Positions 1-64,000 of a stretch of DNA of 64,000 nucleotides are shown here, piece by piece. A model generated the notes under the pieces. That model ran no database searches. It was given only the letters and a program-made list of their open reading frames with translations, and was not told the origin of the DNA. The position numbers and the translations under genes were made by a program. The stretch covers positions 35,742 through 99,741 of the forward strand of contig CAZXYN010000003.1 of the NCBI GenBank assembly GCA_964644965.1. The letters run 5' to 3'. Source of the stretch: an uncultured Candidatus Saccharibacteria bacterium. Its GTDB lineage: Bacteria > Patescibacteriota > Saccharimonadia > Saccharimonadales > JACDBH01. Each line of letters opens with the position of its first letter. Positions within the stretch are counted from its first letter, which is position 1.

Positions 1-275
1 GCCTCGTAGGTTATGTCATAAACACCGGTGCTGGCATTGTTGTAGGCACCGTTTTTTTCGAATTCTGCCTGGAATAAGCGTGCTTTGGGGTATTTTTCAT
101 TGGCACCGAGTAGCACATGTTCCATGATATGCGGTGTCTCCCACTTGGCAGGATCTACCAGATACTCGCCGGCTCGAAAATTGAATTCGAACGTCATAAC
201 GCTAGCATCAGGAATATCAATCAATAGTCCTTCTGCGCCATTTTCCAGTACTACTTTTTCAACGGTATGTTTCAT
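1..275 (-). CDS. M16-family (pitrilysin/insulinase-like) zinc peptidase, N-terminal 91 codons; gene continues beyond the window start
   Basis: Not in the supplied ORF track because there is no stop inside the window. My reverse-strand translation from ATG at 275-273 gives MKHTVEKVVLENGAEGLLIDIPDASVMTFEFNFRAGEYLVDPAKWETPHIMEHVLLGANEKYPKARLFQAEFEKNGAYNNASTGVYDITYE. It contains the inverted zinc motif HxxEH (HIMEH) typical of family M16. The + ORF 85..282 is its antisense shadow. Confidence 0.7.
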   Translation of the reverse strand, partial: MKHTVEKVVLENGAEGLLIDIPDASVMTFEFNFRAGEYLVDPAKWETPHIMEHVLLGANEKYPKARLFQAEFEKNGAYNNASTGVYDITYE

Positions 276-280
276 AATCT

Positions 281-359
281 AGATCTTAGTTCTTAGATCT
301 TAGTTCTTAGATTCTAAGGGAATCAGCCCCTAAGATCTAAGAACTATCGTCTAAGATCT
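281..359. repeat. Intergenic tandem plus inverted repeat between secA and the M16 peptidase gene
   Basis: The 14-bp unit agatcttagttctt occurs at 281-294 and 295-308, with a partial third copy. The inverted partner ccctaagatctaagaact (328-345) pairs with agttcttagat..ggg (302-320) to give an imperfect ~15-bp hairpin. AGATCT occurs four times. Confidence 0.8.
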
Positions 360-2973
360 ATCTTCGTTTTTTGCCTTTCTTGCGGTTTTTGCGTTCGGCT
401 TTACGCTTTTGTTGCTTTTTGGCTTTTGTTACAACTGGCTTCGTAGCCGCACCCCTTGTCTTTACTGATGCATTAAAATCTTCTTCACCAAAGCTATCTG
501 CTTCGATAATCTTATCAGCATTGTCTACAGAAGAACGCGCAGCCTTGGTAAGCTCAGTTTCAATTGGGCGGTTGAGCTCACTCTCTGCGACTGGTCGGGC
601 ATGGAAAATGCTTCTGAGCACATCATGCCTGAGCGTATTTTGCATTTCTTCGAATAGCACTTGTGATTGACGTCGATATTCTACCAACGGGTCACGCTGA
701 CCAACGCTCAGCCAGTGAATTCCCTCGCGCAAATGATCCATACTCTCAAGGTGCTGCATCCACAGATTATCAAGTACTTGCAGGTAAATATCACGTTCTA
801 CTTTGCGTAAGATTTCAGGACCAAAGGCAGCCTCACGGCCATCGTATAATGCCTCAACTTCTTTGATGAATGCTGCTTCAAATTTTTCTGAATCAGTATC
901 AAATAGCTTGTCGAGTGTTGTGTCGTCTAGTGGGAATACCTCTGTTAGAATCGCTTCAAATTTGTCGGTCAGTGATTCTGGCGATGCGGTTAGAGATTTC
1001 ACCTCTTCTTCTACGAATACTTTTATTCGCTTACTAATATCGGCCTGGAGTAGAATCTCACGTCGCATTGCATAAATTGCTTTACGGTGGCGGTTCATTA
1101 CATCGTCGTACTGGACAACGTTCTTACGGGTGTCAAAGTTAAAGCCTTCGACCTTTTTCTGAGCCGATTCAAGACTCTTGCTGATAAGACGGTTTTCGAT
1201 AGGCGTGTCGTCATCAACTTTTAGGCGTTCCATGAGGGTGCCTATCCGATCGCCACCAAAAACACGCATCAGTTCATCCTCTGTACTTACGAAGAATTGA
1301 GTTGCTCCAGGATCACCTTGTCGGCCGGTACGACCACGAAGCTGATTATCTATACGGCGTGATTCGTGTCGCTCAGATCCAAGCACGAACAAACCACCAA
1401 GCTTTTGGACTCCCTTGCCGAGTACAATGTCGGTACCACGACCAGCGATGTTGGTCGCCAACGTAACTGCGCCCTTTTGTCCAGCTTCGGCAACAATCGA
1501 AGCTTCACGCTCGTTATTCTTAGCGTTAAGCATTTCGTGTTTGATGCCGGCTTTTTTGAGTGACTTTGAAAGCAACTCATTTTTATCGATAGATCCACTA
1601 CCAATCAAGACTGGCTGGCCCTTCTTATGGAGCTTCTCGACCTCTTTGATAATGGCGTTGAATTTGCCAGCCTCTGTCTTATAGATACGATCTGGTCGGT
1701 CTTCACGAATATTTTTACGATTTGATGGAACCTCTACTACATCAAGTTTATAGATTTGGTGGAACTCTTCGCTCTCAGTTGTAGCCGTACCAGTCATGCC
1801 AGATAGCTTGTCGTACAGGCGGAAAAGGTTCTGGAAACTGATAGTTGCCAGTGTCATTGACTCTTCCTGGACATCTACGCCCTCCTTAGCTTCGATTGCC
1901 TGGTGCAAACCTTCGTTATAGCGGCGTCCGCGCAGCAAACGCCCGGTGAATTGGTCGACAATCACGATTTCGCCATCGGTGCTAATCACATAATCTTTGT
2001 CTCGCTTAAACAGCAGCTGGGCTTTCAACGCCTGATCAAGGTGATAGATATTGCGAATGTGTTCTGTAGAATATAGATCCTTGATGCCTAGTATTTTTTC
2101 GATTTTTTCGACACCGCTATCTGTCAAGATTACGCTTTTGCGCTTCTCGTCGATTTCATAATGATCAGGTTTGAGCTGACGAACAACCTTAGAGAATTGA
2201 CCATAGCTAGCACCAGAAGCAGTCGCCGGAGCAGAAATAATCAGTGGCGTACGAGCTTCGTCGATCAAAATGGAGTCTACCTCGTCAACAATCGCAAAGT
2301 GTAATTCGCGCTGTCGAAGCTGTTCGGTCTCACGAACCATATTATCGCGCAGGTAATCAAAACCAAATTCGTTGTTTGTACCGTAAGTAATATCTGCCTT
2401 ATAAGCTTCTTGTCTAGAACATGGCTTTAGGTGGCGGAATCGCTTGTCTTCGTGCTCTTCGTTAGTGTATTTTGGGTCGTATATATAGGAGTGGTCAGGA
2501 ATAATCACGCCGACGCTCAGACCAAGAAAACTATAGACCTCTGCCATCCAGCCAGCGTCACGCTGCACAAGATAGTCGTTGACTGTTACTAGGTGAATAC
2601 CCTTGCCTGTCAGCGCGTTCAGGTAGACTGGCAGCGTCGCGACCAAAGTCTTACCTTCACCGGTTTTCATCTCGGCGACTTTGCCCTCGTGCAAGACCAT
2701 TCCACCTATCATCTGCACATCGAAGTGTCTCATACCAAGTGCGCGTTGCGAGGCTTCACGAACCAAGGCAAATGCATCAGGCAAAATTCCATCGAGTGTT
2801 TCCTTTTCGAGGCGTTTTTTTAGAACCGCCGTCTGCTCTTTGAGCTTCTTGTCGGTCATTTTTTTGTATTTTGGTTCAAGCTTGTTGATTACCGCTACTT
2901 GCTTGCGCATGCGCTTGAGCGTTTTTGCTTGCGGGTCACCCAATATCCGCTTCAGGTACTTGTTCTTCATCAA
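358..2973 (-). CDS. secA: Preprotein translocase ATPase SecA
   Basis: 871-aa ORF with Walker A MKTGEGKT and the DEAD-like box DEVDSILIDEARTPLIIS, and full-length SecA collinearity. The C-terminus is a Lys/Arg-rich tail lacking the usual Cys/His zinc motif. Confidence 0.97.
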   Translation of the reverse strand: MMKNKYLKRILGDPQAKTLKRMRKQVAVINKLEPKYKKMTDKKLKEQTAVLKKRLEKETLDGILPDAFALVREASQRALGMRHFDVQMIGGMVLHEGKVAEMKTGEGKTLVATLPVYLNALTGKGIHLVTVNDYLVQRDAGWMAEVYSFLGLSVGVIIPDHSYIYDPKYTNEEHEDKRFRHLKPCSRQEAYKADITYGTNNEFGFDYLRDNMVRETEQLRQRELHFAIVDEVDSILIDEARTPLIISAPATASGASYGQFSKVVRQLKPDHYEIDEKRKSVILTDSGVEKIEKILGIKDLYSTEHIRNIYHLDQALKAQLLFKRDKDYVISTDGEIVIVDQFTGRLLRGRRYNEGLHQAIEAKEGVDVQEESMTLATISFQNLFRLYDKLSGMTGTATTESEEFHQIYKLDVVEVPSNRKNIREDRPDRIYKTEAGKFNAIIKEVEKLHKKGQPVLIGSGSIDKNELLSKSLKKAGIKHEMLNAKNNEREASIVAEAGQKGAVTLATNIAGRGTDIVLGKGVQKLGGLFVLGSERHESRRIDNQLRGRTGRQGDPGATQFFVSTEDELMRVFGGDRIGTLMERLKVDDDTPIENRLISKSLESAQKKVEGFNFDTRKNVVQYDDVMNRHRKAIYAMRREILLQADISKRIKVFVEEEVKSLTASPESLTDKFEAILTEVFPLDDTTLDKLFDTDSEKFEAAFIKEVEALYDGREAAFGPEILRKVERDIYLQVLDNLWMQHLESMDHLREGIHWLSVGQRDPLVEYRRQSQVLFEEMQNTLRHDVLRSIFHARPVAESELNRPIETELTKAARSSVDNADKIIEADSFGEEDFNASVKTRGAATKPVVTKAKKQQKRKAERKNRKKGKKRR

Positions 2974-3081
2974 GTGTATAGCCTCTCGTGAAATTTGTAG
3001 TCAGTCAACATTGTACCACTGTTGTGGCCATTCAGTGTACCCCTGAAATGTGTTTTTGTGTTGTTATTTTTTCAGATAGAA

Positions 3082-3447
3082 TCAGACTTGGTTTGGATTC
3101 TTGCTACGGAAGCGGCTTGTAAGCCGACGATAGAACTTGGGATTATTGTGCTTTTCTTTGTATTTTTTGAGCTGATTTTGCAACTTGGCATCGATAATAT
3201 CGATGGCGGCATACATGTTTAGCGTAGACTCTTTGGCCGTCAGTGTCTCGTGTGGCAAGTGCATGATTGCCTCTGCTGTATACTGATTATTTTTTTGTTT
3301 CTTGTTTTCTTTGAGCTTAACTTCTATATGCAGACTCTCGCGGGCATGCCTTGGTACATAGCGTTCTAGTTTGCCGATTGTCTTGGTAATGTATTTCTTG
3401 AGCTTTTCGTCAGTATCGACATGAACTCCTGTTATTTCCATTTTCAT
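3082..3447 (-). CDS. hpf: Ribosome hibernation promoting factor / RaiA-type (short form)
   Basis: 121-aa basic protein. The N-terminus MKMEITGVHVDTDEKLKKYITKTIGKLERY fits the S30EA/HPF pattern. Confidence 0.8.
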   Translation of the reverse strand: MKMEITGVHVDTDEKLKKYITKTIGKLERYVPRHARESLHIEVKLKENKKQKNNQYTAEAIMHLPHETLTAKESTLNMYAAIDIIDAKLQNQLKKYKEKHNNPKFYRRLTSRFRSKNPNQV

Positions 3448-3470
3448 AGAACCTCCTTTGTTTAGTTGGT

Positions 3471-4727
3471 CTACAGGACCTCTCGGCCACCAAGATAACT
3501 TCTTAAAACATCTGGTACACGCAGATTGCCATCTTCGGTTTGATAATTCTCAATGAGCGCAATCAATGAACGAGTAAATGCAACCGCCGTGCCATTGAGT
3601 GTATGCACGGTCTCAATTCGACCATCCTTGCGACGAACTCTAATGTTGAGGTTTCTGGCCTGAAAATCAGTACAATTACTGCAGCTGGTGAGTTCGCGGT
3701 AAGCGCCGTCTACCTTTGACCAATATTCGATGTCGTATTTTTTGGCGGCTGGCGCGCCCAAATCACCAGAGGCAATATTAATCACACGGTATGGAATTCC
3801 CAGCGATTGCCAGAGTTCTTCTTCGATTCCACGTAGTTGCTCGTGCATGTCCATGCTCTGTTCTGGCAGTGTAAAGGCATAGAGCTCTAACTTGTTGAAC
3901 TGGTGTACGCGGAATAGCCCGCGGGTGTGCTTGCCGGCCGCCCCGGCCTCACGGCGATACGACGGGCTGTAGCCAGCGTAGAGGGCTGGCAATCCATCTT
4001 CTTCGAATATTTCATCTGCGTGATAGCCGGTTAGTGGCATTTCAGCCGTCGCAATCAGCGACAAATCTTCACCGTCTATGTGGTATTCGTCACTTTGGTC
4101 GCTACTGCGCGGTGCAAAGCCTGTGCCAGCAGCTACCCTACTATTTACCATGTGCGGCACTGTCATGTAGCGGAAGCCTTTGGCTACGACAAACTGCAAC
4201 GCATATTGTAGTAGTGCGTTTTCTAGTAACGCCAAATCACCTTGTAAGAAGTAAAATTTAGGACCAGCAACCTTGGTGCCACGTTCGAAATCCACCCAAT
4301 TTTTGCGAGTAGCAAAGTCTAGGTGATCTTCTGCGCCGGTAGTCTTGTCACCAAAACTACCTACCTCAACACTAGCTGATTCGTCGCCAACCGGCACATC
4401 GTCAAACGTCATGTTAGGAATAGTTGCCAGTAAATCCTTCCAGGCAGCTTCGGTGCTAGATAGGTAAACTTCGCGCTCGGCTAGTTCGATTTTGATCTGT
4501 TTGCCCTCATCTATTTGAGCTTGTTCGGGTCTGCCTCCGCTGACAGCGGACTTCATTTTGTCGGCGTTTTCGTTTCTACGAGCCCGCAGTGATTCTACCT
4601 GTTGCAGTAGAGTTTTTCGTTCGTTGTCGAGTTCTAGTAGTCTTTCAATATCAACTTGGTAGCCCTTTTGAGCGGCTTTGGTCTTTACAATTTCTGGATT
4701 ATCCCGAATGTACTGAATATCTATCAT
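3471..4727 (-). CDS. serS: Seryl-tRNA synthetase
   Basis: 418 aa. N-terminal coiled-coil arm (MIDIQYIRDNPEIVKTKAAQKGY...) followed by a class II core (GLFRVHQFNKLELY). Confidence 0.96.
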   Translation of the reverse strand: MIDIQYIRDNPEIVKTKAAQKGYQVDIERLLELDNERKTLLQQVESLRARRNENADKMKSAVSGGRPEQAQIDEGKQIKIELAEREVYLSSTEAAWKDLLATIPNMTFDDVPVGDESASVEVGSFGDKTTGAEDHLDFATRKNWVDFERGTKVAGPKFYFLQGDLALLENALLQYALQFVVAKGFRYMTVPHMVNSRVAAGTGFAPRSSDQSDEYHIDGEDLSLIATAEMPLTGYHADEIFEEDGLPALYAGYSPSYRREAGAAGKHTRGLFRVHQFNKLELYAFTLPEQSMDMHEQLRGIEEELWQSLGIPYRVINIASGDLGAPAAKKYDIEYWSKVDGAYRELTSCSNCTDFQARNLNIRVRRKDGRIETVHTLNGTAVAFTRSLIALIENYQTEDGNLRVPDVLRSYLGGREVL

Positions 4728-4816
4728 GTCTATATTATACGCTGTTCATCTGCGTTTTTTAGTATATTTTTAATTGATAGTCTACTCTTTGGAAAATGAT
4801 TACGATTTCTTTCCAC

Positions 4817-5317
4817 TCATCTATAGGTGACTGTATAAGTTACATAATAACGTTCTGTTTTCTTAGAAGCATTTATTTCCAAATCCAATGAACCCTTTTT
4901 CGCGTATATATAAACTTCGTCCTTGGCCCCAAAATCGTACTCAGGGCCATCTACTTCATAACCTTCTTGTTTCAAATAATCAACCATGCCACCAATAGAG
5001 CTATCTGCTTCTTTTATATCTAAGTACATTGATCCATGCACATTGGAGCACTGGGGTATACACATAAAGTTTATACTGGGATTCCGCCCACCTGGTTTAT
5101 TAATTGCTCCTGGGTAAGATCGTACGAAATCGCTCCCAGAAATCAGTTGTCGCTCTACCCAAATTGGATAAATAGATACTAGGATAGTCAACAGAACAAT
5201 CGGAAGAATAATCAGCCTAGCCCACAACGGAATTTGTTTTATAGCATTCTTGGTGCTTCTTAGCGTTTTCATGATAATACTATTGTTATTTTCCTTGTTG
5301 TATTTTGAGATTTTCAT
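4817..5317 (-). CDS. Hypothetical membrane-anchored protein
   Basis: 166 aa with one predicted TM helix (LWARLIILPIVLLTILVSIYPIW). Its start directly abuts the stop of the upstream nuclease gene (5318/5317), so the two are probably co-transcribed. No family recognised. Confidence 0.5.
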   Translation of the reverse strand: MKISKYNKENNNSIIMKTLRSTKNAIKQIPLWARLIILPIVLLTILVSIYPIWVERQLISGSDFVRSYPGAINKPGGRNPSINFMCIPQCSNVHGSMYLDIKEADSSIGGMVDYLKQEGYEVDGPEYDFGAKDEVYIYAKKGSLDLEINASKKTERYYVTYTVTYR

Positions 5318-6097
5318 TTATTTCCTTTTCTGGACTGCTTCCAGAGTTAATTTGGTGCGAGATTTTGCATATTCACAGAAATCACATGGTCCACCCATAG
5401 CGGCATTACCGACTGCTGGCATGCTATCGCTGTCCATACACTTTTTCATTTTCTTAAGCGTTGGTTCAATCCATTTGTCACTACCTGTGTATGGAATAAT
5501 TTTGGTACGGAACTCTACCCTATCATTAAACCCATCCAAATCCATTCGCCCGTTGGCATAAACAAAATAGCCTGTGTCGCTAACGCTAAAGCCGTTCTGG
5601 CGCAGCAGCCATTGATATACCTCTAGCTGACGTTTGTATGAAATCTGCCAGTCCGAATCTATCGAAACTTCTCTGTCTTTAGACGTAGCCTTGTAGTCAA
5701 CCACAATCAGATTGCCGTCATTATCCGCCCAGACGTCATCTAGCCCACCAAAAATATGCAAGTTGGTTGGTTCGTGCAGAGCCGTAACACCGACAAATGT
5801 TTCGCGCCAGGTATCTAGCTGTTCATGCTCAAAAGGTATGGCATCTACATCAAACTCTACCATCAGAGGATGTGGTTTTTTCTCCGAACGGTATTTATCA
5901 AACTCTTTCTTGAAAAGCTCGTCGATTGTCTTGTTGATATTAAACGGTGGGCCGCTCGGGCGCTTAATCTTGAGCCGAACATCTAACCAAAAGCAGCGCG
6001 GACACTGCATGTATAGTTCTATCTTGCTGCGACTGACCTTGAACGGTGTTTTTTGCCCAGGTGTATATGGTTTGTTTCGTTCCTGCCAATAGCTCAT
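5318..6097 (-). CDS. PD-(D/E)XK nuclease, Cas4/RecB-like (stand-alone)
   Basis: 259 aa. Nuclease core GGLDD...LIVVDYKATSK and QxxxY motif (QLEVYQWLL). Cysteines at the N-terminus (MQCPRCFW) and C-terminus (GPCDFCEY) are arranged as in Fe-S Cas4/AddB-type nucleases. Confidence 0.7.
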   Translation of the reverse strand: MSYWQERNKPYTPGQKTPFKVSRSKIELYMQCPRCFWLDVRLKIKRPSGPPFNINKTIDELFKKEFDKYRSEKKPHPLMVEFDVDAIPFEHEQLDTWRETFVGVTALHEPTNLHIFGGLDDVWADNDGNLIVVDYKATSKDREVSIDSDWQISYKRQLEVYQWLLRQNGFSVSDTGYFVYANGRMDLDGFNDRVEFRTKIIPYTGSDKWIEPTLKKMKKCMDSDSMPAVGNAAMGGPCDFCEYAKSRTKLTLEAVQKRK

Positions 6098-6190
6098 GTG
6101 AACTTATTGTAGCAGCTAAAGAATCTGACTTCGTTGTATAAAAGTTGTTTGTAAGAGATTTTGCCCCATAGCGAGCAAAGGATTAAGTCA

Positions 6191-6219
6191 AGTATACTAC
6201 TTATGCTTACTTTTGTCAA
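6191..6219 (-). promoter_or_regulatory. Sigma70-like promoter for the nuclease/membrane-protein pair
   Basis: Minus strand reads TTGACA (6219-6214), a 17-nt spacer, then TATACT (6196-6191), ~90 nt upstream of the ATG at 6097. Confidence 0.55.
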
Positions 6220-6230
6220 TAAGCGTGAGG

Positions 6231-6324
6231 GTATCTACGCTTTCTGTCAAAAGGTTGAGCAAGCGCCACAGGCTATGCCGGGAGCATACCTGTAAAGCGC
6301 CCTTTTGATAGAGAGTGTAGATAC
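6231..6324 (-). other. Extended imperfect hairpin immediately 3' of rsmE
   Basis: Nested complementary segments: gtatctac (6231-6238) with gtagatac (6317-6324); ctgtcaaaagg with ccttttgatag; acagg-c-tatgc / gcata-cctgt around the loop cggga. No U-tract follows on the minus strand. Confidence 0.5.
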
Positions 6325-6330
6325 ACCTTG

Positions 6331-7029
6331 CTACAAAAGTTTGGTAATGGCGGCTACGGCGGCGGTTTCGGCGCGCAGTGTCAGTTTGCCAAGGTGCAAG
6401 CTGCCAAAGCCGGCTGATTTGAACTGGTTTAGCTCTTCGTCTGTCCAGCCGCCTTCCGGACCGATGAAGACACCAAGGGCGTCTTCAATATTTGATATTT
6501 GATACCTGATACCTGATAGAGATTCATCTGCGACAAGCAGGTGGACTTTACCCTTATACTCTGCCAGTGCTGTATCTAGCTGCAGTGGTTCACGGACGTG
6601 CGGGATGTCGCTGCGGCCGCATTGTTCGGCGGCTTCGATAATAATCTTTTTGGCGCGGTCTAGATTGAAGCCGGTTTTTTCGCTCCTATCGGCAATGACA
6701 GGTACAAAATTGCGCACACCTAGCTCTGTACATTTTTGTAGCACCCATTCGTTCTTGTCCTTTTTTAGCAGGCTAAAGAATAGGTACATGTGTTTTTCTG
6801 GCAGCTTCCGTTCGAGTTCTGTAACCATTTCTAGCTTGACGCCGTCTGGTTCATTACGGGTGATGCGATACAGCCTGTCCTCTGTAGTGCCGTTGAATAG
6901 CACGAGTTCACTGCCCTCGCGGAAGCGCAGCACTCGTAACCACTGATTGAGTAGTGCGGGGTCGTGCACCCAGAATTCGTGGGTCAGTTCGATGGAGTCT
7001 GGATGGATGTAGAAACGGTGGAGTCTCAT
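6331..7029 (-). CDS. rsmE: 16S rRNA (uracil1498-N3)-methyltransferase RsmE
   Basis: 232 aa. N-terminal MRLHRFYI... PUA-like start and C-terminal GPEGGW motif typical of RsmE. Confidence 0.88.
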   Translation of the reverse strand: MRLHRFYIHPDSIELTHEFWVHDPALLNQWLRVLRFREGSELVLFNGTTEDRLYRITRNEPDGVKLEMVTELERKLPEKHMYLFFSLLKKDKNEWVLQKCTELGVRNFVPVIADRSEKTGFNLDRAKKIIIEAAEQCGRSDIPHVREPLQLDTALAEYKGKVHLLVADESLSGIRYQISNIEDALGVFIGPEGGWTDEELNQFKSAGFGSLHLGKLTLRAETAAVAAITKLL

Positions 7030-7126
7030 CCCGTTAGTTCTCCTCTACTGACAGAAAGACGTTGGATAGAGTAAATATTTATGTATCCCTCAAGCGCCTC
7101 CTTGACGTATCGTGAACTTACAGGAC

Positions 7127-7756
7127 TCACTTTTTCTTCCTCTCTGGCAGGTCTAGGAGCTGTTTTGGATCATCAATCAGATAAGTTGGGCGCTGTTTCT
7201 TGAGAATCTTGGCAGAATTAAAGCCCCAGGTAACAGAAACGACTTTGATTAGAGCTAGTTTAGCGGCTTTGACATCGCGAGTCTCATCACCAACATACAG
7301 GCTATCGCGGCGCTTGAGTTTGTTGCGCTTCATTAAGCGGCGGATTGATTTTGACTTGTTAAAAATACTAGCACTGGTGGCAATGTCCTCAAAAAACCCA
7401 TCTAGATTTTGGTTGATGAGAAAATTGTCTACACTTTCGCGGGTATTGGACGTAACAATAAACAAACTATCACCTCTGTTATAAAGCTCCCGAATAACAT
7501 CCGGCACACCCTCGCACGGCTTAAGCTCTGAGGACATTGCATGGAAGTCTGGCATGCCTTGGGTGATAAGCTTCGGCACCTGCCACCAGCGAACACCAGC
7601 GCTCTTGATCGCCTGGCGCGATGTCATGCCGCGAAAGGCGTGGATTTCCTCTGTTGTCAGCGGCTCGGTATTGCCACGGATAGTCTTATTAAACACGGCG
7701 ATAAATAGCGGCATACTATCGGCAATTGTGCCATCGAAATCGAAAATTACGTTCAT
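7127..7756 (-). CDS. HAD-superfamily hydrolase (phosphoglycolate phosphatase-like)
   Basis: 209 aa. Motif I FDFDGTIADS, and a later VGDETRD aspartate motif. Confidence 0.8.
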   Translation of the reverse strand: MNVIFDFDGTIADSMPLFIAVFNKTIRGNTEPLTTEEIHAFRGMTSRQAIKSAGVRWWQVPKLITQGMPDFHAMSSELKPCEGVPDVIRELYNRGDSLFIVTSNTRESVDNFLINQNLDGFFEDIATSASIFNKSKSIRRLMKRNKLKRRDSLYVGDETRDVKAAKLALIKVVSVTWGFNSAKILKKQRPTYLIDDPKQLLDLPERKKK

Positions 7757-7788
7757 CCCCTACAGTATACTGCAATCACCCCTGAAAA

Positions 7789-8286
7789 CTAGAGCTCTTT
7801 GTATGCAACGTGGCACATGCCGCGGCCGGTACGCTGCGCGAATTTCTGGTGATAGTCTTCGGCCGGCCAGAATTCACGGCCATATGCGATACGGGTTGCG
7901 ATTGGGTTATCAAAGTTCTTGCCGGCGGTAAGTTTTGCTTCTTCGGCCAGAGCTTTCTGTTCGTCATTTTGATAAAAAATTGACGATCTATACTGGGAAC
8001 CAATATCAGGACCTTGCCTGTCTACCTGGGTTGGATTGTGCATACGAAAAAAATGCTTTAACAGAATTTCGTAGCTAACAACCTCTGGATTAAAGATAAT
8101 TTTTACAGCCTCGGCGTGCCCAGTATCAGTGTTGCAGACTTGTTCATAGGTTGGATCTTTTGTCCGCCCGCCGCTGTAGCCAACTTGGGTCTCTAGCACA
8201 CCTGGAACTTGATCAAAATAATACTGCACGCCCCAGAAACATCCGGCCGCAAACACCGCCGTCTCAGGAGTGTATACTTCTTTCAC
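7789..8286 (-). CDS. msrA: Peptide methionine (S)-sulfoxide reductase MsrA
   Basis: 165 aa with the catalytic GCFWGV motif near the N-terminus. Confidence 0.95.
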   Translation of the reverse strand: MKEVYTPETAVFAAGCFWGVQYYFDQVPGVLETQVGYSGGRTKDPTYEQVCNTDTGHAEAVKIIFNPEVVSYEILLKHFFRMHNPTQVDRQGPDIGSQYRSSIFYQNDEQKALAEEAKLTAGKNFDNPIATRIAYGREFWPAEDYHQKFAQRTGRGMCHVAYKEL

Positions 8287-8287
8287 C

Positions 8288-8602
8288 CTACTCCTCTACT
8301 GCAACATCTTTCCAAAAGGCGATGTAGTTACTAAAGTCTTTTTTGACGATATCCAGCGCGCCAGGCAACGGGTTTGGGTAAGACCAGGCGCCATCTTTGC
8401 TCCAGTCCTCTCCGCTGGACAGCGGATTACCGACATCAAAATACTGGCAATCGCCCTTCCACGGACAGTGGTATGGTGTGTCGGATTTTTTCAAGAATTG
8501 TTGACTGACGCTGGCTGGCGGAAAATACCAGTTACCCTCGATATAAATCAGATCGTCTTTGCCTGCCTCAGCCACTACGTGACCTTTCCAGATTGCCTTC
8601 AT
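8288..8602 (-). CDS. DUF427-like small protein
   Basis: 104 aa. MKAIWKGHVVAEAGKDDLIYIEGNWYFPP and CPWKGDCQYFD resemble the DUF427 pattern as I recall it. Its stop abuts the msrA start. Confidence 0.6.
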   Translation of the reverse strand: MKAIWKGHVVAEAGKDDLIYIEGNWYFPPASVSQQFLKKSDTPYHCPWKGDCQYFDVGNPLSSGEDWSKDGAWSYPNPLPGALDIVKKDFSNYIAFWKDVAVEE

Positions 8603-8642
8603 GTCATATTCCCTTCGTTGGTCCTTCTATCGTAACACTTGC

Positions 8643-9005
8643 TCAAACAACTTGGCGAAAATAACCGAGAATATGTTGCTCAAAGTCACTGATTTCTGTA
8701 ATCGCTGCTCGTTCTCTGTAAATCTTGAAGTTCATCTCTAGGCTGTCATCTAGGTAGATGACACCGAATTCTGCGCTTTTTATTTTTAGGTCGCCCCGCT
8801 CTAATGTTACCCGGCAGATTGAGTTGAGAGCCACATGTCCTTCATCAATAACTTCTTTAAAAAGCCTCTCCTCTGCCTCACCACGAATAGCGGAGTATCC
8901 TTTTTCGGCAAATATCCCAGCCAGCTCAAAGACTTCGGCAACATCTTTCGGCACTTTTCTTCTTGTAAATATGTTTAGACTGGGTCGTTCGATTTGGCTC
9001 AACAT
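8643..9005 (-). CDS. Hypothetical protein
   Basis: 120-aa ORF lying 3 nt downstream of the lysS stop. No family recognised. Confidence 0.45.
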   Translation of the reverse strand: MLSQIERPSLNIFTRRKVPKDVAEVFELAGIFAEKGYSAIRGEAEERLFKEVIDEGHVALNSICRVTLERGDLKIKSAEFGVIYLDDSLEMNFKIYRERAAITEISDFEQHILGYFRQVV

Positions 9006-9008
9006 AAT

Positions 9009-10523
9009 CTATAGATTTAAGTCCGGGTAAATAGTCTTGGTGGTTTCGTCGATTTCGTGACGGAGCTGCGGAAATGGCACGCCTTCACGGGCGCTGACAC
9101 CCTCGAACACCCAGAAAACCCGCTCGCTATAGCCCAGTCCACAGGCTGGCGGCATGCCGTATTCAAGCATCTCAACATAATCAATATCAAGCATCATAGC
9201 TTCATCATCGCCTGCATCTCGCATCTGTTGCTGCTCGGTAAATCGATTGAGCTGGTCAATCGGGTCGTTGAGCTCAGAGAAGCCGTTTGATAGCTCGCTG
9301 CCGGCAATCACTGCCTGGAACCGCTGCACAAAACGCGGATCCTGATCGTCTGCTTTAGACAGCGGAGAAATAAAGGCTGGCGTGTTTATTAGCCAGACTG
9401 GACCAACGACGTCCTTGCGAACCTTTTTCCAGAGTTTGTCGATACCGCGCGGAATGCTTTCGGTTTTTTCTACTTCTAGGCCATGTTCAGCAAGCTTGGC
9501 CTTAACCTGGTCAATCGTACAATCAAACACTTCTAGGCCGTAATGGTCACGAATAACACCGGCGTAATCCCATTGTTCCCATGGTTTTGCCATATCGATT
9601 TCTTTGCCGTCCACATTGAACTGCAGCGTACCAAAAGTCTTTTCTAGAACGTAGCGAAACATTTCCTCCTGCATCTGCATGCCCTGTGTCCAATCGGCGT
9701 AAGCCCAGTACCACTCCATAGCGACGTGCTCTGGAAGATGTTCGTCGCTGTAGTTCTCGTTCCTAAAACGCGGGCCAACATCATAAACCTTCTCAAATCC
9801 TGCACCAACTAGTCGCTTCAGTGGTAATTCGTGACTGATTCTCAGATAAAAATCTTGATCAAGCGCATCCATATGAGTCACAAACGGGTTAGCATCTGCA
9901 CCGCCAGTGGTGTGTTCCAGCACCGGAGTATTTATTTCTAAAAAGCCTCTTTCGTTTAGGAAATCACGAGTCGCCTGCCAGAACTTGCTGCGACGCACAA
10001 AACGCTGACGGACACCTGGGTTTACATTCATATCGACATAGCGCCGACGCATGCGCTCTTCTATATTTGTAAATCCATCTTGCTCGCTTGGCATTGGCCT
10101 AAGCGCCTTTGACAGCAACCGAATAGCCTGGACTTCTACCGATATTTCGCCAGTCTTTGTCTTGATAACAGGGCCGGTAGCTTCAACAAAATCACCAGAA
10201 TCCAGTAGCGGTAGCTCAGCTGGAACAGATAGTTCGCTATTCTTGCGATCTGGCTCTGCCTGGTCATCTAGTTCACGAATAAACAGCTGTAGGTTTTCGT
10301 CATTACCCCTGATAACAACAAAGGCAATCTTGCCGAACTTGCGGATTGACTTGATACGCCCAGCTACGGTTACTTGCTTGCCCTCTAGCTCGTCAAACTT
10401 CGAAACAATATCAGCAACCTCATGGGTGCGGCCTGAACGGGCTGGATAAGGATTGACCCCGAGCTGTTTTAGTTCGGCTAGCTTGCGCAATCTTTCATCA
10501 CGAAAATCTTTGAGTGTTGCCAT
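9009..10523 (-). CDS. lysS: Lysyl-tRNA synthetase, class II
   Basis: 504 aa. OB-fold N-domain followed by YLRISHELPLKRLVGAGFEKVYDVGPRFRNE (class II LysRS signature). Confidence 0.96.
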   Translation of the reverse strand: MATLKDFRDERLRKLAELKQLGVNPYPARSGRTHEVADIVSKFDELEGKQVTVAGRIKSIRKFGKIAFVVIRGNDENLQLFIRELDDQAEPDRKNSELSVPAELPLLDSGDFVEATGPVIKTKTGEISVEVQAIRLLSKALRPMPSEQDGFTNIEERMRRRYVDMNVNPGVRQRFVRRSKFWQATRDFLNERGFLEINTPVLEHTTGGADANPFVTHMDALDQDFYLRISHELPLKRLVGAGFEKVYDVGPRFRNENYSDEHLPEHVAMEWYWAYADWTQGMQMQEEMFRYVLEKTFGTLQFNVDGKEIDMAKPWEQWDYAGVIRDHYGLEVFDCTIDQVKAKLAEHGLEVEKTESIPRGIDKLWKKVRKDVVGPVWLINTPAFISPLSKADDQDPRFVQRFQAVIAGSELSNGFSELNDPIDQLNRFTEQQQMRDAGDDEAMMLDIDYVEMLEYGMPPACGLGYSERVFWVFEGVSAREGVPFPQLRHEIDETTKTIYPDLNL

Positions 10524-10560
10524 ATTGTCCTTGATTATAGTTTATATTGACTGATATAAG

Positions 10561-10598
10561 AAGTAAAAGGCCGCACTGTTCTATGGTGCAGCCTTTTT
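10561..10598 (-). terminator. Intrinsic terminator after greA
   Basis: Stem aaaaggccgcac (10565-10576) pairs with gtgcagcctttt (10587-10598) with one mismatch. On the minus strand the stem is followed by TTTTACTT. Confidence 0.65.
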
Positions 10599-10617
10599 TA
10601 TAGTCAAAAATACTTAT

Positions 10618-11079
10618 CTAGGCGATAGAGACTATTTTGTAGAGACTTATTTCAGCCGGAGTTTTGATCTCGACTTCTTCGCCCTCTTTTTTGCCCATTA
10701 GCGCGTGGCCAATTGGTGATTCGTCACTGATTTTGCCATTCAATGGGTCGGCTTCGACTGTTCCTACAATCTGGAATTCTTTGGTATTGCCGTGTTCGCT
10801 CTTGAGCGAAACCTTTGAACCAAGTCGAACCTTGTGGTCGTTCTTTGGTGTGGTGATGACTTCGGCACCAGCTAGAATGCTTTCAATTTCTTCGATGCGG
10901 CCTTCGTTACGACCCTGCTCTTCTTTGGCTTCGTGGTATTCGGCGTTCTCTGATAGATCACCTTGTGAACGAGCGCTGGCGATGTCTTCGGCAATTGCGG
11001 AGCGACGAGAAATCAACTCTGCGAGCTCGGCCTTGAGTTCTGCCAAACCTTCTTTTGTCAGATGATAGTGCTTTTTCAT
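10618..11079 (-). CDS. greA: Transcription elongation factor GreA
   Basis: 153 aa. N-terminal coiled coil (LTKEGLAELKAELAELISRR...SENAEYHEAKEEQ) plus a C-terminal FKBP-like domain. Confidence 0.95.
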   Translation of the reverse strand: MKKHYHLTKEGLAELKAELAELISRRSAIAEDIASARSQGDLSENAEYHEAKEEQGRNEGRIEEIESILAGAEVITTPKNDHKVRLGSKVSLKSEHGNTKEFQIVGTVEADPLNGKISDESPIGHALMGKKEGEEVEIKTPAEISLYKIVSIA

Positions 11080-11096
11080 ACGCTTCCTTTCTGTAT

Positions 11097-11124
11097 AAAA
11101 AACTGGCGCGTATCTTGCGGCCAG
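11097..11124 (-). terminator. Intrinsic terminator located inside the greA leader, 18 nt upstream of the start codon
   Basis: Minus strand reads CTGGC(C)GC-AAGATAC-GCGCCAG followed by TTTTTT, then ATACAGAAAGGAAGCGT-ATG. Confidence 0.7.
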
Positions 11125-11136
11125 CTTCTATTAATT

Positions 11137-11164
11137 AGTATATCTTTTATTTTTAACTATTCAA
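11137..11164 (-). promoter_or_regulatory. Candidate greA promoter upstream of the leader terminator
   Basis: Minus strand reads TTGAAT (11164-11159), a 16-nt spacer, then TATACT (11142-11137). The predicted start is only ~6 nt before the terminator stem. Confidence 0.45.
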
Positions 11165-11263
11165 CCATATAGTGAGCTCCGCAGTAGATTCCTCATGTTG
11201 CCACCCCTGGGCGCGGGCTGAGTCCGCCTATGGCGGAATCTTGAAAGCTAACTGCGGGATCTA

Positions 11264-12511
11264 CTACGTGGTCAACTTATTTTTTAGTTCGTCTGCGCTA
11301 ATAAAGCTGGTTTCGCTAGAAATTCTGGACTTGTATTCTAGACTGTTCTGTTCGAGTGTCTTCTGGCTTATAACCACTCGGTGTGGAATACCAATTAGGT
11401 CGGCGTCGGCAAATTTTTCACCAGGCCGGGTATCTCTGTCGTCATACAAAACATCGATTCCGTCCTCGGTTAATTCCTGATAGAGTTTGTCAGCTGCGGC
11501 TACAACTGCCTCATCATTGCCAACCGTCGCAAGATAGACCCTGAAAGGTGCGATGTTATCATGCCAGACTAGTCCCTTTTCATCACTCATTAGTTCTGCG
11601 ATTACGCCCATAAGTCGAGTTATGCCAATACCGTAGCTACCAATGTAGAGCGACTGTTGTTTGCCTTCGGCATCGGTGTAGAAAAGCCCCATTTCGTCGG
11701 TTTTCTGGGTACCGAAGTTGAAGATGTTGCCTACCTCGGCGGTTGTTACCTTTTCTAGATCGTCTTTGGTGATGTTAAGTTCCTTGACGGCATCATCAAT
11801 AACTTCTTCGTTGACGGCAATATTTTTTTCGCGGTGCAGATAGATTACATCCTCTCCTGCTTCGCAGACTGTCTGGAATTCGTGGCTGAATTTTGTGAAG
11901 GCTCCACCAGAGGCAAAAGTGACGTAAGTCTTATCACCAATTCCTAGCCGGTCAAAGACTCTGTTGTAAGCTTCGATGCTTTTATTGTAGTAATCATCCA
12001 TGTCTTCGGACGAAGCATGAAAACTATACATATCCTTCATGACAAACTCGCGACCACGCATAACTCCGCTCCTAGCCCGCAGTTCATTGCGCATCTTTGT
12101 CTGGAATTGATACAGGCTAATCGGCAAATCTTTATAGCTGCTTATGTAGCTTTTCATCATTTCTACGATTGGCTCTTCGTGGCTCCAACCTAGACCGACC
12201 TGCGTACCGTCTTTTAGAGCAGTTTTGAACCAGATATCGACGGTATCGTCACTCCAGCGACCGGTTTTTTCCCATATTTCCTTACGTTGTAGGCTCGTCA
12301 TGATGAGTTCACTCGAATTAATCGAGTTCATCTCTTCGCGGACAACAGCCTTTATCTTTTCGAGTACTCTAAGCCCTAGCGGCAGATAGGCGTATACCCC
12401 GGCCATTTCCTTATAAACAAAACCAGCGCGAATTAGTAGTTGAGCGTTCTTGGCCTGCTCGTCAGCTGGGGCATCTTTTTTGGTTTTTGTGAAAAGTTGT
12501 GAAACTTTCAT
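11264..12511 (-). CDS. proS: Prolyl-tRNA synthetase, bacterial-type but lacking the INS editing domain
   Basis: 415 aa. N-terminus MKVSQLFTKTKKDAPADEQAKNAQLLIRAGF and motif 2 RARSGVMRGREFVMKDMYSFH. Only ~60 aa separate motif 2 from motif 3 (GSYGIGITRL), where E. coli-type enzymes carry ~180 aa. A C-terminal anticodon-binding domain is present. Confidence 0.92.
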   Translation of the reverse strand: MKVSQLFTKTKKDAPADEQAKNAQLLIRAGFVYKEMAGVYAYLPLGLRVLEKIKAVVREEMNSINSSELIMTSLQRKEIWEKTGRWSDDTVDIWFKTALKDGTQVGLGWSHEEPIVEMMKSYISSYKDLPISLYQFQTKMRNELRARSGVMRGREFVMKDMYSFHASSEDMDDYYNKSIEAYNRVFDRLGIGDKTYVTFASGGAFTKFSHEFQTVCEAGEDVIYLHREKNIAVNEEVIDDAVKELNITKDDLEKVTTAEVGNIFNFGTQKTDEMGLFYTDAEGKQQSLYIGSYGIGITRLMGVIAELMSDEKGLVWHDNIAPFRVYLATVGNDEAVVAAADKLYQELTEDGIDVLYDDRDTRPGEKFADADLIGIPHRVVISQKTLEQNSLEYKSRISSETSFISADELKNKLTT

Positions 12512-12671
12512 AACGTTATCTCTGTTATTCTCCTAAAAATTTGTGAAAAGTCGTGAAATATTGGACAAAATAGTTATACACCCCACAAGGGCATTGTTGA
12601 GGAATTAGTAAACCGGACACATTTCATTACTTCTGTATTGTATCAGATGAGATTGCAAAAGAAAGCCAGCC

Positions 12672-13451
12672 TTACAAGAAAAGTCTGTGACCAAACAACA
12701 GTGTAAAGGCTACGGCATTCTTGATAGCATGCAGACAAACCGCCGGCCATATGCTGTTTAGATGTTCCCTGAGGTAACACAGGAAGCACGACAAGATGAA
12801 AGTATCAATCGCCGCGATCCATAGCAGCGGCGCACCCGAACCAAATTGCAGATGAGCGATGCCAAACAATATGCCTGTAGCGATTGTTGCCAGCCAATAG
12901 TTGTACTTGGCTCTCAGGCTACTAAATAAAAAGCCGCGGAACATGAATTCTTCGGCAATTGGTACGGCAATTACCAGCACAATGAATGTCATTACAAGCT
13001 CGCTAGTAAGGTAGGCGTTCTCGAATCCAATCTGTTGCTCCTGCCCCATATTGAGGGATGGTATCAGTTGGCTTGCGACAATGCTCACAAACAAGAACAC
13101 CAGGAAATAGAGCCCGTAGGCTATGAATGCCCAGCCAAGATCACGTATCCTCGGCCTGACGATACCGATTCGACGGAGCGGAATACGTGCTAGTTTGACC
13201 AGCTGAAAAACACCAAATATGGCCAGTGCCTCTGCAACCAGCATGAATATGAACCTACCTGTGATCGTGTTGAGCCATGCTGTACCGGCCGACTCTGTCC
13301 AGTTACGAAGCGCCGGGTATAGACTGACTAGGAATACTGCTACCACTTGGCTCAGGAAAAATACCGCCGCCAGTAATACCACGGTAGTTATTGGATCATT
13401 ACGAAAAAAAGGCTTTTGCTTGGAGGCTTGGATTTTTGGCTTATTCTCCAT
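12672..13451 (-). CDS. CPBP (CAAX) family intramembrane glutamic endopeptidase
   Basis: 259 aa, polytopic. EEFMFRGFLF (EExxxR motif) and FGIAHLQF / HAIKNA histidine motifs. Confidence 0.85.
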   Translation of the reverse strand: MENKPKIQASKQKPFFRNDPITTVVLLAAVFFLSQVVAVFLVSLYPALRNWTESAGTAWLNTITGRFIFMLVAEALAIFGVFQLVKLARIPLRRIGIVRPRIRDLGWAFIAYGLYFLVFLFVSIVASQLIPSLNMGQEQQIGFENAYLTSELVMTFIVLVIAVPIAEEFMFRGFLFSSLRAKYNYWLATIATGILFGIAHLQFGSGAPLLWIAAIDTFILSCFLCYLREHLNSIWPAVCLHAIKNAVAFTLLFGHRLFL

Positions 13452-13458
13452 AACAAGA

Positions 13459-14604
13459 CTAGAAGAATCTTCTTACGTCCACGATAGTAATCAACACAAA
13501 CAATAGCATCAACGCCATGAAGCCAGTGCCATGAATTCGTTCCTCTACCTCTGGTAGAAGCGGCTTTTTGAATAGTCTGAAGGCCAGCATTACGAACAAG
13601 CGACCACCGTCTAGTGCCGGGATTGGCAGAGCGTTCATGATGGCCAGCGTCAGAGATATTATGGCGATAATAAATAAGACTAGACCGATTCCCTGCTGAG
13701 ATATTTCGTACAGTACTGCAAATATACCAACCGGTCCGGCAACCTGGCTGGAGGCCTCTGTTTGACCAGCCTGACGAGCTTCGTTATTGCCAGTCACTGC
13801 TCCAGCTACGATTGAGCCTAGACCCGCTAGCGCGCTGCCCAGACCCTTCAGTGTGGCAACAGTAAAATCACCCATGACACCCAGGGCAACCACTGGGGCT
13901 GACCACGTCGATCGACGAATCTCTAGGCCTGTTTCGGCAGAGTAAGAGCCGATGCCAAGATGTGGTGAAGTTTCGTTGAGCGTGACCTGATAGCTGATCT
14001 CTTCGCCGTCCCTATTCACGACTACGGTGACTTCCTGACCAGCATTACTAGATGTTATGTCTGACACATTCTCAGAAGAAGTAATCTCTGTACCGGCTAC
14101 AAACAGTAATTGGTCTTCCTCTTCGAGCCCTGCCTGGGCAGCTGGTGAATCATCGACAACTTGGCTAATTTTGATGACGCCCTCGTTCTCTGGGCTCTGT
14201 ATGACTTTGGTGTCACTTGGTACTGTAAACTGATTGTCGATAAGTGTCGGCATACCGATGAGCGCAACAATCGTAAACAGCACAAACGCAGTTATTAAGT
14301 TCATGACAACACCAGCCAGCATAATCTTGGTTTTGGCGAGCATTGTAGCTGCGCCAAAGGTACCTGGTTCGGTATCTATATCATGCTCACCCTTGAGTTT
14401 GACGAAGCCTCCTAGGGGCAACCAGTTGAGACTGTATAAAGTGCCGTTCTTCTTAGTCAGTGTCTTGGCGCGGGGCGGAAAACCAAGCCCAAACTCCTCA
14501 ACATCAACGCCATTACGGCGCGCCATGATAAAGTGACCCCACTCATGTACTAAAATTAGGCAAATAAACAGAACTAAACCGAAGATGAAGAAGAATATTC
14601 CCAT
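13459..14604 (-). CDS. rseP: Site-2 (RIP) zinc metalloprotease RseP
   Basis: 381 aa. HEWGHF (HExxH) in TM1, a central PDZ-like region, and NALPIPALDGG near the C-terminus. Confidence 0.93.
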   Translation of the reverse strand: MGIFFFIFGLVLFICLILVHEWGHFIMARRNGVDVEEFGLGFPPRAKTLTKKNGTLYSLNWLPLGGFVKLKGEHDIDTEPGTFGAATMLAKTKIMLAGVVMNLITAFVLFTIVALIGMPTLIDNQFTVPSDTKVIQSPENEGVIKISQVVDDSPAAQAGLEEEDQLLFVAGTEITSSENVSDITSSNAGQEVTVVVNRDGEEISYQVTLNETSPHLGIGSYSAETGLEIRRSTWSAPVVALGVMGDFTVATLKGLGSALAGLGSIVAGAVTGNNEARQAGQTEASSQVAGPVGIFAVLYEISQQGIGLVLFIIAIISLTLAIMNALPIPALDGGRLFVMLAFRLFKKPLLPEVEERIHGTGFMALMLLFVLITIVDVRRFF

Positions 14605-14698
14605 GTCTATTCAAGTATAAAGTATAAGGTTAAAGGTTGAAAGCAATATGACAGAAACTGTATTTGAAGTTTATCGGTGCAACTACTAGGGGCTGAGT

Positions 14699-14911
14699 CT
14701 TTGCATTTGGATGCTCAGTGCAATTTCTTTGTCCGTAAGGAACGTACCTAGCCTTTGCATGTGGATGTTCAGCATGATTTCTTCATCTGAGAAACGGACT
14801 GAGGCGTATTTCAATACGGTGAAGGAGTATTCTGCAGTGAAAAATCATGCTGAGCGCCACAATACAAACCTGTCAGTTCTCTGGCTCTGCCAGAGAGCAG
14901 GATGGGTTTGT
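14699..14911. repeat. Structured intergenic element, copy A (paralogue of 63430..63636)
   Basis: Direct half-repeats at 14699-14730 and 14752-14790. A 17-position stem pairs 14767-14784 with 14839-14855. Inner helices are 14787-14793/14830-14837 and 14805-14809/14814-14818. A terminal hairpin at 14864-14911 has the loop CTCTG. The element aligns with copy B and shows compensatory changes (see findings). Confidence 0.7.
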
Positions 14912-14921
14912 GGTGCAAGGC

Positions 14922-15629
14922 TCAAGAGCCGAAGCGGCGCTGGCGCTTGGCATAATATAGCAACACGAACTTGAGATCTTGCTTAGTAAAATCAGGCCAA
15001 TATTTGTCTATAAAAACGTACTCCGCGTAGGAGGCACGCCACAGCATAAATCCACTGGTGCGGTACTCACCAGATGTCCTGACGACTAGATCAACTGGGG
15101 GCAGCTCTGGCTCATAGAGGGCTTGTTCGAAATCACGAATGCTCAGGCGCTTTGGGTCGACATTTTGACGTAAGAGTTTCTTGGCTGCGTCGACGATTTC
15201 CTGCTGACCGCCGTAGTTAATACAGAGTGCAAAGGTACCACGATCAAAGTGAGCAGTTCTTTTGACAGCCTTGTCGATTGCCTGAAGAACCGACTTTGGT
15301 AGACCCTCTCTTGAGCCAACATGAACGATTCGAATCTCGTTTTCTTCTAGGTCCTTCATGTACTGATCGACGAACTTTATGATTAGCTTCATAAGATAGC
15401 TAACCTCACTCTTGGAGCGGTTCCAGTTCTCTGTAGAAAACAAATAGGCGGACACGTACTTAACGCCCACATTGATAGCGGCAATACCAATATCTCGTAG
15501 CACCTCCGCACCCTGGTAGTGACCTTTGAGTGTTGGCAGGTTTTGCTCGGTTGCCCAGCGACGATTACCGTCTAGAATAAACCCAAGATGTTTGGGGAGT
15601 GGTAATTTCTTGTTCTTAGCTTCTGCCAT
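14922..15629 (-). CDS. uppS: Undecaprenyl-diphosphate synthase (cis-prenyltransferase)
   Basis: GFILDGNRRWA and RTSGEYRTSGFMLW motifs. I prefer the start at MAEAKNKK (15629) over the ORF-track ATG at 15659, which adds 10 atypical residues. Confidence 0.93.
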   Translation of the reverse strand: MAEAKNKKLPLPKHLGFILDGNRRWATEQNLPTLKGHYQGAEVLRDIGIAAINVGVKYVSAYLFSTENWNRSKSEVSYLMKLIIKFVDQYMKDLEENEIRIVHVGSREGLPKSVLQAIDKAVKRTAHFDRGTFALCINYGGQQEIVDAAKKLLRQNVDPKRLSIRDFEQALYEPELPPVDLVVRTSGEYRTSGFMLWRASYAEYVFIDKYWPDFTKQDLKFVLLYYAKRQRRFGS

Positions 15630-15649
15630 AATTGCTCGCTTAATTTTCA

Positions 15650-15738
15650 AACATTCCAATTTTCAGTTTTCAAACGCCTGAAAATTGAATCATTGAAAAT
15701 TTAATGAAAATTGTAAATTAATAATTGTAAAATTATCA
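15650..15738. repeat. AT-rich low-complexity spacer with GAAAATT-type short repeats and a 9-bp AU hairpin
   Basis: The sequence is attttcagttttcaaacgcctgaaaattgaatcattgaaaatttaatgaaaattgtaaattaataattgtaaaatt. attttcag pairs with ctgaaaat. Confidence 0.7.
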
Positions 15739-16302
15739 TTAAACCGTCATGATTTCTGATTCTTTGGTCCTGGCACTAGATTCAATTTCTGACTTTTGCT
15801 TGTTCATTAGATCTTCTACCTGGGCTGTGTAGCGCTTGGCGTCGTCTTCGCTGATGTCTTTGTCCTTTTTTGCCTGATTGAGTGTATCAAGTGCGTCATG
15901 ACGTACACCGCGCAGCGCGATCATAGCGTCTTCTACTTTGCTACTGAGAGTTTTGACGATTTCGCGTCGTCGCTCTTCTGTCAGGGCTGGGATTGGTACG
16001 CGTACAACCCGGCCGTCGTCGCTAGGGTTGAGGCCAAGTGATGGATTGTCGCGGATCGCAGTAACAATAGCTTGCAGATTGTTTGGATCGAACGGAGTAA
16101 TCTGTAGTAACTGAGCTTCTGGTGCAGTAACCGTGCTGACTTGGTTCAGTGGCATCGGTGCGCCGTAAGCCTCAACCATGACGCCATCAAGCATGCCAGG
16201 ATGTGCTCGACCAGTTCGGATTTTCTTAATTTCTTCTAGAAAATGCTCGTAGGCCTTTTTGAACTTGGATTCGGTTTCTGATACTACTTTGTCCGGTGTC
16301 AT
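15739..16302 (-). CDS. frr: Ribosome recycling factor
   Basis: 187 aa with full-length RRF collinearity (...VRVPIPALTEERRREIVK...). Confidence 0.96.
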   Translation of the reverse strand: MTPDKVVSETESKFKKAYEHFLEEIKKIRTGRAHPGMLDGVMVEAYGAPMPLNQVSTVTAPEAQLLQITPFDPNNLQAIVTAIRDNPSLGLNPSDDGRVVRVPIPALTEERRREIVKTLSSKVEDAMIALRGVRHDALDTLNQAKKDKDISEDDAKRYTAQVEDLMNKQKSEIESSARTKESEIMTV

Positions 16303-16315
16303 TTACTACTCCTTT

Positions 16316-16534
16316 TTAGTTTGCTTCACCTGAATCTTGGGCTATGGATTCTGGTTGCATGTCGCGGGCTTCAATATATACAAAAATCAAGGTGGCAATG
16401 CCAAAACCCACAGTCTTTACTATATCACTCTGGAGAATATCCGATACCTCCATGACGGCAATTCCGCTAAGTATTCCTGCGGCTAAGGCTACCTGTCTCG
16501 GTGTACGTTCTGTCCTAGATTCGGTTTGGCTCAA
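16316..16534 (-). CDS. Small predicted two-TM protein (hypothetical) between tsf and frr
   Basis: The ORF-track frame 16316..16618 overlaps the tsf 3' end. A TTG at 16534 preceded by AGGAGA (16544-16539) would give ~72 aa with two hydrophobic segments (VALAAGILSGIAVM, VGFGIATLIFVYI). The start is uncertain. Confidence 0.35.
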   Translation of the reverse strand: MSQTESRTERTPRQVALAAGILSGIAVMEVSDILQSDIVKTVGFGIATLIFVYIEARDMQPESIAQDSGEAN

Positions 16535-16574
16535 AATGTCTCCTAGATTGATCCCACCAAACTTGTTTTGTAGT

Positions 16575-17171
16575 CTACATTTCGCCGAGAGCGATGCGCG
16601 AAAAGCGGCGTACAACAACGTTTTCGCCGAGGCGAGCGTTGTGTTCCTTCACGAAGTCGCCGACTGTCTGGTCAGGGTTCTTGATGAACGGCTGATCAAG
16701 CAAACAGCGCTCTGCAAAGTATTTGCCTAGTTGACCTTCTACAATTTTTTCGGCCATCTCGCTAGGCTTGCCTTTTAGGGCGTCACCTTCTAGCAGTTCC
16801 TTTTTCTTTGCCGCGCGCACATCGGCTGAGATGTCTTCTGCAGAAACGAATTCTGGGTTGCTAGCTGCAACGTGCATAGCCACATCCTTAACAAGAGCGG
16901 CGAAGATTTCGTTGCGAGCAACAAAGTCGGTTTCGCAGTTGATTTCTACGATTACACCAATGCGGTTGTCGTGGTTGTAAGTACCGACTAGTCCCTGACG
17001 GGCTTCGCGCTCACCACGTTTGTCGGCTTTGGTTAGACCTTTTTTGCGCATAGCTTCTAGGGCTTTGTCAAAGTCGCCGCTAGCGTCCGTAAGCGCTGCC
17101 TTGGCGTCGGTCAGACCTACACCTGTTAGTTCTTTTAATCGTTTGATGTCTTCGATATTCATTGTTATCAC
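16575..17171 (-). CDS. tsf: Elongation factor Ts (short form)
   Basis: 198 aa. N-terminal UBA-like IKRLKELTGVGLTDAKAAL, then a single core domain. Confidence 0.94.
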   Translation of the reverse strand: MITMNIEDIKRLKELTGVGLTDAKAALTDASGDFDKALEAMRKKGLTKADKRGEREARQGLVGTYNHDNRIGVIVEINCETDFVARNEIFAALVKDVAMHVAASNPEFVSAEDISADVRAAKKKELLEGDALKGKPSEMAEKIVEGQLGKYFAERCLLDQPFIKNPDQTVGDFVKEHNARLGENVVVRRFSRIALGEM

Positions 17172-17174
17172 CCC

Positions 17175-17897
17175 TTATTTTTCTTCTGTTTTGTCAGTCT
17201 TTTTTGCGGCGGTTGCTTTGCCGGTTTCGATAGCTGCTTTTGTGTAGTCAGCAATCAGTTGTAGAGCCTTGATGGCGTCATCGTTGCTTGGAATCGGGTA
17301 TGTAATGTCGCGAGGATCAGCGTTGGTGTCGCAAATTGCAACGATAGGAATACCGAGCTTCTTGGCTTCGGCAACAGCATTCTTGTCATGCGTTGGGTCA
17401 AAAACAAAGACTGCGCCAACCTTGGCATGCATTTCCTTAATACCACCGTACAGGAAGTTCATTTCGTCTATTTCTTCCTGGAAACGCTGTACTTCTAGTT
17501 TGTTGTACTTCTTAGCGAGCTCGCCTGATTCCATCTTGGCTTCTAGGTCTTTGAGGTGCTTGATACGTCCACCAATGGTGTTTTGGTTGGTCAACATACC
17601 ACCAGCCCAACGATCGACAACATATGGCATGTTGGTATCTAGTGCTAGCTGCTTGACGATTGTCTGTGCCTGGCGCTTGGTACCAACAAATAGTACTTGC
17701 TTGCCGCTGGCTGAGTTCTTGGTTAGGAAGCTTAGAGCTTCTTCTAGTTGTTCGACTGTTTTTGTTAGATCGATAATGTGACTACCACCACGTTTGCTGT
17801 GGATATATGGAGCCATTGCTGGATGCCAGCGTGAAGTTTTGTGGCCAAAATGTGCGCCGGCCGACAAAAGCGCCTTGATGTCTACGGTTGTAGCCAT
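17175..17897 (-). CDS. rpsB: 30S ribosomal protein S2
   Basis: 240 aa. MATTVDIKALLSAGAHFGHKTSRWHP... is a typical uS2 start. Confidence 0.97.
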   Translation of the reverse strand: MATTVDIKALLSAGAHFGHKTSRWHPAMAPYIHSKRGGSHIIDLTKTVEQLEEALSFLTKNSASGKQVLFVGTKRQAQTIVKQLALDTNMPYVVDRWAGGMLTNQNTIGGRIKHLKDLEAKMESGELAKKYNKLEVQRFQEEIDEMNFLYGGIKEMHAKVGAVFVFDPTHDKNAVAEAKKLGIPIVAICDTNADPRDITYPIPSNDDAIKALQLIADYTKAAIETGKATAAKKTDKTEEK

Positions 17898-18072
17898 TGA
17901 TATAAATCCTTCCTCTTCGGTACGGTGCTAGCTCGACTGTTCCTACATAGATACAGCCAAGAGGATTTTGCCTTGTCCCGCACTTTTTCCGCTTCCGGGC
18001 AGTCTGCAATCAGATTGCGAGGAAGAGCGAAATGGTGCCTGGGATCCGCCCTGCTTAATAATTGACTATTGT

Positions 18073-18101
18073 ATTCTAGCAAGAAATCACCTCTGTTGCA
18101 A
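18073..18101 (-). promoter_or_regulatory. Sigma70-like promoter of rpsB-tsf
   Basis: Minus strand reads TTGCAA (18101-18096), a 17-nt spacer, then TAGAAT (18078-18073). This predicts a ~170-nt leader before the rpsB ATG. Confidence 0.55.
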
Positions 18102-18109
18102 GCAGTGTC

Positions 18110-19999
18110 TTACTTTAGATTTCTTTTGATAGCAGCTGTTATCTGCCTACGGTCTGGTCTTTGACTGCTTTTTTTGACGGAGAAGACATTTCCAAACTCT
18201 TTAAGTAATACTAGAGTAACTATATCCTCTTTGGTCAATGTTTTACTATCCCGACTAATGATCCCGTTCTCTACAGCATTTTTCACAAAGCTGGATGTCA
18301 TAAAGCTCATGCCTTCTACTCCTTGGAGCGATCTTGAACCTTTGCCAACCATATTATACTTATTGGCCAGATCTAACACTTCTTTAATTCGTTCGTCCAG
18401 GATATCGTCGAATTGAGCTTTTTCATTACCTGTAATTCTAACGTCATGCAGCTCTTGGTCTGGCTGTTCAATAGCATCAGCAATGCTCTCAGGCACTACA
18501 TTTTCGATAGCAACAGGAACCTCTGGCTGCTCACCCGTGGACTCGTTCTGTGGGTCTAAAACCAAGGGTGTTGCTTCATCGGGAATGGCAGCTAGACGCT
18601 GGCCTTCTTCGATCTTTTCTAGGACTGTGCCATCAGAAAGCTGATGATAAGACTGGATACTATCCACCTGGACACCGCTTGTGAAGCTCCCCATCTTTTC
18701 CGTTATAACGGTCCTGGGTGTCGACTCTGCAAGCTTATCGAGCAAAAATTTCCGCTGGTCTTCTTCGAACTCCAACAGGTACTGGAACAGCTGGAAACGG
18801 TTGTCTTTTTCCGGCATGTTGTCTATATCATCCATAACGATATCTGCATCGCTAAAGTACCGGCACACCTTATCAATCACGGCTTTACGTGCGGTATTTA
18901 TGTCCCCACCATATGGTGATAGTTCGACCATCATATTGGTCTGTTTAAACCCATCACGAAGACCCTTTAATACAGTGTCGTTATCCATAACAGGTATCTC
19001 AAACGTTCGTAGAATATCTGACCGCAGCTCAAGGTACTCCGCAAGCAGCAATGATTCAGCATGATTGAGCGGGAAACTTATGACCGGCTGGTCAACTTTA
19101 GCTTCTATAGTCTTTTCTGCTCCGAACCGCTTGCCAGCTTCTTTTGCCTTTGTCACAGAAATATCACCTGCATCTGTTGTAAGTTCTTCGGTCTGGGGCT
19201 GTCCTCGCTTCGTAGAGGTTGTTTTTATAACTTCTTTTATTGTGACGTTTGGATTAGAAATAACATATGCAGAGCCAAGGCCGCGTTTGCCATTGTGCTG
19301 GACTATTTGCTGACGTCTGAATGTCAGCTGGTTAAGCCAGCCACGTATTTGAGACATTTCATCCCGTTCAAATTCCTTATCGCCAAAAGCTTCTTTCCAT
19401 AAATCAGAAACGATCACTTCTTCGCCTGCATGCTCTACCAATACCTTTAGTACAGCCTTTCGTTCTTCACTGTAATCCCTTTGATTTTTTGCGTAAGCTT
19501 TAGATAGAGCAATGTATTTGCCCGTTTTACCAAGTTTTACACCATCCTCCTGGATGGTAATTTCAATGGCTGGGTATTGCTGGTCAGTCTCTTTGCCAGA
19601 AATAGCTTCCGAAGCCTGAGGTGATACTTCTACTACGGACGCTTCCTGCTCGATCAGATCAAAGCGGCGGTACAGGTTAAGGATGTGTCGGTTCCGCTCG
19701 CTACTGAGAATCCCAGCTTTCTGCTGTTCAATAACATCTTTATCGACAAGACCAAGATCAACTGCCGTTGAAAGCTGGTCTATTTCCTCAAGCGACTGCA
19801 TAATCTGGCGACCGTAGGTTCTTATTTTTCTCTGGATATCTGGATCCTGTTCGAATCCGGCTATTCTAGTGTTTGCTGTTTCTACAGCTTGCTCAATTAC
19901 GGGACGTAAAACATTGGTCGCACCACCTAGCATATCGCCAAGTTTATCGCGCTCATCTATAAGGCTAAAATATTCTTCAAAATCATGATTTTGTGACAT
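18110..19999 (-). CDS. Large hypothetical protein (630 aa) with an internal OmpR/PhoB-type winged-helix-like segment
   Basis: I prefer the start at MSQNHDFEEYF (ATG 19999). The 41 upstream residues of the track ORF are Cys/Tyr-rich junk that overlaps the rpmE promoter. Residues ~150-250 (..YSEERKAVLKVLVEHAGEEVIVSDLWKEAFG...IRGWLNQL...GLGSAYVI) resemble a trans_reg_C wHTH. The rest is acidic and unassigned. Confidence 0.6.
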   Translation of the reverse strand: MSQNHDFEEYFSLIDERDKLGDMLGGATNVLRPVIEQAVETANTRIAGFEQDPDIQRKIRTYGRQIMQSLEEIDQLSTAVDLGLVDKDVIEQQKAGILSSERNRHILNLYRRFDLIEQEASVVEVSPQASEAISGKETDQQYPAIEITIQEDGVKLGKTGKYIALSKAYAKNQRDYSEERKAVLKVLVEHAGEEVIVSDLWKEAFGDKEFERDEMSQIRGWLNQLTFRRQQIVQHNGKRGLGSAYVISNPNVTIKEVIKTTSTKRGQPQTEELTTDAGDISVTKAKEAGKRFGAEKTIEAKVDQPVISFPLNHAESLLLAEYLELRSDILRTFEIPVMDNDTVLKGLRDGFKQTNMMVELSPYGGDINTARKAVIDKVCRYFSDADIVMDDIDNMPEKDNRFQLFQYLLEFEEDQRKFLLDKLAESTPRTVITEKMGSFTSGVQVDSIQSYHQLSDGTVLEKIEEGQRLAAIPDEATPLVLDPQNESTGEQPEVPVAIENVVPESIADAIEQPDQELHDVRITGNEKAQFDDILDERIKEVLDLANKYNMVGKGSRSLQGVEGMSFMTSSFVKNAVENGIISRDSKTLTKEDIVTLVLLKEFGNVFSVKKSSQRPDRRQITAAIKRNLK

Positions 20000-20061
20000 A
20001 ACGTATATATTATCATATATACACCTATGAGTCAAGTATATTTTGTAATGATTGCTTCCTG

Positions 20062-20090
20062 TTGACCGAAGTGATACAGATGTGTATAAT
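20062..20090 (+). promoter_or_regulatory. Near-consensus promoter of rpmE, predicting a (nearly) leaderless mRNA
   Basis: TTGACC (20062-20067), a 17-nt spacer, then TATAAT (20085-20090). The ATG is at 20100, only 9 nt after the -10 box, and there is no SD. Confidence 0.6.
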
Positions 20091-20099
20091 AGCCCGAGT

Positions 20100-20426
20100 A
20101 TGAAAAAAGATTTACACCACAAAGATTATCGACTTGTTGTTTTTGAGGACCTGAATAACGGTACCCGTTTTTTGACACGCTCAACTGTAGCAACCGAAGA
20201 AACAACCAAATGGGAAGACGGCAGCGAATACCCACTTGTAAAAGTTCATATCTCTAGCGCCTCTCACCCATTCTTTACTGGCGAAGAGCGCATTGTTGAC
20301 ATCGAAGGCCGCGTCGACAAGTTCAAAGCCCGCGAAGAAGCCGCCAAAAAAGCTCGCGAGGAACGCAGTAGCAAAAAGCCACGAAAATCTGAAAGCAAAG
20401 CAGAAGCCAAAAAACTCGGCGCTTAG
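20100..20426 (+). CDS. rpmE: 50S ribosomal protein L31, type B (no zinc-binding cysteines), with a Lys-rich C-terminal tail
   Basis: [29 protein letters not shown]...[20 protein letters not shown] is the L31 type B pattern. The start is taken at ATG 20100 rather than the track start at 20052. Confidence 0.9.
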
Positions 20427-20442
20427 CTACTTTTGATAATCT

Positions 20443-20476
20443 AAACCGTCATTCCCCGGGAATGACGGTTTTTTTG
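20443..20476. terminator. Bidirectional intrinsic terminator between convergent rpmE and the 190-aa ORF
   Basis: A perfect 13-bp stem pairs aaaccgtcattcc (20443-20455) with ggaatgacggttt (20459-20471) around the loop ccg. It is followed by TTTTT on the + strand. Confidence 0.85.
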
Positions 20477-21049
20477 TTAGTGGTGGCTAATTACTCTGTC
20501 ACGCCCACCATTGGGATCACGAGCGACCGCAAACTGGTGTGGGCTCCTAGATCGATCCTGCTCCGAGGCAGGCTGACGTATACGCGTAACGTTATGTGCG
20601 GAAGGCGAATTACTCTTTATAACTAAACGGTCCTCTTCGTCGATTACCATGCCAAGCTGATCAGGTGCTGTGGTTATAGGCAGTTCGCCCTGACCCTTGT
20701 ATGCCTTACCTAGCCCGAGTGGTTCGCCTTTTCCTACCCAGGCACCAAACAAAAATTTACCCGTGTTATCACTGACATGCACCACCATACGGTCCCTGAT
20801 GGCTGGGTCATCAATATCAAGTACTCTTGCAGTCGCAAAGGTTGCTTCGTTTCCAAAATCAACCTCTGCCACAACATAGCCTTGTAGCTTCGTGCCATTA
20901 CCTTCAAGGGTGGTGCGATTTTCCCTGCAGTCGTAAGTATCAATGGCTACCGCCTGGTCTGGGCCAAGAATAAACCCTTCACCTTGAAGCTCATGTGAGG
21001 AAAGCTGTTCGATTGCTGAGTGTGGTGTGCTGGGGTAGGTTTCGGTCAT
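20477..21049 (-). CDS. Hypothetical protein
   Basis: 190-aa ORF with no family recognised. It is convergent with rpmE and shares the terminator. Confidence 0.5.
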   Translation of the reverse strand: MTETYPSTPHSAIEQLSSHELQGEGFILGPDQAVAIDTYDCRENRTTLEGNGTKLQGYVVAEVDFGNEATFATARVLDIDDPAIRDRMVVHVSDNTGKFLFGAWVGKGEPLGLGKAYKGQGELPITTAPDQLGMVIDEEDRLVIKSNSPSAHNVTRIRQPASEQDRSRSPHQFAVARDPNGGRDRVISHH

Positions 21050-21185
21050 AATGTTTGTTTTTTAGTTTATTACTGTAACATCATACCAAAATACTTATGT
21101 TTTGTCAATACTTTATGTAATGTTAGATTTTAAATAGCAATTGACCCTGGCATTTGACCCCTGTAATCTGTATACTACAGAGGTT

Positions 21186-22241
21186 ATGAACGAAAAGGTA
21201 CAGGCCTACCGGTCAGAACTCGAATCCCTGGAAGCAAGAATGCAGGATCCTGGCATCTTCAGCACACCCGAGTACCCCAAGCTGGCTAAACGGCTGAGTG
21301 ATGTTCAGAATCTAGTAAGCCTCTTTGACGAACTTGCAAAGTCAGAAAAGCAAAAAATTGAAACAGAGGAATTAGCTAAAGGTAATGACGAGCTGGCAGA
21401 CTTGGCTCGCCTAGAGCTTGATGAGCTAAATTTGAAAATTGAAAATTGTAAATTGAAAATTGCGGAGCTACTAACACCCAAGGATCCAAATGACGAGCGT
21501 GATGCAATTATCGAAATCCGGGCGGCAGCTGGTGGTGATGAATCTAGCTTGTTTGCGGCCGAATTATATAGAATGTACAGTCGCTACTGCGAAGTGCATG
21601 GACTGAAAGTAGAGCTGCTGAGCGAAAGTCCATCTGAAGCCGGCGGTTTCAAGGAGATTAGCTTCGAGGTCAAGGGCGCAGAGGCCTACGGCCAGCTCAA
21701 ATTCGAGGGCGGCGTACACCGTGTACAGCGCGTGCCAGCCACCGAATCACAAGGACGAATTCATACCAGTACCGTCACTGTTGCTGTTATGCCTGAGGCT
21801 GAAGAGACAGATGTTGAGATCAAGGAATCAGATCTAAAGGTCGATACATACCGTGCATCTGGGCACGGTGGTCAATCTGTTAATACTACCGATTCAGCAG
21901 TTCGTATTACGCATGTTCCAACCGGAATTGTTGTCACCAACCAAGATGAAAAATCACAAATAAAGAACCGGCTCAAGGCCATGAGCGTACTCCGTTCTCG
22001 CCTGCTGCAGGCCAAGATTGATGAGGATAATGCCAAGGCTTCAGAGCAACGAAAATCGCTCATAGGTTCTGGTGATCGCAGCGAAAAAATCCGTACCTAT
22101 AACTTCCCCCAGGATCGTATTACTGATCACCGCATTGGCTACTCTAGATCCAACATACCAGCTGCGCTAGCTGGGCAGATAGAAGATTTACTCGAGGAGC
22201 TGCACAAGGCTGAGCATGAGCTACTCTCTAGTGAAAGTTAA
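21186..22241 (+). CDS. prfA: Peptide chain release factor 1
   Basis: PAT tripeptide ([14 protein letters not shown]) and GGQ motif ([19 protein letters not shown]). The start is taken at MNEKVQAYR (ATG 21186). Confidence 0.96.
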
Positions 22242-23043
22242 TGATTGGTTGAGCCAAGCCACTAAAACTCTGTCTGACGCTCAGATTTCTACTGCAAGAT
22301 TAGATTCATTGATTCTATTAGAAGACGCCACGGGTAAAGACCGCGCTTGGTTACTAGCCCACCCCGACACCCTTCTACAAGGTGACATCTTGCAGAAGTT
22401 GAAAATGCAAGTGGAGCGGCGTGCCGCCCACGAACCACTCGCCTATATTCGTGGCAAAAGTGAATTCTATGGTCGTGAATTTTTGATAACACCAGACACC
22501 TTGCAACCACGCCCAGAGACAGAAACTATGCTCGAACTTTTGTTCGAGCAAGTTAAAAGTAGAAAGTTGAAAGTTGAAAGTATTATTGATGTAGGCACTG
22601 GGTCGGGCGCAATTGCGATTACTGTCAAGCTGGAACTTCCAGAACTGTCTGTAAGCGCGACAGACATTAGCCAACCCGCACTAAGTATTGCACAAAAAAA
22701 TGCCGACAAACTTCAGGCAAAAGTCGCTTTCTACGAAGGAGATTTGCTTGAGCCGATAGACAATAACTTCGATATCGTACTCGCAAACTTACCATATGTT
22801 CCGACTGGTCATGAGATCAACCAAGCCGCCATGCAAGAACCGAGCATTGCTATCTTTGGCGGTGAAGATGGACTGGATTTGTACCGTAGAATGTTTGAAC
22901 AAATTTCGAAACTTAGTTCTAAGCCCAAATATATATTGACTGAATCATTGCCCTATCAGCACGCAGCGCTAGCTGGCATTGCTAAAGTAAGTGGATTTAA
23001 GCTGAGCAGTACTAAAGATTTTATTCAGCAGTTTGAATCTTAG
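22216..23043 (+). CDS. prmC: Release-factor glutamine N5-methyltransferase PrmC/HemK
   Basis: 275 aa. SAM motif [11 protein letters not shown] and an NPPY variant NLPYV. It overlaps the prfA 3' end by 26 nt. Confidence 0.9.
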
Positions 23044-24263
23044 TTTTGTGGTGCAGCTTCGAGCTTAACGCTCAAGGTCTTCTCTTCACCATCACGGATT
23101 ATTTTGAGCTCAACCGTATCACCGACGCTAAATCTACCAAGAACAGATACAAGGCTGTTTTTGTCATCTATTTTACTACCGTTAACGGCAATTATTATGT
23201 CCTTTTCCTCAAGACCTGCATCATCTGCTGGGCTGTCTTTGAGAATCGAGGATTGGCCGTTCTGACTTGGTGCAATATAAGCGCCTCGTTTGGTGTCTAG
23301 GTTGTAGTAATAAGCAGCATCATCAGTCAGAGATACATACCGTACACCCAAATATGGACGTTCTAGCTTGCCGTTCTTTTGCACACTGGCAATCAGACCC
23401 TTGATGTCATTAATCGGTATTGCAAAGCCTAGGTTCTGACCGTCGGCAACAGCTACATTTATGGCAATCACTTCACCGTTCAGGTTCATAAGTGGACCGC
23501 CGGAGTTGCCAGGATTGATAGCCGCATCCGTCTGGAAGAGGTTCTGGAGTGATTCGATCGAGCCACCGTCGTTGGCTTTTACATCACGTCCATAGCCAGA
23601 CAATATTCCACTGGTCACAGTGTTTTCGAACTGTCCAAGAGCATTGCCAATGGCTATAACCCGATCACCGACCTGCATCTCTGAAGAATCACCAATTCGA
23701 GCCACCGTAAGTTTCTGGCCCTTGGTATCGTTTATCTTTAGGAATGCGATATCTAGCGGATCGCTATTGGCTGTACGGCCAATAACCTCTACATCATCAA
23801 GTATGGTGCCGTCAGATAGTGTCACGCTGACAGAGCTAACACCTTCAGGAACCACGTGTCTGTTAGTTATAACAACACCATCATCACTGATGATTACACC
23901 CGTGCCTGCACCCTCTTGTTCAGATTGTTGAGGCCCAAAGATTCCCTGATAAGTTGTTCGAGAAGTAACACTAATAGATACAACGCTCGGGCCAGCTTGT
24001 TCAGTGATCTCGCTGATCAACTCACCTTCACTTGATACGATTTGTTGGCGAGTGTTTGACGAGAATGAATTATCTACAGGCCCTTCCGCTGAGGTTCCTA
24101 CTATGCCACCAGCAAAGCCCGCCGCAGCTGCAACCAGCACAAGTAAGCCAGTCTTTGCGGCGTTAACTTTAGTATCATTATTGTCGGATTTGCGCTGCAC
24201 AGGCTTAATGGTCGCAGCTGGCGCTTCTTTCCGCTTGTCTGTTTCTTGGTTTTCCGAGTTCAT
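23040..24263 (-). CDS. HtrA/DegP-family serine protease with one PDZ domain, N-terminal membrane anchor
   Basis: 407 aa. Catalytic residues sit in TNRHVV and GNSGGPL contexts, with a PDZ-like C-terminus. Confidence 0.9.
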   Translation of the reverse strand: MNSENQETDKRKEAPAATIKPVQRKSDNNDTKVNAAKTGLLVLVAAAAGFAGGIVGTSAEGPVDNSFSSNTRQQIVSSEGELISEITEQAGPSVVSISVTSRTTYQGIFGPQQSEQEGAGTGVIISDDGVVITNRHVVPEGVSSVSVTLSDGTILDDVEVIGRTANSDPLDIAFLKINDTKGQKLTVARIGDSSEMQVGDRVIAIGNALGQFENTVTSGILSGYGRDVKANDGGSIESLQNLFQTDAAINPGNSGGPLMNLNGEVIAINVAVADGQNLGFAIPINDIKGLIASVQKNGKLERPYLGVRYVSLTDDAAYYYNLDTKRGAYIAPSQNGQSSILKDSPADDAGLEEKDIIIAVNGSKIDDKNSLVSVLGRFSVGDTVELKIIRDGEEKTLSVKLEAAPQN

Positions 24264-24326
24264 CTTCTGCTCCGTTATCTTTTGTGCAATTGTAGACTCT
24301 GCCGCTGAGAATTAACTTAAGAGTAT

Positions 24327-25076
24327 CTAGATTGTTTTATCACCCCAGCTAGAAAACAGCACAATTACAATAATAACCGCGCTCATAATGAGCAATATCT
24401 CACGTTTTACAAGTGTTGATAGCCGGTCAAAGTTTTCTAAATAATAAAGCGTGGCCAGACCATAAGACAGTACCGACAGTATTAGCACTGGCTGGGCTAG
24501 AAAGCCGTAGTACAGTAGCCAGTGCCCAAGCACCCACGTCATAGCAGCGGCAAAATAGCCCCAGATGTGAGACAGCATGGAGCCTAGAGGCTCGTCAAAA
24601 GTACTAAAGAAGTGCCTTGCTGACAAGTAACATATAATCCAAGAGGCTAGGACCAATAGCACGAGTGATGAACGCCCCCAAAGAAGATAAACAGCCGTTA
24701 AGCCCATAAACTGGCCAATTGCTGCTTGTAGCGAGATCCAGAAAGTCTTTGAGCGAGGCTTAATAACAAGCAGCCAGAACTCAAAGGCACCGAGCCAGAC
24801 AAGTTGCCAGGCCGTTGTAGGCGCCTGAGCCATAAATACGACAAAAGATAGCCCAGCAATAATATCTATGGCATTAGCACGAATATTTGCTGGCCAGTGA
24901 CGAGGCCTTACGGCGAACATTCGCCACTTACTCAGAATAACAATACCGTATGCCAGAGGCAGGATTGACCACCTAATAAAAACAAACGCCAAGATTGGTA
25001 GGATTACTACCAATGCCCAGTGCAATATTCTACTAAAGCCACTGGCGGGCTTAATTTTGGCTACTGCTCGTCTCAT
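24327..25076 (-). CDS. Polytopic membrane protein, unknown function
   Basis: 249 aa with ~7 hydrophobic segments. It overlaps the upstream LCP gene by 26 nt. Confidence 0.6.
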   Translation of the reverse strand: MRRAVAKIKPASGFSRILHWALVVILPILAFVFIRWSILPLAYGIVILSKWRMFAVRPRHWPANIRANAIDIIAGLSFVVFMAQAPTTAWQLVWLGAFEFWLLVIKPRSKTFWISLQAAIGQFMGLTAVYLLWGRSSLVLLVLASWIICYLSARHFFSTFDEPLGSMLSHIWGYFAAAMTWVLGHWLLYYGFLAQPVLILSVLSYGLATLYYLENFDRLSTLVKREILLIMSAVIIVIVLFSSWGDKTI

Positions 25077-26826
25077 TGCTGCCTAGTATTATAACAAAGT
25101 CAGCATCAGAAACGTCGATAGAATTATCAGGCATTGCTGATACGGCTTTTACCCCAAGACGTTTTTCCAAATAATTTAGCGTATATTTGTTTATTCCTGA
25201 TCGCAAATCAATTAATACCGTGTTTTGGTAGGTAGATGTCGGCGCATCACCAACAGATGAAACATTATAGCCAAATGATTTTAGTTCGTCGCTTTTCTTG
25301 GTCGCAAGACCTGGTGTATTGGTGCCATTCAGAATCATTACCTTGGCATCTTCTTTCTTAAGAAAAGCGTCGCGCATGACGTTCCTGACATAATTTTGAA
25401 TCTCCGAGTAGTCAAACGTCCCTGCTTTTGGTACCTGCACTGACAAGCCGTTCAACATATCACCAACCACAAATTCATCTAGTCCTACAGACACAACTTT
25501 GTCGCCCGATATCTCTTTACCAATATCATAGAGTCGTAGCATTTCGTTAACACTAAAGTCAGTTGAAAGTTGACCAGAGAAATCACTCATAAGTTGGTTG
25601 AGCTTGACTGGATTGGCTAGTGTTCCAGTACTGAGAACCTTGTCCTTTAGCCCAAGTATGACAGCACGCTGCCTCTCAGAGCGGGCAAAGTCACCTTTGG
25701 CACTTGTTTTTCTGGAACGTGAGAATGCTAAACCTCTAACACCGTCGAAGTGCTCCCAACCCTCATCGACATCTAGATAGTACCTGCCGACATTTGTTAG
25801 CCACATGCTCTCAGAGACTGCCATATCTTCGCTAACATTAATATCGATTCCACCAACGGTATCTATGGCTTTACGAAAGCCAACAAAATCAATCATGCCG
25901 TAGTAATGAAGAGGTATGCCCATAGTTTCGCTCACCACATCTTGGATTGCATTAATACCAGCTTTCTCAGCCTTTTCGGCTGCCTCATTGGAATCACGAT
26001 CGGCGTAAGAGTAACTATCTAGTTTGGAACTTTTTGCGTCGGCATAAACCTGATTAATCTTAGACTTGTAGCCAGATGGTTGTTCAACCCAGAAGTCACG
26101 CGGAATGCTCAGCAGTGCTGCTTCTTTTGCGATTGGATCAATACTAGCAACAATAATTGTATCTGTTAGATCGGGACCTGATTGTTGCTCTGGACCACCT
26201 TTGCCAAGGATTAATATATTAATACGGCCGTCGCCTTCCCCGCGTAGCTGTGATGGATCAACATCTTGGTTGTGTAGTAATGCTGAGTTACCACCACCCT
26301 TGAATATATTTCGACTAATTAGAAAGGCTCTTAGGGCAAGTCCGCAACCAATAAGTATAAGGACGGTTGCGAATGCAGCACCGACTTTTAGCTTCCAGCT
26401 TTTTGGCTTCTTTGCCTTTGTCTTATCCTTATTGCGCCGAAAACGGCTGAGGAATGACTTCTTGTCTTTTTTTGGCTTTTTAGAATCAGATTTGGTGTAG
26501 CCAGATTTTGCAGATACTTCCGGAGATTCGAATTCTGCTTGATTGAAGTGCTTATCTTCAAATGCTTTAGAGATATCGGCAGACTGCTTTTGCTGACGGC
26601 TGGACGATATAGCGGCTGGACGATTAGACACAAAACCATCGACACTCTTGCTAAAGCTGTCGATACGTCGTATCTCCTCTGAGGCGCCACTTTTGATGGT
26701 AGGTTTGTGATAACGATTGAACGAATGCAAACCACCCTGACTACCACCTTTTGGTGGTGTCGAGCCGCCTACAAAGCCGTCTATAGAACTTTGGGGTCTG
26801 TGTTTTTGGAATCTTTTATCATTCAT
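25051..26826 (-). CDS. LytR-CpsA-Psr (LCP) family cell-envelope phosphotransferase with long disordered N-terminus and LytR_C-like C-domain
   Basis: 591 aa. TM anchor, then GKGGPEQQSGPDLTDTIIVASIDPIAKEAALLSIPRDFWV (LCP core). Confidence 0.85.
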   Translation of the reverse strand: MNDKRFQKHRPQSSIDGFVGGSTPPKGGSQGGLHSFNRYHKPTIKSGASEEIRRIDSFSKSVDGFVSNRPAAISSSRQQKQSADISKAFEDKHFNQAEFESPEVSAKSGYTKSDSKKPKKDKKSFLSRFRRNKDKTKAKKPKSWKLKVGAAFATVLILIGCGLALRAFLISRNIFKGGGNSALLHNQDVDPSQLRGEGDGRINILILGKGGPEQQSGPDLTDTIIVASIDPIAKEAALLSIPRDFWVEQPSGYKSKINQVYADAKSSKLDSYSYADRDSNEAAEKAEKAGINAIQDVVSETMGIPLHYYGMIDFVGFRKAIDTVGGIDINVSEDMAVSESMWLTNVGRYYLDVDEGWEHFDGVRGLAFSRSRKTSAKGDFARSERQRAVILGLKDKVLSTGTLANPVKLNQLMSDFSGQLSTDFSVNEMLRLYDIGKEISGDKVVSVGLDEFVVGDMLNGLSVQVPKAGTFDYSEIQNYVRNVMRDAFLKKEDAKVMILNGTNTPGLATKKSDELKSFGYNVSSVGDAPTSTYQNTVLIDLRSGINKYTLNYLEKRLGVKAVSAMPDNSIDVSDADFVIILGSNETSSSQN

Positions 26827-27013
26827 ATAATTAACTCACGTAGTATAACTTTTATAGGCTCTAGCGTAAACTGCAAGAATCCAAGATATACTCAGTCAAA
26901 TCACTACTGTAAAGGTCTAATCCTTAGAAACAACTGAATTTATCAGCTGTTTTTCATTGTTGGTTTGCCGCCTATCATTAGCACTTAGTTTGCGCTATAG
27001 TTTAGGACTGAAC

Positions 27014-27694
27014 ATGGAAAATAACCAACCTGTTTTTTCTGCGCCAACTCCTACCGGGAGTCCACAGCCTTCATCGGTGTTGCCACCGCAGTCGCCAAAT
27101 AGTGACAAACACCGCCGCGAAGGCTTAAAAAGCATTCTCACAACCATCCTCATACTATTGCTGGCACCCATACTTGCGTTATCTATCACGGCTTTTGTGT
27201 TTCAGTCGTACGAAGTCGATGGCCCAAGCATGCAACCAACTCTAGAAACACATGATCGTTTGATTGTCTGGAAAGCTGGAAAAACTTGGGCAAGAATCAC
27301 CAACGAAACTTATATGCCAGATCGTGCTTCTATCATCGTCTTTGTGAAACAGGGTTTGTATGACTTTAATAGCGACCAAGAAAAGCAGCTCATAAAACGT
27401 GTCATTGGGCTCCCCGGTGATCGAGTAGTCGTGAATAACGGCACAATAACTGTCTATAACAGCGATAATCCTGATGGATTTAACCCAGATGAGACATTAG
27501 GTTATGGCGACTCAATCATGGGAGAAACTGTTGGCAACACAGACATCAGTGTTGGTGAAGGTGAGATTTTTGTCGTGGGTGATCACCGCGATAATTCTCT
27601 GGACTCTCGTAGTTTTGGTACTGTGCCGTCAGACAGTATTGTCGGTACGCTTTCTGCCAGAATTTTGCCGCTATCTCAAGCAGAGAAGTTCTAA
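27014..27694 (+). CDS. lepB: Signal peptidase I
   Basis: Box B SYEVDGPSMQPTL (Ser nucleophile), and GDHRDNSLDSR (box E). The start is taken at MENNQP (27014). Confidence 0.92.
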   Translation: MENNQPVFSAPTPTGSPQPSSVLPPQSPNSDKHRREGLKSILTTILILLLAPILALSITAFVFQSYEVDGPSMQPTLETHDRLIVWKAGKTWARITNETYMPDRASIIVFVKQGLYDFNSDQEKQLIKRVIGLPGDRVVVNNGTITVYNSDNPDGFNPDETLGYGDSIMGETVGNTDISVGEGEIFVVGDHRDNSLDSRSFGTVPSDSIVGTLSARILPLSQAEKF

Positions 27695-27697
27695 ATT

Positions 27698-28573
27698 TTA
27701 TTTTTTGATACTGGTGAGTAGTTTTATGAGCTTCTCTAGATCATCATCGGTATCAAACCTTATAACTAGCCTGCCACCCTTTGCCATATGTGTAACTGAT
27801 ACTGAGCGTTTGAGTATCTTGCTTAAATCTTCTGTTTGAGGAGTTGTACTTTCAGTTCTCTTCTTAGCCTTTTCACTGTTTTTCTCGCCGGTTTTTGCTG
27901 CGACAACAAATTGCTCTGCCTTGCGCACTGACCAGTCATTTTTTTGGATCAGTAATAATAGCTGCTCTTGTAATTCCGGGCTATTTTTAAGAGCCAGAAT
28001 CGAGCGAGCATGACCCTCTGTTATTCGCTTCTGTCTAAGTGCCTCTTGAGCGCTTGGCGGCAGCTGCAACAGACGAACCGTGTTATTGACTGTAGATTCA
28101 GCTTTATTAAGACGCTTGGCGATTGTCTCGTAGCTGACATTAAACAAGTCATGAAGTCTGTGGATTGTCTCGGCTTGCTCTAACGGAGACAAATCTACGC
28201 GCTGTATGTTCTCTACCATGGCAATTTCAAGCTGTTCTAGCTCTTTGGCCGTACGAATAACTACAGGCACTTCCTTTAGACCCGCGATCTTACTAGCTCG
28301 CCACCTGCGTTCGCCAGCAATAATCTCGTATGAACCCTTCTTGGGTACCACTAGCAGGGGTTGAAGCACCCCAAATTGTTTTATTGATTCTGCTAGCTCA
28401 TTTAGAGCTTCTTCGTCGAATGTTCGTCTTGGTTGGTCTGGGTTAGGATTAATTTTAGTAATGAACAATTTTTGTACTCGGTCATTACTTCTCTCAGCCA
28501 GTGTTTCGCCCATTCCTCCGGGCATTAGAGCGTCAAATCCCTTGCCTAGTCCCTTTTGTTTCTTGTCAGCCAC
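27698..28573 (-). CDS. parB: Chromosome partitioning protein ParB
   Basis: 291 aa. GERRWRASK box, an HTH region, and the ParB N-domain. Confidence 0.93.
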   Translation of the reverse strand: MADKKQKGLGKGFDALMPGGMGETLAERSNDRVQKLFITKINPNPDQPRRTFDEEALNELAESIKQFGVLQPLLVVPKKGSYEIIAGERRWRASKIAGLKEVPVVIRTAKELEQLEIAMVENIQRVDLSPLEQAETIHRLHDLFNVSYETIAKRLNKAESTVNNTVRLLQLPPSAQEALRQKRITEGHARSILALKNSPELQEQLLLLIQKNDWSVRKAEQFVVAAKTGEKNSEKAKKRTESTTPQTEDLSKILKRSVSVTHMAKGGRLVIRFDTDDDLEKLIKLLTSIKK

Positions 28574-29321
28574 GTTGCATCACCTCCTTAGCTAGACTCT
28601 TGTATGCTCTTGCGCCTTTGGACCATTTGTCATGTTCGGCAATCGGTCGCCCGAAACTTGGTGCTTCAGCTAGTCTTACGTTTCTAGGAATCACTGTTGT
28701 AAATAATTTGTTTCCAAAATGTTTGCTTAGCTCTGACTTCACCTGCTCAGACAAACTGTTACGTGCATCGAACATGGTTAGCAATACTCCCATAATAGTC
28801 AGATTAGAGTTGATCGTATTCTGTACTCTTTCAATAATATTCAACAGCTGACTAAGACCTTCAAGCGCATAGTACTCTGCCTGGACAGGAATGATTACAT
28901 AATCTGCCGCAGCCAGTGCATTTATAGTGAGCAGCCCTAGCGATGGTGGACAATCAACAAGAATATAATCGTGTTCGAACTGATCTAACACTTGTTGTAA
29001 CTGAAGCTCTCTTTGTATTACATTTACCAGCTGTACTTCTGCACCAGCCAGATTTGCGTTGGCAGGAAGTATTTGTAAGTTATTAAAATCTGTACCAACC
29101 ACTACGTTTGGAGCTTCGGCTGGCTGAAACAGTACGTCGTACATTGTTTCGTCTAAACTGTTTTTGTCTATACCGATGCCACTTGTGGCATTGCCTTGAG
29201 GGTCAAGATCTGCAATCAATACTTGTTTACCGGCTTTTGCCAAATAGCTACCAAGGTTAATAGTCGTGGTAGTCTTACCTACCCCGCCTTTTTGGTTCAA
29301 AATAGCAACTGTTACTCCCAA
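28566..29321 (-). CDS. parA: Chromosome partitioning ATPase ParA/Soj
   Basis: 251 aa with the deviant Walker A NQKGGVGKTTT. Confidence 0.95.
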   Translation of the reverse strand: MGVTVAILNQKGGVGKTTTTINLGSYLAKAGKQVLIADLDPQGNATSGIGIDKNSLDETMYDVLFQPAEAPNVVVGTDFNNLQILPANANLAGAEVQLVNVIQRELQLQQVLDQFEHDYILVDCPPSLGLLTINALAAADYVIIPVQAEYYALEGLSQLLNIIERVQNTINSNLTIMGVLLTMFDARNSLSEQVKSELSKHFGNKLFTTVIPRNVRLAEAPSFGRPIAEHDKWSKGARAYKSLAKEVMQRG

Positions 29322-29504
29322 AATTATAACCCCATGAATCTACCCTTAAGACTACCATAAGTCACCCCGAAAGCGTAGTGTGATTACAGGGTAGTGGCGA
29401 AAAGCATTCGGTACTATACGGCTAGTAGAAAAAGGTTATTTACTATCACCATGGTTTAGGTTATCTTTATATAAAGCTAACGTTTACTCGCAGGGAAAAT
29501 ATAC

Positions 29505-30242
29505 ATGGCACCAAATCGCAACGGTTCGGGGTACGATGATGACATTGACGATATCATGGCCTCGATAATGAGTGGTAATTCCTCTTTGGAAACACAGCCA
29601 CCACCCCAGAAGAGACCAAAGCGACATCATATGTCGCCAAAGCGGCCTTCTGCCCGTGATGAATCCTTTGTGTCACCGCTGTCAATGAAAGAGGACACAC
29701 CACAGTCGCAACAGATAGAGAAGCCTGTGCGCAAGCACAATACAAAGAAAATCGGCCTCTATGTAGCGACCCCTGTTACATTGTTAGTACTAGTGTTTGG
29801 CGGTATGGCCTTATGGAATGGTCCGATCGCTGCACTCCTAAAGCCCCCAAGCCCGTTTAATGAGGAAGTCTTGGGTAAAATGACAGAAACACCTCTCTAC
29901 TACCCAACGAAGTTACCCGGAACCTACAAAATTGAGCTGAATAGTATAACCCAGCCAGAATCATCAGTGGTCGTGTACGCCATCACGGATGACAGCGGCA
30001 AAAAAATTAACGTCAGCCTGCAAGCTCAGCCAAAAAATATGACTCTCGAACCACTCTACAAGGCACTCACAAATCTTCGTAATACAGATACTAAGTTTGG
30101 TGTCATCAAGACTGGAACCTCTGAGGATGGCATTGACATCACCAATATTCTGGCAGGCAAAACATGGATTATTATCACATCAGCCAAAGGGGTGCTAAGC
30201 AGTGACGAAATTCAAACCATCGTTAATAGCCTAGAAGTCTAG
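29505..30242 (+). CDS. Hypothetical membrane-anchored protein (disordered cytoplasmic N-terminus, one TM, ~130-aa extracytoplasmic domain)
   Basis: 245 aa with TM IGLYVATPVTLLVLVFGGMALW. It is convergent with the Kelch giant gene, and the two stop codons overlap (30239-30242). Confidence 0.6.
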   Translation: MAPNRNGSGYDDDIDDIMASIMSGNSSLETQPPPQKRPKRHHMSPKRPSARDESFVSPLSMKEDTPQSQQIEKPVRKHNTKKIGLYVATPVTLLVLVFGGMALWNGPIAALLKPPSPFNEEVLGKMTETPLYYPTKLPGTYKIELNSITQPESSVVVYAITDDSGKKINVSLQAQPKNMTLEPLYKALTNLRNTDTKFGVIKTGTSEDGIDITNILAGKTWIIITSAKGVLSSDEIQTIVNSLEV

Positions 30243-33200
30243 GTACAGCTACCACCGCCTCCGCCACTATCGCCGCTCGTATCAAGCCCCTGCTTAACTT
30301 CGTTGCTAAAGTGTGTGCCCTGGCGTAGCCTAAACTCAGGCAACACCTGATTTGTCGTGTAGTTAACGGTAATATCACTGATAGTGCTCCCGTTTTCAGG
30401 GGCACTGGCTCTATATGTATCATCAATCGTCAGCCTAACCCACACGTACTGGGCGGTTTCGTTGATAGTATACCCGCTACCCGAAACAGCATTCGCTACC
30501 ACTGTGCTGGCACTAAATTCATCTGAACAAGCAGCTTTATATTCAAGTGTAAACTGGCCGCCACTACCAGTAAAACTAAGTGTCGATATTTCTCTAACTG
30601 ACCCCAGGTCTACTAGTTTGGAGTAAGTGCTCTTACGGGGTGCGGAGTTTATGGTGGCATAGTTGACTTCAGAAGAGGCTTCATTGGGGTTCCAGCCACC
30701 TACCTGGTACATATAGCCGTTATAGAATAGCATCTCTGCCGCGTCTCGGTTGTTGGGCAAGTTCACGGTCCGATTCCATTCACTGAGGTAACCATTAGGG
30801 GTAAAGGATGCGTACTCCACAATATTATAGTTAGTACAGCAACCACTATAGCCACCCGCAATGTAAAGCCTGCCATCGTATAAGCCTATCGCACTGTCGC
30901 CCCGTCGCACACCAGCATAGCGACTGATTGGCTCCCAAGAACCAATGGTACCGTTGGGGTTGGGGGTAGCTCGGTAAATAATGTTAACAAATGTATCTTC
31001 CCAGTCATCAAATCCGACAAGATAGAAGTACCCATCATGCTGCAGCAGTTCCTGTCCAGAACATGATTCCTGCGGCATAGCGGTGGTCGTGTTCCAGGAA
31101 CCAAGTGTGCCGTTGGAGTTTATCGGTGCATAGTATATTGCGGTAAAACAATCTGGCCACACCCAGCCGCCGGCGGCATATATGTAACCATTATAGACAA
31201 GAGCTGAAGGCTTGTGCCGATGACCGCCAGGTATAGTTGTTGTGGTACTCCACGACCCAATTGTTCCATTAGAATTTATTGGAGCGTATAACACTACTCC
31301 TGCTTGCGCTAAGTTTAGGCCACCTACTACATATACATAATTATTATTAACGGCTACACCACTTTGTGATTGCGGAAATGGCAGGCTTGTGGTTGCACTC
31401 CAGCTACCGAGAGTACCATTGGAGTTTATCGGTGCATAGTTGACATCTGTTCTCATGTCACCAAAATTATTCTCGCCACCTATCTGATACATATAGCCGT
31501 TGTGTACAAATGCAGAAAATTGAACAACAGGAGTTGGTAGCGCTGTAGTAGTGCCGTAGCTGCCTGTCGTACCAGGCCCACCACTGTTGATCCTGGCGTA
31601 CTGGGTAGTATTTTGATAACTTCCCGTGTAGCCCCCTGCAATATACATAAAGCCATTGTATGCAACCGCCCCTAAACGTCTGTTTACGCTCGACAGTGAA
31701 GTTGTGCTCGACCAGCTGCCAAGGGTACCATCGCTATTAACCCGTGCGAATTGTACTGTATTTACACTACCGCCTTCAGTTCCCCCCAGCACATATAGAT
31801 ACCCGTTATATATCGTAGCAGCATGGTCTCTTCGCGCAGCCGTCAGACCAGTAGTACTTGTCCAACCCCCGAGGGTGCCGTTACTATTTACTGTTGCGTA
31901 CTCAACTGTGCTGATATTAGTGGCACCTGCTGTTGCTGTTCCACCAAGTACATATATTTTGCCATCATAAGCTACAGATGCATGTGCTCTCCTAGCACTC
32001 GATAGAGCAGTTGTAGTAGCCCAAGTCCCAAGCGTACCGTCAGTATTAAGCTGCGCATACTCTACCGTCGAGAAATCATTCAACGAAGTATCACTACCGC
32101 CTATAGCATACAGATACCCGTTTGCAACTACGGCTGTATGCCAACGCCTAGCCGTATTAAGGCTATTCATTGCCGACCAGGAACCTAGAGTGCCATTACC
32201 GGTGTTTATAACGGAGCGACTTACTGTCACGATGTCCGAGCTGCCGTTATAGCCACCAATAACATACATCCGGCCGTTGTAGGCAACAGCAGCGTGGCTC
32301 CGAAGCGTCGAAGGCAGATTGGTTGTAGAGTTCCATGTGCCAAGAGTCCCGTCATTATTTATAGCCGCGTATCTGGTCGTATTTACACTATTCGTACCAT
32401 CTGATGACCCGCCCAAGACATACAGATATCCGTTGTAGGCCACTGTCGTATGGTCATATCTACCAGTATTAAAGGTCGTGCCTGCGGTATAACCCGAGGT
32501 GACTCCAGCCGGATGTATAGCCGCATAAACAACTGTAGTGGTTGCTGGGTAGTTAGTGCCTAGTGTATACAGATAGCCGTTGTAGGCTACCGAAGCGTGA
32601 TCCTGGCGTAAGCCACCGGAGAAGTTGACGCTGCTGGCTGTCCAAGCACCAAGCGTACCGTTGGCGTTAATAAGAGCGTATTCGCTGCCCTGACCGCTGC
32701 TAGAACTGCTAACACCACCTATAGCGTACAGGTAGCCGTTATGAACTACGGCGGCATGCTCCGATCGGTAGCTCGACACCATGCTCGGACCGGCTGTCCA
32801 GGAGCTAAGGGTGCCGTCAGAGTTAATCTTGGCATATTCAGTGGTATTGATGTTAGTGCTGCCGTTATTGCCGCCGATGGCGTATATATATCCATTGTAG
32901 ACTACGGCGGCATGATTAACGCGAATCGTACCCAGGCTAGCAGTCGAGGTCCAGCTGCCAAGCGTACCGTCGGCTTTGATAGGTGCAAAGTTAACCGATG
33001 TACTGGCCTGTTCCGGCCAAGGCAAAAACCCGCCAATGGCGTATATATATCCATTGTAGGCGACGGCTTCATGGAAGTTTCTAGTACCCGGCATGCTGGT
33101 AGTAGTCTGCCAGGAGCCGAGGGTACCGTTGGGGTTAATCTTGGCGTATTCGACACTAGACAACTCAGTACTCCAGTATGTCTGAAAGCCGCCAATGGCG

Positions 33201-34525
33201 TATATATATCCATTGTAGGCGACGGCATCAAACTGAGACCGGCCGATAGTCATGCTACTGGTAGCCGTCCAGGAGCCGAGGGTACCGTTACTATTGATTG
33301 GCGCGTATTGGACATCATCGAACGCCGGCGTGTCGTAGTTGCCATTAGTAGATCCGCCAATAATATACATGTAGCCGTTGTAGGCGACGGCTTCAGTATA
33401 AGAGCGAGCAGTGGCGAAACTAGAGGTGGCAGTCCAAGCTCCAAAACTCCCGCCACTAGCATCGGCTCTACGGATGGCGCCACTATCGTAAACAATGTTA
33501 TTGTCTTCACTATTGCCCTCAGTAAAATCTTCTGTGCTTGTCACCACCACACTCGGGTCGATACTAAGTGGGTAGTTTGCCTTTGATAGATTACGCGTAT
33601 GTACAGTCAGCACCCCGTCTTCGTAGCTAAAATACCCTGCCGATTTCTCGCTTTCTACAACCTGCCCTTCTACTGTTTCGTAGATCACGGGCTTAGGAAT
33701 TACAAATGCCAAGTGGGTTTTATCACCATTTTGACGGGCGGCCTCTACCTTCTCTCTATCTGCGTCTGACCCAAAGCTTATCGAGCCAAACAGCGTAGGA
33801 TCAGCCGAATACACCCCAAGCGATCCGTCGTCTAGTATTTTTGCCTGCAGACTGCCGGGTAACTCAAGATCATAGCCAAACTCCATCTCATCATTCACAA
33901 ATTCAGACAAGAGAATGTCCTCTTTCACACCGTTGCTTTTGAGTGTGTAGATGAGATGGGCATCGTCGTAACCCTTGAGCGGAAACACCACATGGCCGCC
34001 TGATTGCTGACCTTTGTGGGCAGAAAATCGTGGGGTTAATGTAAACGAAATTTCGAGCTGGGTGTCGTAGTAGGTCGCCCCTTTCTTAGGATCTCTAGAA
34101 ATAGAAGCGCCGTAAAGCAGCTCGTTGTCTTCCGCACCGCCGCCAACTTTTGCCTGGAGCTGCTCAATTGGATCTCCGCTCATTGAACCGATTGACTCGG
34201 CGTTGAATACATAGGCGTTTTCTTTTGAATCCAGTGTCAGCTTCTTATCGTAGCCCGCCGCCGGATCGCCAACCAGCGACCAGAGCGAATCAGAAAGCTT
34301 ATAGTCCACCCTGTTTTTGACAATCAAATACAGAGGTACCACCAGTGTCGCCAGGAACACTGCGGCTATACCGCCTGCCGCAAACCGCTGGCGGGTGGTG
34401 CGAAGATTGCGTTTAAAAAACCACTTCGCCTTCACCCGCGTGACCCGGAACGTGCGCTTGATTCGTCTTGTGACTTTTGCAGACTTCATATCTGTTTTTC
34501 GTCTCTTCCCTTTAGCTAAAAGCAT
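30239..34525 (-). CDS. Giant membrane-anchored Kelch-repeat protein (18 blades)
   Basis: 1,428 aa. Basic N-terminus plus TM (FAAGGIAAVFLATLVVPLYLIV). There are 18 copies of the x(Y/H)NGYhYxhGG signature, most followed by Y(A)xINS(N/D)GTLGSW; the blades span ~30650-33463. A unique ~290-aa N-domain and a ~130-aa C-terminal domain end in GDSGGGGGSCT. The start could alternatively be MKSAKV at 34489. Confidence 0.85.
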   Translation of the reverse strand: MLLAKGKRRKTDMKSAKVTRRIKRTFRVTRVKAKWFFKRNLRTTRQRFAAGGIAAVFLATLVVPLYLIVKNRVDYKLSDSLWSLVGDPAAGYDKKLTLDSKENAYVFNAESIGSMSGDPIEQLQAKVGGGAEDNELLYGASISRDPKKGATYYDTQLEISFTLTPRFSAHKGQQSGGHVVFPLKGYDDAHLIYTLKSNGVKEDILLSEFVNDEMEFGYDLELPGSLQAKILDDGSLGVYSADPTLFGSISFGSDADREKVEAARQNGDKTHLAFVIPKPVIYETVEGQVVESEKSAGYFSYEDGVLTVHTRNLSKANYPLSIDPSVVVTSTEDFTEGNSEDNNIVYDSGAIRRADASGGSFGAWTATSSFATARSYTEAVAYNGYMYIIGGSTNGNYDTPAFDDVQYAPINSNGTLGSWTATSSMTIGRSQFDAVAYNGYIYAIGGFQTYWSTELSSVEYAKINPNGTLGSWQTTTSMPGTRNFHEAVAYNGYIYAIGGFLPWPEQASTSVNFAPIKADGTLGSWTSTASLGTIRVNHAAVVYNGYIYAIGGNNGSTNINTTEYAKINSDGTLSSWTAGPSMVSSYRSEHAAVVHNGYLYAIGGVSSSSSGQGSEYALINANGTLGAWTASSVNFSGGLRQDHASVAYNGYLYTLGTNYPATTTVVYAAIHPAGVTSGYTAGTTFNTGRYDHTTVAYNGYLYVLGGSSDGTNSVNTTRYAAINNDGTLGTWNSTTNLPSTLRSHAAVAYNGRMYVIGGYNGSSDIVTVSRSVINTGNGTLGSWSAMNSLNTARRWHTAVVANGYLYAIGGSDTSLNDFSTVEYAQLNTDGTLGTWATTTALSSARRAHASVAYDGKIYVLGGTATAGATNISTVEYATVNSNGTLGGWTSTTGLTAARRDHAATIYNGYLYVLGGTEGGSVNTVQFARVNSDGTLGSWSSTTSLSSVNRRLGAVAYNGFMYIAGGYTGSYQNTTQYARINSGGPGTTGSYGTTTALPTPVVQFSAFVHNGYMYQIGGENNFGDMRTDVNYAPINSNGTLGSWSATTSLPFPQSQSGVAVNNNYVYVVGGLNLAQAGVVLYAPINSNGTIGSWSTTTTIPGGHRHKPSALVYNGYIYAAGGWVWPDCFTAIYYAPINSNGTLGSWNTTTAMPQESCSGQELLQHDGYFYLVGFDDWEDTFVNIIYRATPNPNGTIGSWEPISRYAGVRRGDSAIGLYDGRLYIAGGYSGCCTNYNIVEYASFTPNGYLSEWNRTVNLPNNRDAAEMLFYNGYMYQVGGWNPNEASSEVNYATINSAPRKSTYSKLVDLGSVREISTLSFTGSGGQFTLEYKAACSDEFSASTVVANAVSGSGYTINETAQYVWVRLTIDDTYRASAPENGSTISDITVNYTTNQVLPEFRLRQGTHFSNEVKQGLDTSGDSGGGGGSCT

Positions 34526-34566
34526 AACAGAAATAACATCTTTCGGCTATAGAATTTACCCCTGTG

Positions 34567-37500
34567 TTAGAATTTTGCAAAGTACTGGAAGGTTATATCT
34601 CCCGCCCGGGCAAAGTTACCATTAGTCGCCGTCACCTTGACCCGGAAGGTAATGATGTCGCCGGCAGCTATCGTACAGCTTGATTCATTACCTGTTAGCT
34701 GAGTGAACGTCCAGGTAGTATTGGTTGTCGAGCTATTGGTTGTCGAGCCACATTGTGTTCCATCTTCCTCAAATACTGCCAGCTCTACGCTGTCACTGCC
34801 TGTTGTGCGCCAGCCATACATGCCAAGTGTCGTATCTGATACCATGCCGTCAAAGTCGCTCGGTACCTGGTAGCGAATGTAGATATCGTAATCTTGGGCA
34901 GTGCCCTGGCTGGTTGTCCAGCCGTAATAGCTGAATTCTTCTGTTGCGCCACAGATAGTATTGTTTATGTTGCGCTTTGAGCTACCAGAACAGAAGTCGC
35001 TGGTCATAGTACCAAGGTTACTACTGCCATCGGCTGTAATCGTTGCTCCCATGTACTCAGGCGTAAACGTGACGCGCTTGGTTGGTCTACTTGTACCAAA
35101 GAACTCTATTGGTGAGCCGGCAGTTAGTCTAATACCGTTAGTTACGTCACCGACAATCAGCTCAGTATCTACAGTCAAATCACCAGTTACCGTTAGGTCT
35201 CCGTCGACATCTAGTGTGGCCGTGATTGTTATTGTATCTGTAGTTGTATCTACGTTTAGCAGTGTATCGTCACTTGAGTTCTGGATTCGGAATGCTGTTG
35301 TAGTGTCAGATGCATTACCGAACAGTGCTGCGCCAGTAAATGTCTTCGCCCCTGCAAGTGTCTGGGCAGATGTGCTGACCATACCAGGGTTGGTTTCATC
35401 AGCCGGGCCAAAGGTAATGGTGTTGCCAGATATGGTTGCGCCGTTTGTCTGTGAGCTGCCAGAGAAGGTAGCCACGGTAGTGACGCCCGTGCCAGGATCG
35501 CCGCTTCCCCCACCAGCCTTCAGTACAAAGCCGCCCCACATAGACGAACCATGACCATAACTGTTACTGACATTGAATTCCAGGTCTGTAGAGGTAGTGC
35601 CGGTTCGGAAGTATATTTCGGAATCTACACCACAGCAGCTAGTGAACATACTAGACCAGCCCGATGGCACCGCTAAGTCGCTGCCGCCACCATCATGATC
35701 TTCACCTATAGCCAGAATTACCCAGTCAGCTTCATTAGGTGTAGCACCAACGGTTTCACTGCCTGATTTGGTACCACTAAATGTTCCACTGACAAAACCG
35801 TCTACCGGTGTATCCTGGTCTACGCCAGAGAACTCACTGACAGAGATTTGATACTTATAAATGTTAAGTGATCCGGCATCGGCTACGATTTGCATGTTTG
35901 ATGGTGGTGAATCACCAACCACGGCATAGAAACTGCGGTAGGCAAGATCCCAGTCCTGGACAAAGCGCACACCGCCAATCGGCTGCCAGCTCAGGCTGCC
36001 GCCGGCTATGGTTAGGTCGGTTGCTCCGGCTGCGGGCGTACCGCCACCGCTGTTAACAGCCACTAACACTTGTGCGATTAGTACTGTACCTGCTTCTGGC
36101 GTAAAGGTTGAGCCGGCATTGAAGCTACCTGTTCCGTGGCTATCAGAGCTGGCTGCCTCAACCCGGCTTGTGCGGTTGATTTCTCCTGGCCCCTCTATTT
36201 CTGGCGGTGAGTAAATACAATCTTTCCACTCTCCGCCCTCATAGCAGCGGAATTTTCCAAGACTACTATTGTAATACATGGCGCCGTTTGTACCTGTTGG
36301 ATCACCGCTATTAGTTTTGGTATCGAGGACAAGCAGGGTACCGGTGGTGTCAGATTCACCAACTACTAGCCGGTTATTCGTCGTATCTATAGTGAATAGA
36401 CTTATACTTGAGCTGTTCTGAACACGGAAAGCAGTGGTAGAGTTGGTCGTGTTCTGGAACAGAGCACCACCGCCATCAGCTACCGTCATTACACCAGTGC
36501 CATTATCTTGCAGCTGAAGTATGTTGCCGGTAGACGTACCACTGTTGACGATCAGACCAATGGTCGTACCAGACACAGCATCAACATGCAGCCGAGCGCC
36601 GGTGGTTGTAGTGCCGATGCCGACATTGCCGGTGCTACCCTGGATTATCATCTTGGTGCTAAGGTTACGGAGTGTGGCGCCAGTTGCTCCGGCATTGGAG
36701 GTCTGGAATAAGATATCTCCACCAGCGGCAGAGCCAGTACCCCGTCCACCAGCAAGTGTTAGGTTTGCTCCCTGTATATCCGTGCCACTCCCGCCCGTGG
36801 CGTTGAGAGTGAAGTTGGCGGGAGCTGCATTGGTAACACCGTTACCGAAGTAGGCATTGTTAATAGCGGCAGTACTGGAGCCAATGACAAGCTGGTTGTT
36901 ACCCGTTGTTGTGGCGCCATAGCCAAGGGCAACGGAATACAGGTTACTGGCAGAGGCACTCCTTCCAAGTGCAGTGGAGTAGTTCCCTGCTGCGGCGCTT
37001 TGCCCCAGTACGGTTGAGTGAAAGCCCCCCGTTGAGCTTGATCCGATAACAACACTGTTCGAACTGGAAGCACTAGCACTATTGCCAATAAGAATAGTAT
37101 TACTATTGGAGGCTGAGGTGCTGCTACCAATAGCGATTCCGCCAGAGCTTGACACTAGGGCTCCCACACCTAGGGCAATACCAGAGGAACTGGCGCTCGC
37201 ACCAGACCCAATGACAACGGATGAATCCCCGTTCGCATCAGCATTCGTACCAATAGCAGTTGCATTAAAGCCACTTGCGGTTGCGCTGTAGCCAATTGCA
37301 AGCGTATTAGTATTGCTTGCGTTCGCACCGGCCCCGAACTGCTCACTGTTCGTACCGGTACCAGGTACAGAGATGCTGGCACCGTTGCTACCCTGGAGCA
37401 CACCAGCTGTTGTCAGGGTGAAGTAAGTAGTGTTGTTGGTCTCAAGATTCAATGCATAGTTATCATTGGTACCGATAGTAATAGCACCGCCATCAGTATT

Positions 37501-40170
37501 TCCGCCATTCATAATGTCGCCAGTTGCAGTCACACCACTAATACAGTCTTTCCATTCGCCGTCTTCATAACAGCGGAACTTACCAAGACTACTATTGTAG
37601 TACATTCCACCGTCTACACCTGTTGGATCACCAGAGTCTGCTTTGGTGTCAAGCACCAGAAGCTTGCCAGTGCCATTACCTATAGTAACTCCACCGCTGA
37701 GAGCAGTGTCACCTGTTACCTCTAGATTGCCGCTTATTGTGATAGTACCGCTTGCTTGGGTAATGATAGAGTCACCTATCTTGTTGCCCGCGCCAAATAC
37801 CGGGATGGTTCCGGGAGTGCTGTGGCCAATCCAGTTGATTTCTATGTAACCATCTCCAGTATGCTGGCCTTCATGTGCTCCACCTAATGGTATGAGCGAT
37901 GAGCCGCCGCCACCGCCGCCAGCACCGTTACAACCAGCGCCACAGGCACTACCACCGCCGCCGCCATAAACGCCGCCACCGCCACCGCCGCCTCTTCTTG
38001 GATTATTGTATCCACCGTTACCGCCCTGACCTAATGAGCCGGTGCCCCCACCAGCGCCAACAGTAGCTCCAGCCCCACCAGCCCCACCATTAGCACTAGC
38101 GGTGCCTGCTACTCCATTTGGATTACCTGCTGCACCACCGTTGCCCGGACCAGCACCACCAAAGCCGCCACCGCCACCACCGCCAGCGACGACTACACGA
38201 TTACCTAGTGCATTGGCGCCTTGACGTATATCAGTCGCACCGCCACCGCCACCGCCACTAGCACCAGGATTGCCTGAGTTACCACCACCATTCCAACCAC
38301 CGTTGCCATTTGGTGCAGTACCTCCGACATAAATATAGAGTGTTTCACCCGGTGTAACGGGTATTGTGGCGCTTACTATCGCACCTGCGCCACCAGCAGC
38401 ATCGCCTGCGCCACCAGAACCCCCTGCCGCTCTAATGCTTAGTTCCGTAATACCAGCAGGAACAACAAAGGTTTGCTGGGTACCGGTATAGCTAAAGCTC
38501 TGATTGCCACCTGAAGCGCTACCCCCCGTTAAGACCAATGCCCCCGAGGAATCAGGCAACTCGTACGTACGATCAGCCGTGATGCTGCTGGCCTGCAGTG
38601 TAGCTACAAACGCATTGGTAGCATTAAGCAGCTTGAGCATACCGTCTACAGTCTCTGATTCGCCAATGGTTAGGTTGCCGCCCTGGATGCGCATACCCTG
38701 GATAGATACTTCCTTATCTATATTGAGCCTATTACTAGAAGTATCATAGCTGATAGTAGCGTCATTGCCGTGTTCACCAATATGCAAACTGGATGAGCCT
38801 AAGTATAGATCGCGCCAGCGTATAGATGACGAACCTAAGTCATAAGTATTATCAGCACCGGGCAAGAAGTGACCATCTGTATCAAACAGCGCCCGTGTAA
38901 CCCCGTTTGTCTCAAAGTTCAGCGCATACTCGTCGTTCGTACCGATAGTAATAGCACCGCCATCAGTGTTTCCGCCGTTCATAATGTCACCAGTTGCAGT
39001 CACTCCACTGATACAGTCTTTCCAGCTGCCGCCTTCATAGCAGCGGAACTTACCAGCATTGGAGTTGTAGTACATGCCGCCGTTCTGGCCAGTTGGATCA
39101 CCGCTGTTGGTTTTGGTGTCGAGGACGAGCAGGCTGCCGGTAGTGTCGGAGGTACCGATACTAAGATTGCGGTTTATGTGGACTCCTGTCCAGTCAACCA
39201 TGAGCTCACCGCCGTTTGCAGCAATCTCTAGTTCATCATTGTCGTTATCGAAGACTATTCTGTTTGCGCCACTATTATCAAAGTATAGTTCTGATGAGCT
39301 TGATGCACCTGGGTTTAGGGTAATATTGACACCGCCGGTAGCATCACCAATCTGCAGATCTACGCCTGATAAGATTGAATTCGTGTTGATACCAACCCTT
39401 TCATTATCGCTATCAACAAGTAGAACCGTACTTGTTCCACCTGCGTCCTGGACCCTAAATGCAGTCGTCGAATTGTTTCGGATAGTCGTACTACCGTTAT
39501 TTGAAATCGTAAATACATCAGTGCCACTAGATTGCAGCTGCAACAAACCGCCAGCACCGGTTTGGTTAAGACGGATCGCAGAGTTGGCAGAGTTTATACC
39601 CTGCAAGGAGCCCGGAGCTGTTTGTACAAAATCATTGGTAGTAAAGTTGTTTGTTCCATCTGTCAGCGCACTTGCCTTGTCTGCCTGGAAGGCATGTGGC
39701 ACAGCCGTCAGCAGCAGTCTTGGGCTCATTTCGCCGTCCCAGCTTGGTGAGCCGGTTCCACCGATGTTCATACTCAGCCAGAGCTGCTCGCCCCACTGAA
39801 TCGTGCCCGGGAATGCAGAAACCGAGCCAAGACTTACAGTCATGTAGCCATTGGCAACCCGGACAGTGTTGCCGCCGGTTCGAGTCTCTGTCCAGAGACA
39901 GTTGGCATCACCACTGCAGCTACCTTGTGACGAGGTTCCAGAGGTAGACGCACTGTACAGTTTGAATTCCACATTGTAGTAGCCATCTGGCACGACAGCC
40001 CCAGAACCAGTCTTGAGCCGTGCCTGGAAGTTCAGGAAAGTACTTGGCGCAGCCGTGGCTGTAGGTGTTATTTGTCTCGAGATGCTTATGGCGGTAAGTA
40101 ATATCAAACCAAACACCAGCAACAGGGTGCGAAATACGGTACTTAACCGGTAGGTGTTATTTTTGGTCAT
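34567..40170 (-). CDS. Giant membrane-anchored mosaic fibre/adhesin-like protein
   Basis: 1,867 aa. N-terminal anchor TVFRTLLLVFGLILLTAISI. It carries three copies of a two-Cys module, a Gly-rich domain (~aa 556-781, nt 37828-38505), Ser/Ala/Gly-rich YadA-head-like repeats (~aa 941-1100, nt 36871-37350), and beta-helix-like TTAFRVQN segments. It lies 41 nt upstream of the Kelch gene. Confidence 0.85.
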   Translation of the reverse strand: MTKNNTYRLSTVFRTLLLVFGLILLTAISISRQITPTATAAPSTFLNFQARLKTGSGAVVPDGYYNVEFKLYSASTSGTSSQGSCSGDANCLWTETRTGGNTVRVANGYMTVSLGSVSAFPGTIQWGEQLWLSMNIGGTGSPSWDGEMSPRLLLTAVPHAFQADKASALTDGTNNFTTNDFVQTAPGSLQGINSANSAIRLNQTGAGGLLQLQSSGTDVFTISNNGSTTIRNNSTTAFRVQDAGGTSTVLLVDSDNERVGINTNSILSGVDLQIGDATGGVNITLNPGASSSSELYFDNSGANRIVFDNDNDELEIAANGGELMVDWTGVHINRNLSIGTSDTTGSLLVLDTKTNSGDPTGQNGGMYYNSNAGKFRCYEGGSWKDCISGVTATGDIMNGGNTDGGAITIGTNDEYALNFETNGVTRALFDTDGHFLPGADNTYDLGSSSIRWRDLYLGSSSLHIGEHGNDATISYDTSSNRLNIDKEVSIQGMRIQGGNLTIGESETVDGMLKLLNATNAFVATLQASSITADRTYELPDSSGALVLTGGSASGGNQSFSYTGTQQTFVVPAGITELSIRAAGGSGGAGDAAGGAGAIVSATIPVTPGETLYIYVGGTAPNGNGGWNGGGNSGNPGASGGGGGGATDIRQGANALGNRVVVAGGGGGGGFGGAGPGNGGAAGNPNGVAGTASANGGAGGAGATVGAGGGTGSLGQGGNGGYNNPRRGGGGGGGVYGGGGGSACGAGCNGAGGGGGGSSLIPLGGAHEGQHTGDGYIEINWIGHSTPGTIPVFGAGNKIGDSIITQASGTITISGNLEVTGDTALSGGVTIGNGTGKLLVLDTKADSGDPTGVDGGMYYNSSLGKFRCYEDGEWKDCISGVTATGDIMNGGNTDGGAITIGTNDNYALNLETNNTTYFTLTTAGVLQGSNGASISVPGTGTNSEQFGAGANASNTNTLAIGYSATASGFNATAIGTNADANGDSSVVIGSGASASSSGIALGVGALVSSSGGIAIGSSTSASNSNTILIGNSASASSSNSVVIGSSSTGGFHSTVLGQSAAAGNYSTALGRSASASNLYSVALGYGATTTGNNQLVIGSSTAAINNAYFGNGVTNAAPANFTLNATGGSGTDIQGANLTLAGGRGTGSAAGGDILFQTSNAGATGATLRNLSTKMIIQGSTGNVGIGTTTTGARLHVDAVSGTTIGLIVNSGTSTGNILQLQDNGTGVMTVADGGGALFQNTTNSTTAFRVQNSSSISLFTIDTTNNRLVVGESDTTGTLLVLDTKTNSGDPTGTNGAMYYNSSLGKFRCYEGGEWKDCIYSPPEIEGPGEINRTSRVEAASSDSHGTGSFNAGSTFTPEAGTVLIAQVLVAVNSGGGTPAAGATDLTIAGGSLSWQPIGGVRFVQDWDLAYRSFYAVVGDSPPSNMQIVADAGSLNIYKYQISVSEFSGVDQDTPVDGFVSGTFSGTKSGSETVGATPNEADWVILAIGEDHDGGGSDLAVPSGWSSMFTSCCGVDSEIYFRTGTTSTDLEFNVSNSYGHGSSMWGGFVLKAGGGSGDPGTGVTTVATFSGSSQTNGATISGNTITFGPADETNPGMVSTSAQTLAGAKTFTGAALFGNASDTTTAFRIQNSSDDTLLNVDTTTDTITITATLDVDGDLTVTGDLTVDTELIVGDVTNGIRLTAGSPIEFFGTSRPTKRVTFTPEYMGATITADGSSNLGTMTSDFCSGSSKRNINNTICGATEEFSYYGWTTSQGTAQDYDIYIRYQVPSDFDGMVSDTTLGMYGWRTTGSDSVELAVFEEDGTQCGSTTNSSTTNTTWTFTQLTGNESSCTIAAGDIITFRVKVTATNGNFARAGDITFQYFAKF
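36214..36336 (-). repeat. Two-cysteine module, copy 3 (aa 1279-1319)
   Basis: LLVLDTKTNSGDPTGTNGAMYYNSSLGKFRCYEGGEWKDCI. Confidence 0.85.
37540..37662 (-). repeat. Two-cysteine module, copy 2 (aa 837-877)
   Basis: LLVLDTKADSGDPTGVDGGMYYNSSLGKFRCYEDGEWKDCI. As in copy 1, it is followed by the near-identical SGVTATGDIMNGGNTDGGAITIGTND. Confidence 0.85.
39010..39132 (-). repeat. Two-cysteine module, copy 1 (aa 347-387 of the 1,867-aa protein)
   Basis: LLVLDTKTNSGDPTGQNGGMYYNSNAGKFRCYEGGSWKDCI. Confidence 0.85.
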
Positions 40171-40259
40171 TTGGTTTTGGTTTGATTTTGTTTTGCCTGT
40201 TTGTTTTGTTTAGGCACTACTAAGTATGTCGCTTACACCTAACTACCTCAATAAAGTAA

Positions 40260-40287
40260 ATTATATTTTTTGTTCAGATATCCACAA
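40260..40287 (-). promoter_or_regulatory. Candidate promoter of the giant-gene operon
   Basis: Minus strand reads TTGTGG (40287-40282), a 16-nt spacer, then TATAAT (40265-40260). This predicts a ~85-nt leader ending in an A/C-rich tract without an SD. Confidence 0.35.
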
Positions 40288-40617
40288 GTGATTAGGGCCT
40301 TAAAATACCTAAAATAAGTAGTTATATTTACAACCTTTGGCTTTAAAATTTTTGTACCCTGTCCTTGCGATACGCTATAAAACTATATATTTTAAAGCCA
40401 AAACAAGAGTAAATTTTAACAGATGAAAATCATTACTTTACAAACAGCACAAAAGGAGTAAGCTTTGCGCATAAATGTACGTGATAATTTTTTATTCATT
40501 AGCATTTTATGTAATATTTATCACAATTAGTTAAATTAAATCATAGTGTTTTACACAACACTAGCGAGGTGCTGCACAATCTTGTCCACAGGCACCTTTT
40601 TAATATCTGCTGAAATT

Positions 40618-40647
40618 AAAAAACTCCCTCTATTTAGACAGGAGCTT
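40618..40647 (-). terminator. Probable intrinsic terminator after rplU
   Basis: Minus strand reads GCTCCTGTCT-AAAT-AGAGGGAG (8 bp with one bulge) followed by TTTTTT. Confidence 0.5.
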
Positions 40648-40670
40648 TGTTCTAATTTATGCCTAGTTAC

Positions 40671-40973
40671 TTAGGCTATTTTCTTGATCTTGATCTGGGT
40701 GTAGCTTTGTTTGTGGCCGTGAATCTTATTGACACGCTTTTTAGCCTTGTAGCGAATGGCTGTTACCTTTTCGCCGCGTACTGTGCCAATAACATCGGCT
40801 GTTACCTTGGCACCGGTCACAATTGGGGTGCCTACTGTAGTCTTGTCGCCATCAATTACTAGAAGCGGCTCAAAAGATACGGTTTTTTCGGCTTTAATAA
40901 GCTCAACATCAAGCACATCGCCTTCTGTGACGACGTATTGGTGTCCACCGGTTGTAATGACTGCTTTTTTCAT
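40671..40973 (-). CDS. rplU: 50S ribosomal protein L21
   Basis: 100 aa. MKKAVITTGGHQYVVTEGDVLDVE... is a typical bL21 sequence. Confidence 0.96.
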   Translation of the reverse strand: MKKAVITTGGHQYVVTEGDVLDVELIKAEKTVSFEPLLVIDGDKTTVGTPIVTGAKVTADVIGTVRGEKVTAIRYKAKKRVNKIHGHKQSYTQIKIKKIA

Positions 40974-41009
40974 TGACTACTTTCTTAAACTTTTTGAAGT
41001 TACCAAACG

Positions 41010-41038
41010 AGTTTAACAGATGTAGCCCAAAAATGCAA
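41010..41038 (-). promoter_or_regulatory. Candidate rplU promoter
   Basis: Minus strand reads TTGCAT (41038-41033), a 17-nt spacer, then TAAACT (41015-41010). Confidence 0.45.
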
Positions 41039-41098
41039 GATAAATAACAGATAGGGAACTAGAGGTTCTCGAGCGGGATACCAGTTTTTTCGGACACC

Positions 41099-41308
41099 TT
41101 ACGCGCCCAGATAAGGAGTTTTTCGTACTGAACTGTCACGGGCAGCCTGCTCTGATTCGTATCTGTCCAGCCGCGCAATAAAATTATCAACGGTGTTTGT
41201 TAGCCTTTCTACACTGTTTTTTGTCGCGAGTGTATCCATGCGCTTTTCGATGGTATCAAAGCGACCTTCCATGTATTTGAACAGTTTAGTGAATTGATCT
41301 TCGCTCAT
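41099..41308 (-). CDS. Small coiled-coil hypothetical protein (69 aa)
   Basis: Starts at MSEDQFTKLFKYMEGRFDTIEKRMDTL (ATG 41308), 8 nt after the ileS stop. The longer track ORF (to 41413) overlaps ileS. No clear SD. Confidence 0.4.
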   Translation of the reverse strand: MSEDQFTKLFKYMEGRFDTIEKRMDTLATKNSVERLTNTVDNFIARLDRYESEQAARDSSVRKTPYLGA

Positions 41309-41315
41309 AGTGCGC

Positions 41316-44255
41316 TTATTGTAACACCTGCTCTGCTGCCTTTTCCAATTCAATGTGCAGCTTCTTACCTTCGATAACTGCCTCTGTAGCGTGAGGCAGA
41401 TCCCTCGACGCATCTAGAAGCTCTACAGCAAGCGTTTCGGCGCAAATTGTGCCTGAGTGCTCTTCTATAGCTTTCTTAAGCTCTGGGTCATCTGTTACAA
41501 GAACCAGTTGGATCCTATCATCAACCTGTAAATCTGCTTGCTTGCGGGCATTTTGCACGTTCCTGACAGTCTCTCGCATTAGTCCCTCGCGTTTGAGCTC
41601 CGAAGTAATTTTTGTGTCAAGAGATACGGCATGTTCACCGCCTTGAGCATTAAACTTAACCGACTTCACATTTAGCTCTTCTTTGAGAATCGCCTCATAT
41701 TCTGCTTCCATCTCATCTAAGTACTGCGGCCCACCCTCTATCTGAAGACTGCTGAGTGGCTGACGCACCTTGATACCAGCTGCTGCCCGCTGGCTAAGAC
41801 CTTCGTTAATGACGTCGCGTATATAGCCCATCTTATCTATCGACAACTCGTTTACATGCCCGGCAGGCAACCAATCCTTGAGATGGACTGATTCTTTGTC
41901 GCCTGTAAGCTTGCTGTAAAGCTCCTCGGCTAGGAACGGTGTAAATGGCGCCAGAACGTAAGCCAGACGCACAAGAACGTAGTGCAGCGTGCGGTAAGCC
42001 ATCTGTTTATCGCCATCGTCCTCGCTCTTCCAGAAACGGCGGCGAGATCTACGCACATACCAGTTACTAGCGTCATCCAGGAACGGCAAGATTGGGCTAA
42101 CCGCGTCTGGAATATTGTAGCCGTCCATATGTTTTTCTACCTCACCAACCAGCTGATGTAGCCGCGAAATAATCCATGTGTCTAGCGGATTACCCAAACT
42201 TGTAAACTCCCCATCTGTAAAAGGCCAGGCCTTTTTATTTTCTATCGGGTCTATGAGGTTGCCATCGTATTCCCAATCATCGGCCTCTGCATAGAGCGTG
42301 AAGAAATCATACATGTTCCAAACCATACTAAGTTTGCGCGCCACATCGCCGACTTCCTTGTCCTGTAGCGCAAAATCTTCGCCATTGAGCAGAGGGCTCG
42401 AAAGCAGTAAAAATCGCAGGCTATCAGCCGAGAATTTGTCCATGAGCTCGTTCGGGTCGGTGTAGTTGCCGTAGCTTTTGCTCATCTTGCGGCCGTCGTT
42501 ACCGGCAACATTGCCAGTCACAATTACATTCTTGAAGCTATTCTCACCAAATAGCGCCACGCTCATAGCGTGCATGTAGTAAAACCACGCTCGCACCTGA
42601 CCGATGTATTCTACGATGAAATCACCAGGGAAATTTTCCTCGAACTTTTCTTTGTTCTCGAATGGGTAATGGAATTGAGCGAACGGCATTGAACCTGCCT
42701 CAAACCAACTGTCGATGACTTTGTCAATACGGGTGTACTCTTCATTATCGATGGTAAATTTGACGTCATCAACCCACGGGCGGTGATAATCGGGCAGCTC
42801 TACTCCGCTGAGTTGCTTGAGCTCGGCATAGCTTCCCACTACCTTCACCTTGCCCGATTCAGATTTCCAAACAGGCATAGCCGTCGCCCAGAAACGATCG
42901 CGGCTTATATTCCAATCTGGAGCTTGTTCAATAGTTTTGGCAAAACGACCGTTTTTTACATGGCTAGGAAACCATTCTATATCGCCATTCTGTCGCAGCA
43001 TCTGCTCGCGCTGGCTATCAATATCCATAAACCAGCTAGGGTGCGCACGGTACATAAGCCGCGTACCACAGCGGTGACAGTGCGGGTAACTATGACGATA
43101 GTAATCTATCTTCCAGACAATTCCTTTCTCTTTGAGGGCCTTGGCGATAGGCTTGTTGGCTTCCCAGACGTTTTGGCTTTGCCATTCACCCTCTGTGTAG
43201 TAGCCGTTTTCGTCAATCACATGCACGACGGGTATTTTCTTTTCCTGCGCCAATGCAAAATCTTCTTCACCGTAGGCTGGTGCCAGATGTACAATTCCGG
43301 TTCCGCTGTCTGTTGACACATAGTCCGCATGCCAAACTTTGTGAGCGTTTTCACCGCGATTTTCACCCAACAGTGGCTGATACGACAGGCCAACTAAGTC
43401 ACTACCTTTGAGTTCATTCAGTACTTCATAATAAAGCAGCTCGTGCTTTTCATTTGTCAGGACTTTTTCTACTAGATCCTTAGCTAGAATGAATGTTTCA
43501 TCAGCCACCGACACTTCCACATAATCTATGTCGTTATGTACTGCTACCGCAGTGTTTGCCGGCAAAGTCCATGGCGTCGTAGTCCAGGCTAGCAGGCTGC
43601 GACCGTCTTCTAGTCTGAACTTTGTATATACACTTGGGTCGGTCACATCCTGGTAGGCACCGGCGTCCATAGTGACTTCTGCCTTTGATAGCGGCGTGGC
43701 ATCGAGCGTACAGTACATCAGTACCTTTTCGCCCTCGTAGATCTTGCCCTTTTCGTGCAAGGTTTTGAATGCCCACCAGATAGATTCCATATAATCACGG
43801 TCCATGGTCTTGTAAGCGCCCCGGAAATCAACCCAGCGGCCGATACGATCAACCACGTCTTCCCACTCACTACTGGTCTGCACCATGTTGTTACGGCACG
43901 CGATGATGTATTTTTCTATTCCGTATTCTATGACTTCTTCCCGCGAGCTAAGACCAAGCTTTGTCTCTGTATAGCGTTCTGCTGGCAGGCCATGACAATC
44001 CCAACCCCAGACACGCTCTACCCGCTTGCCTTTCATCGTCTGGTAGCGCGGCACCGCGTCCTTTACGATAGAGCTCAGTAGTGTACCGTGGTGTGGCACA
44101 CCAGAAATAAACGGCGGCCCATCGTAGAATACATAGCTATTCTCGGCCGAGCGGTTCTCGACTGATTTTTCGAATGTCTTGTCTTGTTTCCAACGCTGCA
44201 CCCAGTCTTTTTCGTATTCTATGGCACGGCGTCTGGTATTTGCCCTAAACTTCAC
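41316..44255 (-). CDS. ileS: Isoleucyl-tRNA synthetase (type 2-like)
   Basis: HIGH-region variant PHHGTLLS and KMSKS (RKMSKSYGN). I place the start at GTG 44255 (VKFRANT...), preceded by AAAGGAG (44270-44264). The track ATG at 44327 lies inside the T-box sequence (see the next feature). Confidence 0.95.
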   Translation of the reverse strand: MKFRANTRRRAIEYEKDWVQRWKQDKTFEKSVENRSAENSYVFYDGPPFISGVPHHGTLLSSIVKDAVPRYQTMKGKRVERVWGWDCHGLPAERYTETKLGLSSREEVIEYGIEKYIIACRNNMVQTSSEWEDVVDRIGRWVDFRGAYKTMDRDYMESIWWAFKTLHEKGKIYEGEKVLMYCTLDATPLSKAEVTMDAGAYQDVTDPSVYTKFRLEDGRSLLAWTTTPWTLPANTAVAVHNDIDYVEVSVADETFILAKDLVEKVLTNEKHELLYYEVLNELKGSDLVGLSYQPLLGENRGENAHKVWHADYVSTDSGTGIVHLAPAYGEEDFALAQEKKIPVVHVIDENGYYTEGEWQSQNVWEANKPIAKALKEKGIVWKIDYYRHSYPHCHRCGTRLMYRAHPSWFMDIDSQREQMLRQNGDIEWFPSHVKNGRFAKTIEQAPDWNISRDRFWATAMPVWKSESGKVKVVGSYAELKQLSGVELPDYHRPWVDDVKFTIDNEEYTRIDKVIDSWFEAGSMPFAQFHYPFENKEKFEENFPGDFIVEYIGQVRAWFYYMHAMSVALFGENSFKNVIVTGNVAGNDGRKMSKSYGNYTDPNELMDKFSADSLRFLLLSSPLLNGEDFALQDKEVGDVARKLSMVWNMYDFFTLYAEADDWEYDGNLIDPIENKKAWPFTDGEFTSLGNPLDTWIISRLHQLVGEVEKHMDGYNIPDAVSPILPFLDDASNWYVRRSRRRFWKSEDDGDKQMAYRTLHYVLVRLAYVLAPFTPFLAEELYSKLTGDKESVHLKDWLPAGHVNELSIDKMGYIRDVINEGLSQRAAAGIKVRQPLSSLQIEGGPQYLDEMEAEYEAILKEELNVKSVKFNAQGGEHAVSLDTKITSELKREGLMRETVRNVQNARKQADLQVDDRIQLVLVTDDPELKKAIEEHSGTICAETLAVELLDASRDLPHATEAVIEGKKLHIELEKAAEQVLQ

Positions 44256-44479
44256 TGTGTTTTCTCCTTTGAAAAACAAAAATCCCTTTTTAGCGACTGG
44301 AACTCCCTGTTCAGCGAGCGATACCATCCAGTTTCCAAAAAGAGATTCCTTTTTAGCACTTATTTTGCCTGGTTACGGAGGCTCCGGCGGGTTCTAGTTG
44401 GGTATTAGCCCTTTCTTCCTGCTCCTCGTGGTTGATAGCCACTCTTCGCTATACAGATAGTCTATACAGCGAACGGATT
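44256..44479 (-). promoter_or_regulatory. T-box leader (Ile specifier) upstream of ileS
   Basis: The minus strand carries three elements. (a) Hairpin GUGG-CUAUCAA-CCAC presents AUC+A (AUC at 44436-44434). (b) T-box-like AACUGGAUGGUAUCGC has UGGU at 44326-44323. (c) An antiterminator-type fold has helix CUGGA/UCCAG enclosing the 7-nt bulge UGGUAUC and inner helix GCUC/GAGU. These are followed by a U-rich tract and the SD. Confidence 0.7.
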
Positions 44480-44485
44480 AGTTAA

Positions 44486-44514
44486 AGTTTATCTCTGTTA
44501 CCAAAAAAACACAA
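44486..44514 (-). promoter_or_regulatory. Candidate promoter of the ileS T-box leader
   Basis: Minus strand reads TTGTGT (44514-44509), a 17-nt spacer, then TAAACT (44491-44486). Confidence 0.45.
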
Positions 44515-44564
44515 CCCCATAAAAATCTCTACAAAAATGGTCCGGCCGGACGTATAATGTAGAT

Positions 44565-45026
44565 ATGGCTCATAAATCCGCTATTGTATACATCCTAAAG
44601 GCGCTTATTCCTTACTCTAGGGAAAACTTGAATCTCGCGTTCAAGCCCAATAGATTCTTTGATGAGCTTGAACGTACTTCTGGTCAAAAGCGTAAAACAC
44701 TGCAAACCGCCTACTATCGAGCTCATAACGAAGGCTTAATCCAGAATCAAAACGTACTAACCCTTACTGGCTGGGAGAAGGTTCTGCCCTTCGTCGCCAA
44801 AACCTTACAGAAGGATGTCGTCCTGATGGTTATATTCGACATACCAGAGGATTCAGCCCCACTTAGGCGTGAATTGCGAGGCTTTCTGAGGCGTCTAGAT
44901 TTTATCCAAGAGCAGCAAAGTGTATGGGTAAGCAGCTTTGACTACACCAGGTATGTTGAGGAATATGTTAAAAATAAATCACTACAGAACTACGTCCAAG
45001 TATACGAAGCAGCTCGCATATGTTAA
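44565..45026 (+). CDS. PaaX-like / Cas2-fold-like putative regulator
   Basis: 153 aa. The C-terminal half VVLMVIFDIPEDSAPLRRELRGFLRRLDFIQEQQSVWVSSFD matches the 'FDIPE...R..LR..L..LGF..LQ.SVW' pattern of PaaX-C/Cas2-like ferredoxin folds. The N-terminal half is wHTH-like. TATAAT (44553-44558) lies 6 nt upstream of the ATG. Confidence 0.6.
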   Translation: MAHKSAIVYILKALIPYSRENLNLAFKPNRFFDELERTSGQKRKTLQTAYYRAHNEGLIQNQNVLTLTGWEKVLPFVAKTLQKDVVLMVIFDIPEDSAPLRRELRGFLRRLDFIQEQQSVWVSSFDYTRYVEEYVKNKSLQNYVQVYEAARIC

Positions 45027-45068
45027 TCTCTACAAAAGTTGTCCGGCCGGACCATATTTGTAGAGATT
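45025..45068. repeat. Perfect-armed 44-bp palindrome filling the gap between two convergent stop codons; degenerate second copy at 44524-44564
   Basis: aatctctacaaa-agtt-gtccggccggac-cata-tttgtagagatt. The upstream copy reads aatctctacaaa-aatg-gtccggccggac-gtataatgtagat. Confidence 0.85.
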
Positions 45069-45338
45069 TTATTGTTGGGCGTAATAAGCAAGGTCGTTCA
45101 TGAGCGGCAACCTCTCGATCCCAGACCACATCTGCTGCATCTGTCCGTCATCCTTGAGAGCGATAACGGCCGGGTATTCCATAACACCATAAAGTCGTGC
45201 CATTTCAGAACCAGCAGCACTATCAAGATCGTGTATCTCCATTTGTCGGCCTGGATGAAACCGCTCAAAATCAGCAATGTATTCCTCTGCTCGTCGAGCA
45301 TACTCAGAATTTGGTCGGTACAAAATTGCAATTCTCAT
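45069..45338 (-). CDS. Small thioredoxin-fold-like hypothetical protein (no CxxC)
   Basis: 89 aa, MRIAILYRPNSEYARRAEEYIADFERFHP...EYPAVIALKDDG. The fold assignment is tentative. Confidence 0.45.
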   Translation of the reverse strand: MRIAILYRPNSEYARRAEEYIADFERFHPGRQMEIHDLDSAAGSEMARLYGVMEYPAVIALKDDGQMQQMWSGIERLPLMNDLAYYAQQ

Positions 45339-45540
45339 AGTGCTTATGATATCTGTTTCACTCGACTCAGTCCAGCATGATTGATGTATCTAAATATTCA
45401 GATGTATCAATGTTTAATAACTGGGATCACAAATGAATCATAATCAAATGATGATTGACTGCTGAGCTGGGTTAAAAAATAGAAATGAAGTAAAAGAAAC
45501 ACCGCATATGTTGCTAAACCAAAATCTGAAGATAAGATAC

Positions 45541-45575
45541 GATAAAGAAATGAGGCTCACTTGCGAGCCTCATTT
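45541..45575 (-). terminator. Second intrinsic terminator downstream of nrdJ
   Basis: A perfect 11-bp stem pairs aaatgaggctc (45548-45558) with gagcctcattt (45565-45575). On the minus strand it is followed by CTTTATC. Confidence 0.6.
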
Positions 45576-45671
45576 ATAAAGATGTACCGATAGATAAACT
45601 GTTTGGCTTGGATCTTTGCTGGGATATGGCTTAAGGGTAAAATTTGTAGATGATATGCGCGGAAGAAGCGA

Positions 45672-45708
45672 GAAACGAAAAGAGGCTGTATTTTAATACC
45701 GCCTCTTT
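45672..45708 (-). terminator. Intrinsic terminator directly after nrdJ
   Basis: Minus strand reads AAAGAGGC-g-GTAT-taaa-ATAC-a-GCCTCTTT followed by TCGTTTCT. Confidence 0.65.
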
Positions 45709-45753
45709 CATATCACAGCTTCTGACAAAGCAGATCGCTACAAACTTCTACCC

Positions 45754-48519
45754 TTAAGAGCAGCCGGTGGTACTACCGCAGCTGGCACAGACATAGCAGC
45801 TACCTGCCTTTTGCGTCTGGTTGCCACAGTTGTAGCACATCGGTGCTGCCGGGTCAGCTACAGATTCTGTTGTCTTCTCTGCAACCACTACAGGAGCTTT
45901 GACTTCCTGTTGCACTGGTTGTTTCTGAGAAACAGGCTCTGGTGCAATTTGAGCATCGGCACCGAGCAAGCTTGTCTGCTCAGTCGGCATATCATCAATA
46001 CTTGCAAGACCAAGCTCCAATCGATCATCGAATGATAGATACGAAAGCGCCAAACGACGTGCAATGTAGTCTACCAGTGAGCTAGCTGTTCGGATCTCTG
46101 GGTCATCAGTGATACCAGATGGTGCGAAGCTGGTGCTGGTAAATGATTTGACGTAGCTCTTTAGTGGCACACCGTACTGAAGTCCGTGGCTCATGCTGAT
46201 TGCAAAGGCGTCCATGACTCCCCTAAGTGTTGAGCCTTGCTTAGCGATATTCACGAAAATTTCACCAGGTGTTCCGTCCTCGTATTCACCGACAGTGATG
46301 TAGCCGTGGGTACCAGCAACGCTGAATGAGAATGTCTTGGAGTTGCGAACTTTTGGTAGATCGCGGTGGACTGCACCTCGGACAATAATCTTGTCGTTGA
46401 GGCTTTCGACTGTGTCTGCAACTTCTTTGGTGTCGCCTTCCTTTTTGAGCATAGAAAGCGGCTGAGCTACCTTACAGTTGTCTCGGTAAATCGCAACTGC
46501 CTTGAGACCTAGTTTCCATGAATCAATGTGAAGCTGCTCGACGTCTTCGACAGTAACATCTTCTGGCATGTTGACGGTTTTGGAGATAGCACCTGATAGG
46601 AACGGCTGTACGGCACCCATCATTCTTACGTGACCAGAGTAGTGAATCGCGTTGTCGCCCATTGAGCAAGAAAATACTGCTTTGTGCTCGTCTTTTAGGT
46701 GAGGAGCGTCAGTGATTGTCTTCTCTGTGTCGATGTATTTGATGATGTCGTCAGACTGCTTCTTGGTGTAACCTAGGTTCTTGAGCGCCCGCGGGATTGT
46801 CTGGTTTACGATGGTCATATTGCCACCACCAACCAACTTCTTGAACTTCACAAGTCCTAGGTCGGGTTCGATACCGGTGGTGTCACAGTCCATCATGAAA
46901 CCAATTGTTCCTGTTGGGGCAAGTACAGAGGCCTGAGCATTACGAATACCATAGAGCTCACCTAGTTCAACTGCATCGTCCCAAGCGCTGGCAGCAGCGC
47001 TGAGTAGTTCCTCTGGCACAAGACTAGCGTCTATGCCACCAACTGCTTCGCGGTGCATGCGTAGGACATTTAGCATACCGTCGCGGTCTTTGTGAAAGCC
47101 GGCAAACGGACCAACTTGTCGAGCGAGTCGAGCTGACGTAGCGTAGGCGTGACCTGTCATGAGTGCAGTGATGGCTGCAGCCTTGGCGCGGCCTTCGTCA
47201 CTATCGTATGGCAAACCTTGTGCCATAAGCATTGCGCCGAGGTTGGCATAACCAAGTCCAAGCTGGCGGAAAGCACGAGTGTTCTTGGCAATCTTTTCGG
47301 TTGGGTATTCTGAGTAACCAACTAGGATTTCCTGAGCTGTAAACACAACTTCTACGGTGTGCTTGAAGGCTTCGATATCAAAGACATCGTCGTCGTTCAG
47401 GAATTTGAGCAAATTGATACTTGCCAGATTACAAGCTGAGTTGTCGATGTGCATGTACTCTGAGCAAGGGTTCGAACCATTGATTCGACCAGCTACTGGA
47501 GTAGTGTGCCAGCGGTTGATAGTAGTATCAAATTGCATGCCTGGATCTGCACATTCCCATGCGGCTTCTGAAATTTGGCGGAAGATATCACGAGCTTTGA
47601 CCGTTCTTATCGTCTTGCCGTTTGTGACAGCCGTAAGATTCCAATCCTTGTCGTCCTCTACTGCCTGCATGAATTCATCTGTTACGCGTACAGAGTTGTT
47701 AGCGTTCTGATACTGGACGCTAAAGCTGTCTTTGCCATCTAGATCCATATCAAAACCAGCCTGTTGCAATACTCGAGCCTTGCGCTCTTCGATTGCCTTG
47801 GCCCAAATAAACTCTTCGACGTCTGGATGTTGCACGTTCAAGATAACCATCTTGGCTGCACGGCGTGTCTTACCACCGCTCTTGATAGCACCAGCTGATG
47901 CATCGGCACCACGCATGAAGCTTAAGGGTCCACTGGCCGTACCAGCGCTCTTGCCAAGCTTTTCTTGTGATGAACGAATAGCGCTGATGTTAAGACCAGA
48001 ACCCGATCCACCCTTGAAAATCATGCCTTCTTCTTTGTACCAGTTTAGGATTGACGGCATGGTGTCGTCTACTGCCAGAATGAAACAGGCGCTTGCCTGT
48101 TGGGTGCGCTCACTAGCGCCAATGTTGAACCAGACAGGTGAGTTAAACGCAGCTCGTTGCGTTACTAATATCGCCTTTAGTTCTTGGCGGAAATCCTCTG
48201 CCTCTGTATCTGATTCGAAATAACCATCTTGTTGACCCTGGCGTGTGATTGTATCAGCCACACGATCTACTAAGTGTCTTAGTGATGATTCGCGGTCTTT
48301 TGTACCCGGAGTACCTGCAAAGTACTTCTGGGCAACGATGTTGATCGCGTTTAGTGACCAGCCGGCTGGAAATTCCACGCCGCGCTGCTCAAAGACAGGT
48401 TTGTTGGTCATCGGATTATTGATAATGGAATCCGTCTTCACCCATTCAACCTGATCGTATGCTTTTGTTTTCGGCTTTGTAAAGTATCTCTTTACGCCGA
48501 GACCTGTTGCTTGTGCCAT
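45754..48519 (-). CDS. nrdJ: Adenosylcobalamin-dependent ribonucleotide reductase, class II, with C-terminal Cys-rich zinc-finger tail
   Basis: 921 aa. Active-site context NPCSEYMHIDNSACNLASINL. C-terminus CYNCGNQTQKAGSCYVCASCGSTTGCS. Confidence 0.93.
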   Translation of the reverse strand: MAQATGLGVKRYFTKPKTKAYDQVEWVKTDSIINNPMTNKPVFEQRGVEFPAGWSLNAINIVAQKYFAGTPGTKDRESSLRHLVDRVADTITRQGQQDGYFESDTEAEDFRQELKAILVTQRAAFNSPVWFNIGASERTQQASACFILAVDDTMPSILNWYKEEGMIFKGGSGSGLNISAIRSSQEKLGKSAGTASGPLSFMRGADASAGAIKSGGKTRRAAKMVILNVQHPDVEEFIWAKAIEERKARVLQQAGFDMDLDGKDSFSVQYQNANNSVRVTDEFMQAVEDDKDWNLTAVTNGKTIRTVKARDIFRQISEAAWECADPGMQFDTTINRWHTTPVAGRINGSNPCSEYMHIDNSACNLASINLLKFLNDDDVFDIEAFKHTVEVVFTAQEILVGYSEYPTEKIAKNTRAFRQLGLGYANLGAMLMAQGLPYDSDEGRAKAAAITALMTGHAYATSARLARQVGPFAGFHKDRDGMLNVLRMHREAVGGIDASLVPEELLSAAASAWDDAVELGELYGIRNAQASVLAPTGTIGFMMDCDTTGIEPDLGLVKFKKLVGGGNMTIVNQTIPRALKNLGYTKKQSDDIIKYIDTEKTITDAPHLKDEHKAVFSCSMGDNAIHYSGHVRMMGAVQPFLSGAISKTVNMPEDVTVEDVEQLHIDSWKLGLKAVAIYRDNCKVAQPLSMLKKEGDTKEVADTVESLNDKIIVRGAVHRDLPKVRNSKTFSFSVAGTHGYITVGEYEDGTPGEIFVNIAKQGSTLRGVMDAFAISMSHGLQYGVPLKSYVKSFTSTSFAPSGITDDPEIRTASSLVDYIARRLALSYLSFDDRLELGLASIDDMPTEQTSLLGADAQIAPEPVSQKQPVQQEVKAPVVVAEKTTESVADPAAPMCYNCGNQTQKAGSCYVCASCGSTTGCS

Positions 48520-48772
48520 AATTTTGTACCCTCACTCCCATTTGTTTGCTACCCCTTAGCAAACACCTAACTTATTTTTTATTGTTTGTTCGAGTCCCCC
48601 GCTTCATTGCCTTGCTCGCAAGTTGCTCCTGCCGTCTCTTAATCAGCAGTTGCACAAAGAAGTCAGCGGACAGCTCTCCTCGGTATTCATATCCTAACAT
48701 AAATCCCAGGGACAACCGTCAAATTTTTTCGTAGTACCTGTACCAAGAACCTGATCCAGATACTACGAAAGA

Positions 48773-49243
48773 TTACTTGATGGGTTCTGTACGCAAATTT
48801 TTTATTTGCGACAATTCTTTCTCGAAACCGGCGATGTCTTTGAACCGCCTATATACACTTGCGAACCGCACATAGGCTACCTCATTTACAAGAGCGAGCT
48901 CATCCATGACGAGCTGACCGATCTTGTTTGAAGGTACCTCTGAATCACCACACTCGTAGAGTTTGTCCTCTACTCTGTCTGCCACTTGTTCGACGTCGAC
49001 CCTACTAACCACGGTCTTCTCACAGGCCCTATATAGACCAGCCAGAAGCTTCTCGCGGTTAAACAGTTCTTGAGCCCCATTGTTCTTAATGACAATCAGT
49101 TGCGGGCGCTCAAGTCTCTCATATGTAGTAAATCGATGCTGACAAGCGGTACACTCGCGGCGACGGCGGATTGCCTTGCCTTCAGCTACGTCTCTGGATT
49201 CGATCACTTTCGTGTCGTCCACTGAGCATTGGCTGCACCTCAT
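48773..49243 (-). CDS. nrdR: Transcriptional repressor NrdR
   Basis: 156 aa. Zinc ribbon MRCSQCSVDDTKVIESR...CTACQHRFTTYE followed by an ATP-cone. Confidence 0.95.
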   Translation of the reverse strand: MRCSQCSVDDTKVIESRDVAEGKAIRRRRECTACQHRFTTYERLERPQLIVIKNNGAQELFNREKLLAGLYRACEKTVVSRVDVEQVADRVEDKLYECGDSEVPSNKIGQLVMDELALVNEVAYVRFASVYRRFKDIAGFEKELSQIKNLRTEPIK

Positions 49244-49329
49244 TCGTACCTCTTCTTTCGACGCACCCGTGCTTTCACGGGCTGCGTATTATTTTAGTTT
49301 TATAAATGTGCCAATCGCTTATCTGTTGA

Positions 49330-49379
49330 ATACTAGATATAGCGTATTTACTACTGATGATAACGCTACTGCTAGCGTT
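49330..49379. promoter_or_regulatory. Two NrdR-box-like palindromes upstream of nrdR
   Basis: Box 1 at 49330-49345 (minus strand ACGCTATATCTAGTAT) matches 11 of 14 core positions of the CACTATATATAGTG-type NrdR box as I recall it. Box 2 at 49362-49379 (AACGCTActgcTAGCGTT) is a perfect 7-bp-arm palindrome. The centres are 33 bp apart. Confidence 0.4.
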
Positions 49380-49412
49380 TTGCAAGCGAACGAACGGTGT
49401 ATTATTTACACA

Positions 49413-50732
49413 TTATTTTTTGGTTTTTTGTTCGTCTTTTTCTTCGTCGTCATCTGATTTTTTGCGGCGCAGTCGGCGTAAAAATGATGGCTTTTCCAAA
49501 TCTTCGTCTTCGTTTTTGTTCATAGAACCAAAGAAACTCTCGGCTGCTTTGTCTACTGGCTTGTGGTCTTCAAGCTTATTGTCTTTGTCATCTTTTTCGG
49601 TTGTCCAGATTGCCTTAGACGGCTCTTCTTCGCGCTGGAATTCTTCTTTGATTTCATCACCCTCTTTTTTGTCTAGATCCATATTGATATCAGACATGGC
49701 CTTCTCGTTTGTCGATGTGACTGTCTTATCTACGCTCGATTGAGCCTCGGGCACTGTTTGGCTGCGGCTTGTGAAGTAAGCAGCATCAAATCCAGTAGCT
49801 ACCACAGTAATAATGAGTTCGCCTTGCAAGTCAGGGTCAATTGTTGCACCAAAGATAATGTTGGCGTCAGGATCGGCAGCGTTAGTGATTGTCTCGGCTG
49901 CAGCATTGATTTCGTGCATAGTCATGTCGCTTCCACCAATAACGTTGAACAGAATGCCCCGCGCACCATCTATAGAAACTTCTAATAGAGGCGACTCAAT
50001 AGCTTGTTGGGCGGCTTCGGTTGCACGGCTATCACCGCTAGCTCGGCCAATACCCATCAATGCTGAGCCGGCTGAGCTCATGACGGTCTTTACATCGGCA
50101 AAGTCGAGGTTGATAAGACCATTGACGGTAATTAGATCTGAGATGCCTTGTACGCCCTGACGTAGAACATCATCAGCCACCCTGAAAGCATCAAGCAGTG
50201 GTGTGCTGCGGTCAATCGTCTGAAGCAATCGGTCGTTTGGAATACTAATTAGTGTATCTACAGAGCCACGCAGCCCGTCAATAGCAATGTCGGCATTGCG
50301 ACGTCGCTTCACACCCTCAAAGGCAAATGGTTTGGTAGCGAAACCTACAACTAGCGCACCAGTTGCATTGGCGATTTCGGCCACAATCGGGCCAGCACCA
50401 CTACCCGTACCACCGCCAGCACCTAACGTTACGAAAATCATATCTGCGCCCTCTAGCGCTGCAGCGATTTCTTCACGGGACTCCTCAGCTGCTTTTTTAC
50501 CAACCATAGGATCAGCGCCAGCACCAAGACCGCGCGTCTCATCTTTGCCAATGTGAATCTTCACAGGTGCAAGCGAGTGATGAAGCGCCTGAGCATCTGT
50601 ATTTACGACAATAAAATCAACCCCGTGAACACCAGCCTCAATCATACGATTTATGGCTGCTCCACCTGCTCCACCAACCCCAACAACAATAATCCTGGCA
50701 AATGTTTCAATAGTAGGTGTAACTTGCGGCAT
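49413..50732 (-). CDS. ftsZ: Cell division GTPase FtsZ with long charged C-terminal linker
   Basis: 439 aa with the tubulin signature [10 protein letters not shown]. Confidence 0.97.
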
Positions 50733-50823
50733 ATACTAAACACTCCTTTTCTCTTGCCAGTATAGCCTAGGAATGGGTGTCTATCAACAACCTATGATCA
50801 AAAAATGTTATCAGACGTTTTTG

Positions 50824-52095
50824 CTACTTGCGGCCAAAGCGCTTGAAAGCACTTTTTGCCATAGAGCTGAGCCCACCGAGTGCACCCGCCCCTGTATCAC
50901 CTGAATCATTATGTTGTCCAAGCAACATATCTAGCCACACCAAACCGACTGCAGTTGTGTACGGTTCTTTAGCAAAAGCGTCGGTCAAACCACTAACGGG
51001 TAATAATTTTCCGGTTCGGGCTGGTAGTTCGAGTACTTCTTTTGCGAAGTCGGCAATACCAGGGAGGGCTGATACGCCACCAACCAGCACCACACCGCCC
51101 GGCAATTTCCGTGATTTGTGAATCCGCTTGAGTTCTTTATCTACGTATTCAAACAATTCCTCTGTCCTGGCTTCAAGAATCATATGGATATCTGATTGAT
51201 CAAACTCGTGATCGCGGCCATCATGACGCACTTTTACCATTCGGTGGGTTTTTGATGATTCTTTGAGTGTTCCTTGCTCTAATTTTGCTGCTTCTGCAAT
51301 GTCTAAGTCAGTTCTAAGCCCAATCGCTAGGTCGTTTGTCATATGGATTCCACCGATTGGTATTACCGCCACATGCTGGACTTCGCCGTCCTCAAAAACC
51401 ACCATATTGGTGGTACCGGCACCAATATCTAGCATGGCCGTTCCGGATTCCTTTTGCTGACGAGTTAGGACGGCTTCGGCAGCGGCAAGACTCGATACCG
51501 TATGATGCATCGGCTGTATTCGTGCTTTGTCTAGCGAACTATCTAGACTCTTAATCGCTGGTGTAGCTACTGTAATAATATGAGTATCGACTTCTAGCCG
51601 AACTCCGTGCATACCGACAGGGTCTTTGATACTCTCCTGTCCATCTAGCCGATAATTTTTGGCGAAAACTTGAATAATATCTCTGTTTGGTGGCAGCTGA
51701 ATAATCGTAGCTGCTTCTTCAGCGCGTTCGCGGTCTTCTATTCCAATCTCGCGATTAGCCGTGCTGATGGCAATCACACCGCGGGAGTTTACGCCGGCAA
51801 CATGAGAACCGTTGATATTTACGGTTGCAGAGCTAACCTTAACTCCAGACATTCGTTCTGCCTCTGACACTGCCTGCGCAATCGCTTGAGCGACATCATC
51901 AATATGAGATACGACACCTTTTCGCATACCGCTATTTGGTGCTGAGCCATAGCCAATAATTGACGGTGTTACCGTATCTTCGTCATCGAACATTCCAATA
52001 ACACAACGAACTGTGCTGGTACCAACATCGAGACCGACAAAGTGCGGAAAAGCAGAATCACGCATATCACGCAGTATAACGCTAGAGGTTACCAT
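50824..52095 (-). CDS. ftsA: Cell division protein FtsA
   Basis: 423 aa. Actin-fold phosphate motifs FVGLDVGTSTVRC and LDIGAGTTNMVVF. The start may be a downstream Met. Confidence 0.92.
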   Translation of the reverse strand: MVTSSVILRDMRDSAFPHFVGLDVGTSTVRCVIGMFDDEDTVTPSIIGYGSAPNSGMRKGVVSHIDDVAQAIAQAVSEAERMSGVKVSSATVNINGSHVAGVNSRGVIAISTANREIGIEDRERAEEAATIIQLPPNRDIIQVFAKNYRLDGQESIKDPVGMHGVRLEVDTHIITVATPAIKSLDSSLDKARIQPMHHTVSSLAAAEAVLTRQQKESGTAMLDIGAGTTNMVVFEDGEVQHVAVIPIGGIHMTNDLAIGLRTDLDIAEAAKLEQGTLKESSKTHRMVKVRHDGRDHEFDQSDIHMILEARTEELFEYVDKELKRIHKSRKLPGGVVLVGGVSALPGIADFAKEVLELPARTGKLLPVSGLTDAFAKEPYTTAVGLVWLDMLLGQHNDSGDTGAGALGGLSSMAKSAFKRFGRK

Positions 52096-52129
52096 CTAGC
52101 AACTACTTCTTATGTCCTATTAGTCAAAT

Positions 52130-52891
52130 CTAGAGTTCTGTCAGGATTTCGAAACCACGATCAGTAATTAGTATGGTGTTCTCAAAATGGGCAGCAAGCG
52201 AGCCATCTGCAGTTCTAATAGTCCATTCATCGTCGTCTACTGTCACCGCGTGTGTACCAAGTGTTGCCATCGGCTCAATTGCAATTGTCATACCGGCCTT
52301 AAGTACCGGGCCACTGCCTGCAAAGCCAAAGTTCGGAATATCAGGCTCTTCGTGTAGATTATGACCTACACCGTGCCCAACTAGGTCGCGAACAATTCCA
52401 TAATGGCCAGAAACTAGTTTCTTTTGAATAGCACTGGCAATGTCACCTACACGTACGCCGTCGCGCAAGGTTTCGATACCGGCATACATTGAAGCCTCAG
52501 TGTCTCGAATCAGCTTCTTGACCTGTTCTTTGGCATCATCTACTACGAAACTTCGTGCTGCATCGGTAACCATTCCGTCATAAATCACTCCAAAATCAAT
52601 ACTCACTAGATCACCGGAACGCAGTACAAGCTCCTTCCGCGGAATTCCATGAACAACCTCATCATTTACAGATATACAGATGACATCCGGAAACGGGGTC
52701 GCACCTTCGTAACCTAAGAAAGCTGGCTTGCCGCCGAGTCGTTTGAGTTCGTCTGCTGCGATATCGGCAAGCTCTTTTGTACTCATGCCGACCTGCGTGC
52801 TCTTCTGGACAATCTCCAGCACCGTCGCTAGCATTCTGCCAGATTCTCGCATAGCTTCTATTTCTGCATCTGTTTTTACTTGTGTGTACAT
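52130..52891 (-). CDS. map: Methionine aminopeptidase, type I
   Basis: 253 aa with the pita-bread fold metal-ligand pattern (VHGIP, D..D, HGVGH, E...E). Confidence 0.95.
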   Translation of the reverse strand: MYTQVKTDAEIEAMRESGRMLATVLEIVQKSTQVGMSTKELADIAADELKRLGGKPAFLGYEGATPFPDVICISVNDEVVHGIPRKELVLRSGDLVSIDFGVIYDGMVTDAARSFVVDDAKEQVKKLIRDTEASMYAGIETLRDGVRVGDIASAIQKKLVSGHYGIVRDLVGHGVGHNLHEEPDIPNFGFAGSGPVLKAGMTIAIEPMATLGTHAVTVDDDEWTIRTADGSLAAHFENTILITDRGFEILTEL

Positions 52892-52895
52892 AGTA

Positions 52896-53459
52896 TTAAA
52901 GCTGGGTTTTTTCTGTCACAAGATTGAGCGACTCAATTTCTGACTGTATACGGTCGTGGATTTGGCCGACTGTGCCGGTGCCATCAATGTGAGCAATCGG
53001 CACGTTCTGTTCTGTCAGGAAAGTAAGGATTGGGTAGATTTCCTGACGATAAATCTTGAGCCTTCTATTGATGACTTCTTCAGTATCGTCAACCCTGCCC
53101 CTAACCTTTAGGCGTTTTTCTAATTCTGTGCGCGGTACTTCGAGCACAATGGCAAGTTTGACTTCACGATGGTGTACACTTTCTTGATCCTGTAGCCATT
53201 TTGCCTGCTCTAGCATACGTGGGAACCCGTCCAGGATTACCCTGTCGATATCGTGCGCTCGAGCCAGTGATTCAGAAATAATCTGGTATGTTAACTCGGG
53301 GCTTACAAGCTTGCCGGAGCGCATCTGTTCCATAACTTCGGGGTCGCGTGAGTCACGAAGCAACTGTCCGGCGGATAACCAGCGCCACCCATGTCGTGCA
53401 GCTAATATTTGCCCCTGAACACTTTTACCTGCGCCGGCTGGACCAAAGAAAACGATCAT
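52896..53459 (-). CDS. adk: Adenylate kinase-family nucleoside monophosphate kinase (short LID)
   Basis: 187 aa. P-loop GPAGAGKS and LDGFPR. It sits in the usual adk-map position. Confidence 0.85.
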   Translation of the reverse strand: MIVFFGPAGAGKSVQGQILAARHGWRWLSAGQLLRDSRDPEVMEQMRSGKLVSPELTYQIISESLARAHDIDRVILDGFPRMLEQAKWLQDQESVHHREVKLAIVLEVPRTELEKRLKVRGRVDDTEEVINRRLKIYRQEIYPILTFLTEQNVPIAHIDGTGTVGQIHDRIQSEIESLNLVTEKTQL

Positions 53460-53463
53460 TCGA

Positions 53464-53913
53464 CTAGTTCAGTCTTTCCTTAACAAATCGGGCAATCATA
53501 CCACCGTCTGCATTGCCTGATGACTTTTGACGTACCAGACCGATAATCTGCCCCATTTTTTGTTTGTCATTTCCAAGTTCGGCAACTGCTTCATCGACAA
53601 GTACAACGACTTCTTCTTCTGTAAGTTGAGCCGGTAAGTACTTTTCTATGACTTTCTTCTCTGTGAGCTCGGCTTCTTGTTTTTCTGTATTGCCGCCCTG
53701 GCCGTACAAATCAGCACTTTCCTGTCGTTTTTTGGCTTCTTTTTGGAGTAGACTTATGAGCTTTTGTTCATCAATTCCTTCGTCGCGCCTTCCTTCGGCA
53801 ACCTCTGCATAGAGGATCGCGCTCTTGAGACCACGGAGCGTCGTAACGAGCACTTTGTCGCCCGCTAGCATAGCTTGTTTTAGGTCTTGGTCTATCTGTT
53901 GTTTCAAGTTCAT
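53464..53913 (-). CDS. GatB/YqeY-domain protein
   Basis: MNLKQQIDQDLKQAMLAGDKVLVTTLRGLKSAI... is the typical YqeY pattern. The start is taken at ATG 53913. Confidence 0.85.
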   Translation of the reverse strand: MNLKQQIDQDLKQAMLAGDKVLVTTLRGLKSAILYAEVAEGRRDEGIDEQKLISLLQKEAKKRQESADLYGQGGNTEKQEAELTEKKVIEKYLPAQLTEEEVVVLVDEAVAELGNDKQKMGQIIGLVRQKSSGNADGGMIARFVKERLN

Positions 53914-53943
53914 TTCGAACTTAGTGTAACAGAGATACCACAA

Positions 53944-53972
53944 AAGAGAAAACCCCTGTTTGGCAGGGGTTT
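53944..53972 (-). terminator. Intrinsic terminator after rpsU
   Basis: Minus strand reads AAACCCCTG-ccaaa-CAGGGGTTT followed by TCTCTTTT. Confidence 0.7.
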
Positions 53973-53992
53973 AGATAATCGATAAATTTTGG

Positions 53993-54208
53993 CTATTTCT
54001 GACCGAGCTTTATCTTTTTGACCTTGAGAGCTTTTCGCTCTGTGCGAGCGATAGCTTTGATACGACGATCTCGCTTGCTCATTGGTCTTTCAAAGTATTG
54101 ACCGTTTTTTACGACAGCAATAACACCAGCTTGCTGTACTTTGCGATTAAATCGACGAAGTACGTTCTCTACTGGTTCTTTGGCGTCTTTACGTGTAACT
54201 GAAATCAT
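53993..54208 (-). CDS. rpsU: 30S ribosomal protein S21
   Basis: 71 aa. The sequence ...VENVLRRFNRKVQQAGV...YFERPMSKRDRR... fits the bS21 pattern. Confidence 0.93.
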   Translation of the reverse strand: MISVTRKDAKEPVENVLRRFNRKVQQAGVIAVVKNGQYFERPMSKRDRRIKAIARTERKALKVKKIKLGQK

Positions 54209-54214
54209 ACGACT

Positions 54215-54243
54215 ATTTTAACCCAACAGAGGTAAAATGACAA
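54215..54243 (-). promoter_or_regulatory. Promoter of rpsU predicting a leaderless mRNA
   Basis: Minus strand reads TTGTCA (54243-54238), a 17-nt spacer, TAAAAT (54220-54215), then agtcgt-ATG. No SD. Confidence 0.55.
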
Positions 54244-54409
54244 GCGCAAAGTTCATTTGGGACAAAGATTACGAGCAAAACATCTAGAGCCTCAGGACTT
54301 GAGCTCATTTCGGTGCGCCCCGAGGAACGGAGCTGGGCCGTACTTATGGTACTGCCCAGTGAGTACCCATAAGAGGCAATCTGGAAGGAGCCAAGTATTA
54401 TGGTTCTGG

Positions 54410-54697
54410 CTATACTTGCTGTTTCTTTTGAGTAGTGCGTTGTGATTTCAACACTATACTTTGGAGTTCTTTAAAGATTGGGAAGTGCTTGTTGGTGTAA
54501 TAAATTTTCGTGTTGCCTTGGCGTTCACTAAGTAGGAAGCCGACTTTTTCAAGTCGCTTTAATTCGCGTTGAATATTGCCAGCATCTTCTTTGATCAACT
54601 TAGCAAGACCTCGGACATGTGTTTTGAAGTCCGGGTATTTTGCGTAGATAACAATAATCTTACGCCTTACGCGTGAGGTAATAAAAACGTCTAACAT
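54410..54697 (-). CDS. Small winged-helix (ArsR/MarR-like) transcriptional regulator
   Basis: 95 aa. The sequence ...VRGLAKLIKEDAGNIQRELKRLEKVGFLLSERQGNTKIYYTN is an HTH-wing pattern. Confidence 0.7.
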   Translation of the reverse strand: MLDVFITSRVRRKIIVIYAKYPDFKTHVRGLAKLIKEDAGNIQRELKRLEKVGFLLSERQGNTKIYYTNKHFPIFKELQSIVLKSQRTTQKKQQV

Positions 54698-54813
54698 AGC
54701 TCCCCATTGTTATTCAGACAACGCTTAGTATAGCGTTTCATGTCAGTGAGCGCAATATATCAAAGACAAGTCCATTACGTCAATCTGATAAAAGCCGTAT
54801 AATCTAGAACACG

Positions 54814-56745
54814 ATGCATTTTTATGAGGTGTTTGTCGCCGAGCCGCGCTATCAAAAGCTCGAACCACTTACCTATCAGAGCGATGAGGTACTGGGTAGA
54901 GGTGCCTTAGTTTCTGTTCCGTACGGCAATAAAACAAGCGCTGGATTTGTTCTAGCCAAAGTAAGTCAACCCAAGTTCAAGACAAAATCTATCCATGAAA
55001 AATTGTCACACCAAAGATTACCCGAAGCAATCATAAACCTCCATGAATGGCTACTCAGCTACTACCCAGCAAGCAGTGGTGCTATCACACAGCTTTTTGT
55101 TCCATCTGTTATCAAGCGACCGAAATCCCTATCTTTGACTGCTGGTAGGTACAAAGCAAAAAGTCTCCCCCAGCTAACAAAAGAGCAATCACAAGCCCTT
55201 GATTCAATCAGTAATTCAAAGCAAAAAACTTTTCTGATTCACGGCGAAACAGGCAGCGGCAAAACTCGTTTGTACTTAGAGCGAGCAAAGACACACCTAG
55301 AATCAGGCAAGTCGATAATAATCCTCACCCCAGAGATATCACTTGTTCCCCAGATGAAACAGGTGTTTGCAGAGCAATTCGGCAATAAAGTTATCGAGAT
55401 GCACTCCGGACTCACCAAAACCAAGCGAAACAAGCACTGGCTACAAATACTTGAGTCGACAGAACCACTAATCATTGTCGGTACGCGCTCAGCCACATTC
55501 GTACCACTGGCTGACGTCGGGTTAATAGTCGTTGATGAGATGCACGAGCCAGCTTACAAACAAGAATCAGCCCCTCGCTACAACGCTCTTCGAGCTGCCG
55601 GCAAGCGTGCGCAGATTCAGTCAGCTGAGATACTCTACGGCAGCGCTACGCCACCTGTAATCGAACATTATCTGGCTGAACAAACCAAGGTGTCAATTTT
55701 GAGGCTAACAAAGACCGCCCGAGATTCTAGCGACACCGTCAGAAGCCTGGTTGATTTGAAAGATAAAAATCTATTCAGCAGACATAGCTACCTATCTGAC
55801 CCCTTAGTTAACGCACTAGAAAAGCGCATGAAGAGCAATCAGCAGTCACTGTTGTTCCTGAACCGGCGTGGTACAGCCAGACAAATTCTGTGCCAAGAAT
55901 GTGGCTGGCAGGCACTCTGTCCAAAATGCGACTTGCCACTGACGCTACATGCCGACAAGCATCACATTCGCTGCCACACCTGTGGCTACCAAACAAAGCC
56001 GCCCTACGCCTGCCCTGTGTGTAATAGCAGCAATATTCTTTACCGTTCGCTAGGCACAAAGGCACTGGCAGAAGATTTGCAGCGACTCTTTCCAGATGCC
56101 AAGATTAAGCGTTTTGACACCGATAATCTATCAGCTGATACGCTAGCCAGAAACTTCGACTCTGTACTATCTGGTGAAGTAGACATACTAGTAGGCACCC
56201 AAATGCTCGGCAAAGGCTTAGACCTGCCTCACCTGACCCTTGTAGGCATTGTGAATGCCGACACCTCGCTACATATGCCTGATTTTTCATCGGCCGAGCG
56301 AAGTTATCAACTACTGCACCAAGCAATTGGAAGAGTCGGCAGAGGTCACGCCGACGGCGAAGTAATCATACAGACATATCAGCCAGAAAACCCGCTACTT
56401 ACTGCTGCTATCAAACAGGATTGGCAACAACTCTACCAGCATGAGCTTTCGGAACGTCAACAATTCTTATTTCCACCATTTTGCTATCTACTAAAACTAA
56501 CCGTCAGCAGACGCACAAGTGAATCAGCCGAACAATACACAGGTAAACTCTATCGGCACATTAGAAGTTTAGGCCTAGCAATTGATGTCCAGAACCCTGT
56601 TCCGAGCTTTTATGAGAGAAGTCACGGCAAATACAATTGGCAGCTAATCGTAAAAGCTCGCAACCGACAATTATTGGTAGACATCGTAAAATCACTACCT
56701 GCTGGTGATTATGTATACGACCTAGATCCAAGCAACCTGTTATAG
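54814..56745 (+). CDS. priA: Primosomal protein N' (PriA helicase)
   Basis: 643 aa. Walker A GETGSGKT, DEMHE box, and a Cys-rich zinc insertion CQECGWQALCPKCDLPL...CHTCGY...CPVCNS. Confidence 0.94.
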   Translation: MHFYEVFVAEPRYQKLEPLTYQSDEVLGRGALVSVPYGNKTSAGFVLAKVSQPKFKTKSIHEKLSHQRLPEAIINLHEWLLSYYPASSGAITQLFVPSVIKRPKSLSLTAGRYKAKSLPQLTKEQSQALDSISNSKQKTFLIHGETGSGKTRLYLERAKTHLESGKSIIILTPEISLVPQMKQVFAEQFGNKVIEMHSGLTKTKRNKHWLQILESTEPLIIVGTRSATFVPLADVGLIVVDEMHEPAYKQESAPRYNALRAAGKRAQIQSAEILYGSATPPVIEHYLAEQTKVSILRLTKTARDSSDTVRSLVDLKDKNLFSRHSYLSDPLVNALEKRMKSNQQSLLFLNRRGTARQILCQECGWQALCPKCDLPLTLHADKHHIRCHTCGYQTKPPYACPVCNSSNILYRSLGTKALAEDLQRLFPDAKIKRFDTDNLSADTLARNFDSVLSGEVDILVGTQMLGKGLDLPHLTLVGIVNADTSLHMPDFSSAERSYQLLHQAIGRVGRGHADGEVIIQTYQPENPLLTAAIKQDWQQLYQHELSERQQFLFPPFCYLLKLTVSRRTSESAEQYTGKLYRHIRSLGLAIDVQNPVPSFYERSHGKYNWQLIVKARNRQLLVDIVKSLPAGDYVYDLDPSNLL

Positions 56746-56776
56746 CCAAAACCTATCTGTTATACTTGTTCAGACA

Positions 56777-57358
56777 ATGGCCACAAAAGAAAACATTATC
56801 ACTCTGCCCAACCCAAACCTGCGCAAACGCTCAAAGCGGGTTGGAATTATCGATGAAAAAATCAAACAGCTCATAGATGATATGGAAGCCGCAACGCTGG
56901 ATTGGGAAGACAGTCGCGACCATGAAGTTGGCGTAGCCCTGGCAGCTATACAGATAGACAGCCTGCATCGAGTTGTGGTCGTCCGGAATAACTTCGATGA
57001 CAAGAATGACCGAACCTTTATTACGCTAATAAACCCAGAGATTACTAAACTTGAAGGCGATGTCGTAGAGGACTTCGAAGGCTGCCTAAGTATTCTCGAT
57101 ACATACGGCAAGGTACCTAGGCATGACAGGGTAAAGATTAAAGCTCTCGACGAAACCGGCAAAGCCATCCGTATTACTGCCGAAGGTTTCCTAGCCCGTG
57201 TGCTCCAACACGAGATAGACCACACTAACGGCGTTGTTTTCGTCGATCACATCAAAGACAACAAGCAAGCCTTTTTTCATCTCAACCAAGAGGGCAAGCT
57301 CGAAGCGCTTGATTACGACGAAGTAATCAGAGACAACAAAGACCTCTGGGGTAGCTAA
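56777..57358 (+). CDS. def: Peptide deformylase
   Basis: 193 aa with the motifs EGCLS and QHEIDH. Confidence 0.95.
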   Translation: MATKENIITLPNPNLRKRSKRVGIIDEKIKQLIDDMEAATLDWEDSRDHEVGVALAAIQIDSLHRVVVVRNNFDDKNDRTFITLINPEITKLEGDVVEDFEGCLSILDTYGKVPRHDRVKIKALDETGKAIRITAEGFLARVLQHEIDHTNGVVFVDHIKDNKQAFFHLNQEGKLEALDYDEVIRDNKDLWGS

Positions 57359-58264
57359 ATGACTAACAAACCTCGTATCGTTTTCTTTGGTAGCGGACCA
57401 GTAGCCGCTAAGTCACTAGAGTTATTGATTGAAAGTTTTGAGATAGTTGCAGTCGTAACCAAACCAAAACCAGCCCATCATCACGGCGACTTCCCTGTTA
57501 TTGATATTGCCGAGCAAAACCAAATCCCCTTGCATGCAGTCTTAAATAAAAAACAGCTGTCATCGCTCATTGCCGGCCGTCCTTTTCAGACAGATGTCGC
57601 CATCCTGATAGATTTTGGAATTATTGTTAGCCAAGACGTTATAGATTACTTTCCTAAAGGTATCGTTAACAGTCATTTCTCTCTGTTGCCAGAACTACGA
57701 GGTGCAGATCCTATCACCTTTGCGGTGCTCAGTGGACAAAGAACTACCGGTGTTAGTCTGATGTTACTCGTAGAAGCAATGGACGAAGGTCCGACTCTTG
57801 CTCAGGCACCTTTTGAGCTTGTACCTGATATCACATCGCCCCAGCTAACGGAGAAGCTTATAGAACTCAGCGCAGCTCAGTTAAATGTCATTATGCCTAA
57901 GTATCTGGCAGATGAGGTTCAGCTGGCACCACAGTCCGGAGACCCTACTTACTCCAGAAAATTAACCAAGGAAGACGGGATTTTGGACCTTTCTAAGCCT
58001 GCAGTAGTGCTAGAACGAGAAATTAGAGCCTTTGTAGATTGGCCAAAAAGCCGGACTACGCTGGCTGACATTGATGTAATAATTACATCGGCTTTAGTTA
58101 CAAATGACAGTGGTAGGATTGGTGAATACATTATTAGCGACAAGCAATTTCTGCTATTTTGTGGCGAGGGTGCTCTCAATATCAAGAAGCTAAAACCAGC
58201 TGGTAAGGTCGAGATGGACATTGCTGGTTTTATAGCTGGCTACAAGACTAGACTAGCTGGATAA
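57359..58264 (+). CDS. fmt: Methionyl-tRNA formyltransferase
   Basis: 301 aa with HFSLLPELRGADPI. The ATG follows the def stop directly. Confidence 0.94.
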   Translation: MTNKPRIVFFGSGPVAAKSLELLIESFEIVAVVTKPKPAHHHGDFPVIDIAEQNQIPLHAVLNKKQLSSLIAGRPFQTDVAILIDFGIIVSQDVIDYFPKGIVNSHFSLLPELRGADPITFAVLSGQRTTGVSLMLLVEAMDEGPTLAQAPFELVPDITSPQLTEKLIELSAAQLNVIMPKYLADEVQLAPQSGDPTYSRKLTKEDGILDLSKPAVVLEREIRAFVDWPKSRTTLADIDVIITSALVTNDSGRIGEYIISDKQFLLFCGEGALNIKKLKPAGKVEMDIAGFIAGYKTRLAG

Positions 58265-58271
58265 ACTGCAG

Positions 58272-58766
58272 CTATGAACCAGCTGGCGGCTGATCCCACG
58301 GTGCAGTTGGCTGTGTAGGATTTGGCTGAGGTGGTTGCATTGGCTCGGGTTGAGTTGGGTTCTGCTGTGGCTGCTGATATGTATCACCCGGGACAGATGT
58401 GTAGCCCGGCTGTATAGGTGGTTGCTGCGTTGGCTGAGATTGATCAGCCGGAGTAGCTTGTGCGGCGGCCAAAATCTGCGGTGCAGATTGCGACACCTCT
58501 GCTTTGAGCTTCTCTAACTCTTCGGCAACTACTTGTTTATAGTCTGGAAAGTTTGACTCAAGCCAGTGGAGTGCACCTGCTTCGTCATTTCTATCTATAA
58601 AGCTCTCAAACTCATTGAGTTGAGTGTCGGTCATCTTCTCTGCAAGTCGCATACCAACGTTCATTTCGAGACGCTCATAAATGGCTTGGAGTAGTTTATT
58701 TTTCTCTTCTACGGGTAGTGAACCTAGGCCCATACTGGTTAGGAAATCATTGTCTAATTTGAACAT
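58272..58766 (-). CDS. Hypothetical protein, DUF5663-like N-domain plus Pro/Gln-rich tail
   Basis: MFKLDNDFLTSMGLGSLPVEEKNKLLQAIYERLEMNVGMRLAEKMTDTQLNEFE... resembles a family I recall as DUF5663, common in CPR genomes. The C-terminal ~65 aa are P/Q-rich. Confidence 0.55.
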   Translation of the reverse strand: MFKLDNDFLTSMGLGSLPVEEKNKLLQAIYERLEMNVGMRLAEKMTDTQLNEFESFIDRNDEAGALHWLESNFPDYKQVVAEELEKLKAEVSQSAPQILAAAQATPADQSQPTQQPPIQPGYTSVPGDTYQQPQQNPTQPEPMQPPQPNPTQPTAPWDQPPAGS

Positions 58767-58793
58767 AGTGCTATGGTAACACAAAAGTTGTGT

Positions 58794-60554
58794 TTACAGG
58801 GAACGTTCTTTGAGTTCGCGTGTGAAGAAGACTATTTTGTCACCCTCGTTAATATCTACGCGTGATTTGCTAGTGAAGCTCAGTCCACACATCTCGCCTT
58901 CTAGGATTTCTTTGGCGTCCTGAGGACCTCGCTTGAGGTTTGTGATTTCTACTTCAGCAAGCTCTTCTTTGTCACGCATGACGCGCGCTAGAGACGGCAC
59001 GCGGAGTCTGCCTTTGGTTACTTCACCACCACAGATGACCTCTGTTTTGGTTGTCTTGAATATACCCTTTACGGTCAGGCTTCCGAGCTCGTTCTCGACA
59101 ACTTCTGGAACCAGCAAGCTACTAAGTTCTTCCTTGGCATCGTCGATAAGCTCATAAATAACCTTGTACAGTCTGATTGCTACCTTGTCTCGTGATGCAA
59201 GCTGCTTCACGCCTGCTGGCAGCTCGATATGGAATCCGTAGATGATTGCCTTAGCAGAGGTAGCTAATCTGATGTCATTCTCTGTGATTGCGCCTACGCT
59301 GCTGCCGACAACTCGTATAGCGACCTCTTCATTATCGAGTGATTTGAGTCCGTCGATAACAGATGTCAGTGAGCCTTGTACGTCAGCTTTAACAATGACA
59401 TTTAGCTCCTGGAGTTCATTGCTTCGGTTGATTAGACGAATCAGTTCGTTACCACTAATCTGCAGATGTCCGCCAGATGCTGATCGATTACCGGCCTCTG
59501 ATGCTGCCATCTGTCGAGCTTCACGCTCGTTAGTTGCTACTTCGAACGAATCAGCAAATTCTGGTAAGTTTTTGAGTCCTGTAATAATAACTGGCATCGA
59601 AGGAGTCGCTTGCTTGAGCGGCTTACCATTTGTACCTTCTAGATTACGGATTTTGCCGTAAGTACCACCAGCGACCACAAGGTCACCAGTCTTGAGTGTA
59701 CCTTCGGTAACAAGTGCTCGAGCCACTGCTCCGCGCCCCTGTTCCATGTGAGATTCAATGATAAGTCCAGCTGCCGGTTTATTGCTAACTGCTTTCAAAT
59801 CTTCCACATCTGCAACCAGTAAAACCATGTCCAGTAGTTCTTTGATACCCTGACCAGTCTTTGCAGACACGCCCAAGATTACGGTGTCACCGCCCCACTC
59901 TTCAGGTAGTAGTTCTTGCTCTGCAAGCTGCTGTTTGATGCGATCAATGTTTGACTCTGGTTTATCAATCTTTGTAATTGCTACAACGATTTTCACGCCC
60001 GCTTTGCGTGCAAAACGAATGGCTTCTAGTGTCTGAGGTTTAATTCCATCATCTGCCGCCACCACGATAATTACTAGGTCTGTTAGCTGAGCACCGTGCT
60101 CACGAAGAGCCGCAAAGGCCTCGTGCCCGGGGGTGTCTAGAAATGTAATTGCTCGTTTGTCGTGCTCAATATAATAGGCTGAGATGTGTTGAGTGATTCC
60201 ACCTGCTTCACTTTTTACAACATCTGATTCTCGCACAGCGTCTAACAAACTGGTCTTGCCATGGTCGACATGACCCATGACTGCAACGACTGGAGGGCGT
60301 GTAGTGGCATCAGGGTCATCAACCGCGACCTTACGTTTAACAGCAGCTGGCTTCTCTACTTTCTTTACGAGCTCGACATCTAGACCTAGCTCTTCGGTAA
60401 TAATCTGGGCCGTTTCGAAATCAATCTTTTCGTTTACGGTAGCCATAACCCCGTTTTTCATAAGTTCAGTGATAATTTTTACCACTGGCAGAGCCAGCTT
60501 GTCGGCTAATGCGCCGACAGTAATCATGTTTTCAACTTCAATAGTTGTCTTCAT
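58794..60554 (-). CDS. infB: Translation initiation factor IF-2 (short form)
   Basis: 586 aa with G-domain GHVDHGKTSLLD, DTPGHEAF and the NKID-equivalent TKID. SD AAAGGAG lies 8 nt upstream. Confidence 0.96.
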   Translation of the reverse strand: MKTTIEVENMITVGALADKLALPVVKIITELMKNGVMATVNEKIDFETAQIITEELGLDVELVKKVEKPAAVKRKVAVDDPDATTRPPVVAVMGHVDHGKTSLLDAVRESDVVKSEAGGITQHISAYYIEHDKRAITFLDTPGHEAFAALREHGAQLTDLVIIVVAADDGIKPQTLEAIRFARKAGVKIVVAITKIDKPESNIDRIKQQLAEQELLPEEWGGDTVILGVSAKTGQGIKELLDMVLLVADVEDLKAVSNKPAAGLIIESHMEQGRGAVARALVTEGTLKTGDLVVAGGTYGKIRNLEGTNGKPLKQATPSMPVIITGLKNLPEFADSFEVATNEREARQMAASEAGNRSASGGHLQISGNELIRLINRSNELQELNVIVKADVQGSLTSVIDGLKSLDNEEVAIRVVGSSVGAITENDIRLATSAKAIIYGFHIELPAGVKQLASRDKVAIRLYKVIYELIDDAKEELSSLLVPEVVENELGSLTVKGIFKTTKTEVICGGEVTKGRLRVPSLARVMRDKEELAEVEITNLKRGPQDAKEILEGEMCGLSFTSKSRVDINEGDKIVFFTRELKERSL

Positions 60555-60598
60555 GTAGCTGGCTCCTTTCTTGCTCTACTAGAGCAAATTAACAGGGT

Positions 60599-61666
60599 TT
60601 ACTTGTCTTTTAGACTAAGAGCTATCTTGCGATTCTCTGTATCGATGTCTAGGATCTTGAACTGCTTCTTTTCGTTTAGCTTGAAGATCTCTGTTGGATC
60701 AGCTGCGTTTTCTTCACCGCCGCTAATTTCAGACACGTGCACCAAGGCTTCAACGCTTGGGCTCAGCTGTACGAATGCACCAAATGGAGTAATCCGTGTG
60801 ATTTTGCCTTCAACAACGTCATCTTTCTTGAAAGATTTGACTTCGCCAAGCCATGGATCATCGCTCATTTGCTTGAGGCTTAAGGAAAGGCGGTCTTTGT
60901 CGATAGCAATAATCTTGGCTGTAACTTCTTGGCCGTTCTTAACGTAGTCACGCGGATCTTCGACACGTTCCCAAGAGATCTCAGAAATGTGGATTAGACC
61001 TTCGATACCCTTAACATTCACGAATGCACCGAAGTCAATGACACCAGTTACAACGCCTTCAACAACATCGCCAACTTTTAGCTCTGTTAGGCGTGACTGC
61101 ATGTCATCCTTGACTGCTTCTTTTTCGGAGAAGATCAGTTTGTTTTCCTTGCGGCTAGCATCTAGGATGCGAACTCGCAACGGAATGTTCACGAGTGCGT
61201 TGAGCTTCTGTAGGATTTCATCCTTGTCAGCACCAGACACGCGTGGGTAGTGGTCAGCCGCTAGTTGTGAAACAGGCAGGAATCCGCGGATGCCTTCCAT
61301 TTCGATTAGCAGACCGCCTCTATTTGCGTCATACGCATTAATTTCGACGATTTCTTGAGCTTCGAACAAACGTTGTAATTCATCCCAGCCGCGATCTTTT
61401 GCAGCTCGCTTCATACTGAGAAGAGCGTGACCCTCGTCTAGCTCTGGATCAACGACACTAACAGTGACGCTTTCACCTTCTTCGATTTTTTGGCCATGAC
61501 CGATTTCTCGGCGCATAACCACCCCGACACCATTGGCGCCTAGGTCGATCCATACTTCGTGCTTTCGTACAGAAGTGATGGCTCCTTCTACGACGTCACC
61601 TGTTTTGAGCTGACGAATATCAGCGTCGGCCAGGAGCTCGTCCATAGTTATGGTAGTTTTTGACAT
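60599..61666 (-). CDS. rpsA: 30S ribosomal protein S1 (four S1 domains)
   Basis: Four S1/OB repeats (..GDVVEGAITSV.., ..GESVTVSVV.., ..GDVVEGVVTGV.., ..DDVVEGKITRI..). The start is taken at MSKTTI (61666), which places AAGGAGG 10 nt upstream. The track start 61675 is 1 nt from the SD. Confidence 0.9.
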   Translation of the reverse strand: MSKTTITMDELLADADIRQLKTGDVVEGAITSVRKHEVWIDLGANGVGVVMRREIGHGQKIEEGESVTVSVVDPELDEGHALLSMKRAAKDRGWDELQRLFEAQEIVEINAYDANRGGLLIEMEGIRGFLPVSQLAADHYPRVSGADKDEILQKLNALVNIPLRVRILDASRKENKLIFSEKEAVKDDMQSRLTELKVGDVVEGVVTGVIDFGAFVNVKGIEGLIHISEISWERVEDPRDYVKNGQEVTAKIIAIDKDRLSLSLKQMSDDPWLGEVKSFKKDDVVEGKITRITPFGAFVQLSPSVEALVHVSEISGGEENAADPTEIFKLNEKKQFKILDIDTENRKIALSLKDK

Positions 61667-61734
61667 GAGTAACATGCCTCCTTATAGGTACTGTGGTACG
61701 CCTTGGCGTATGACTCCAATCAGACTTACTCCTT

Positions 61735-61763
61735 AGTATACCCGTTCTACCCCTATAAGTCAA
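61735..61763 (-). promoter_or_regulatory. Near-consensus promoter of rpsA
   Basis: Minus strand reads TTGACT (61763-61758), a 17-nt spacer, then TATACT (61740-61735). Confidence 0.6.
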
Positions 61764-61844
61764 AGTGCTTCAAACCCGTTGGCTCATTGAGCTGGAGCAT
61801 ATTTTGGGGTTGCTAGTTGACGGCCAATAACCGATACTTGAACC

Positions 61845-62663
61845 ATGTATTTGACCATAGATATAGGCGGCACCAAGACACTGCTAGCTCGCATGAAAAA
61901 AGACGGCAAAATCGAAGAATCTATCAAATTCCCTACACCAGTTCTATACAAGGAATTTCTAAAACAGCTGACCGAAAACATTGAGAAAATTACAACGGGC
62001 AAGTGGGAAGTGGTTTGCGTTGCTGCCCCTGGAAAAATCGACCACAAAACTGGCATTGCCGTAGCATTTGGCAACCTAACATGGAAGAATGTGCCGATTC
62101 GTGACGATGTCAGATCGATTACTCGCTGCCATGTGCTTATCGAAAACGATGCCAAGCTTGCAGCATTGTCAGAAGCTCGTCTGCTTGAGACTAAATATCA
62201 CAAAGTCACATATCTGACCGTCAGCACCGGCATCGGTGGTGGTACGATTATAAATAACGTTATCGACCCTAACCTAGAGGACGCAGAGGTAGGTCACATG
62301 CTGTTTGAAAAAGACGGCGTACTTGTGCCCTGGGAATCATTTGCCAGTGGTAAGGCGATAGTCCGACGCTTCGGCAAGCTTGCCAGTGAAATAGATGACC
62401 CAGAGGTGTGGAAAGTTATTAGTTACGACCTAGCCATGGGTATCATCGATGTTGCCGCAAATATTCAGCCAGACATTATTATTATCGGTGGTGGCGTTGG
62501 CAGCCACTTTAAGAAATACGGCAAGTTTCTTAATGCCGAACTCAAGAAATACGAGAGTCCAATGGTACCTGCACCGAAGGTAGTGGCCGCAAAGCACCCG
62601 GAGGAAGCCGTCATCTACGGCTGCTACGAACTGATCAAAGATTATGCAAAGACTATTAAATAG
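61845..62663 (+). CDS. ROK-family sugar kinase (glucokinase-like, without the Cys zinc motif)
   Basis: 272 aa. N-terminal LTIDIGGTKT, ENDAKLAALSE, and GIGGG. Confidence 0.8.
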   Translation: MYLTIDIGGTKTLLARMKKDGKIEESIKFPTPVLYKEFLKQLTENIEKITTGKWEVVCVAAPGKIDHKTGIAVAFGNLTWKNVPIRDDVRSITRCHVLIENDAKLAALSEARLLETKYHKVTYLTVSTGIGGGTIINNVIDPNLEDAEVGHMLFEKDGVLVPWESFASGKAIVRRFGKLASEIDDPEVWKVISYDLAMGIIDVAANIQPDIIIIGGGVGSHFKKYGKFLNAELKKYESPMVPAPKVVAAKHPEEAVIYGCYELIKDYAKTIK

Positions 62664-63108
62664 CCTGCGGGCTGATTACCCAGACATAAGGTTTATCGAA
62701 GGTGAAGCATTCTTTTGGTCGCCCAAGGACGCCAGTGTCAGTTATGCCAAAATATCTACCCAACCAGAGATAAGTACTTGGTCGCTATTACATGAGGTAT
62801 CCCACGGCATCCTCGGACATACAGATTACAAGACCGATTTTGAGCTCGTCAGACTAGAGGCAGAAGCCTGGCAACACGCCCGCAAGCTTGGTGCAAAGTA
62901 CGATATAAAGATAGACCCCGAACATATAGAGGATTGTCTCGACACTTACCGTGATTGGCTACACAGGCGCAGCACCTGCCCGTCATGTGGCACTGTCAGC
63001 GCCCAGGAAGATTCAAAGACATATCGCTGTTTTAACTGTAAAACCAGCTGGCATGTTAGTAATTCTAGGTTTTGTCGACCCTACCGAAGACTAGCCACTC
63101 AGACATAA
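62644..63108 (+). CDS. Putative zinc metallopeptidase with C-terminal zinc ribbon
   Basis: 154 aa. HExxH in LLHEVSHGILGH, plus CPSCG...CFNCK. It overlaps the ROK gene 3' end by 20 nt. Confidence 0.5.
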   Translation: MQRLLNSLRADYPDIRFIEGEAFFWSPKDASVSYAKISTQPEISTWSLLHEVSHGILGHTDYKTDFELVRLEAEAWQHARKLGAKYDIKIDPEHIEDCLDTYRDWLHRRSTCPSCGTVSAQEDSKTYRCFNCKTSWHVSNSRFCRPYRRLATQT

Positions 63109-63133
63109 GAGCTACCCCTGTCAGAGGAGTAGT

Positions 63134-63385
63134 TTAGCTTTCTTCGACTTTGATACCAGATGGAATGTTTGTGTTCACACCTGACTCCACCTGTGGAGCC
63201 GTAGGCTTCTGACGAATGATATCTGTAGTTGTAGTCGTTGTAGTGGTAGTTTCCTCGATTATCATTGCCTGAGCCAGTACCAGACCAGCCGCCAGACCAA
63301 TTACCAAGATTACGATCCCATCCACCCAACGGTGCCAAACCGGATCATTGCTTACTTGAAACACATCATTATTCATAAATTCCAC
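63134..63385 (-). CDS. Small membrane protein with poly-Thr tract
   Basis: 83 aa with a GTG start, TM WVDGIVILVIGLAAGLVLAQAMII, then EETTTTTTTTTD. Confidence 0.5.
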   Translation of the reverse strand: MEFMNNDVFQVSNDPVWHRWVDGIVILVIGLAAGLVLAQAMIIEETTTTTTTTTDIIRQKPTAPQVESGVNTNIPSGIKVEES

Positions 63386-63429
63386 CTCTGTTGATTATTG
63401 CTAAATACAGGGTTAATTTGCTTGGGCTT

Positions 63430-63636
63430 GGATGCCCGAACCAACCTCTTACAGTAAAAGATGGGTTCGCGGATCCTAAAACCTTTGTATTTGGATGCCT
63501 AGTGCGATTTCTTCATCTTGGAGCGGAGCGAGCCGTACTAACGTACGGTGAAGCGAGCATCCAAGTGAAAAATCGTGCTAGGCGCCAAAAGTAGCTCGGC
63601 AGACGGTTGGCTCTGCCGACCGACAGACCGAGCTAC
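63430..63636. repeat. Structured intergenic element, copy B (paralogue of 14699..14911)
   Basis: Hairpin 63430-63442/63464-63476. A 17-position stem pairs 63497-63514 with 63567-63583. Inner helices are 63517-63522/63560-63565 and 63533-63538/63543-63548. A terminal hairpin at 63591-63636 has the loop CTCTG. On the minus strand the terminal hairpin is followed by TTTT, so it probably also terminates the KGG gene. Confidence 0.7.
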
Positions 63637-63648
63637 GATGCATAGGTT

Positions 63649-63846
63649 TTAAACTGTTTTCTTAGTGCGGCGGCTAATACGTCCACCCTTAGCGCCAGCA
63701 ATACGAGCAAGGTCACGGTTAGCAGCGAAGCCGCCAGTTGTACCCTTTTTACCGCCCATAGCACCGATGCGAGCGTAGAAGTCAGCACCGTACTTAGTTT
63801 TGTTTGTTGATGCAGCAGCTTTGCCGCCAGTCTTTGTTCCTGCCAT
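63649..63846 (-). CDS. KGG-repeat general stress protein (YciG-like)
   Basis: The sequence MAGTKTGGKAAAS...IGAMGGKKGTTGGFAANRDLARIAGAKGGRISRR contains KGG-type repeats. The start is taken at ATG 63846. Confidence 0.7.
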   Translation of the reverse strand: MAGTKTGGKAAASTNKTKYGADFYARIGAMGGKKGTTGGFAANRDLARIAGAKGGRISRRTKKTV

Positions 63847-64000
63847 TGTTTTTTCCCTTTCGTGCGCGCTTATTTTGAGAGTCGTCATTTTCGTCCAGCC
63901 GAGGACATTTCTTCGCCGTATAATTTACATACGCCTACGAAATGGATGCCTCATCTGAACAAAAATGACGCTTGGCTCAAAAGAACCGCTTCACAGTGGT

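Follow-up and report, generated by a model that had tools for sequence, protein, structure and literature searches.

Two Divergent Copies of a Structured Intergenic Element in a Saccharibacterial Contig: Candidate Members of a Low-Copy RNA Family

Location and Parts of the Two Copies

The window is the whole stretch of 64,000 nucleotides that was analyzed. Two of its genes, rseP (13459-14604) and uppS (14922-15629, open reading frame including the stop codon), are encoded on the - strand and are separated by a spacer of 317 bp (14605-14921), the length given in an earlier note on this DNA. Copy A of the element described here is located in this spacer, and its closing helix ends at 14922, where the stop codon of uppS, read as its reverse complement, begins. 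Copy B is located between the open reading frame of a small membrane protein (63134-63385, - strand) and the gene for a KGG-repeat stress protein (63649-63888, - strand). The 3' strand of its closing helix overlaps the stop codon of the latter gene, which is convergent. The two copies have the same orientation and show 81% column identity across 166 columns.

The similarity in the same orientation had been recognized in the earlier note. The ends assigned there are too short, with the closing helix P1 missed in both copies. The helix formed by 14767-14784 with 14839-14855, called S1, exists and is the lower part of P2. The helices S2 and S3, the invariant CGGA and GGUGAAG segments, and the terminal hairpin with a common GGCUCUGCC apex in both copies were all found again. 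The parts of the two copies and the fragments upstream of them are listed below. Scores are given for two covariance models, R1, which was trained on copies A, B, and C only, and R2, the improved model.

14750-14922, + strand: copy A, complete element of 173 nt (P1, P2, and P3; minimum free energy of -88.6 kcal/mol, three-helix shape)
14750-14760, + strand: 5' strand of P1 in copy A, AGCCUUUGCAU, which pairs with 14913-14922
14761-14860, + strand: P2 of copy A, a hairpin of ~100 nt (single-sequence fold and alignment)
14863-14912, + strand: P3 hairpin of copy A with the apex GGC-UCU-GCC (fold and alignment)
14913-14922, + strand: 3' strand of P1 in copy A
63478-63650, + strand: copy B, complete element of 173 nt (R1 183 bits, R2 169.5 bits)
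63478-63491 with 63637-63650, + strand: P1 of copy B
63492-63587, + strand: P2 of copy B
63591-63636, + strand: P3 of copy B
about 14687-14749, + strand: A', a decayed 5' partial copy with the motif UCUUUGCAUUUGGAUGCUCAGUGCAAUUUCUUUGUCC at 14698-14734 (direct-repeat family D12)
63405-63477, + strand: B', an upstream remnant with the core TTGGGCTTGGATGCCC at 63421-63437

The 5' strand of P1 in copy A includes YUUKYAU, which is the most conserved block of primary sequence in the family. The P2 hairpin of copy A contains UGG-A(bulge)-UG/CGCC with an invariant U.G pair, an invariant AUUU-C(bulge)-UUC/GAAAAAU helix, the purine-rich internal loops GGA/GA and GA/GA(A), and an apical stem with an invariant GUA/UAC. 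Scores of 171 bits (R1) and 138 bits (R2) were obtained for copy A on the + strand, and 16-29 bits on the - strand.

In the Logan assembly SRR16797979 of the same strain, a break occurs inside the 5' strand of copy A at ~14745-14771 (end of L003 and start of L004). The two contigs overlap by 27 nt, and the break may be a coverage gap or a graph ambiguity at the repeated 5' motif.

Fold, Covariation, and Strand

The element consists of a closing helix P1 of 10-15 bp, the P2 hairpin of ~100 nt, and the P3 hairpin of ~45-50 nt. Each of nine sequences from six lineages folds on its own to this shape, with energies of -68 to -105 kcal/mol. The folds of copies A and B have z scores of -7.9 and -9.8 relative to shuffled sequences, and 0 of 200 shuffles were as good. 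RNAalifold on A and B alone provided 50 pairs, of which 12 are fully compensatory. For S1 this calculation returned exactly the three swapped pairs and the three changes to or from G-U that had been reported previously.

The pair statistics refer to alignment A6, which contains the nine sequences and a consensus of 67 pairs. Standard pairs appear in 94.6% of the cells, against 75.9% in shuffled alignments (0 of 500 shuffles reach the observed value), and only 36-44% of the cells are paired when the 3' partner is slid; these counts lean towards structure, as A6 was fitted to a covariance model. Circularity is argued against by the single-sequence folds and by the detection of copies D, E, and F with a model that was not trained on them. 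Both sides have changed in 44 of the 67 consensus pairs, so that the covariation named in the earlier note as a test of the element is strong on the alignment. All 13 pairs of P1 covary across the family. Certain modules are invariant amid varying neighbors, namely UGG-A(bulge)-UG/CGCC (with the U.G pair in nine of nine sequences), AUUU-C(bulge)-UUC/GAAAAAU, and GUA/UAC of the apical stem. The P3 apex GGC-UNU-GCC is common to five of the six lineages.

The two strands are not equivalent. Across the six lineages, 44 G-U pairs are found on the + strand versus 11 A-C mismatches (binomial p of about 1e-5, which is not a strict probability since some pairs are inherited). Copy A folds at -79.4 kcal/mol on the + strand versus -57.2 kcal/mol on the - strand, and copy B at -87.6 versus -73.3 kcal/mol, which corresponds to a difference of 14-22 kcal/mol in favor of the + strand. 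With R2, the + strand scores 138-170 bits and the - strand 16-28 bits. The local GC skew of the + strand is negative, so mutation bias alone would be expected to favor A-C over G-U on that strand. The excess of G-U pairs therefore identifies the + strand as the selected one, most simply as RNA. The selected strand is antisense to both neighboring genes at the A/D, B/F, and E loci, which are three of the four independent loci.

A small protein-coding gene can hardly be entertained, for although open reading frames of 87 aa (14711-14974) and 67 aa (63391-63594) overlap the copies, their frames differ among A, B, and C, the indels are not multiples of three, the substitutions occur as complementary pairs, and no gene is called there in public assemblies. 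The shifting frames and the covariation thus bear out the prior view that a nucleic acid structure, rather than a protein, is conserved.

Distribution, Site Occupancy, and Upstream Fragments

The species genomes of GTDB were scanned with a pattern for the 5' end. Eight loci were obtained, which is about the number expected by chance, and one of the eight (L011) is a true member. This is copy C, located in a divergent spacer of a Candidatus Saccharimonadales MAG. Folding of this locus exposed the closing helix, formed by CUUUGCAU at the 5' end and AUGCAAAG at the 3' end. The same helix is present in A and B, and the element is thus a nearly fully paired three-way junction. Downstream of copy C (L011, 955-1150), CAAAGAACCTCCAGAGG appears twice, ~160 nt apart, and its second occurrence belongs to a strong hairpin (AAAGAACCTCCAGAGGGGGTGGGCACCGCTGGAGGTTCTTTGT).

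The search for homologues with a covariance model, proposed in the earlier note, provided further members, and four more lineages are now represented. Copy D is located in the uppS-rseP spacer of the related genome GCA_964641015.1 (L015, L016, and L017; R1 119 bits). Copy F occupies the site in the same genome that is orthologous to that of copy B (L122-L125; R1 110 bits). Copy E is found beside a trehalase gene on one JGI metagenome contig (R1 51 bits, E = 3e-11). The pattern scan of the JGI metagenomes contains at least one true match among the 80 loci listed of 89 matching stretches. Judged from the GTDB and JGI counts, the family is rare; the pattern scans require exact matches and are insensitive, so these counts are lower bounds.

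With the covariance model, the 64-kb window, ~100 kb of DNA from related Saccharimonadales, and 80 viral loci yielded no further copy, and the near-identical scattered copies that would mark a MITE are not present in the window or in the ~100 kb of related genomes. Blastn provided no match in phage and plasmid collections, and three viral pattern scans returned zero or only chance matches; an origin from a phage or plasmid was dropped on these grounds. In agreement with the earlier failure to recognize a known family, none of the 4227 models of Rfam 15, among them those for 6S, YrlA, SRP, tmRNA, ribozymes, riboswitches, and HEARO, reached its gathering threshold in the window. At a permissive E <= 10, only chance microRNA and snoRNA matches of 10-19 bits appear at both copies. 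A putative third copy at 54285-54473 was scored at 14.8 bits by R1 via a common ACGGAGC...GUGAGU loop motif. It was not recovered by R2 and is therefore not a member. This stretch (+ strand) is itself structured and intergenic (MFE z = -3.2, no Rfam match), is located upstream of an rpsU-like gene at about 54000-54208 (- strand), and has an AC-GGA-stem...stem-GA-GU internal loop that resembles the lower loop of P2.

Within the GCA_964641015.1 lineage, strains differ by a rearrangement directly upstream of copy F. A gene for a protein of 152 aa and a small membrane-protein gene are found in L122, whereas the other strains (L123-L125) have a + strand open reading frame of 139 aa instead. Copy F itself is kept at 97% identity across the rearranged strains L122-L125.

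In a tree of the RRF, UppS, RseP, and Rce1-like proteins, the window genome, L013, L015, and L113 form a star-like clade with ~79% amino acid identity, and L110, L018, and L109 fall outside it. Both sites, uppS-rseP and small-gene/KGG, are occupied in the window genome and in GCA_964641015.1. Both are empty in SRR28413674 (spacers of 57 bp and ~30 bp) and in GCA_964529785.1. The uppS-rseP site is empty in L109, and only a remnant with the P1 arms kept is present in L113. The loss or absence in sister lineages indicates that the element is dispensable. The uppS-rseP spacer of L018 (10774-15721; GCA_040959485.1) contains two genes of ~817 aa with fn3, Big_7, and dockerin domains and no RNA element; insertions appear to recur in this spacer.

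The four-fold degenerate sites of the flanking genes are 33.6% identical between the window genome and GCA_964641015.1 and are thus saturated. The orthologous elements are 62% (A/D) and 60% (B/F) identical, which equals the level between paralogues. Identity of ~60% next to four-fold sites saturated at ~34% points to purifying selection on the structure. Base pairing, G-U pairs included, has been kept by selection over a divergence at which synonymous sites are saturated. Free positions have thus been randomized, with the pairing and the invariant modules kept over a long period. No new insertion is found in either of the two lineages. The copy number observed in the window is two in 64 kb, ~61% identical to one another and both orthologous to copies of GCA_964641015.1.

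Decayed 5' ends are found upstream of several copies. Three such units are present in L015, two in L017, and one (A') upstream of copy A, and copy F has none. A' aligns with the upstream units of L015, L017, and L113, with the consensus CCTGAGCCTTGCATTTGGAT. The core of B' (about 16-17 nt) has exactly the sequence of the genuine 5' end of copy F, the GCA_964641015.1 ortholog of copy B; this suggests that the present 5' half of copy B displaced an older one. The upstream fragments are not significantly structured, and in the minimum-energy fold A' forms its own small hairpin and does not displace the resident 5' strand. The duplication of a 5' half at 14699-14730 had been noted previously together with a possible alternative pairing to the 3' strand. 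The duplication is real and A' could pair, as could unit 2 of L015. Units 1 and 3 of L015 are not complementary to the 3' strand of their own copy, and conservation for the sake of alternative pairing is thus unsupported. A switch built from the upstream units was rejected for the same reason, as units 1 and 3 cannot pair with the 3' strand of P1. The fragments may instead be scars of repeated turnover of the 5' end.

Interpretation and Comparison with Known Elements

The genes found beside the copies across the loci are uppS, rseP, a KGG protein, a small membrane protein, dprA, a trehalase, and a 2'-5' RNA ligase-like protein. The copies have no neighbor gene in common, and no reverse transcriptase, transposase, or integrase is found in their flanks; these features argue against a cis leader and against a mobile cassette. 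Neither target-site duplications nor flanking direct repeats appear in the flanks of any of the six lineages. The four loci scanned on the + strand contain no sigma-70-like promoter upstream and no intrinsic terminator downstream. Assignment of TTGCAT as a -35 box was rejected, as no -10 element occurs 17 nt downstream in any copy. A terminator scan of the - strand provided partial matches in B and E only.

We put at about an even chance the joint reading that A and B are paralogues in an undescribed low-copy family of strand-specific structured RNAs of ~175 nt, found in a subgroup of Saccharimonadales, bound by protein, and derived by insertion. The element would be transcribed on its own from the + strand, convergent with the upstream gene, and the RNA would work in trans as a protein-bound small RNA. 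The likely recognition sites are UGG-A-UG/CGCC with its U.G pair, AUUU-C-UUC/GAAAAAU with its bulged C, GUA/UAC, and the purine-rich internal loops, as these modules are invariant while their neighbors covary. The empty sites in SRR28413674 and GCA_964529785.1 together with the L113 remnant suggest that the copies entered by insertion. This would have occurred in the ancestor of one Saccharimonadales clade, with the copies immobile since and with repeated 5'-end turnover leaving the decayed fragments upstream. Counting against an RNA gene, the presence and absence among lineages, the remnants, and the modular 5' partial copies resemble repeat elements and not classical sRNA genes.

The element would be a new RNA family, and the closest known kind is that of the RNA-structured intergenic repeats bcr1, ERIC, and BOX, for which transcription, compensatory changes, and locations at gene 3' ends have been described (PMC3184786). 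The bcr1 repeat of the Bacillus cereus group (~155 bp) is reported to be transcribed, with a double-stranded RNA structure kept by compensatory changes; it has flanking direct repeats of 5 bp, and its distribution is not conserved among close strains (PMC3184786). The element is likewise dispersed, intergenic, and of similar size, and dispersed copies with compensatory changes in an RNA hairpin are found at four independent loci. Unlike bcr1, it has no flanking direct repeats, and two of its sites have been retained between genomes whose synonymous positions are saturated; it is related to bcr1 neither in sequence nor through Rfam. Terminal inverted repeats, target duplications, and a flanking TA are described for ERIC, and BOX is thought to be mobilized by an IS (PMC3184786). 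The element shares imperfect palindromes, spacers near gene 3' ends, and structure at the RNA level with ERIC (Enterobacteriaceae) and BOX (Streptococcus pneumoniae). It differs from them in that flanking direct repeats, a TA target, and an IS transposase were all missing in the flanks examined, the strand under selection runs antisense to the genes around it, and there seem to be few copies.

The main alternative, conceivable though on balance improbable, is that the copies are fossils of a nonautonomous MITE-like repeat of the bcr1/ERIC/BOX kind that was spread by transposition, with a hairpin that plays at most a cis role in the stability or processing of transcripts. The copies are dispersed at unrelated intergenic sites flush with gene 3' ends, and each of A, B, and C is bounded by an inverted repeat, CTTTGCAT...ATGCAAAG, of which D has the variant TTTTGTAT...TACAAAAG. 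Their presence varies among related lineages, one of which has a decayed remnant, and the number of 5' modules (three in L015, two in L017, one in the window) recalls BOX arrays. The reported transcription of bcr1 and the maintenance of its double-stranded RNA by compensatory changes are also compatible with this origin (PMC3184786). Against it, no copy has a target-site duplication, a transposase was not found nearby, and copies in the same genome are just ~61% identical. No lineage-specific insertions distinguish two genomes with saturated synonymous sites. At three of four independent loci, selection acts on the strand opposite to the operon around the copy, whereas a cis effect on those mRNAs would require the other strand. 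A classical MITE in particular is disfavored, as the outer P1 arms have diverged in sequence, with covariation in place of conservation, and target-site duplications are absent. If the copies are nevertheless fossil repeats, RNA-structured repeats of the bcr1/ERIC type would exist in CPR bacteria and could persist for a long time.

A role in cis is unlikely. An antisense or 3'-end element of this type would act through its hairpins, or through convergent transcription of the structured RNA, on the gene whose stop codon it overlaps (uppS, KGG stress protein, or trehalase). It would govern how the transcript of that gene ends, how stable it is, or how its translation terminates, and it might shield the gene from the promoter that follows. 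In five copies (A, B, D, E, and F), the stop codon of a convergent gene is touched or overlapped by the 3' strand of P1. The pairing of copy F reaches into the last codons of the KGG gene, rseP retains its own TATACT -10 element just upstream, and a short run of U comes after P3 on the - strand of B and E. These target genes are functionally unrelated, and the element is missing at the same genes in closely related lineages. Copy C has no convergent gene at its 3' end, a U tract is missing from the - strand of copies A and D, and in a compact genome with co-oriented genes a spacer element adjoins the upstream stop codon by default. A riboswitch or cis-acting leader is not indicated either, since the selected strand is antisense to both neighbors at A/D, B/F, and E.

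Extension of the RNA reading to an unrecognized accessory system is speculative and improbable. The RNA would be the noncoding part of a Saccharibacteria system with a dedicated protein partner encoded elsewhere, and the copies might be renewed via RNA or by 3'-anchored copying. Such copying would account for a 3' junction that does not move from the neighbor's stop codon, with older 5' ends (A', B', and the units of L015 and L017) pushed upstream. The system would then be present where both copies occur and absent where none do.

A structure of single-stranded DNA that serves in recombination or transposition, for example as an IS200/IS605-type end, an attC-like site, or a folded att site, is very unlikely. 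The conservation of structure without sequence and the strand specificity are compatible with such a site, G-T pairs are tolerated in folded single-stranded DNA, and the 5' partial copies could be scars from repeated site-specific events. No TnpA, TnpB, integrase, or Xer-type context is found at any locus, and the copies are stable at orthologous sites over a long divergence. Judged from the GC skew and gene orientation, the folded strand would be the leading-strand template, whereas exposed single-stranded DNA would be expected on the lagging-strand template. Integron attC sites were rejected, as the RYYYAAC/GTTRRRY cores are missing at the ends of A, B, and C and there is no integrase or cassette array; the ends of copy D (TCCTAAC and GTTAGGA) only approximate such cores.

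Other known systems were compared with the element. 6S RNA (SsrS) is ~180 nt long, its ends pair in a closing stem, single-base bulges interrupt a long irregular internal stem, and some genomes encode two paralogues. The size, paired ends, bulged long stem, and two paralogues per genome are similar here. The large single-stranded central bubble of 6S RNA is absent; P1 runs straight into P2, and the pairs at this junction covary (columns 11/176, 12/175, and 14/118). Unlike 6S RNA, the element is dispensable in sister lineages, and the Rfam 6S models provide no match at E <= 10. The retron msr/msd ncRNA and the IS110 bridge RNA are encoded beside their own reverse transcriptase or recombinase. 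They share a length of ~150-200 nt and terminal pairing or conserved internal loops with the element, but no such gene occurs within several kb of any copy. Retron ncRNA, bridge RNA, and omega RNA were rejected, with no reverse transcriptase, IS110 recombinase, TnpB, or IscB adjacent. GGAUGU resembles the SELEX consensus of CsrA. A CsrA sponge of the CsrB/RsmZ type is not favored, as the conserved GGAU is paired in the full element with its A bulged, and tblastn with CsrA provided no match in the window or the loci. A cluster of DnaA boxes (TGTGGATGT and TTTGGATAA, like TGTGGATAA) was also rejected, as only the TGGAT core is common and the conserved TTGCAT is left unexplained. There is no GC-skew switch here, and the motif proposed as a DnaA box is confined to the element.

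The genomes of Saccharibacteria and other CPR bacteria are tiny, at about 1 Mb. An RNA of ~175 nt in at least two copies under purifying selection in such a genome is unlikely to be junk. To our knowledge, few noncoding RNAs specific to CPR bacteria have been described, and the RNA biology of the phylum is nearly unexplored. A family of structured RNAs well supported by 44 covarying pairs would be added to the Saccharibacteria and the CPR, and the occupancy of both sites or neither offers a direct route to partner genes via phylogenetic profiling.

Other repeats are also present in the window. A sequence of 43 nt appears twice (44524-44566 and 45025-45067), each time as an inverted repeat (ATCTCTACAAA...GTCCGGCCGGAC...TTTGTAGAGAT). 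The two copies bracket a gene of 153 aa (44565-45026) with a PaaX central Cas2-like domain, and they look like candidate operators for a repressor that regulates its own gene. The repeat scan of the window is dominated by DNA repeats with a period of 156/312 nt in the genes of two giant repeat proteins, one of 1428 aa with Kelch repeats (30239-34525, - strand) and one of 1867 aa with YadA-head repeats and Gly-rich tracts (34567-40170, - strand).

Follow-up and report, generated by a model that had tools for sequence, protein, structure and literature searches.

The window analysed here, a stretch of 64,000 nucleotides from an uncultured Candidatus Saccharibacteria bacterium, contains on its minus strand, to which all coordinates below refer, an open reading frame (34567..40170) whose translation gives a fibre-like protein of 1,867 amino acids with three copies of a two-cysteine module. 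The N-terminus, MTKNNTYRLSTVFRTLLLVFGLILLTAISISRQITPTATA/AP, resembles a Sec signal peptide, and the protein is putatively secreted. The region after the signal peptide, approximately residues 43-230 (39481..40044), is kept in many module-bearing proteins and is a candidate for a domain that anchors the fibre or lies near the cell. Residues 40-335 were covered to at least 70% in 48 of 150 relatives collected with jackhmmer, and tblastn found residues 1-230 at loci L003, L067, L040, L039, L031, L054 and L046, the best relative being L003 with 56% identity across the N-terminus. The 16 cysteines of the protein all fall into eight local pairs. The fibre gene is chromosomal and has as neighbours the housekeeping genes L21, IleRS, ParAB and RNR.

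The module copies were located from the sequence at residues 347-387 (copy 1, LLVLDTKTNSGDPTGQNGGMYYNSNAGKFRCYEGGSWKDCI, with Cys377 and Cys386; 39010..39132), 837-877 (copy 2, Cys867 and Cys876; 37540..37662) and 1279-1319 (copy 3, Cys1309 and Cys1318; 36214..36336), exactly where the original prediction had placed them, the string LLVLDTK starting at residues 347, 837 and 1279. A six-frame HMM scan found no module beyond these three in the window. A degenerate fourth copy upstream of the C-terminal tip, at about residues 1675-1700, was considered and discarded, the module HMM being silent there at E ≤ 10 in the correct frame. The module is the N-terminal half of a unit of roughly 125-145 residues, of which the 150 best relatives contain 387 near-full examples. 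Repeat unit 1 (residues 333-433; 38872..39174) comprises a lead-in strand, the module and an extension, SGVTATGDIMNGGNTDGGAITIGTNDEYALNFETNGVTR. Repeat unit 2 (residues 823-923; 37402..37704), defined by BLASTP and the units of relatives, joins module and extension in the same way. Half-unit 3 (residues 1265-1319; 36214..36378), defined by BLASTP and sequence, consists of the lead-in and module copy 3, has no extension and continues straight into an orphan globular segment.

In pairwise comparison the module copies are 80-88% identical as protein and 74-80% identical as DNA, the latter across 140-237 nt. By segment-versus-protein BLASTP, residues 344-400 match 834-890 with 84% identity (E 6e-33), residues 333-387 match 1265-1319 with 80% identity (E 2e-30) and residues 809-877 match 1260-1319 with 61% identity (E 4e-25). 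The additional similarity reported for copies 1 and 2 is present, but it was undersized: it spans 46 residues (388-433 versus 878-923) with 78% identity, the first 26 being identical. The claim that each copy follows a TTAFRVQ segment holds for two of the three copies only, copies 1 and 3 lying 112 and 34 residues downstream of it; copy 2 has no such segment, and a third motif of this kind, TTAFRIQ at residue 1624, has no module after it. Between modules dN is 0.10-0.18 and dS 1.16-2.05, which indicates purifying selection, and dS is 0.49 even across the 26 identical residues of copies 1 and 2. With synonymous sites near saturation the copies are not recent, and the recent internal duplication originally proposed does not stand. 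The same divergence, a difference of 20-26% at the nucleotide level, excludes that the copies arose from collapsed or expanded repeats during assembly, an artefact that the original prediction had itself raised; they lie, moreover, in different contexts of one uninterrupted reading frame, and the multi-copy arrangement recurs in hundreds of independent assemblies, so that the probability of this explanation is negligible.

The segments between and beyond the modules support the fibre-like nature that had been ascribed to the protein. The unit extension matches the Bdellovibrio fibre Bd3182 (PDB 8ojn, 8onb and 8onc) with a profile E of 4.8e-4 and, pairwise, with 52% identity across 21 residues (E 1e-6). 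Directly after unit 1, residues 434-458 (38797..38871) form the motif HFLPGADNTYDLGSSSIRWRDLYLG, which in a tblastn search against phages matched the C-terminal part of a gene of Prochlorococcus podophages (DGHLRPASNNTYDLGTSSDRWRNVY) with E 1e-8; this gene is annotated 'hypothetical protein' and, going by its N-terminus, would encode a putative T7-like tail fibre. A Gly-rich inserted domain (residues 558-781; 37828..38499) corresponds to phrog_7388 (E 3e-17) and occurs in 0 of 150 relatives. Residues 925-1120, approximately, form a YadA-head-like repeat segment (36811..37398), identified both by Pfam YadA_head PF05658 (E 1.6e-9, 38.3 bits versus a cut-off of 25) and by PDB 1p9h (E 1.5e-9). The segment following copy 3 (residues 1320-1560; 35491..36213) gave no Pfam match and is present in just 1 of 150 relatives. 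At the C-terminus, residues 1691-1867 (34570..35100) are predicted by AlphaFold2 as a β-sandwich tip (pLDDT 78.8, pTM 0.75) with the local cysteine pairs 1727/1740 and 1807/1832. Its Foldseek matches in the PDB include carbohydrate-binding modules (CBM61, 2xom, E 1.1e-5; CBM11, 1v0a, 8e-5), the Klebsiella phage K2-2 tailspike (8.6e-5) and the Kp7 gp52 tail fibre (7.9e-4), and we refer to it as CBM-like. A Pfam scan of the whole protein found no S74 domain.

Word-indexed homology searches for the module gave few and short fragments (2, 7 and 6 matches), and an exhaustive profile search was required. It returned 1,962 representative proteins at E ≤ 1e-3, 122 of them at E ≤ 1e-30, with 1-14 module copies per protein; single proteins repeat the module up to 14 times at a spacing of about 145 residues. 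The 163 stretches confirmed in species-representative genomes come nearly all from Ca. Saccharibacteria/Patescibacteria MAGs, and among 2.9 million viral contigs only 3 carry the module, in its Cys-type form. Relatives are annotated solely as 'hypothetical protein', and the window protein itself gave no exact match in the assembly index. The expectation that the module belongs to no named domain family was borne out: Pfam gave no match at E ≤ 10 for Cys-type and cysteine-free units alike, NCBIfam and PHROGs scans of the whole protein returned nothing on the module, and literature searches yielded no description of the family in Saccharibacteria.

In a protein family of great variability, the module belongs to the best-conserved parts. 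A single cluster takes up 260 of 355 instances of the 80 residues upstream of it, and the largest cluster of downstream segments holds 126 of 361 instances. The median distance from the last module to the C-terminus is 224 residues, and in P0004 and P0119 the module adjoins the CBM-like tip. Several paralogues occur per genome, some of them adjacent (L004 and L054 on OZ246417.1; six loci in assembly CAZJWS01), and relatives such as P0003 hold near-identical internal copies. This mosaic architecture, with shared N-terminus and shaft, near-unique inserts, a homogeneous context upstream and a heterogeneous one downstream, would also be expected if the conserved module were the site at which paralogues exchange downstream cassettes, any structural role being secondary. 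Such a function would be compatible with a structural one. However, conservation is at the protein level, and with a DNA identity of only 74-80% and near-saturated synonymous sites, the copies are a poor substrate for homologous recombination, and we consider this explanation rather unlikely.

Within the module the aromatic residues Y367, Y368, Y378 and W383 are conserved, together with an Asn. An N-glycosylation sequon, YYNS(S), was rejected as the cause of conservation since position 371 is S/T in only about 24% of instances. The two cysteines behave as a unit, as had been anticipated. In the alignment 372 instances have Cys at both positions and the remainder a hydrophobic pair, and a count by regular expression gave 353 Cys/Cys versus only 2 single-Cys instances; single cysteines are thus essentially absent. 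Joint presence or joint replacement by hydrophobic residues fits a disulfide, and the Cys-x8-Cys pair most likely forms one that locks the sheet layer in an extracellular protein. The cysteine-free variant, which has the pattern IVIPRDTAANRPTGVNGMIRYNT..KFEVY..G.W, occupies fibres with an S74 chaperone at their end (Peptidase_S74 at a Pfam E of 6e-7 in P0117; P0038 and P0055 have SDRRxKE motifs), and its profile aligns with the Cys-type profile at an hhalign probability of 98.3%. An isopeptide or ester cross-link between K353, D351 and N369 was also considered; K353 is not kept in the cysteine-free variant.

The unit was modelled with AlphaFold2 as a monomer from a 50-row alignment, with an overall pLDDT of 70 and a pTM of 0.41. 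Confidence was restricted to a hairpin in the extension and to the three strands of the module, residues 366-369, 374-379 and 382-385 (MYYN, GKFRCY and GSWK; pLDDT 86-87), and the shaft segment upstream of the module, which is of a uniform type across the family, had a low-confidence fold. In the aligned sequences covariation is seen at the cross-strand positions 367 and 376, with Y-R in 368 instances and R-E in 84, which fits pairing of strands 1 and 2. A second covarying pair, K353/D358, is one of opposite charges (K-D in 289, D-R in 20). These counts reflect chiefly two subfamilies and number sequences, not independent events. From geometric reasoning, Cys377 and Cys386 are diagonal in the DSSP hairpin register, so that an intrachain bond would need a kink after Asp385.

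The top Foldseek match of the unit model in the PDB was the N-terminal part of tailspike TSP4 of phage CBA120, at a non-significant E of 0.46. Against BFVD the best E, 2e-3, was likewise non-significant, and the weak neighbours of the model, T5 pb1, lambda gpJ and HylP, are all trimeric fibres. Profile comparisons pointed to the same part of TSP4, residues 47-79. The whole-unit profile reached a hmmsearch E of 1.3, and the cysteine-free profile 0.036-0.059 when all PDB sequences were searched. The hhalign probability was 95% for the cysteine-free profile and a weak 66.6% for the Cys-type profile directly; the stronger link to TSP4 is hence transitive through the cysteine-free variant and comprises only about 25-30 aligned residues. 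A designed Kelch propeller also scores with the cysteine-free pattern (summed E 2.8e-5, each repeat E ~370), so that convergence of short β-meanders is possible. TSP4 has an intertwined triple β-helix at residues 7-42; beyond it every chain contributes one three-stranded antiparallel sheet, and together these build a β-prism II on the threefold axis (PMC8825819). The combination of β-helix and β-prism II has been reported for K1F and gp34 as well (PMC8825819).

These results bear on how the module would be arranged in the protein. The original prediction described a knob presented along a fibre, that is, an exposed disulfide-stapled mini-domain, displayed three times, for a ligand at the host surface. 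The conserved aromatics and Asn are typical of sugar-binding sites, and the protein, CBM-like at its tip, is likely to be an adhesin. Against a knob, the module of about 41-58 residues is too small and poorly self-contained, the model giving a three-stranded sheet and not a compact domain; it is under strong purifying selection and varies less than most of the family, in which the other parts are swapped freely, and it repeats up to 14 times in single proteins. Furthermore, the solved structure closest to it is a β-prism II layer on the axis of a trimeric tailspike, an element of assembly and not a receptor-binding head (PMC8825819). A ligand-binding knob is therefore quite improbable. A different arrangement would be a single-chain β-solenoid adhesin of beads on a string, in which the module would serve as a hairpin that caps or links solenoid segments and carries an ordinary intrachain disulfide. 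The monomer model does yield the three-stranded sheet with good local confidence, the Cys-x8-Cys spacing suits a hairpin staple, and YadA-head repeats each form their own β-roll per chain. However, the monomer model shows the greater part of the unit as coil of low confidence, a usual outcome with intertwined trimers. The extension has a homologue in a fibre that experiment has shown to be trimeric, relatives bear the S74 trimerisation chaperone and the weak structural neighbours are without exception trimeric fibres. A single-chain fibre is accordingly unlikely.

Taking into account that (i) the extension matches trimeric Bd3182, (ii) the protein contains a YadA-head segment, (iii) it shares a motif with a putative podophage tail fibre, and (iv) cysteine-free relatives carry S74, a trimeric context is suggested, and we propose that the module is, with better than even probability, a disulfide-locked structural node or junction of a tail-fibre-like surface fibre that is probably made of three chains. 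In the model, each copy would begin with one strand per chain (LLVLD), followed by the conserved loop TK..GDPTG and a three-stranded antiparallel meander, G-MYYN / KFRCY / (S)WKDC. By analogy with TSP4, the three chains of a homotrimer would each supply one meander, and these would be packed round the fibre axis as a β-prism II layer, located where the chains exit a more intertwined segment of the shaft. The cysteines, in whose place the cysteine-free variant has hydrophobic residues, would lock the layer by disulfides within or between chains. The node would thereby maintain register and stability of the chains at junctions between a uniform shaft upstream and variable elements downstream, which would be the Bd3182-like β-helix, the Gly-rich domain, the YadA-head-like segment, the orphan segment or, in relatives, the tip itself. 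Trimeric state, β-prism II packing, formation and geometry of the disulfide and the surface or adhesive function are what we infer here. As a whole the protein would form a fibre at the cell surface whose tip resembles a carbohydrate-binding module. It is, as such, a candidate for a fibre by which an episymbiotic Saccharibacteria-type cell attaches to its host, and it would have its parallel in the MAT (mosaic adhesive trimer) fibres of Bdellovibrio.

Host recognition and attachment by ultrasmall episymbiotic bacteria have been described as largely unknown. The pattern ~GDP.G..G.MYYN....KFRC(Y/F)..G.W..C provides a sequence handle that picks out a very large unnamed family of giant putatively secreted proteins in precisely such organisms, and connects it with proteins of understood mechanism, trimeric phage tail fibres and the MAT fibres. 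More tentatively, and as a possibility that we would not put beyond a minority chance, Saccharibacteria and related Patescibacteria could possess a large, unannotated and fast-shuffling family of trimeric fibres, derived from phage tail fibres and the counterpart of MATs, that sets host choice and in which the module is the universal connector. The module would then plug CBM-like tips, Kelch, FG-GAP/NHL propellers, Gly-rich and YadA-like segments onto a common shaft. Should the reading as a node of trimeric fibres hold, genomes could be searched for host-range determinants of Saccharibacteria, which could then be tested in the strains in culture. The family could be curated as a new profile, and protein engineering might make use of the disulfide-bearing β-prism node as a compact element for locking trimers.

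Several known systems share elements with this protein. The module resembles blades of Kelch and other β-propellers in the short β-meander pattern YN....(V/F)E.Y.....W; Kelch Pfam families gave no match in the window protein, and isolated copies that are 440-490 residues apart cannot form a propeller. With the trimeric autotransporter adhesins of the YadA family it has in common the YadA_head repeats, which lie outside the module. A YadA anchor or translocator was absent from the Pfam scans of the whole protein and of residues 1320-1867; the C-terminus is modelled as the CBM-like sandwich, and NCBIfam YadA_autotrans scored 25 bits on the whole protein versus a cut-off of 750. Elements are also shared with phage fibres and tailspikes that have triple β-helix or β-prism shafts, such as T5 pb1, K1F endosialidase, T4 gp34 and T7-like gp17, and the motif DNTYDLGSSSIRWRDLY is common to the window protein and the putative podophage tail fibre. 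They differ in that the gene described here is chromosomal and the Cys-type module is almost missing from viral contigs.

The nearest putative counterpart of the module is the anchor domain of CBA120 TSP4 (residues ~43-79; PDB 7rej, 7rfo and 7rfv), the β-prism II layer after the triple-stranded β-helix. Both have the pattern G..(Y/R)YN......F(R/E).Y..G.W..., one three-stranded antiparallel sheet per chain (predicted by AlphaFold2 here, from the crystal structure in TSP4) and a position after a shaft-like segment and ahead of other domains. The arrangement in TSP4 differs in being a single N-terminal copy that serves baseplate anchoring and trimer assembly, whereas here three copies, and up to 14 in relatives, are distributed along a cellular protein. 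In addition, the Cys pair stands in place of Tyr/Leu, the LLVLDTK..GDPTG lead-in is confined to the module family, and the likeness is short and weak. The MAT fibres of Bdellovibrio bacteriovorus, exemplified by Bd3182, are likewise cellular and contain phage-tail-fibre-like elements. Bd3182 is a trimeric fibre that has been crystallised, and S74 ends 13 of 21 MATs (PMC10769870). Like the window protein, in which the signal peptide is putative, MATs have a signal peptide, a conserved N-terminal region (in MATs a β-rich domain of about 130 residues right after the signal peptide), a long shaft and variable tips, and the β-helix of Bd3182 begins with a stretch homologous to the unit extension. 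They belong to another phylum and lifestyle, a periplasmic predator versus the episymbiont here, and the window protein differs also by its putative disulfide-bearing nodes. The correspondence extends to the two MAT types: the cysteine-free module-bearing relatives, which end in S74, are alike to the S74 subgroup, and the window protein, with a CBM-like β-sandwich tip in place of S74, is the counterpart of the NS74 type.

The three 41-residue modules lie where the original prediction had placed them, in the 1,867-aa fibre-like protein encoded on the minus strand (34567..40170): the LLVLDTK string begins copy 1 at aa 347 (39010-39132), copy 2 at aa 837 (37540-37662) and copy 3 at aa 1279 (36214-36336), all on the minus strand, and a six-frame scan with the module HMM found no further copy in the 64-kb window. 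In windowed self-BLASTP, residues 344-400 and 834-890 are 84% identical (E 6e-33), residues 333-387 and 1265-1319 80% (E 2e-30) and residues 809-877 and 1260-1319 61% (E 4e-25), the similarity of copies 1 and 2 extending on to aa 433/923. The TTAFRVQ string supposed to precede each copy is present 112 and 34 residues upstream of copies 1 and 3, respectively, and is missing from copy 2; no module lies beyond a third occurrence, TTAFRIQ at aa 1624. The DNA of the copies is 74-80% identical over 140-237 nt, and this divergence of 20-26% in nucleotides rules out an assembly artefact, a concern raised beforehand. Neither does a recent internal duplication hold, since dS between the modules is 1.16-2.05 (dN 0.10-0.18, Nei-Gojobori) and still reaches ~0.49 over the stretch of 26 identical residues that follows copies 1 and 2. 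These values indicate that the copies are old and kept by purifying selection.

Pfam returned nothing on the module even at E<=10, whether with its flanks, in relatives or in the cysteine-free variant described below. On the whole protein, the sole Pfam match was YadA_head (aa about 925-1120), NCBIfam gave a YadA match far below threshold, PHROGs gave phrog_7388 over the Gly-rich segment (aa 558-781), and phmmer against PDB sequences found YadA-type heads only. When 1.84 billion representative proteins were searched exhaustively with the profile, 1,962 passed E<=1e-3, of which 934 also passed E<=1e-10 and 122 E<=1e-30; they are typically 500-5,000 aa long and have up to 14 matched stretches each. 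With an HMM made from the three copies of the window protein, 480 module instances were located in 149 of the best 150 of these 1,962 relatives; across the family the copy number runs from 1 to 14. Iterative search with aa 320-470 defined a recurring unit of ~125-145 aa, in which the module is followed by an extension of the pattern GD(I/L)xNGGNxxGxxxxIGTNDxxxLxFETNGxxR. Near-full units number 387 in the best 150 relatives, with a modal module-to-module spacing of 140-160 aa; the window protein carries the whole unit at copies 1 and 2 and the module half alone at copy 3.

A genome scan of one genome per species confirmed 163 stretches at 77 loci, nearly all in Candidatus Saccharibacteria, Saccharimonadales or Patescibacteria MAGs and often at several loci per assembly. 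The nearest relative of the window protein (L003, Saccharibacteria MAG) is 56% identical over aa 1-387, and exact sequence look-up of ten family members gave no name besides 'hypothetical protein'. Among 2.9 million viral contigs three module stretches were found, on the IMG/VR contigs L079, L080 and L081, the only viral contigs bearing the module. Two have the Cys pair within another lead-in context, ...SDPSSPADGDTYYNSSTHKFRCYQNGAWTDCIS, and one has the cysteine-free form at the extreme C-terminus of an ORF; these contigs may be Patescibacteria phages or misclassified cellular contigs.

About one fifth of the instances lack the cysteines, with the consensus ...(I/V)(I/V)(I/V)PR(D/G)T(T/A)A(N/Q)RPxxGVNGMIRYNTxxxKFE(V/A/G)(Y/F)xxGxWxx(M/I/L)..., and the profile of this variant aligns with the Cys-type profile at 98.3% hhalign probability. 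Three pairs of positions co-vary: 377/386 (C-C, n=372; otherwise G-I, V-M, A-I and similar), 367/376 (Y-R, n=368; R-E, n=84) and 353/358 (K-D, n=289; D-R, n=20), counts that mostly reflect two subfamilies and so number sequences, not events. An independent regex count at 377/386 gave both cysteines in 353 cases, neither in 17 and one in 2. Such pair changes are what a 377-386 disulfide and a 367-376 cross-strand pair would produce.

The AlphaFold2 model of aa 300-480 (monomer, 50-row alignment; mean pLDDT 70, pTM 0.41) contains a three-stranded antiparallel meander in the module (MYYN 366-369, GKFRCY 374-379, GSWK 382-385; pLDDT 86-87) and a hairpin within the extension (aa about 417-437, pLDDT 88). 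The remainder is coil of low confidence, as often happens if one chain of an intertwined oligomer is modelled alone. Foldseek with the unit model gave nothing significant (best E 0.46 in PDB, 2e-3 in BFVD), the weak neighbours being consistently trimeric phage fibres, among them CBA120 TSP4-N, T5 pb1, lambda gpJ, HylP, Bd3182, minor tail proteins and S74-chaperone proteins. When the unit profile was compared with all PDB sequences, the extension matched the Bdellovibrio fibre Bd3182 (8ojn/8onb/8onc; E 4.8e-4, GTNDAFSLSFETNNTPRMTIDDVGRVGVGTT), and a pairwise alignment shows 52% identity between it and the window sequence over 21 residues (E 1e-6). Bd3182, a symmetric trimer in crystals, is one of the 'mosaic adhesive trimer' (MAT) fibres placed on the Bdellovibrio surface for prey recognition (PMC10769870).

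The module half aligned in the same comparison with residues 47-79 of TSP4, a tailspike of phage CBA120 (VTGLPSSVRYNPDSDEFEGYYENGGWLSL, E 1.3). The cysteine-free profile reached E 0.036-0.059 against all PDB sequences and, by hhalign with TSP4, 95% probability (pairwise E 3.6e-8), compared with 66.6% for the Cys-type profile alone. A designed Kelch propeller is hit by the cysteine-free profile too, via six repeats that are each insignificant, which shows that a meander pattern this short is not unique. Because the predicted secondary structure, the profile match and the best Foldseek neighbour, itself weak, converge, the module is likely, though not proven, to be a three-stranded beta-prism II element of the TSP4 type. 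In TSP4 an intertwined triple beta-helix (residues 7-42) is followed by one three-stranded antiparallel sheet per chain, and together the three sheets make a beta-prism II around the threefold axis; this combination occurs also in K1F endosialidase and T4 gp34 (PMC8825819).

The YadA-head segment is a further sign of a trimeric tail-fibre-like protein. The motif HFLPGADNTYDLGSSSIRWRDLYLG, which directly follows unit 1, aligns (E 1e-8) with the C-terminal portion of a gene from a Prochlorococcus podophage, annotated 'hypothetical protein', which we read from its N-terminus as a T7-like tail fibre. Cysteine-free relatives with 12-14 modules end in Peptidase_S74 (P0117, Pfam E 6e-7; P0038 and P0055, SDRRxKE motifs), an intramolecular chaperone that acts on trimeric fibres. 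P0117 is a 4,687-aa protein (L082, GCA_964453895.1, CAYVRZ010000023.1, 2001-16064) with 14 cysteine-free modules ahead of its C-terminal Peptidase_S74; its precomputed annotation adds PF26696 PTL_trimer, not reproduced in our own Pfam scan.

In 260 of 355 cases the 80 residues upstream of the module belong to a single similarity cluster; downstream the biggest of 54 clusters holds 126 of 361. This uniform upstream and varied downstream context indicates that the module closes a uniform shaft segment, ahead of whatever follows. From the last module to the C-terminus the median is 224 residues, and in two relatives (P0004, P0119) the module directly adjoins the C-terminal domain. Coverage among the best 150 relatives differs by segment, 70-89 for the shaft segments, 48 for the N-terminal region (aa 40-335), eight for the C-terminal domain, five for the YadA-like part, one for aa 1320-1560 and none for the Gly-rich domain, which argues that the window protein is a mosaic; other family members bear FG-GAP, Kelch or NHL repeats. 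The Gly-rich domain (aa 558-781, 37828-38499, minus strand) starts SFSYTGTQQTFVVPAGITELSIRAAGGSGG and hits phrog_7388 (E 3e-17), a phage family without a known function; since none of the 150 best relatives has it, the domain appears to be an insert of recent acquisition. After copy 3, aa 1320-1560 (35491-36213, minus strand) match no Pfam or PDB sequence and contain the vicinal pair Cys1512-Cys1513. The all-beta tip model (aa 1680-1867, AlphaFold2, 15-row alignment; pLDDT 78.8, pTM 0.75) resembles in Foldseek the carbohydrate-binding modules CBM61 (1.1e-5), CBM11 (8e-5), CBM4 and CBM22, as well as C-terminal domains of Klebsiella phage proteins (K2-2 TSP 8.6e-5, Kp7 gp52 tail fibre 7.9e-4). 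Host cell-wall glycans have been implicated in Saccharibacteria attachment.

All 16 cysteines of the protein fall in eight close pairs (85/91, 377/386, 743/747, 867/876, 1309/1318, 1512/1513, 1727/1740 and 1807/1832). Local pairing is expected of an extracellular protein, and the N-terminus reads as signal-peptide-like. Homologues either have the 1727/1740 loop of the C-terminal domain entire or lack it altogether. We propose a model in which the protein would be a homotrimeric fibre and each module one beta-prism II layer. A disulfide of the Cys377-Cys386 type would lock the layer, which in turn would hold the chains in register and keep the fibre stable where shaft and variable segments meet. 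In the monomer model, Cys377 and Cys386 are diagonal in the DSSP hairpin register and share a face with M366, Y368 and F375. Hence the bond would be either intrachain, with a kink after Asp385, or interchain, with the neighbouring chain's partner in the prism core.

A gap of 41 bp separates the fibre gene from a downstream gene in the same orientation (30239-34525, minus strand), whose 1,428-aa product combines a basic N-terminus and a single hydrophobic segment with more than 15 Kelch repeats (Pfam Kelch_1, E 4.5e-57), so the two genes probably form one operon. At 9 of the 77 related loci there are Kelch repeats no more than 3 kb from a module, and one relative (P0091) combines both in a single protein. 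The G+C content is 0.50-0.525 over the two giant surface-protein genes (32001-40000) versus 0.43-0.48 in most of the window, which could reflect Gly/Ala/Thr-rich composition or foreign origin. Elsewhere, between the genes for IleRS and a class II ribonucleotide reductase, a 153-aa protein (44565-45026, plus strand) has a PaaX_M (Cas2-like) domain (E 4e-13).

What would be new is that (i) the node occurs in a multi-copy variant, with a proposed disulfide; (ii) it is joined with a Bd3182-like half into a 125-145-aa unit, and (iii) the Cys form seems confined to a very large, unnamed giant-protein family of Saccharibacteria/Patescibacteria. Trimeric autotransporters differ from the window protein in having an anchor domain, and an assignment to them was rejected for its absence. 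With the beta-prism II anchor domain of TSP4, the module would share its working as one layer, the three-stranded sheet being predicted by AlphaFold2. The window protein would work as a MAT or tail fibre does; its shaft is homologous to Bd3182 and its tip is of the type found in NS74, the MAT subgroup with an alternative adhesive tip.

Follow-up and report, generated by a model that had tools for sequence, protein, structure and literature searches.

A probable T-box riboswitch with a transcriptional expression platform upstream of ileS in Saccharibacteria

Described T-box classes and the ileS leader

The closest described systems are the ileS T-boxes of Actinobacteria (M. tuberculosis and M. 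smegmatis; TBDB class II). They share the specifier AUC. Their expression platform is translational and consists of an SD-sequestering hairpin, without terminators (PMC1262725). In M. tuberculosis, Stem I of the ileS leader holds a K-turn, and the S-turn is needed for tRNA binding (PMC10651847). A charged-tRNA mimic can still pair with the bulge of this leader, yet it undocks the GAG linker and displaces Stem III, which stays coaxially stacked when the tRNA is uncharged (PMC12647780).

In class I T-boxes (B. subtilis tyrS and glyQS; RF00230), Stem I is long, its specifier loop is internal, and a platform of interdigitated T-loops stacks on the tRNA elbow. The 3’ strands of their A1 and A2 helices become the 5’ strand of the terminator (PMC7583486). 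The T-box discriminator contains the motif 5’-RRRxG - Stem III - AA-3’ (PMC7583486, PMC11297988), together with A1, a 7-nucleotide bulge with UGGN at its 5’ edge, and A2 with a basal G.U pair (PMC7583486). When Stem III is removed, the antiterminator binds tRNA poorly (reviewed in PMC7583486). Published T-box distributions comprise Firmicutes, Actinobacteria, Chloroflexi, Deinococcus-Thermus, and a few Proteobacteria.

The leader described here is approximately 208 nucleotides in length and is located between a divergent 153-aa ORF and ileS. It was found in a 64-kb window, which is the whole stretch of DNA that was analysed. An earlier note, made from the letters of the window, had described a promoter, a leader with several hairpins, and a T-box-like sequence upstream of ileS. 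The hairpins, helices, and bulge are all present on the minus strand at the places described, as is the T-box-like sequence AACUGGAUGGUAUCGC. The features are listed in Table 1; the S-turn, the IIA/B pseudoknot, and the RAG-Stem III-AA motif are additions to that description.

Table 1. Features of the ileS leader and its surroundings, in window coordinates
Feature	Position	Strand	Details
Putative promoter	44486..44514	-	TTGTGT 44514-09, 17-nt spacer, TAAACT 44491-86; read from sequence
Leader	44479-44272	-
Stem I base	44423..44477	-	Proposed basal helix UCC 44477-75 / GGA 44425-23
GA flanks	GA 44444-43 and GA 44427-26	-	Flank distal Stem I; K-turn-like arrangement proposed
Inserted 13-bp hairpin	44473-44445	-	Lineage-specific, at bulge position of the proposed K-turn
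Distal Stem I	44428..44442	-	GUGG-CUAUCAA-CCAC; AUC 44436-34 at loop positions 3-5, then A
Stem II	44387..44422	-	Lower helix GCAGG/CCCGC; S-turn strands AAGAAA and AACUAGAA; apical hairpin GGG-CUAAUA-CCC
IIA/B pseudoknot (H-type)	44367..44386	-	IIA CGG 44386-84 / CCG 44378-76
IIB of pseudoknot	44382-79 / 44370-67	-	Loop GCCU pairs with AGGC
Discriminator 5’ half	44333..44361	-	AAGUG (RAG) 44361-57, Stem III, then AA 44334-33
Stem III	44356-44335	-	CUAAAAAGG-AAUC-UCUUUUUGG; proposed antiterminator
T-box hairpin	44296..44332	-	A1 ACUGGA/UCCAGU 44332-27 / 44301-296
T-box bulge UGGUAUC	44326-20	-	7 nt; UGGU should pair with tRNA 3’ ACCA
A2 GCUC/GAGU	44319-16 / 44305-02	-	G.U pair at base
Terminator 3’ strand CUAAAAAGGGAU	44293-82	-	Pairs with AUCUCUUUUUGG 44346-35 (Stem III loop and 3’ strand)
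U-tract UUUUUGUUUUU	44281-72	-	Directly after terminator 3’ strand; terminator part spans 44272..44293
ileS, including SD	41316..44268	-	SD AGGAG 44268-64; GTG start 44255; type-2 IleRS, 979 aa

The downstream gene matches TIGR00392 with 792 bits, which agrees with its earlier reading as ileS. The nearest solved structure to the encoded IleRS is P. megaterium IleRS2 (8c8v, 712 bits); no actinobacterial IleRS was found among the PDB structures searched. The GTG at 44255 aligns with the M/V-K-F-K/R-A-N starts of ileS in relatives and, by this alignment, is read as the true start. Gene callers place the start wrongly, inside the T-box leader.

The proposed promoter has the hexamers and the spacing reported earlier. 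It is weak by the E. coli consensus, and a simple promoter scan did not flag it because its -35 box matches at only 3/6 positions. The predicted transcription start (approximately 44479) coincides with the point where conservation of the leader begins. Compared with shuffled sequences, the leader has a more stable fold (z = -2.7), and its extent was adjusted to approximately 44479 to 44272. Many leaders of relatives have good -10 boxes (TATAAT, TATACT, TAAAAT) at the equivalent spot, as judged by eye, and these boxes adjoin the 5’ side of a conserved AGACGU/AAUCCGU.

A protein-guided scan of species-representative genomes gave 80 ileS loci. Close relatives account for 74 of these (63-83% amino-acid identity), nearly all labelled Saccharibacteria, and the best 120 matches of a large IleRS protein search are from Saccharibacteria only. 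The suggestion that the window comes from a CPR organism is thus borne out by its relatives. The sequence UGGUAYC is located 56-160 nucleotides upstream of ileS in 42 close-relative loci.

A covariance model (R1) of the 3’ domain of the leader was built from 25 seed sequences, the window included. It matches the 64-kb window once (86.6 bits, E 2.5e-17, the window being a seed) and matches 68/68 loci with usable upstream sequence, always upstream of ileS and on the ileS strand. Non-seed loci score 85-91 bits, as high as the seeds. Taken with the fold of the leader, these matches lie far outside what chance would give. The 12 loci without a match comprise six that are 5’-truncated or have no upstream sequence and six from outside Saccharibacteria. 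The window and the 68 related loci make up the 69 leaders compared below.

No Rfam family was detected by cmscan at the gathering threshold in the whole 64-kb window, and no T-box in 18 related loci. RF00230, which had been named in advance as a test that could refute the T-box reading, gave no match even at E<=10 on a 601-nucleotide region. Formally this test failed. It is not a valid one, and the null is not counted against the element, because RF00230 models long-Stem-I class I T-boxes. It serves the class I transcriptional T-boxes, and class II ileS leaders needed a custom TBDB model, which was run only on Actinobacteria and class I hits (PMC7778990). Conservation in related genomes, another test named in advance, gave a positive result: 69/69 leaders carry the specifier, and UGGUAYC does not vary in the bulge.

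Stems I and II and the discriminator

In Stem I, the specifier loop directly caps a 4-bp helix with no element distal to it, and there is neither an internal specifier loop nor an elbow platform. The AUC triplet lies in the terminal loop, as had been read for the window, in all 69 leaders (64 located automatically and five by eye). The loop is 7 nucleotides in length (YYAUCNN) in 67 leaders and 8-9 nucleotides in L039 and L058. The base after AUC is A in 66 of the 69. The distal helix covaries between leaders (GUGG/CCAC, GCGG/CCGC, GUGA/UCAC, ACGG/CCGU).

The specifier loop has the geometry of an anticodon loop but the sequence of a codon, and therefore complements tRNA-Ile(GAU) without mimicking it. 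Bacterial tRNA-Ile normally has a GAU anticodon and A73. The specifier AUC predicts a GAU anticodon, and the U of the bulge predicts an A73 discriminator, in the tRNA-Ile of these organisms. No tRNA-Ile gene was detected by ARAGORN in the 64-kb window or in 60 related loci. A second AUC, in the loop of Stem III (GAAUCUC), was considered as another specifier and rejected; it is the complement of the GAU ahead of the U-tract.

The base of Stem I is less uniform. Distal Stem I has GA or AA on its 5’ side in 58/65 leaders and on its 3’ side in 63/65. Pairing of the basal triplet occurs at the predicted register in 33/65 leaders, compared with 8-18/65 at slid registers. A ‘longest helix’ test of the base gave no separation between real (5.7) and shuffled (5.8) sequences. 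The basal helix is moderately supported and, with the GA/GA flanks, is consistent with a K-turn at the base of Stem I like that of M. tuberculosis ileS. The 13-bp hairpin inserted at the bulge position of this motif contains two G.U pairs, and its pairing is therefore placed at the RNA level. Other genomes have different hairpins, or none, at this position.

Both helices of Stem II were recovered by unguided RNAalifold with many compensatory pairs. Across 31 leaders, UAGA is invariant and G-AAGAA is nearly so; these belong to the S-turn strands G-AAGAA / AGUAGA. We take the AGUA/GAA pattern to be a classic S-turn. The IIA/B pseudoknot was located by a per-sequence search, with a mean score of 10.5 against 5.2 in shuffles, and IIB has at least 4 bp in 37/60 sequences. 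The IIB partners covary widely (CGCU/AGCG, CCAG/CUGG, GAGU/ACUC, GUGA/UCAC, and others). The Stem II S-turn and IIA/B are T-box features outside the glycine T-boxes, and both are present in these leaders.

The discriminator follows the pseudoknot. In its 5’ half, the positions G9, A32, and A33 of the alignment named A2 are invariant, and AGxG and AA show little or no variation in 25 aligned leaders. Stem III is 91.7% paired in a MAFFT alignment, with 7/9 pairs compensatory, and 94.4% paired in the 69-sequence model alignment, with 9/9 compensatory. A1 is 100% paired (4/6 pairs compensatory) and A2 is 98% paired (4/4 compensatory). The window carries UGGUAUC, and not UGGUACC, as its variant of the invariant UGGUAYC bulge. 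The basal pair of A2, which as G.U serves T-boxes as the steric sensor of a 3’-aminoacyl group, is G.U in 26 of the 69 leaders, the window among them, U-A in 22, A-U in 11, and G-C in 6. The T-box reading proposed earlier, with its antiterminator-type fold (CUGGA/UCCAG, UGGUAUC, GCUC/GAGU), is supported by the covariation of A1, A2, and Stem I across leaders.

The likeness to the short-Stem-I ileS class of Actinobacteria, drawn in the earlier note, is supported by these comparative data. The two share the target gene ileS, a short Stem I without an elbow-binding distal platform, a basal K-turn (putative in these leaders), a Stem II S-turn, IIA/B, a RAG/GAG linker, Stem III, A1/A2, and the UGGN bulge. 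This comparison, the platform included, rests on published descriptions of the actinobacterial class. The Saccharibacteria leaders differ from it in having a U-tract terminator and no conserved SD sequestration, in an OFF helix that borrows Stem III and not A1/A2, and in their phylum (Saccharibacteria/CPR).

Predicted terminator, proposed switch wiring, and rival readings

The expression platform was called ambiguous in the earlier note, and this part was not upheld. Of the three partners then proposed for the segment AAUCUCUUUUUGG, all are present. The upstream A-run forms Stem III (the ON pairing), and GCUAAAAAGGGAUU with the following U-run forms the terminator (the OFF pairing). The SD partner is not conserved. 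A run of at least four U follows the terminator helix in 69/69 leaders, and the expression platform is predicted to be an intrinsic terminator with the SD not sequestered, so that control would be transcriptional and not translational.

The terminator helix has 12-14 bp, encloses the intact A1/bulge/A2 hairpin, and runs into the U-tract. Unguided RNAalifold found this enclosing helix along with Stem I, Stem II, A1, and A2, with 29/36 pairs compensatory. The lower terminator helix is 86% paired (7/10 pairs compensatory). In the plain MAFFT alignment, the whole OFF structure is 92.7% paired with 15/20 pairs compensatory. Its pairing is lower at all slid registers, falling to approximately 55% when slid by one column, and 0/500 shuffles reach the OFF value. 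The ON structure is 95.8% paired in the same alignment (15/19 compensatory) and beats 500/500 shuffles and all slid registers. The OFF fold is more stable than the ON fold in 35/35 leaders by a mean of 9.2 kcal/mol, and in the window the values are -27.9 and -19.0 kcal/mol. A terminator scan of the window flagged none; the scan allows loops of 3-8 nucleotides, and the terminator here encloses a 41-nucleotide bulged hairpin.

The post-A1 strand and Stem III are matched within genomes. The likeness of the Stem III 5’ strand to the post-A1 strand is 0.71 within a genome and 0.63 between genomes, a difference reached in 0/5000 permutations. The complementarity of the post-A1 strand to the Stem III 3’ strand (S3:T3) is 0.91 with the strand of its own genome and 0.82 with those of others (0/5000 permutations). 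Since the 5’ strand of the terminator comes from Stem III (its loop and 3’ strand) and not from the 3’ strands of A1/A2, the bulged T-box hairpin is predicted to stay folded in either state, with Stem III as the proposed antiterminator. Two divergent leaders, L047 and L052, have no Stem III, and their terminator pairs with the RAG-containing linker. What all these leaders have in common, L047 and L052 included, is a terminator in competition for the discriminator’s 5’ flank. The ON and OFF hairpins thus appear to be wired differently from those of described T-boxes.

The element is probably a T-box riboswitch that senses tRNA-Ile and uses transcription attenuation to control ileS. In the nascent leader, the short, K-turn-based Stem I would offer AUC in its terminal loop to the GAU anticodon. 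In mycobacterial ileS T-boxes, the contact of three codon-anticodon base pairs is buttressed by the S-turn of Stem II and the IIA/B pseudoknot, and the same would hold here. The discriminator would consist of Stem III with the purines on either side of it (AAGUG ... AA) and of the bulged hairpin A1/A2. The 3’ ACCA of uncharged tRNA would pair with UGGU, and the Stem III module would dock and be locked. The segment transcribed next (CUAAAAAGGGAU) copies the 5’ strand of Stem III, and the much more stable terminator could form only by displacing that strand from the 3’ strand. With no tRNA, or with charged tRNA, Stem III would be undocked and invaded and RNA polymerase would stop at the U-tract, so that the default state is OFF. 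With uncharged tRNA-Ile, Stem III would be protected and ileS transcribed. Since the terminator must invade Stem III, a difference between docked and undocked states, as in M. tuberculosis, would become a decision about transcription. The sequence analysis shows the helices, the two competing pairings, the U-tract, the ranking of the folds by energy, and the conservation in front of ileS; binding of tRNA, sensing of its charge, the conformer that binds it, and termination are inferred.

The pbuE adenine riboswitch is also an ON switch, whose aptamer helix, stabilised by the ligand, competes with the terminator through strand exchange. The logic is shared: one strand is common to the helix formed earlier (here Stem III) and to the stronger terminator downstream, and the ligand would protect that helix. 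Unlike in pbuE, the proposed ligand is a whole tRNA read at two sites, and the protected helix is a peripheral docking module and not the closing helix of a binding pocket.

Class I T-boxes share with the leader the specifier, the UGGN bulge, the discriminator core, a predicted role as an ON switch for uncharged tRNA, and an intrinsic terminator more stable than the ON fold. Their long Stem I, internal specifier loop, and elbow platform are absent here; A1/A2 survive in both states, and RF00230 is blind to the Saccharibacteria element. On the expression platform, the element matches neither of the two established sub-classes.

The attenuation reading has points against it. According to reviews, a long Stem I whose elbow-binding platform allows fast capture of tRNA is generally required for transcriptional T-boxes (PMC7583486), and this generalisation counts against attenuation because the leader has no elbow platform. 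The main caveat concerns the terminator fold: it keeps A1/A2 and the bulge, and tRNA could in principle bind there too. Also entered on this side were the missing RF00230 match, the A2 G.U pair in only 26/69 leaders, the two leaders without Stem III, the poor -35 box, the bulge sequence of the window, and the lack of a tRNA-Ile gene in the examined loci.

A translational T-box like that of the actinobacterial ileS class would have the same decoding and discriminator core as the M. tuberculosis and M. smegmatis leaders, which belong to a class that acts translationally (PMC1262725). By our own reading of the window, 14/15 positions of an SD-sequestering pairing can form. Yet in the 35 leaders with ileS directly downstream, the full-length ensemble leaves the SD mostly unpaired (mean P = 0.60; 0.58 in the window), and anything between 9 and 32 nucleotides separates the SD from the U-tract. 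The element is more than 160 nucleotides from ileS in 26/68 loci, and in both of those inspected (L002 and L063) another ORF follows it. The unpaired SD and these distances, together with a U-run right behind a covarying helix in every leader, make a purely translational switch unlikely; an added translational effect could still occur in some genomes. The pairing of the discriminator helices also bears on a class I-style switch, in which A1/A2 would be the antiterminator and their 3’ strands would re-pair downstream as the terminator. Such an antiterminator is the mechanism of all characterised transcriptional T-boxes (PMC7583486). It is extremely improbable here: no complement of GGGAGUUCCAGU, the 3’ strands of A1 and A2, was found after A1 in the window, the consensus OFF fold retains A1 (100% paired) and A2 (98%) inside the terminator, and the post-A1 strand complements and co-evolves with the 3’ strand of Stem III instead.

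It is very unlikely that the leader does not respond to tRNA at all, being either a protein operator (for example, IleRS autoregulation by means of a hairpin that resembles an anticodon arm, cf. E. coli thrS) or the remains of a decayed T-box preceding an attenuator that is constitutive. The 7-nucleotide loop does resemble an anticodon loop, Rfam has no match, and the link to tRNA is drawn from sequence. The loop, however, carries the codon AUC and not the anticodon GAU, and so is no tRNA mimic. The nucleotides by which T-boxes contact tRNA (AUC with its purine, the S-turn, RAG, AA, and UGGU) are invariant or nearly so in 69 genomes. Helices that covary while contact nucleotides stay fixed are the opposite of decay.

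Distribution and significance

Full-text searches of an open-access library found no paper that connects T-boxes with Saccharibacteria, Patescibacteria, CPR, or TM7, and none that reports a terminator sharing Stem III. We see about an even chance that the leaders represent an unrecognised class of T-box in Saccharibacteria and the first in CPR, where at least one other lineage has a T-box. This class would be transcriptional without an elbow contact, with strand exchange at Stem III or the linker and with A1/bulge/A2 folded throughout. The current annotation resources (Rfam, TBDB) miss it, and it would be among the very few cis-regulatory RNAs identifiable in Saccharibacteria genomes; Rfam finds none in the 64-kb window.

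In textbook T-box models, the stacking of tRNA on A1 decides, since A1/A2 donate the terminator strand. In approximately 70 genomes, the competition instead involves Stem III and leaves A1/A2 aside. If the reading is correct, the sensing helix and the switching helix have been separated by nature in a T-box. Single-molecule studies of M. tuberculosis ileS have led to the idea that undocking of the linker and Stem III is how charged tRNA is rejected, and the leaders would then put this idea to a natural test. They would give independent support for this docking, and not only A1 stacking, as the step at which aminoacylation is read, and would contradict the general rule that a T-box acting on transcription requires a long Stem I. 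An ileS switch that reads tRNA-Ile charging would directly sense the supply of host-derived isoleucine. It would also be a native, compact part (approximately 200 nucleotides) for organisms short of inducible expression tools (PMC11665869).

With filters off, R1 gave a weak match upstream of ileS in a Magasanikiibacteriota genome (L078; 24.3 bits, E 0.005). This leader is judged from its sequence to be a divergent T-box. The element would therefore not be limited to one CPR lineage and would be older or more widespread within CPR, which weakens a simple story of horizontal transfer from an actinobacterial host. Read directly, the L078 leader contains AUC in a 9-nucleotide terminal loop, GAGUAGA, AAGCG, an A1 helix of CAAGA/UCUUG, and a UGGUACC bulge. 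Its terminator is a stand-alone hairpin followed by U7.

Annotated start of ileS

The publicly annotated protein for the window's ileS (P0001, 1003 aa, 100% identical) begins at an ATG at position 44327. In the RNA it is the AUG within GGAUGG, which straddles the junction of helix A1 with the T-box bulge. The true start is the GTG at position 44255, which has an AGGAG Shine-Dalgarno sequence, and 24 codons of the riboswitch are therefore annotated as protein. In Corynebacterium efficiens, Seliverstov et al. 2005 put right the same type of error in the start of ileS.

Features of the window and of related ileS loci
Feature	Sequence	Position	Strand	Detail
Two very large adjacent ORFs	window	30239-40170	-	1428 aa and 1867 aa
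Start discrepancy of ileS	window	44256-44327	-	P0001 vs sequence reading
Inserted 13-bp hairpin, base of Stem I	window	44445-44473	-	
ORF divergent from the leader	window	44565-45026	+	153 aa
NrdJ, B12-dependent ribonucleotide reductase	window	45754-48519	-	1376 bits
Small ORF between T-box and ileS	L002	2070-2504		144-aa protein, very acidic
Small ORF between T-box and ileS	L063	1899-2498		199-aa protein
Divergent ileS T-box	L078	1845-2060		Candidatus Magasanikiibacteriota

Variation in the leader and its distance from ileS

The hairpin inserted in the base of Stem I appears to be a local duplication of 13 nucleotides (ACUAUCUGUAUAG). The closest relative, L001, has just CGCU-GUAU-AGCG in its place, and other genomes have unrelated hairpins, or none, at the same position. 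By happenstance, AUC is also present in the loop of the inserted hairpin.

Of the 68 related loci, 26 have their T-box more than 160 nucleotides upstream of ileS, with a typical distance of 200-900. These include L002, L063, L035, L018, L005, L017, and others, of which L002 and L063 were inspected. In both, the first ORF after the T-box is a small one, so that an operon of two genes would be under riboswitch control there.

The T-box of L078, from another CPR lineage, has AUC within a 9-nucleotide terminal loop, a UGGUACC bulge, and a Stem III (the hairpin 5' of A1) that is tiny or absent. The locus also contains a stand-alone hairpin, CACGAAUAUUUUCGUG, followed by U7. An alternative pairing partner for the 3' strand of this hairpin could be GCGAAAG, which lies 5' of A1. 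A 117-aa ORF separates the T-box from ileS.

Surrounding genes

The 64-kb window is densely coding. Across its whole length (1-64000), no tRNA genes were found with ARAGORN, no Rfam families were found at the gathering threshold, and no cobalamin riboswitch was detected. The divergent ORF had no match in NCBIfam, and the NrdJ gene is the next gene upstream past it. The two very large ORFs lie approximately 1.1 kb downstream of ileS. The sole match of the longer one is a faint (25 bits) similarity to a YadA-type adhesin, and both may encode surface proteins relevant to an epibiotic lifestyle.
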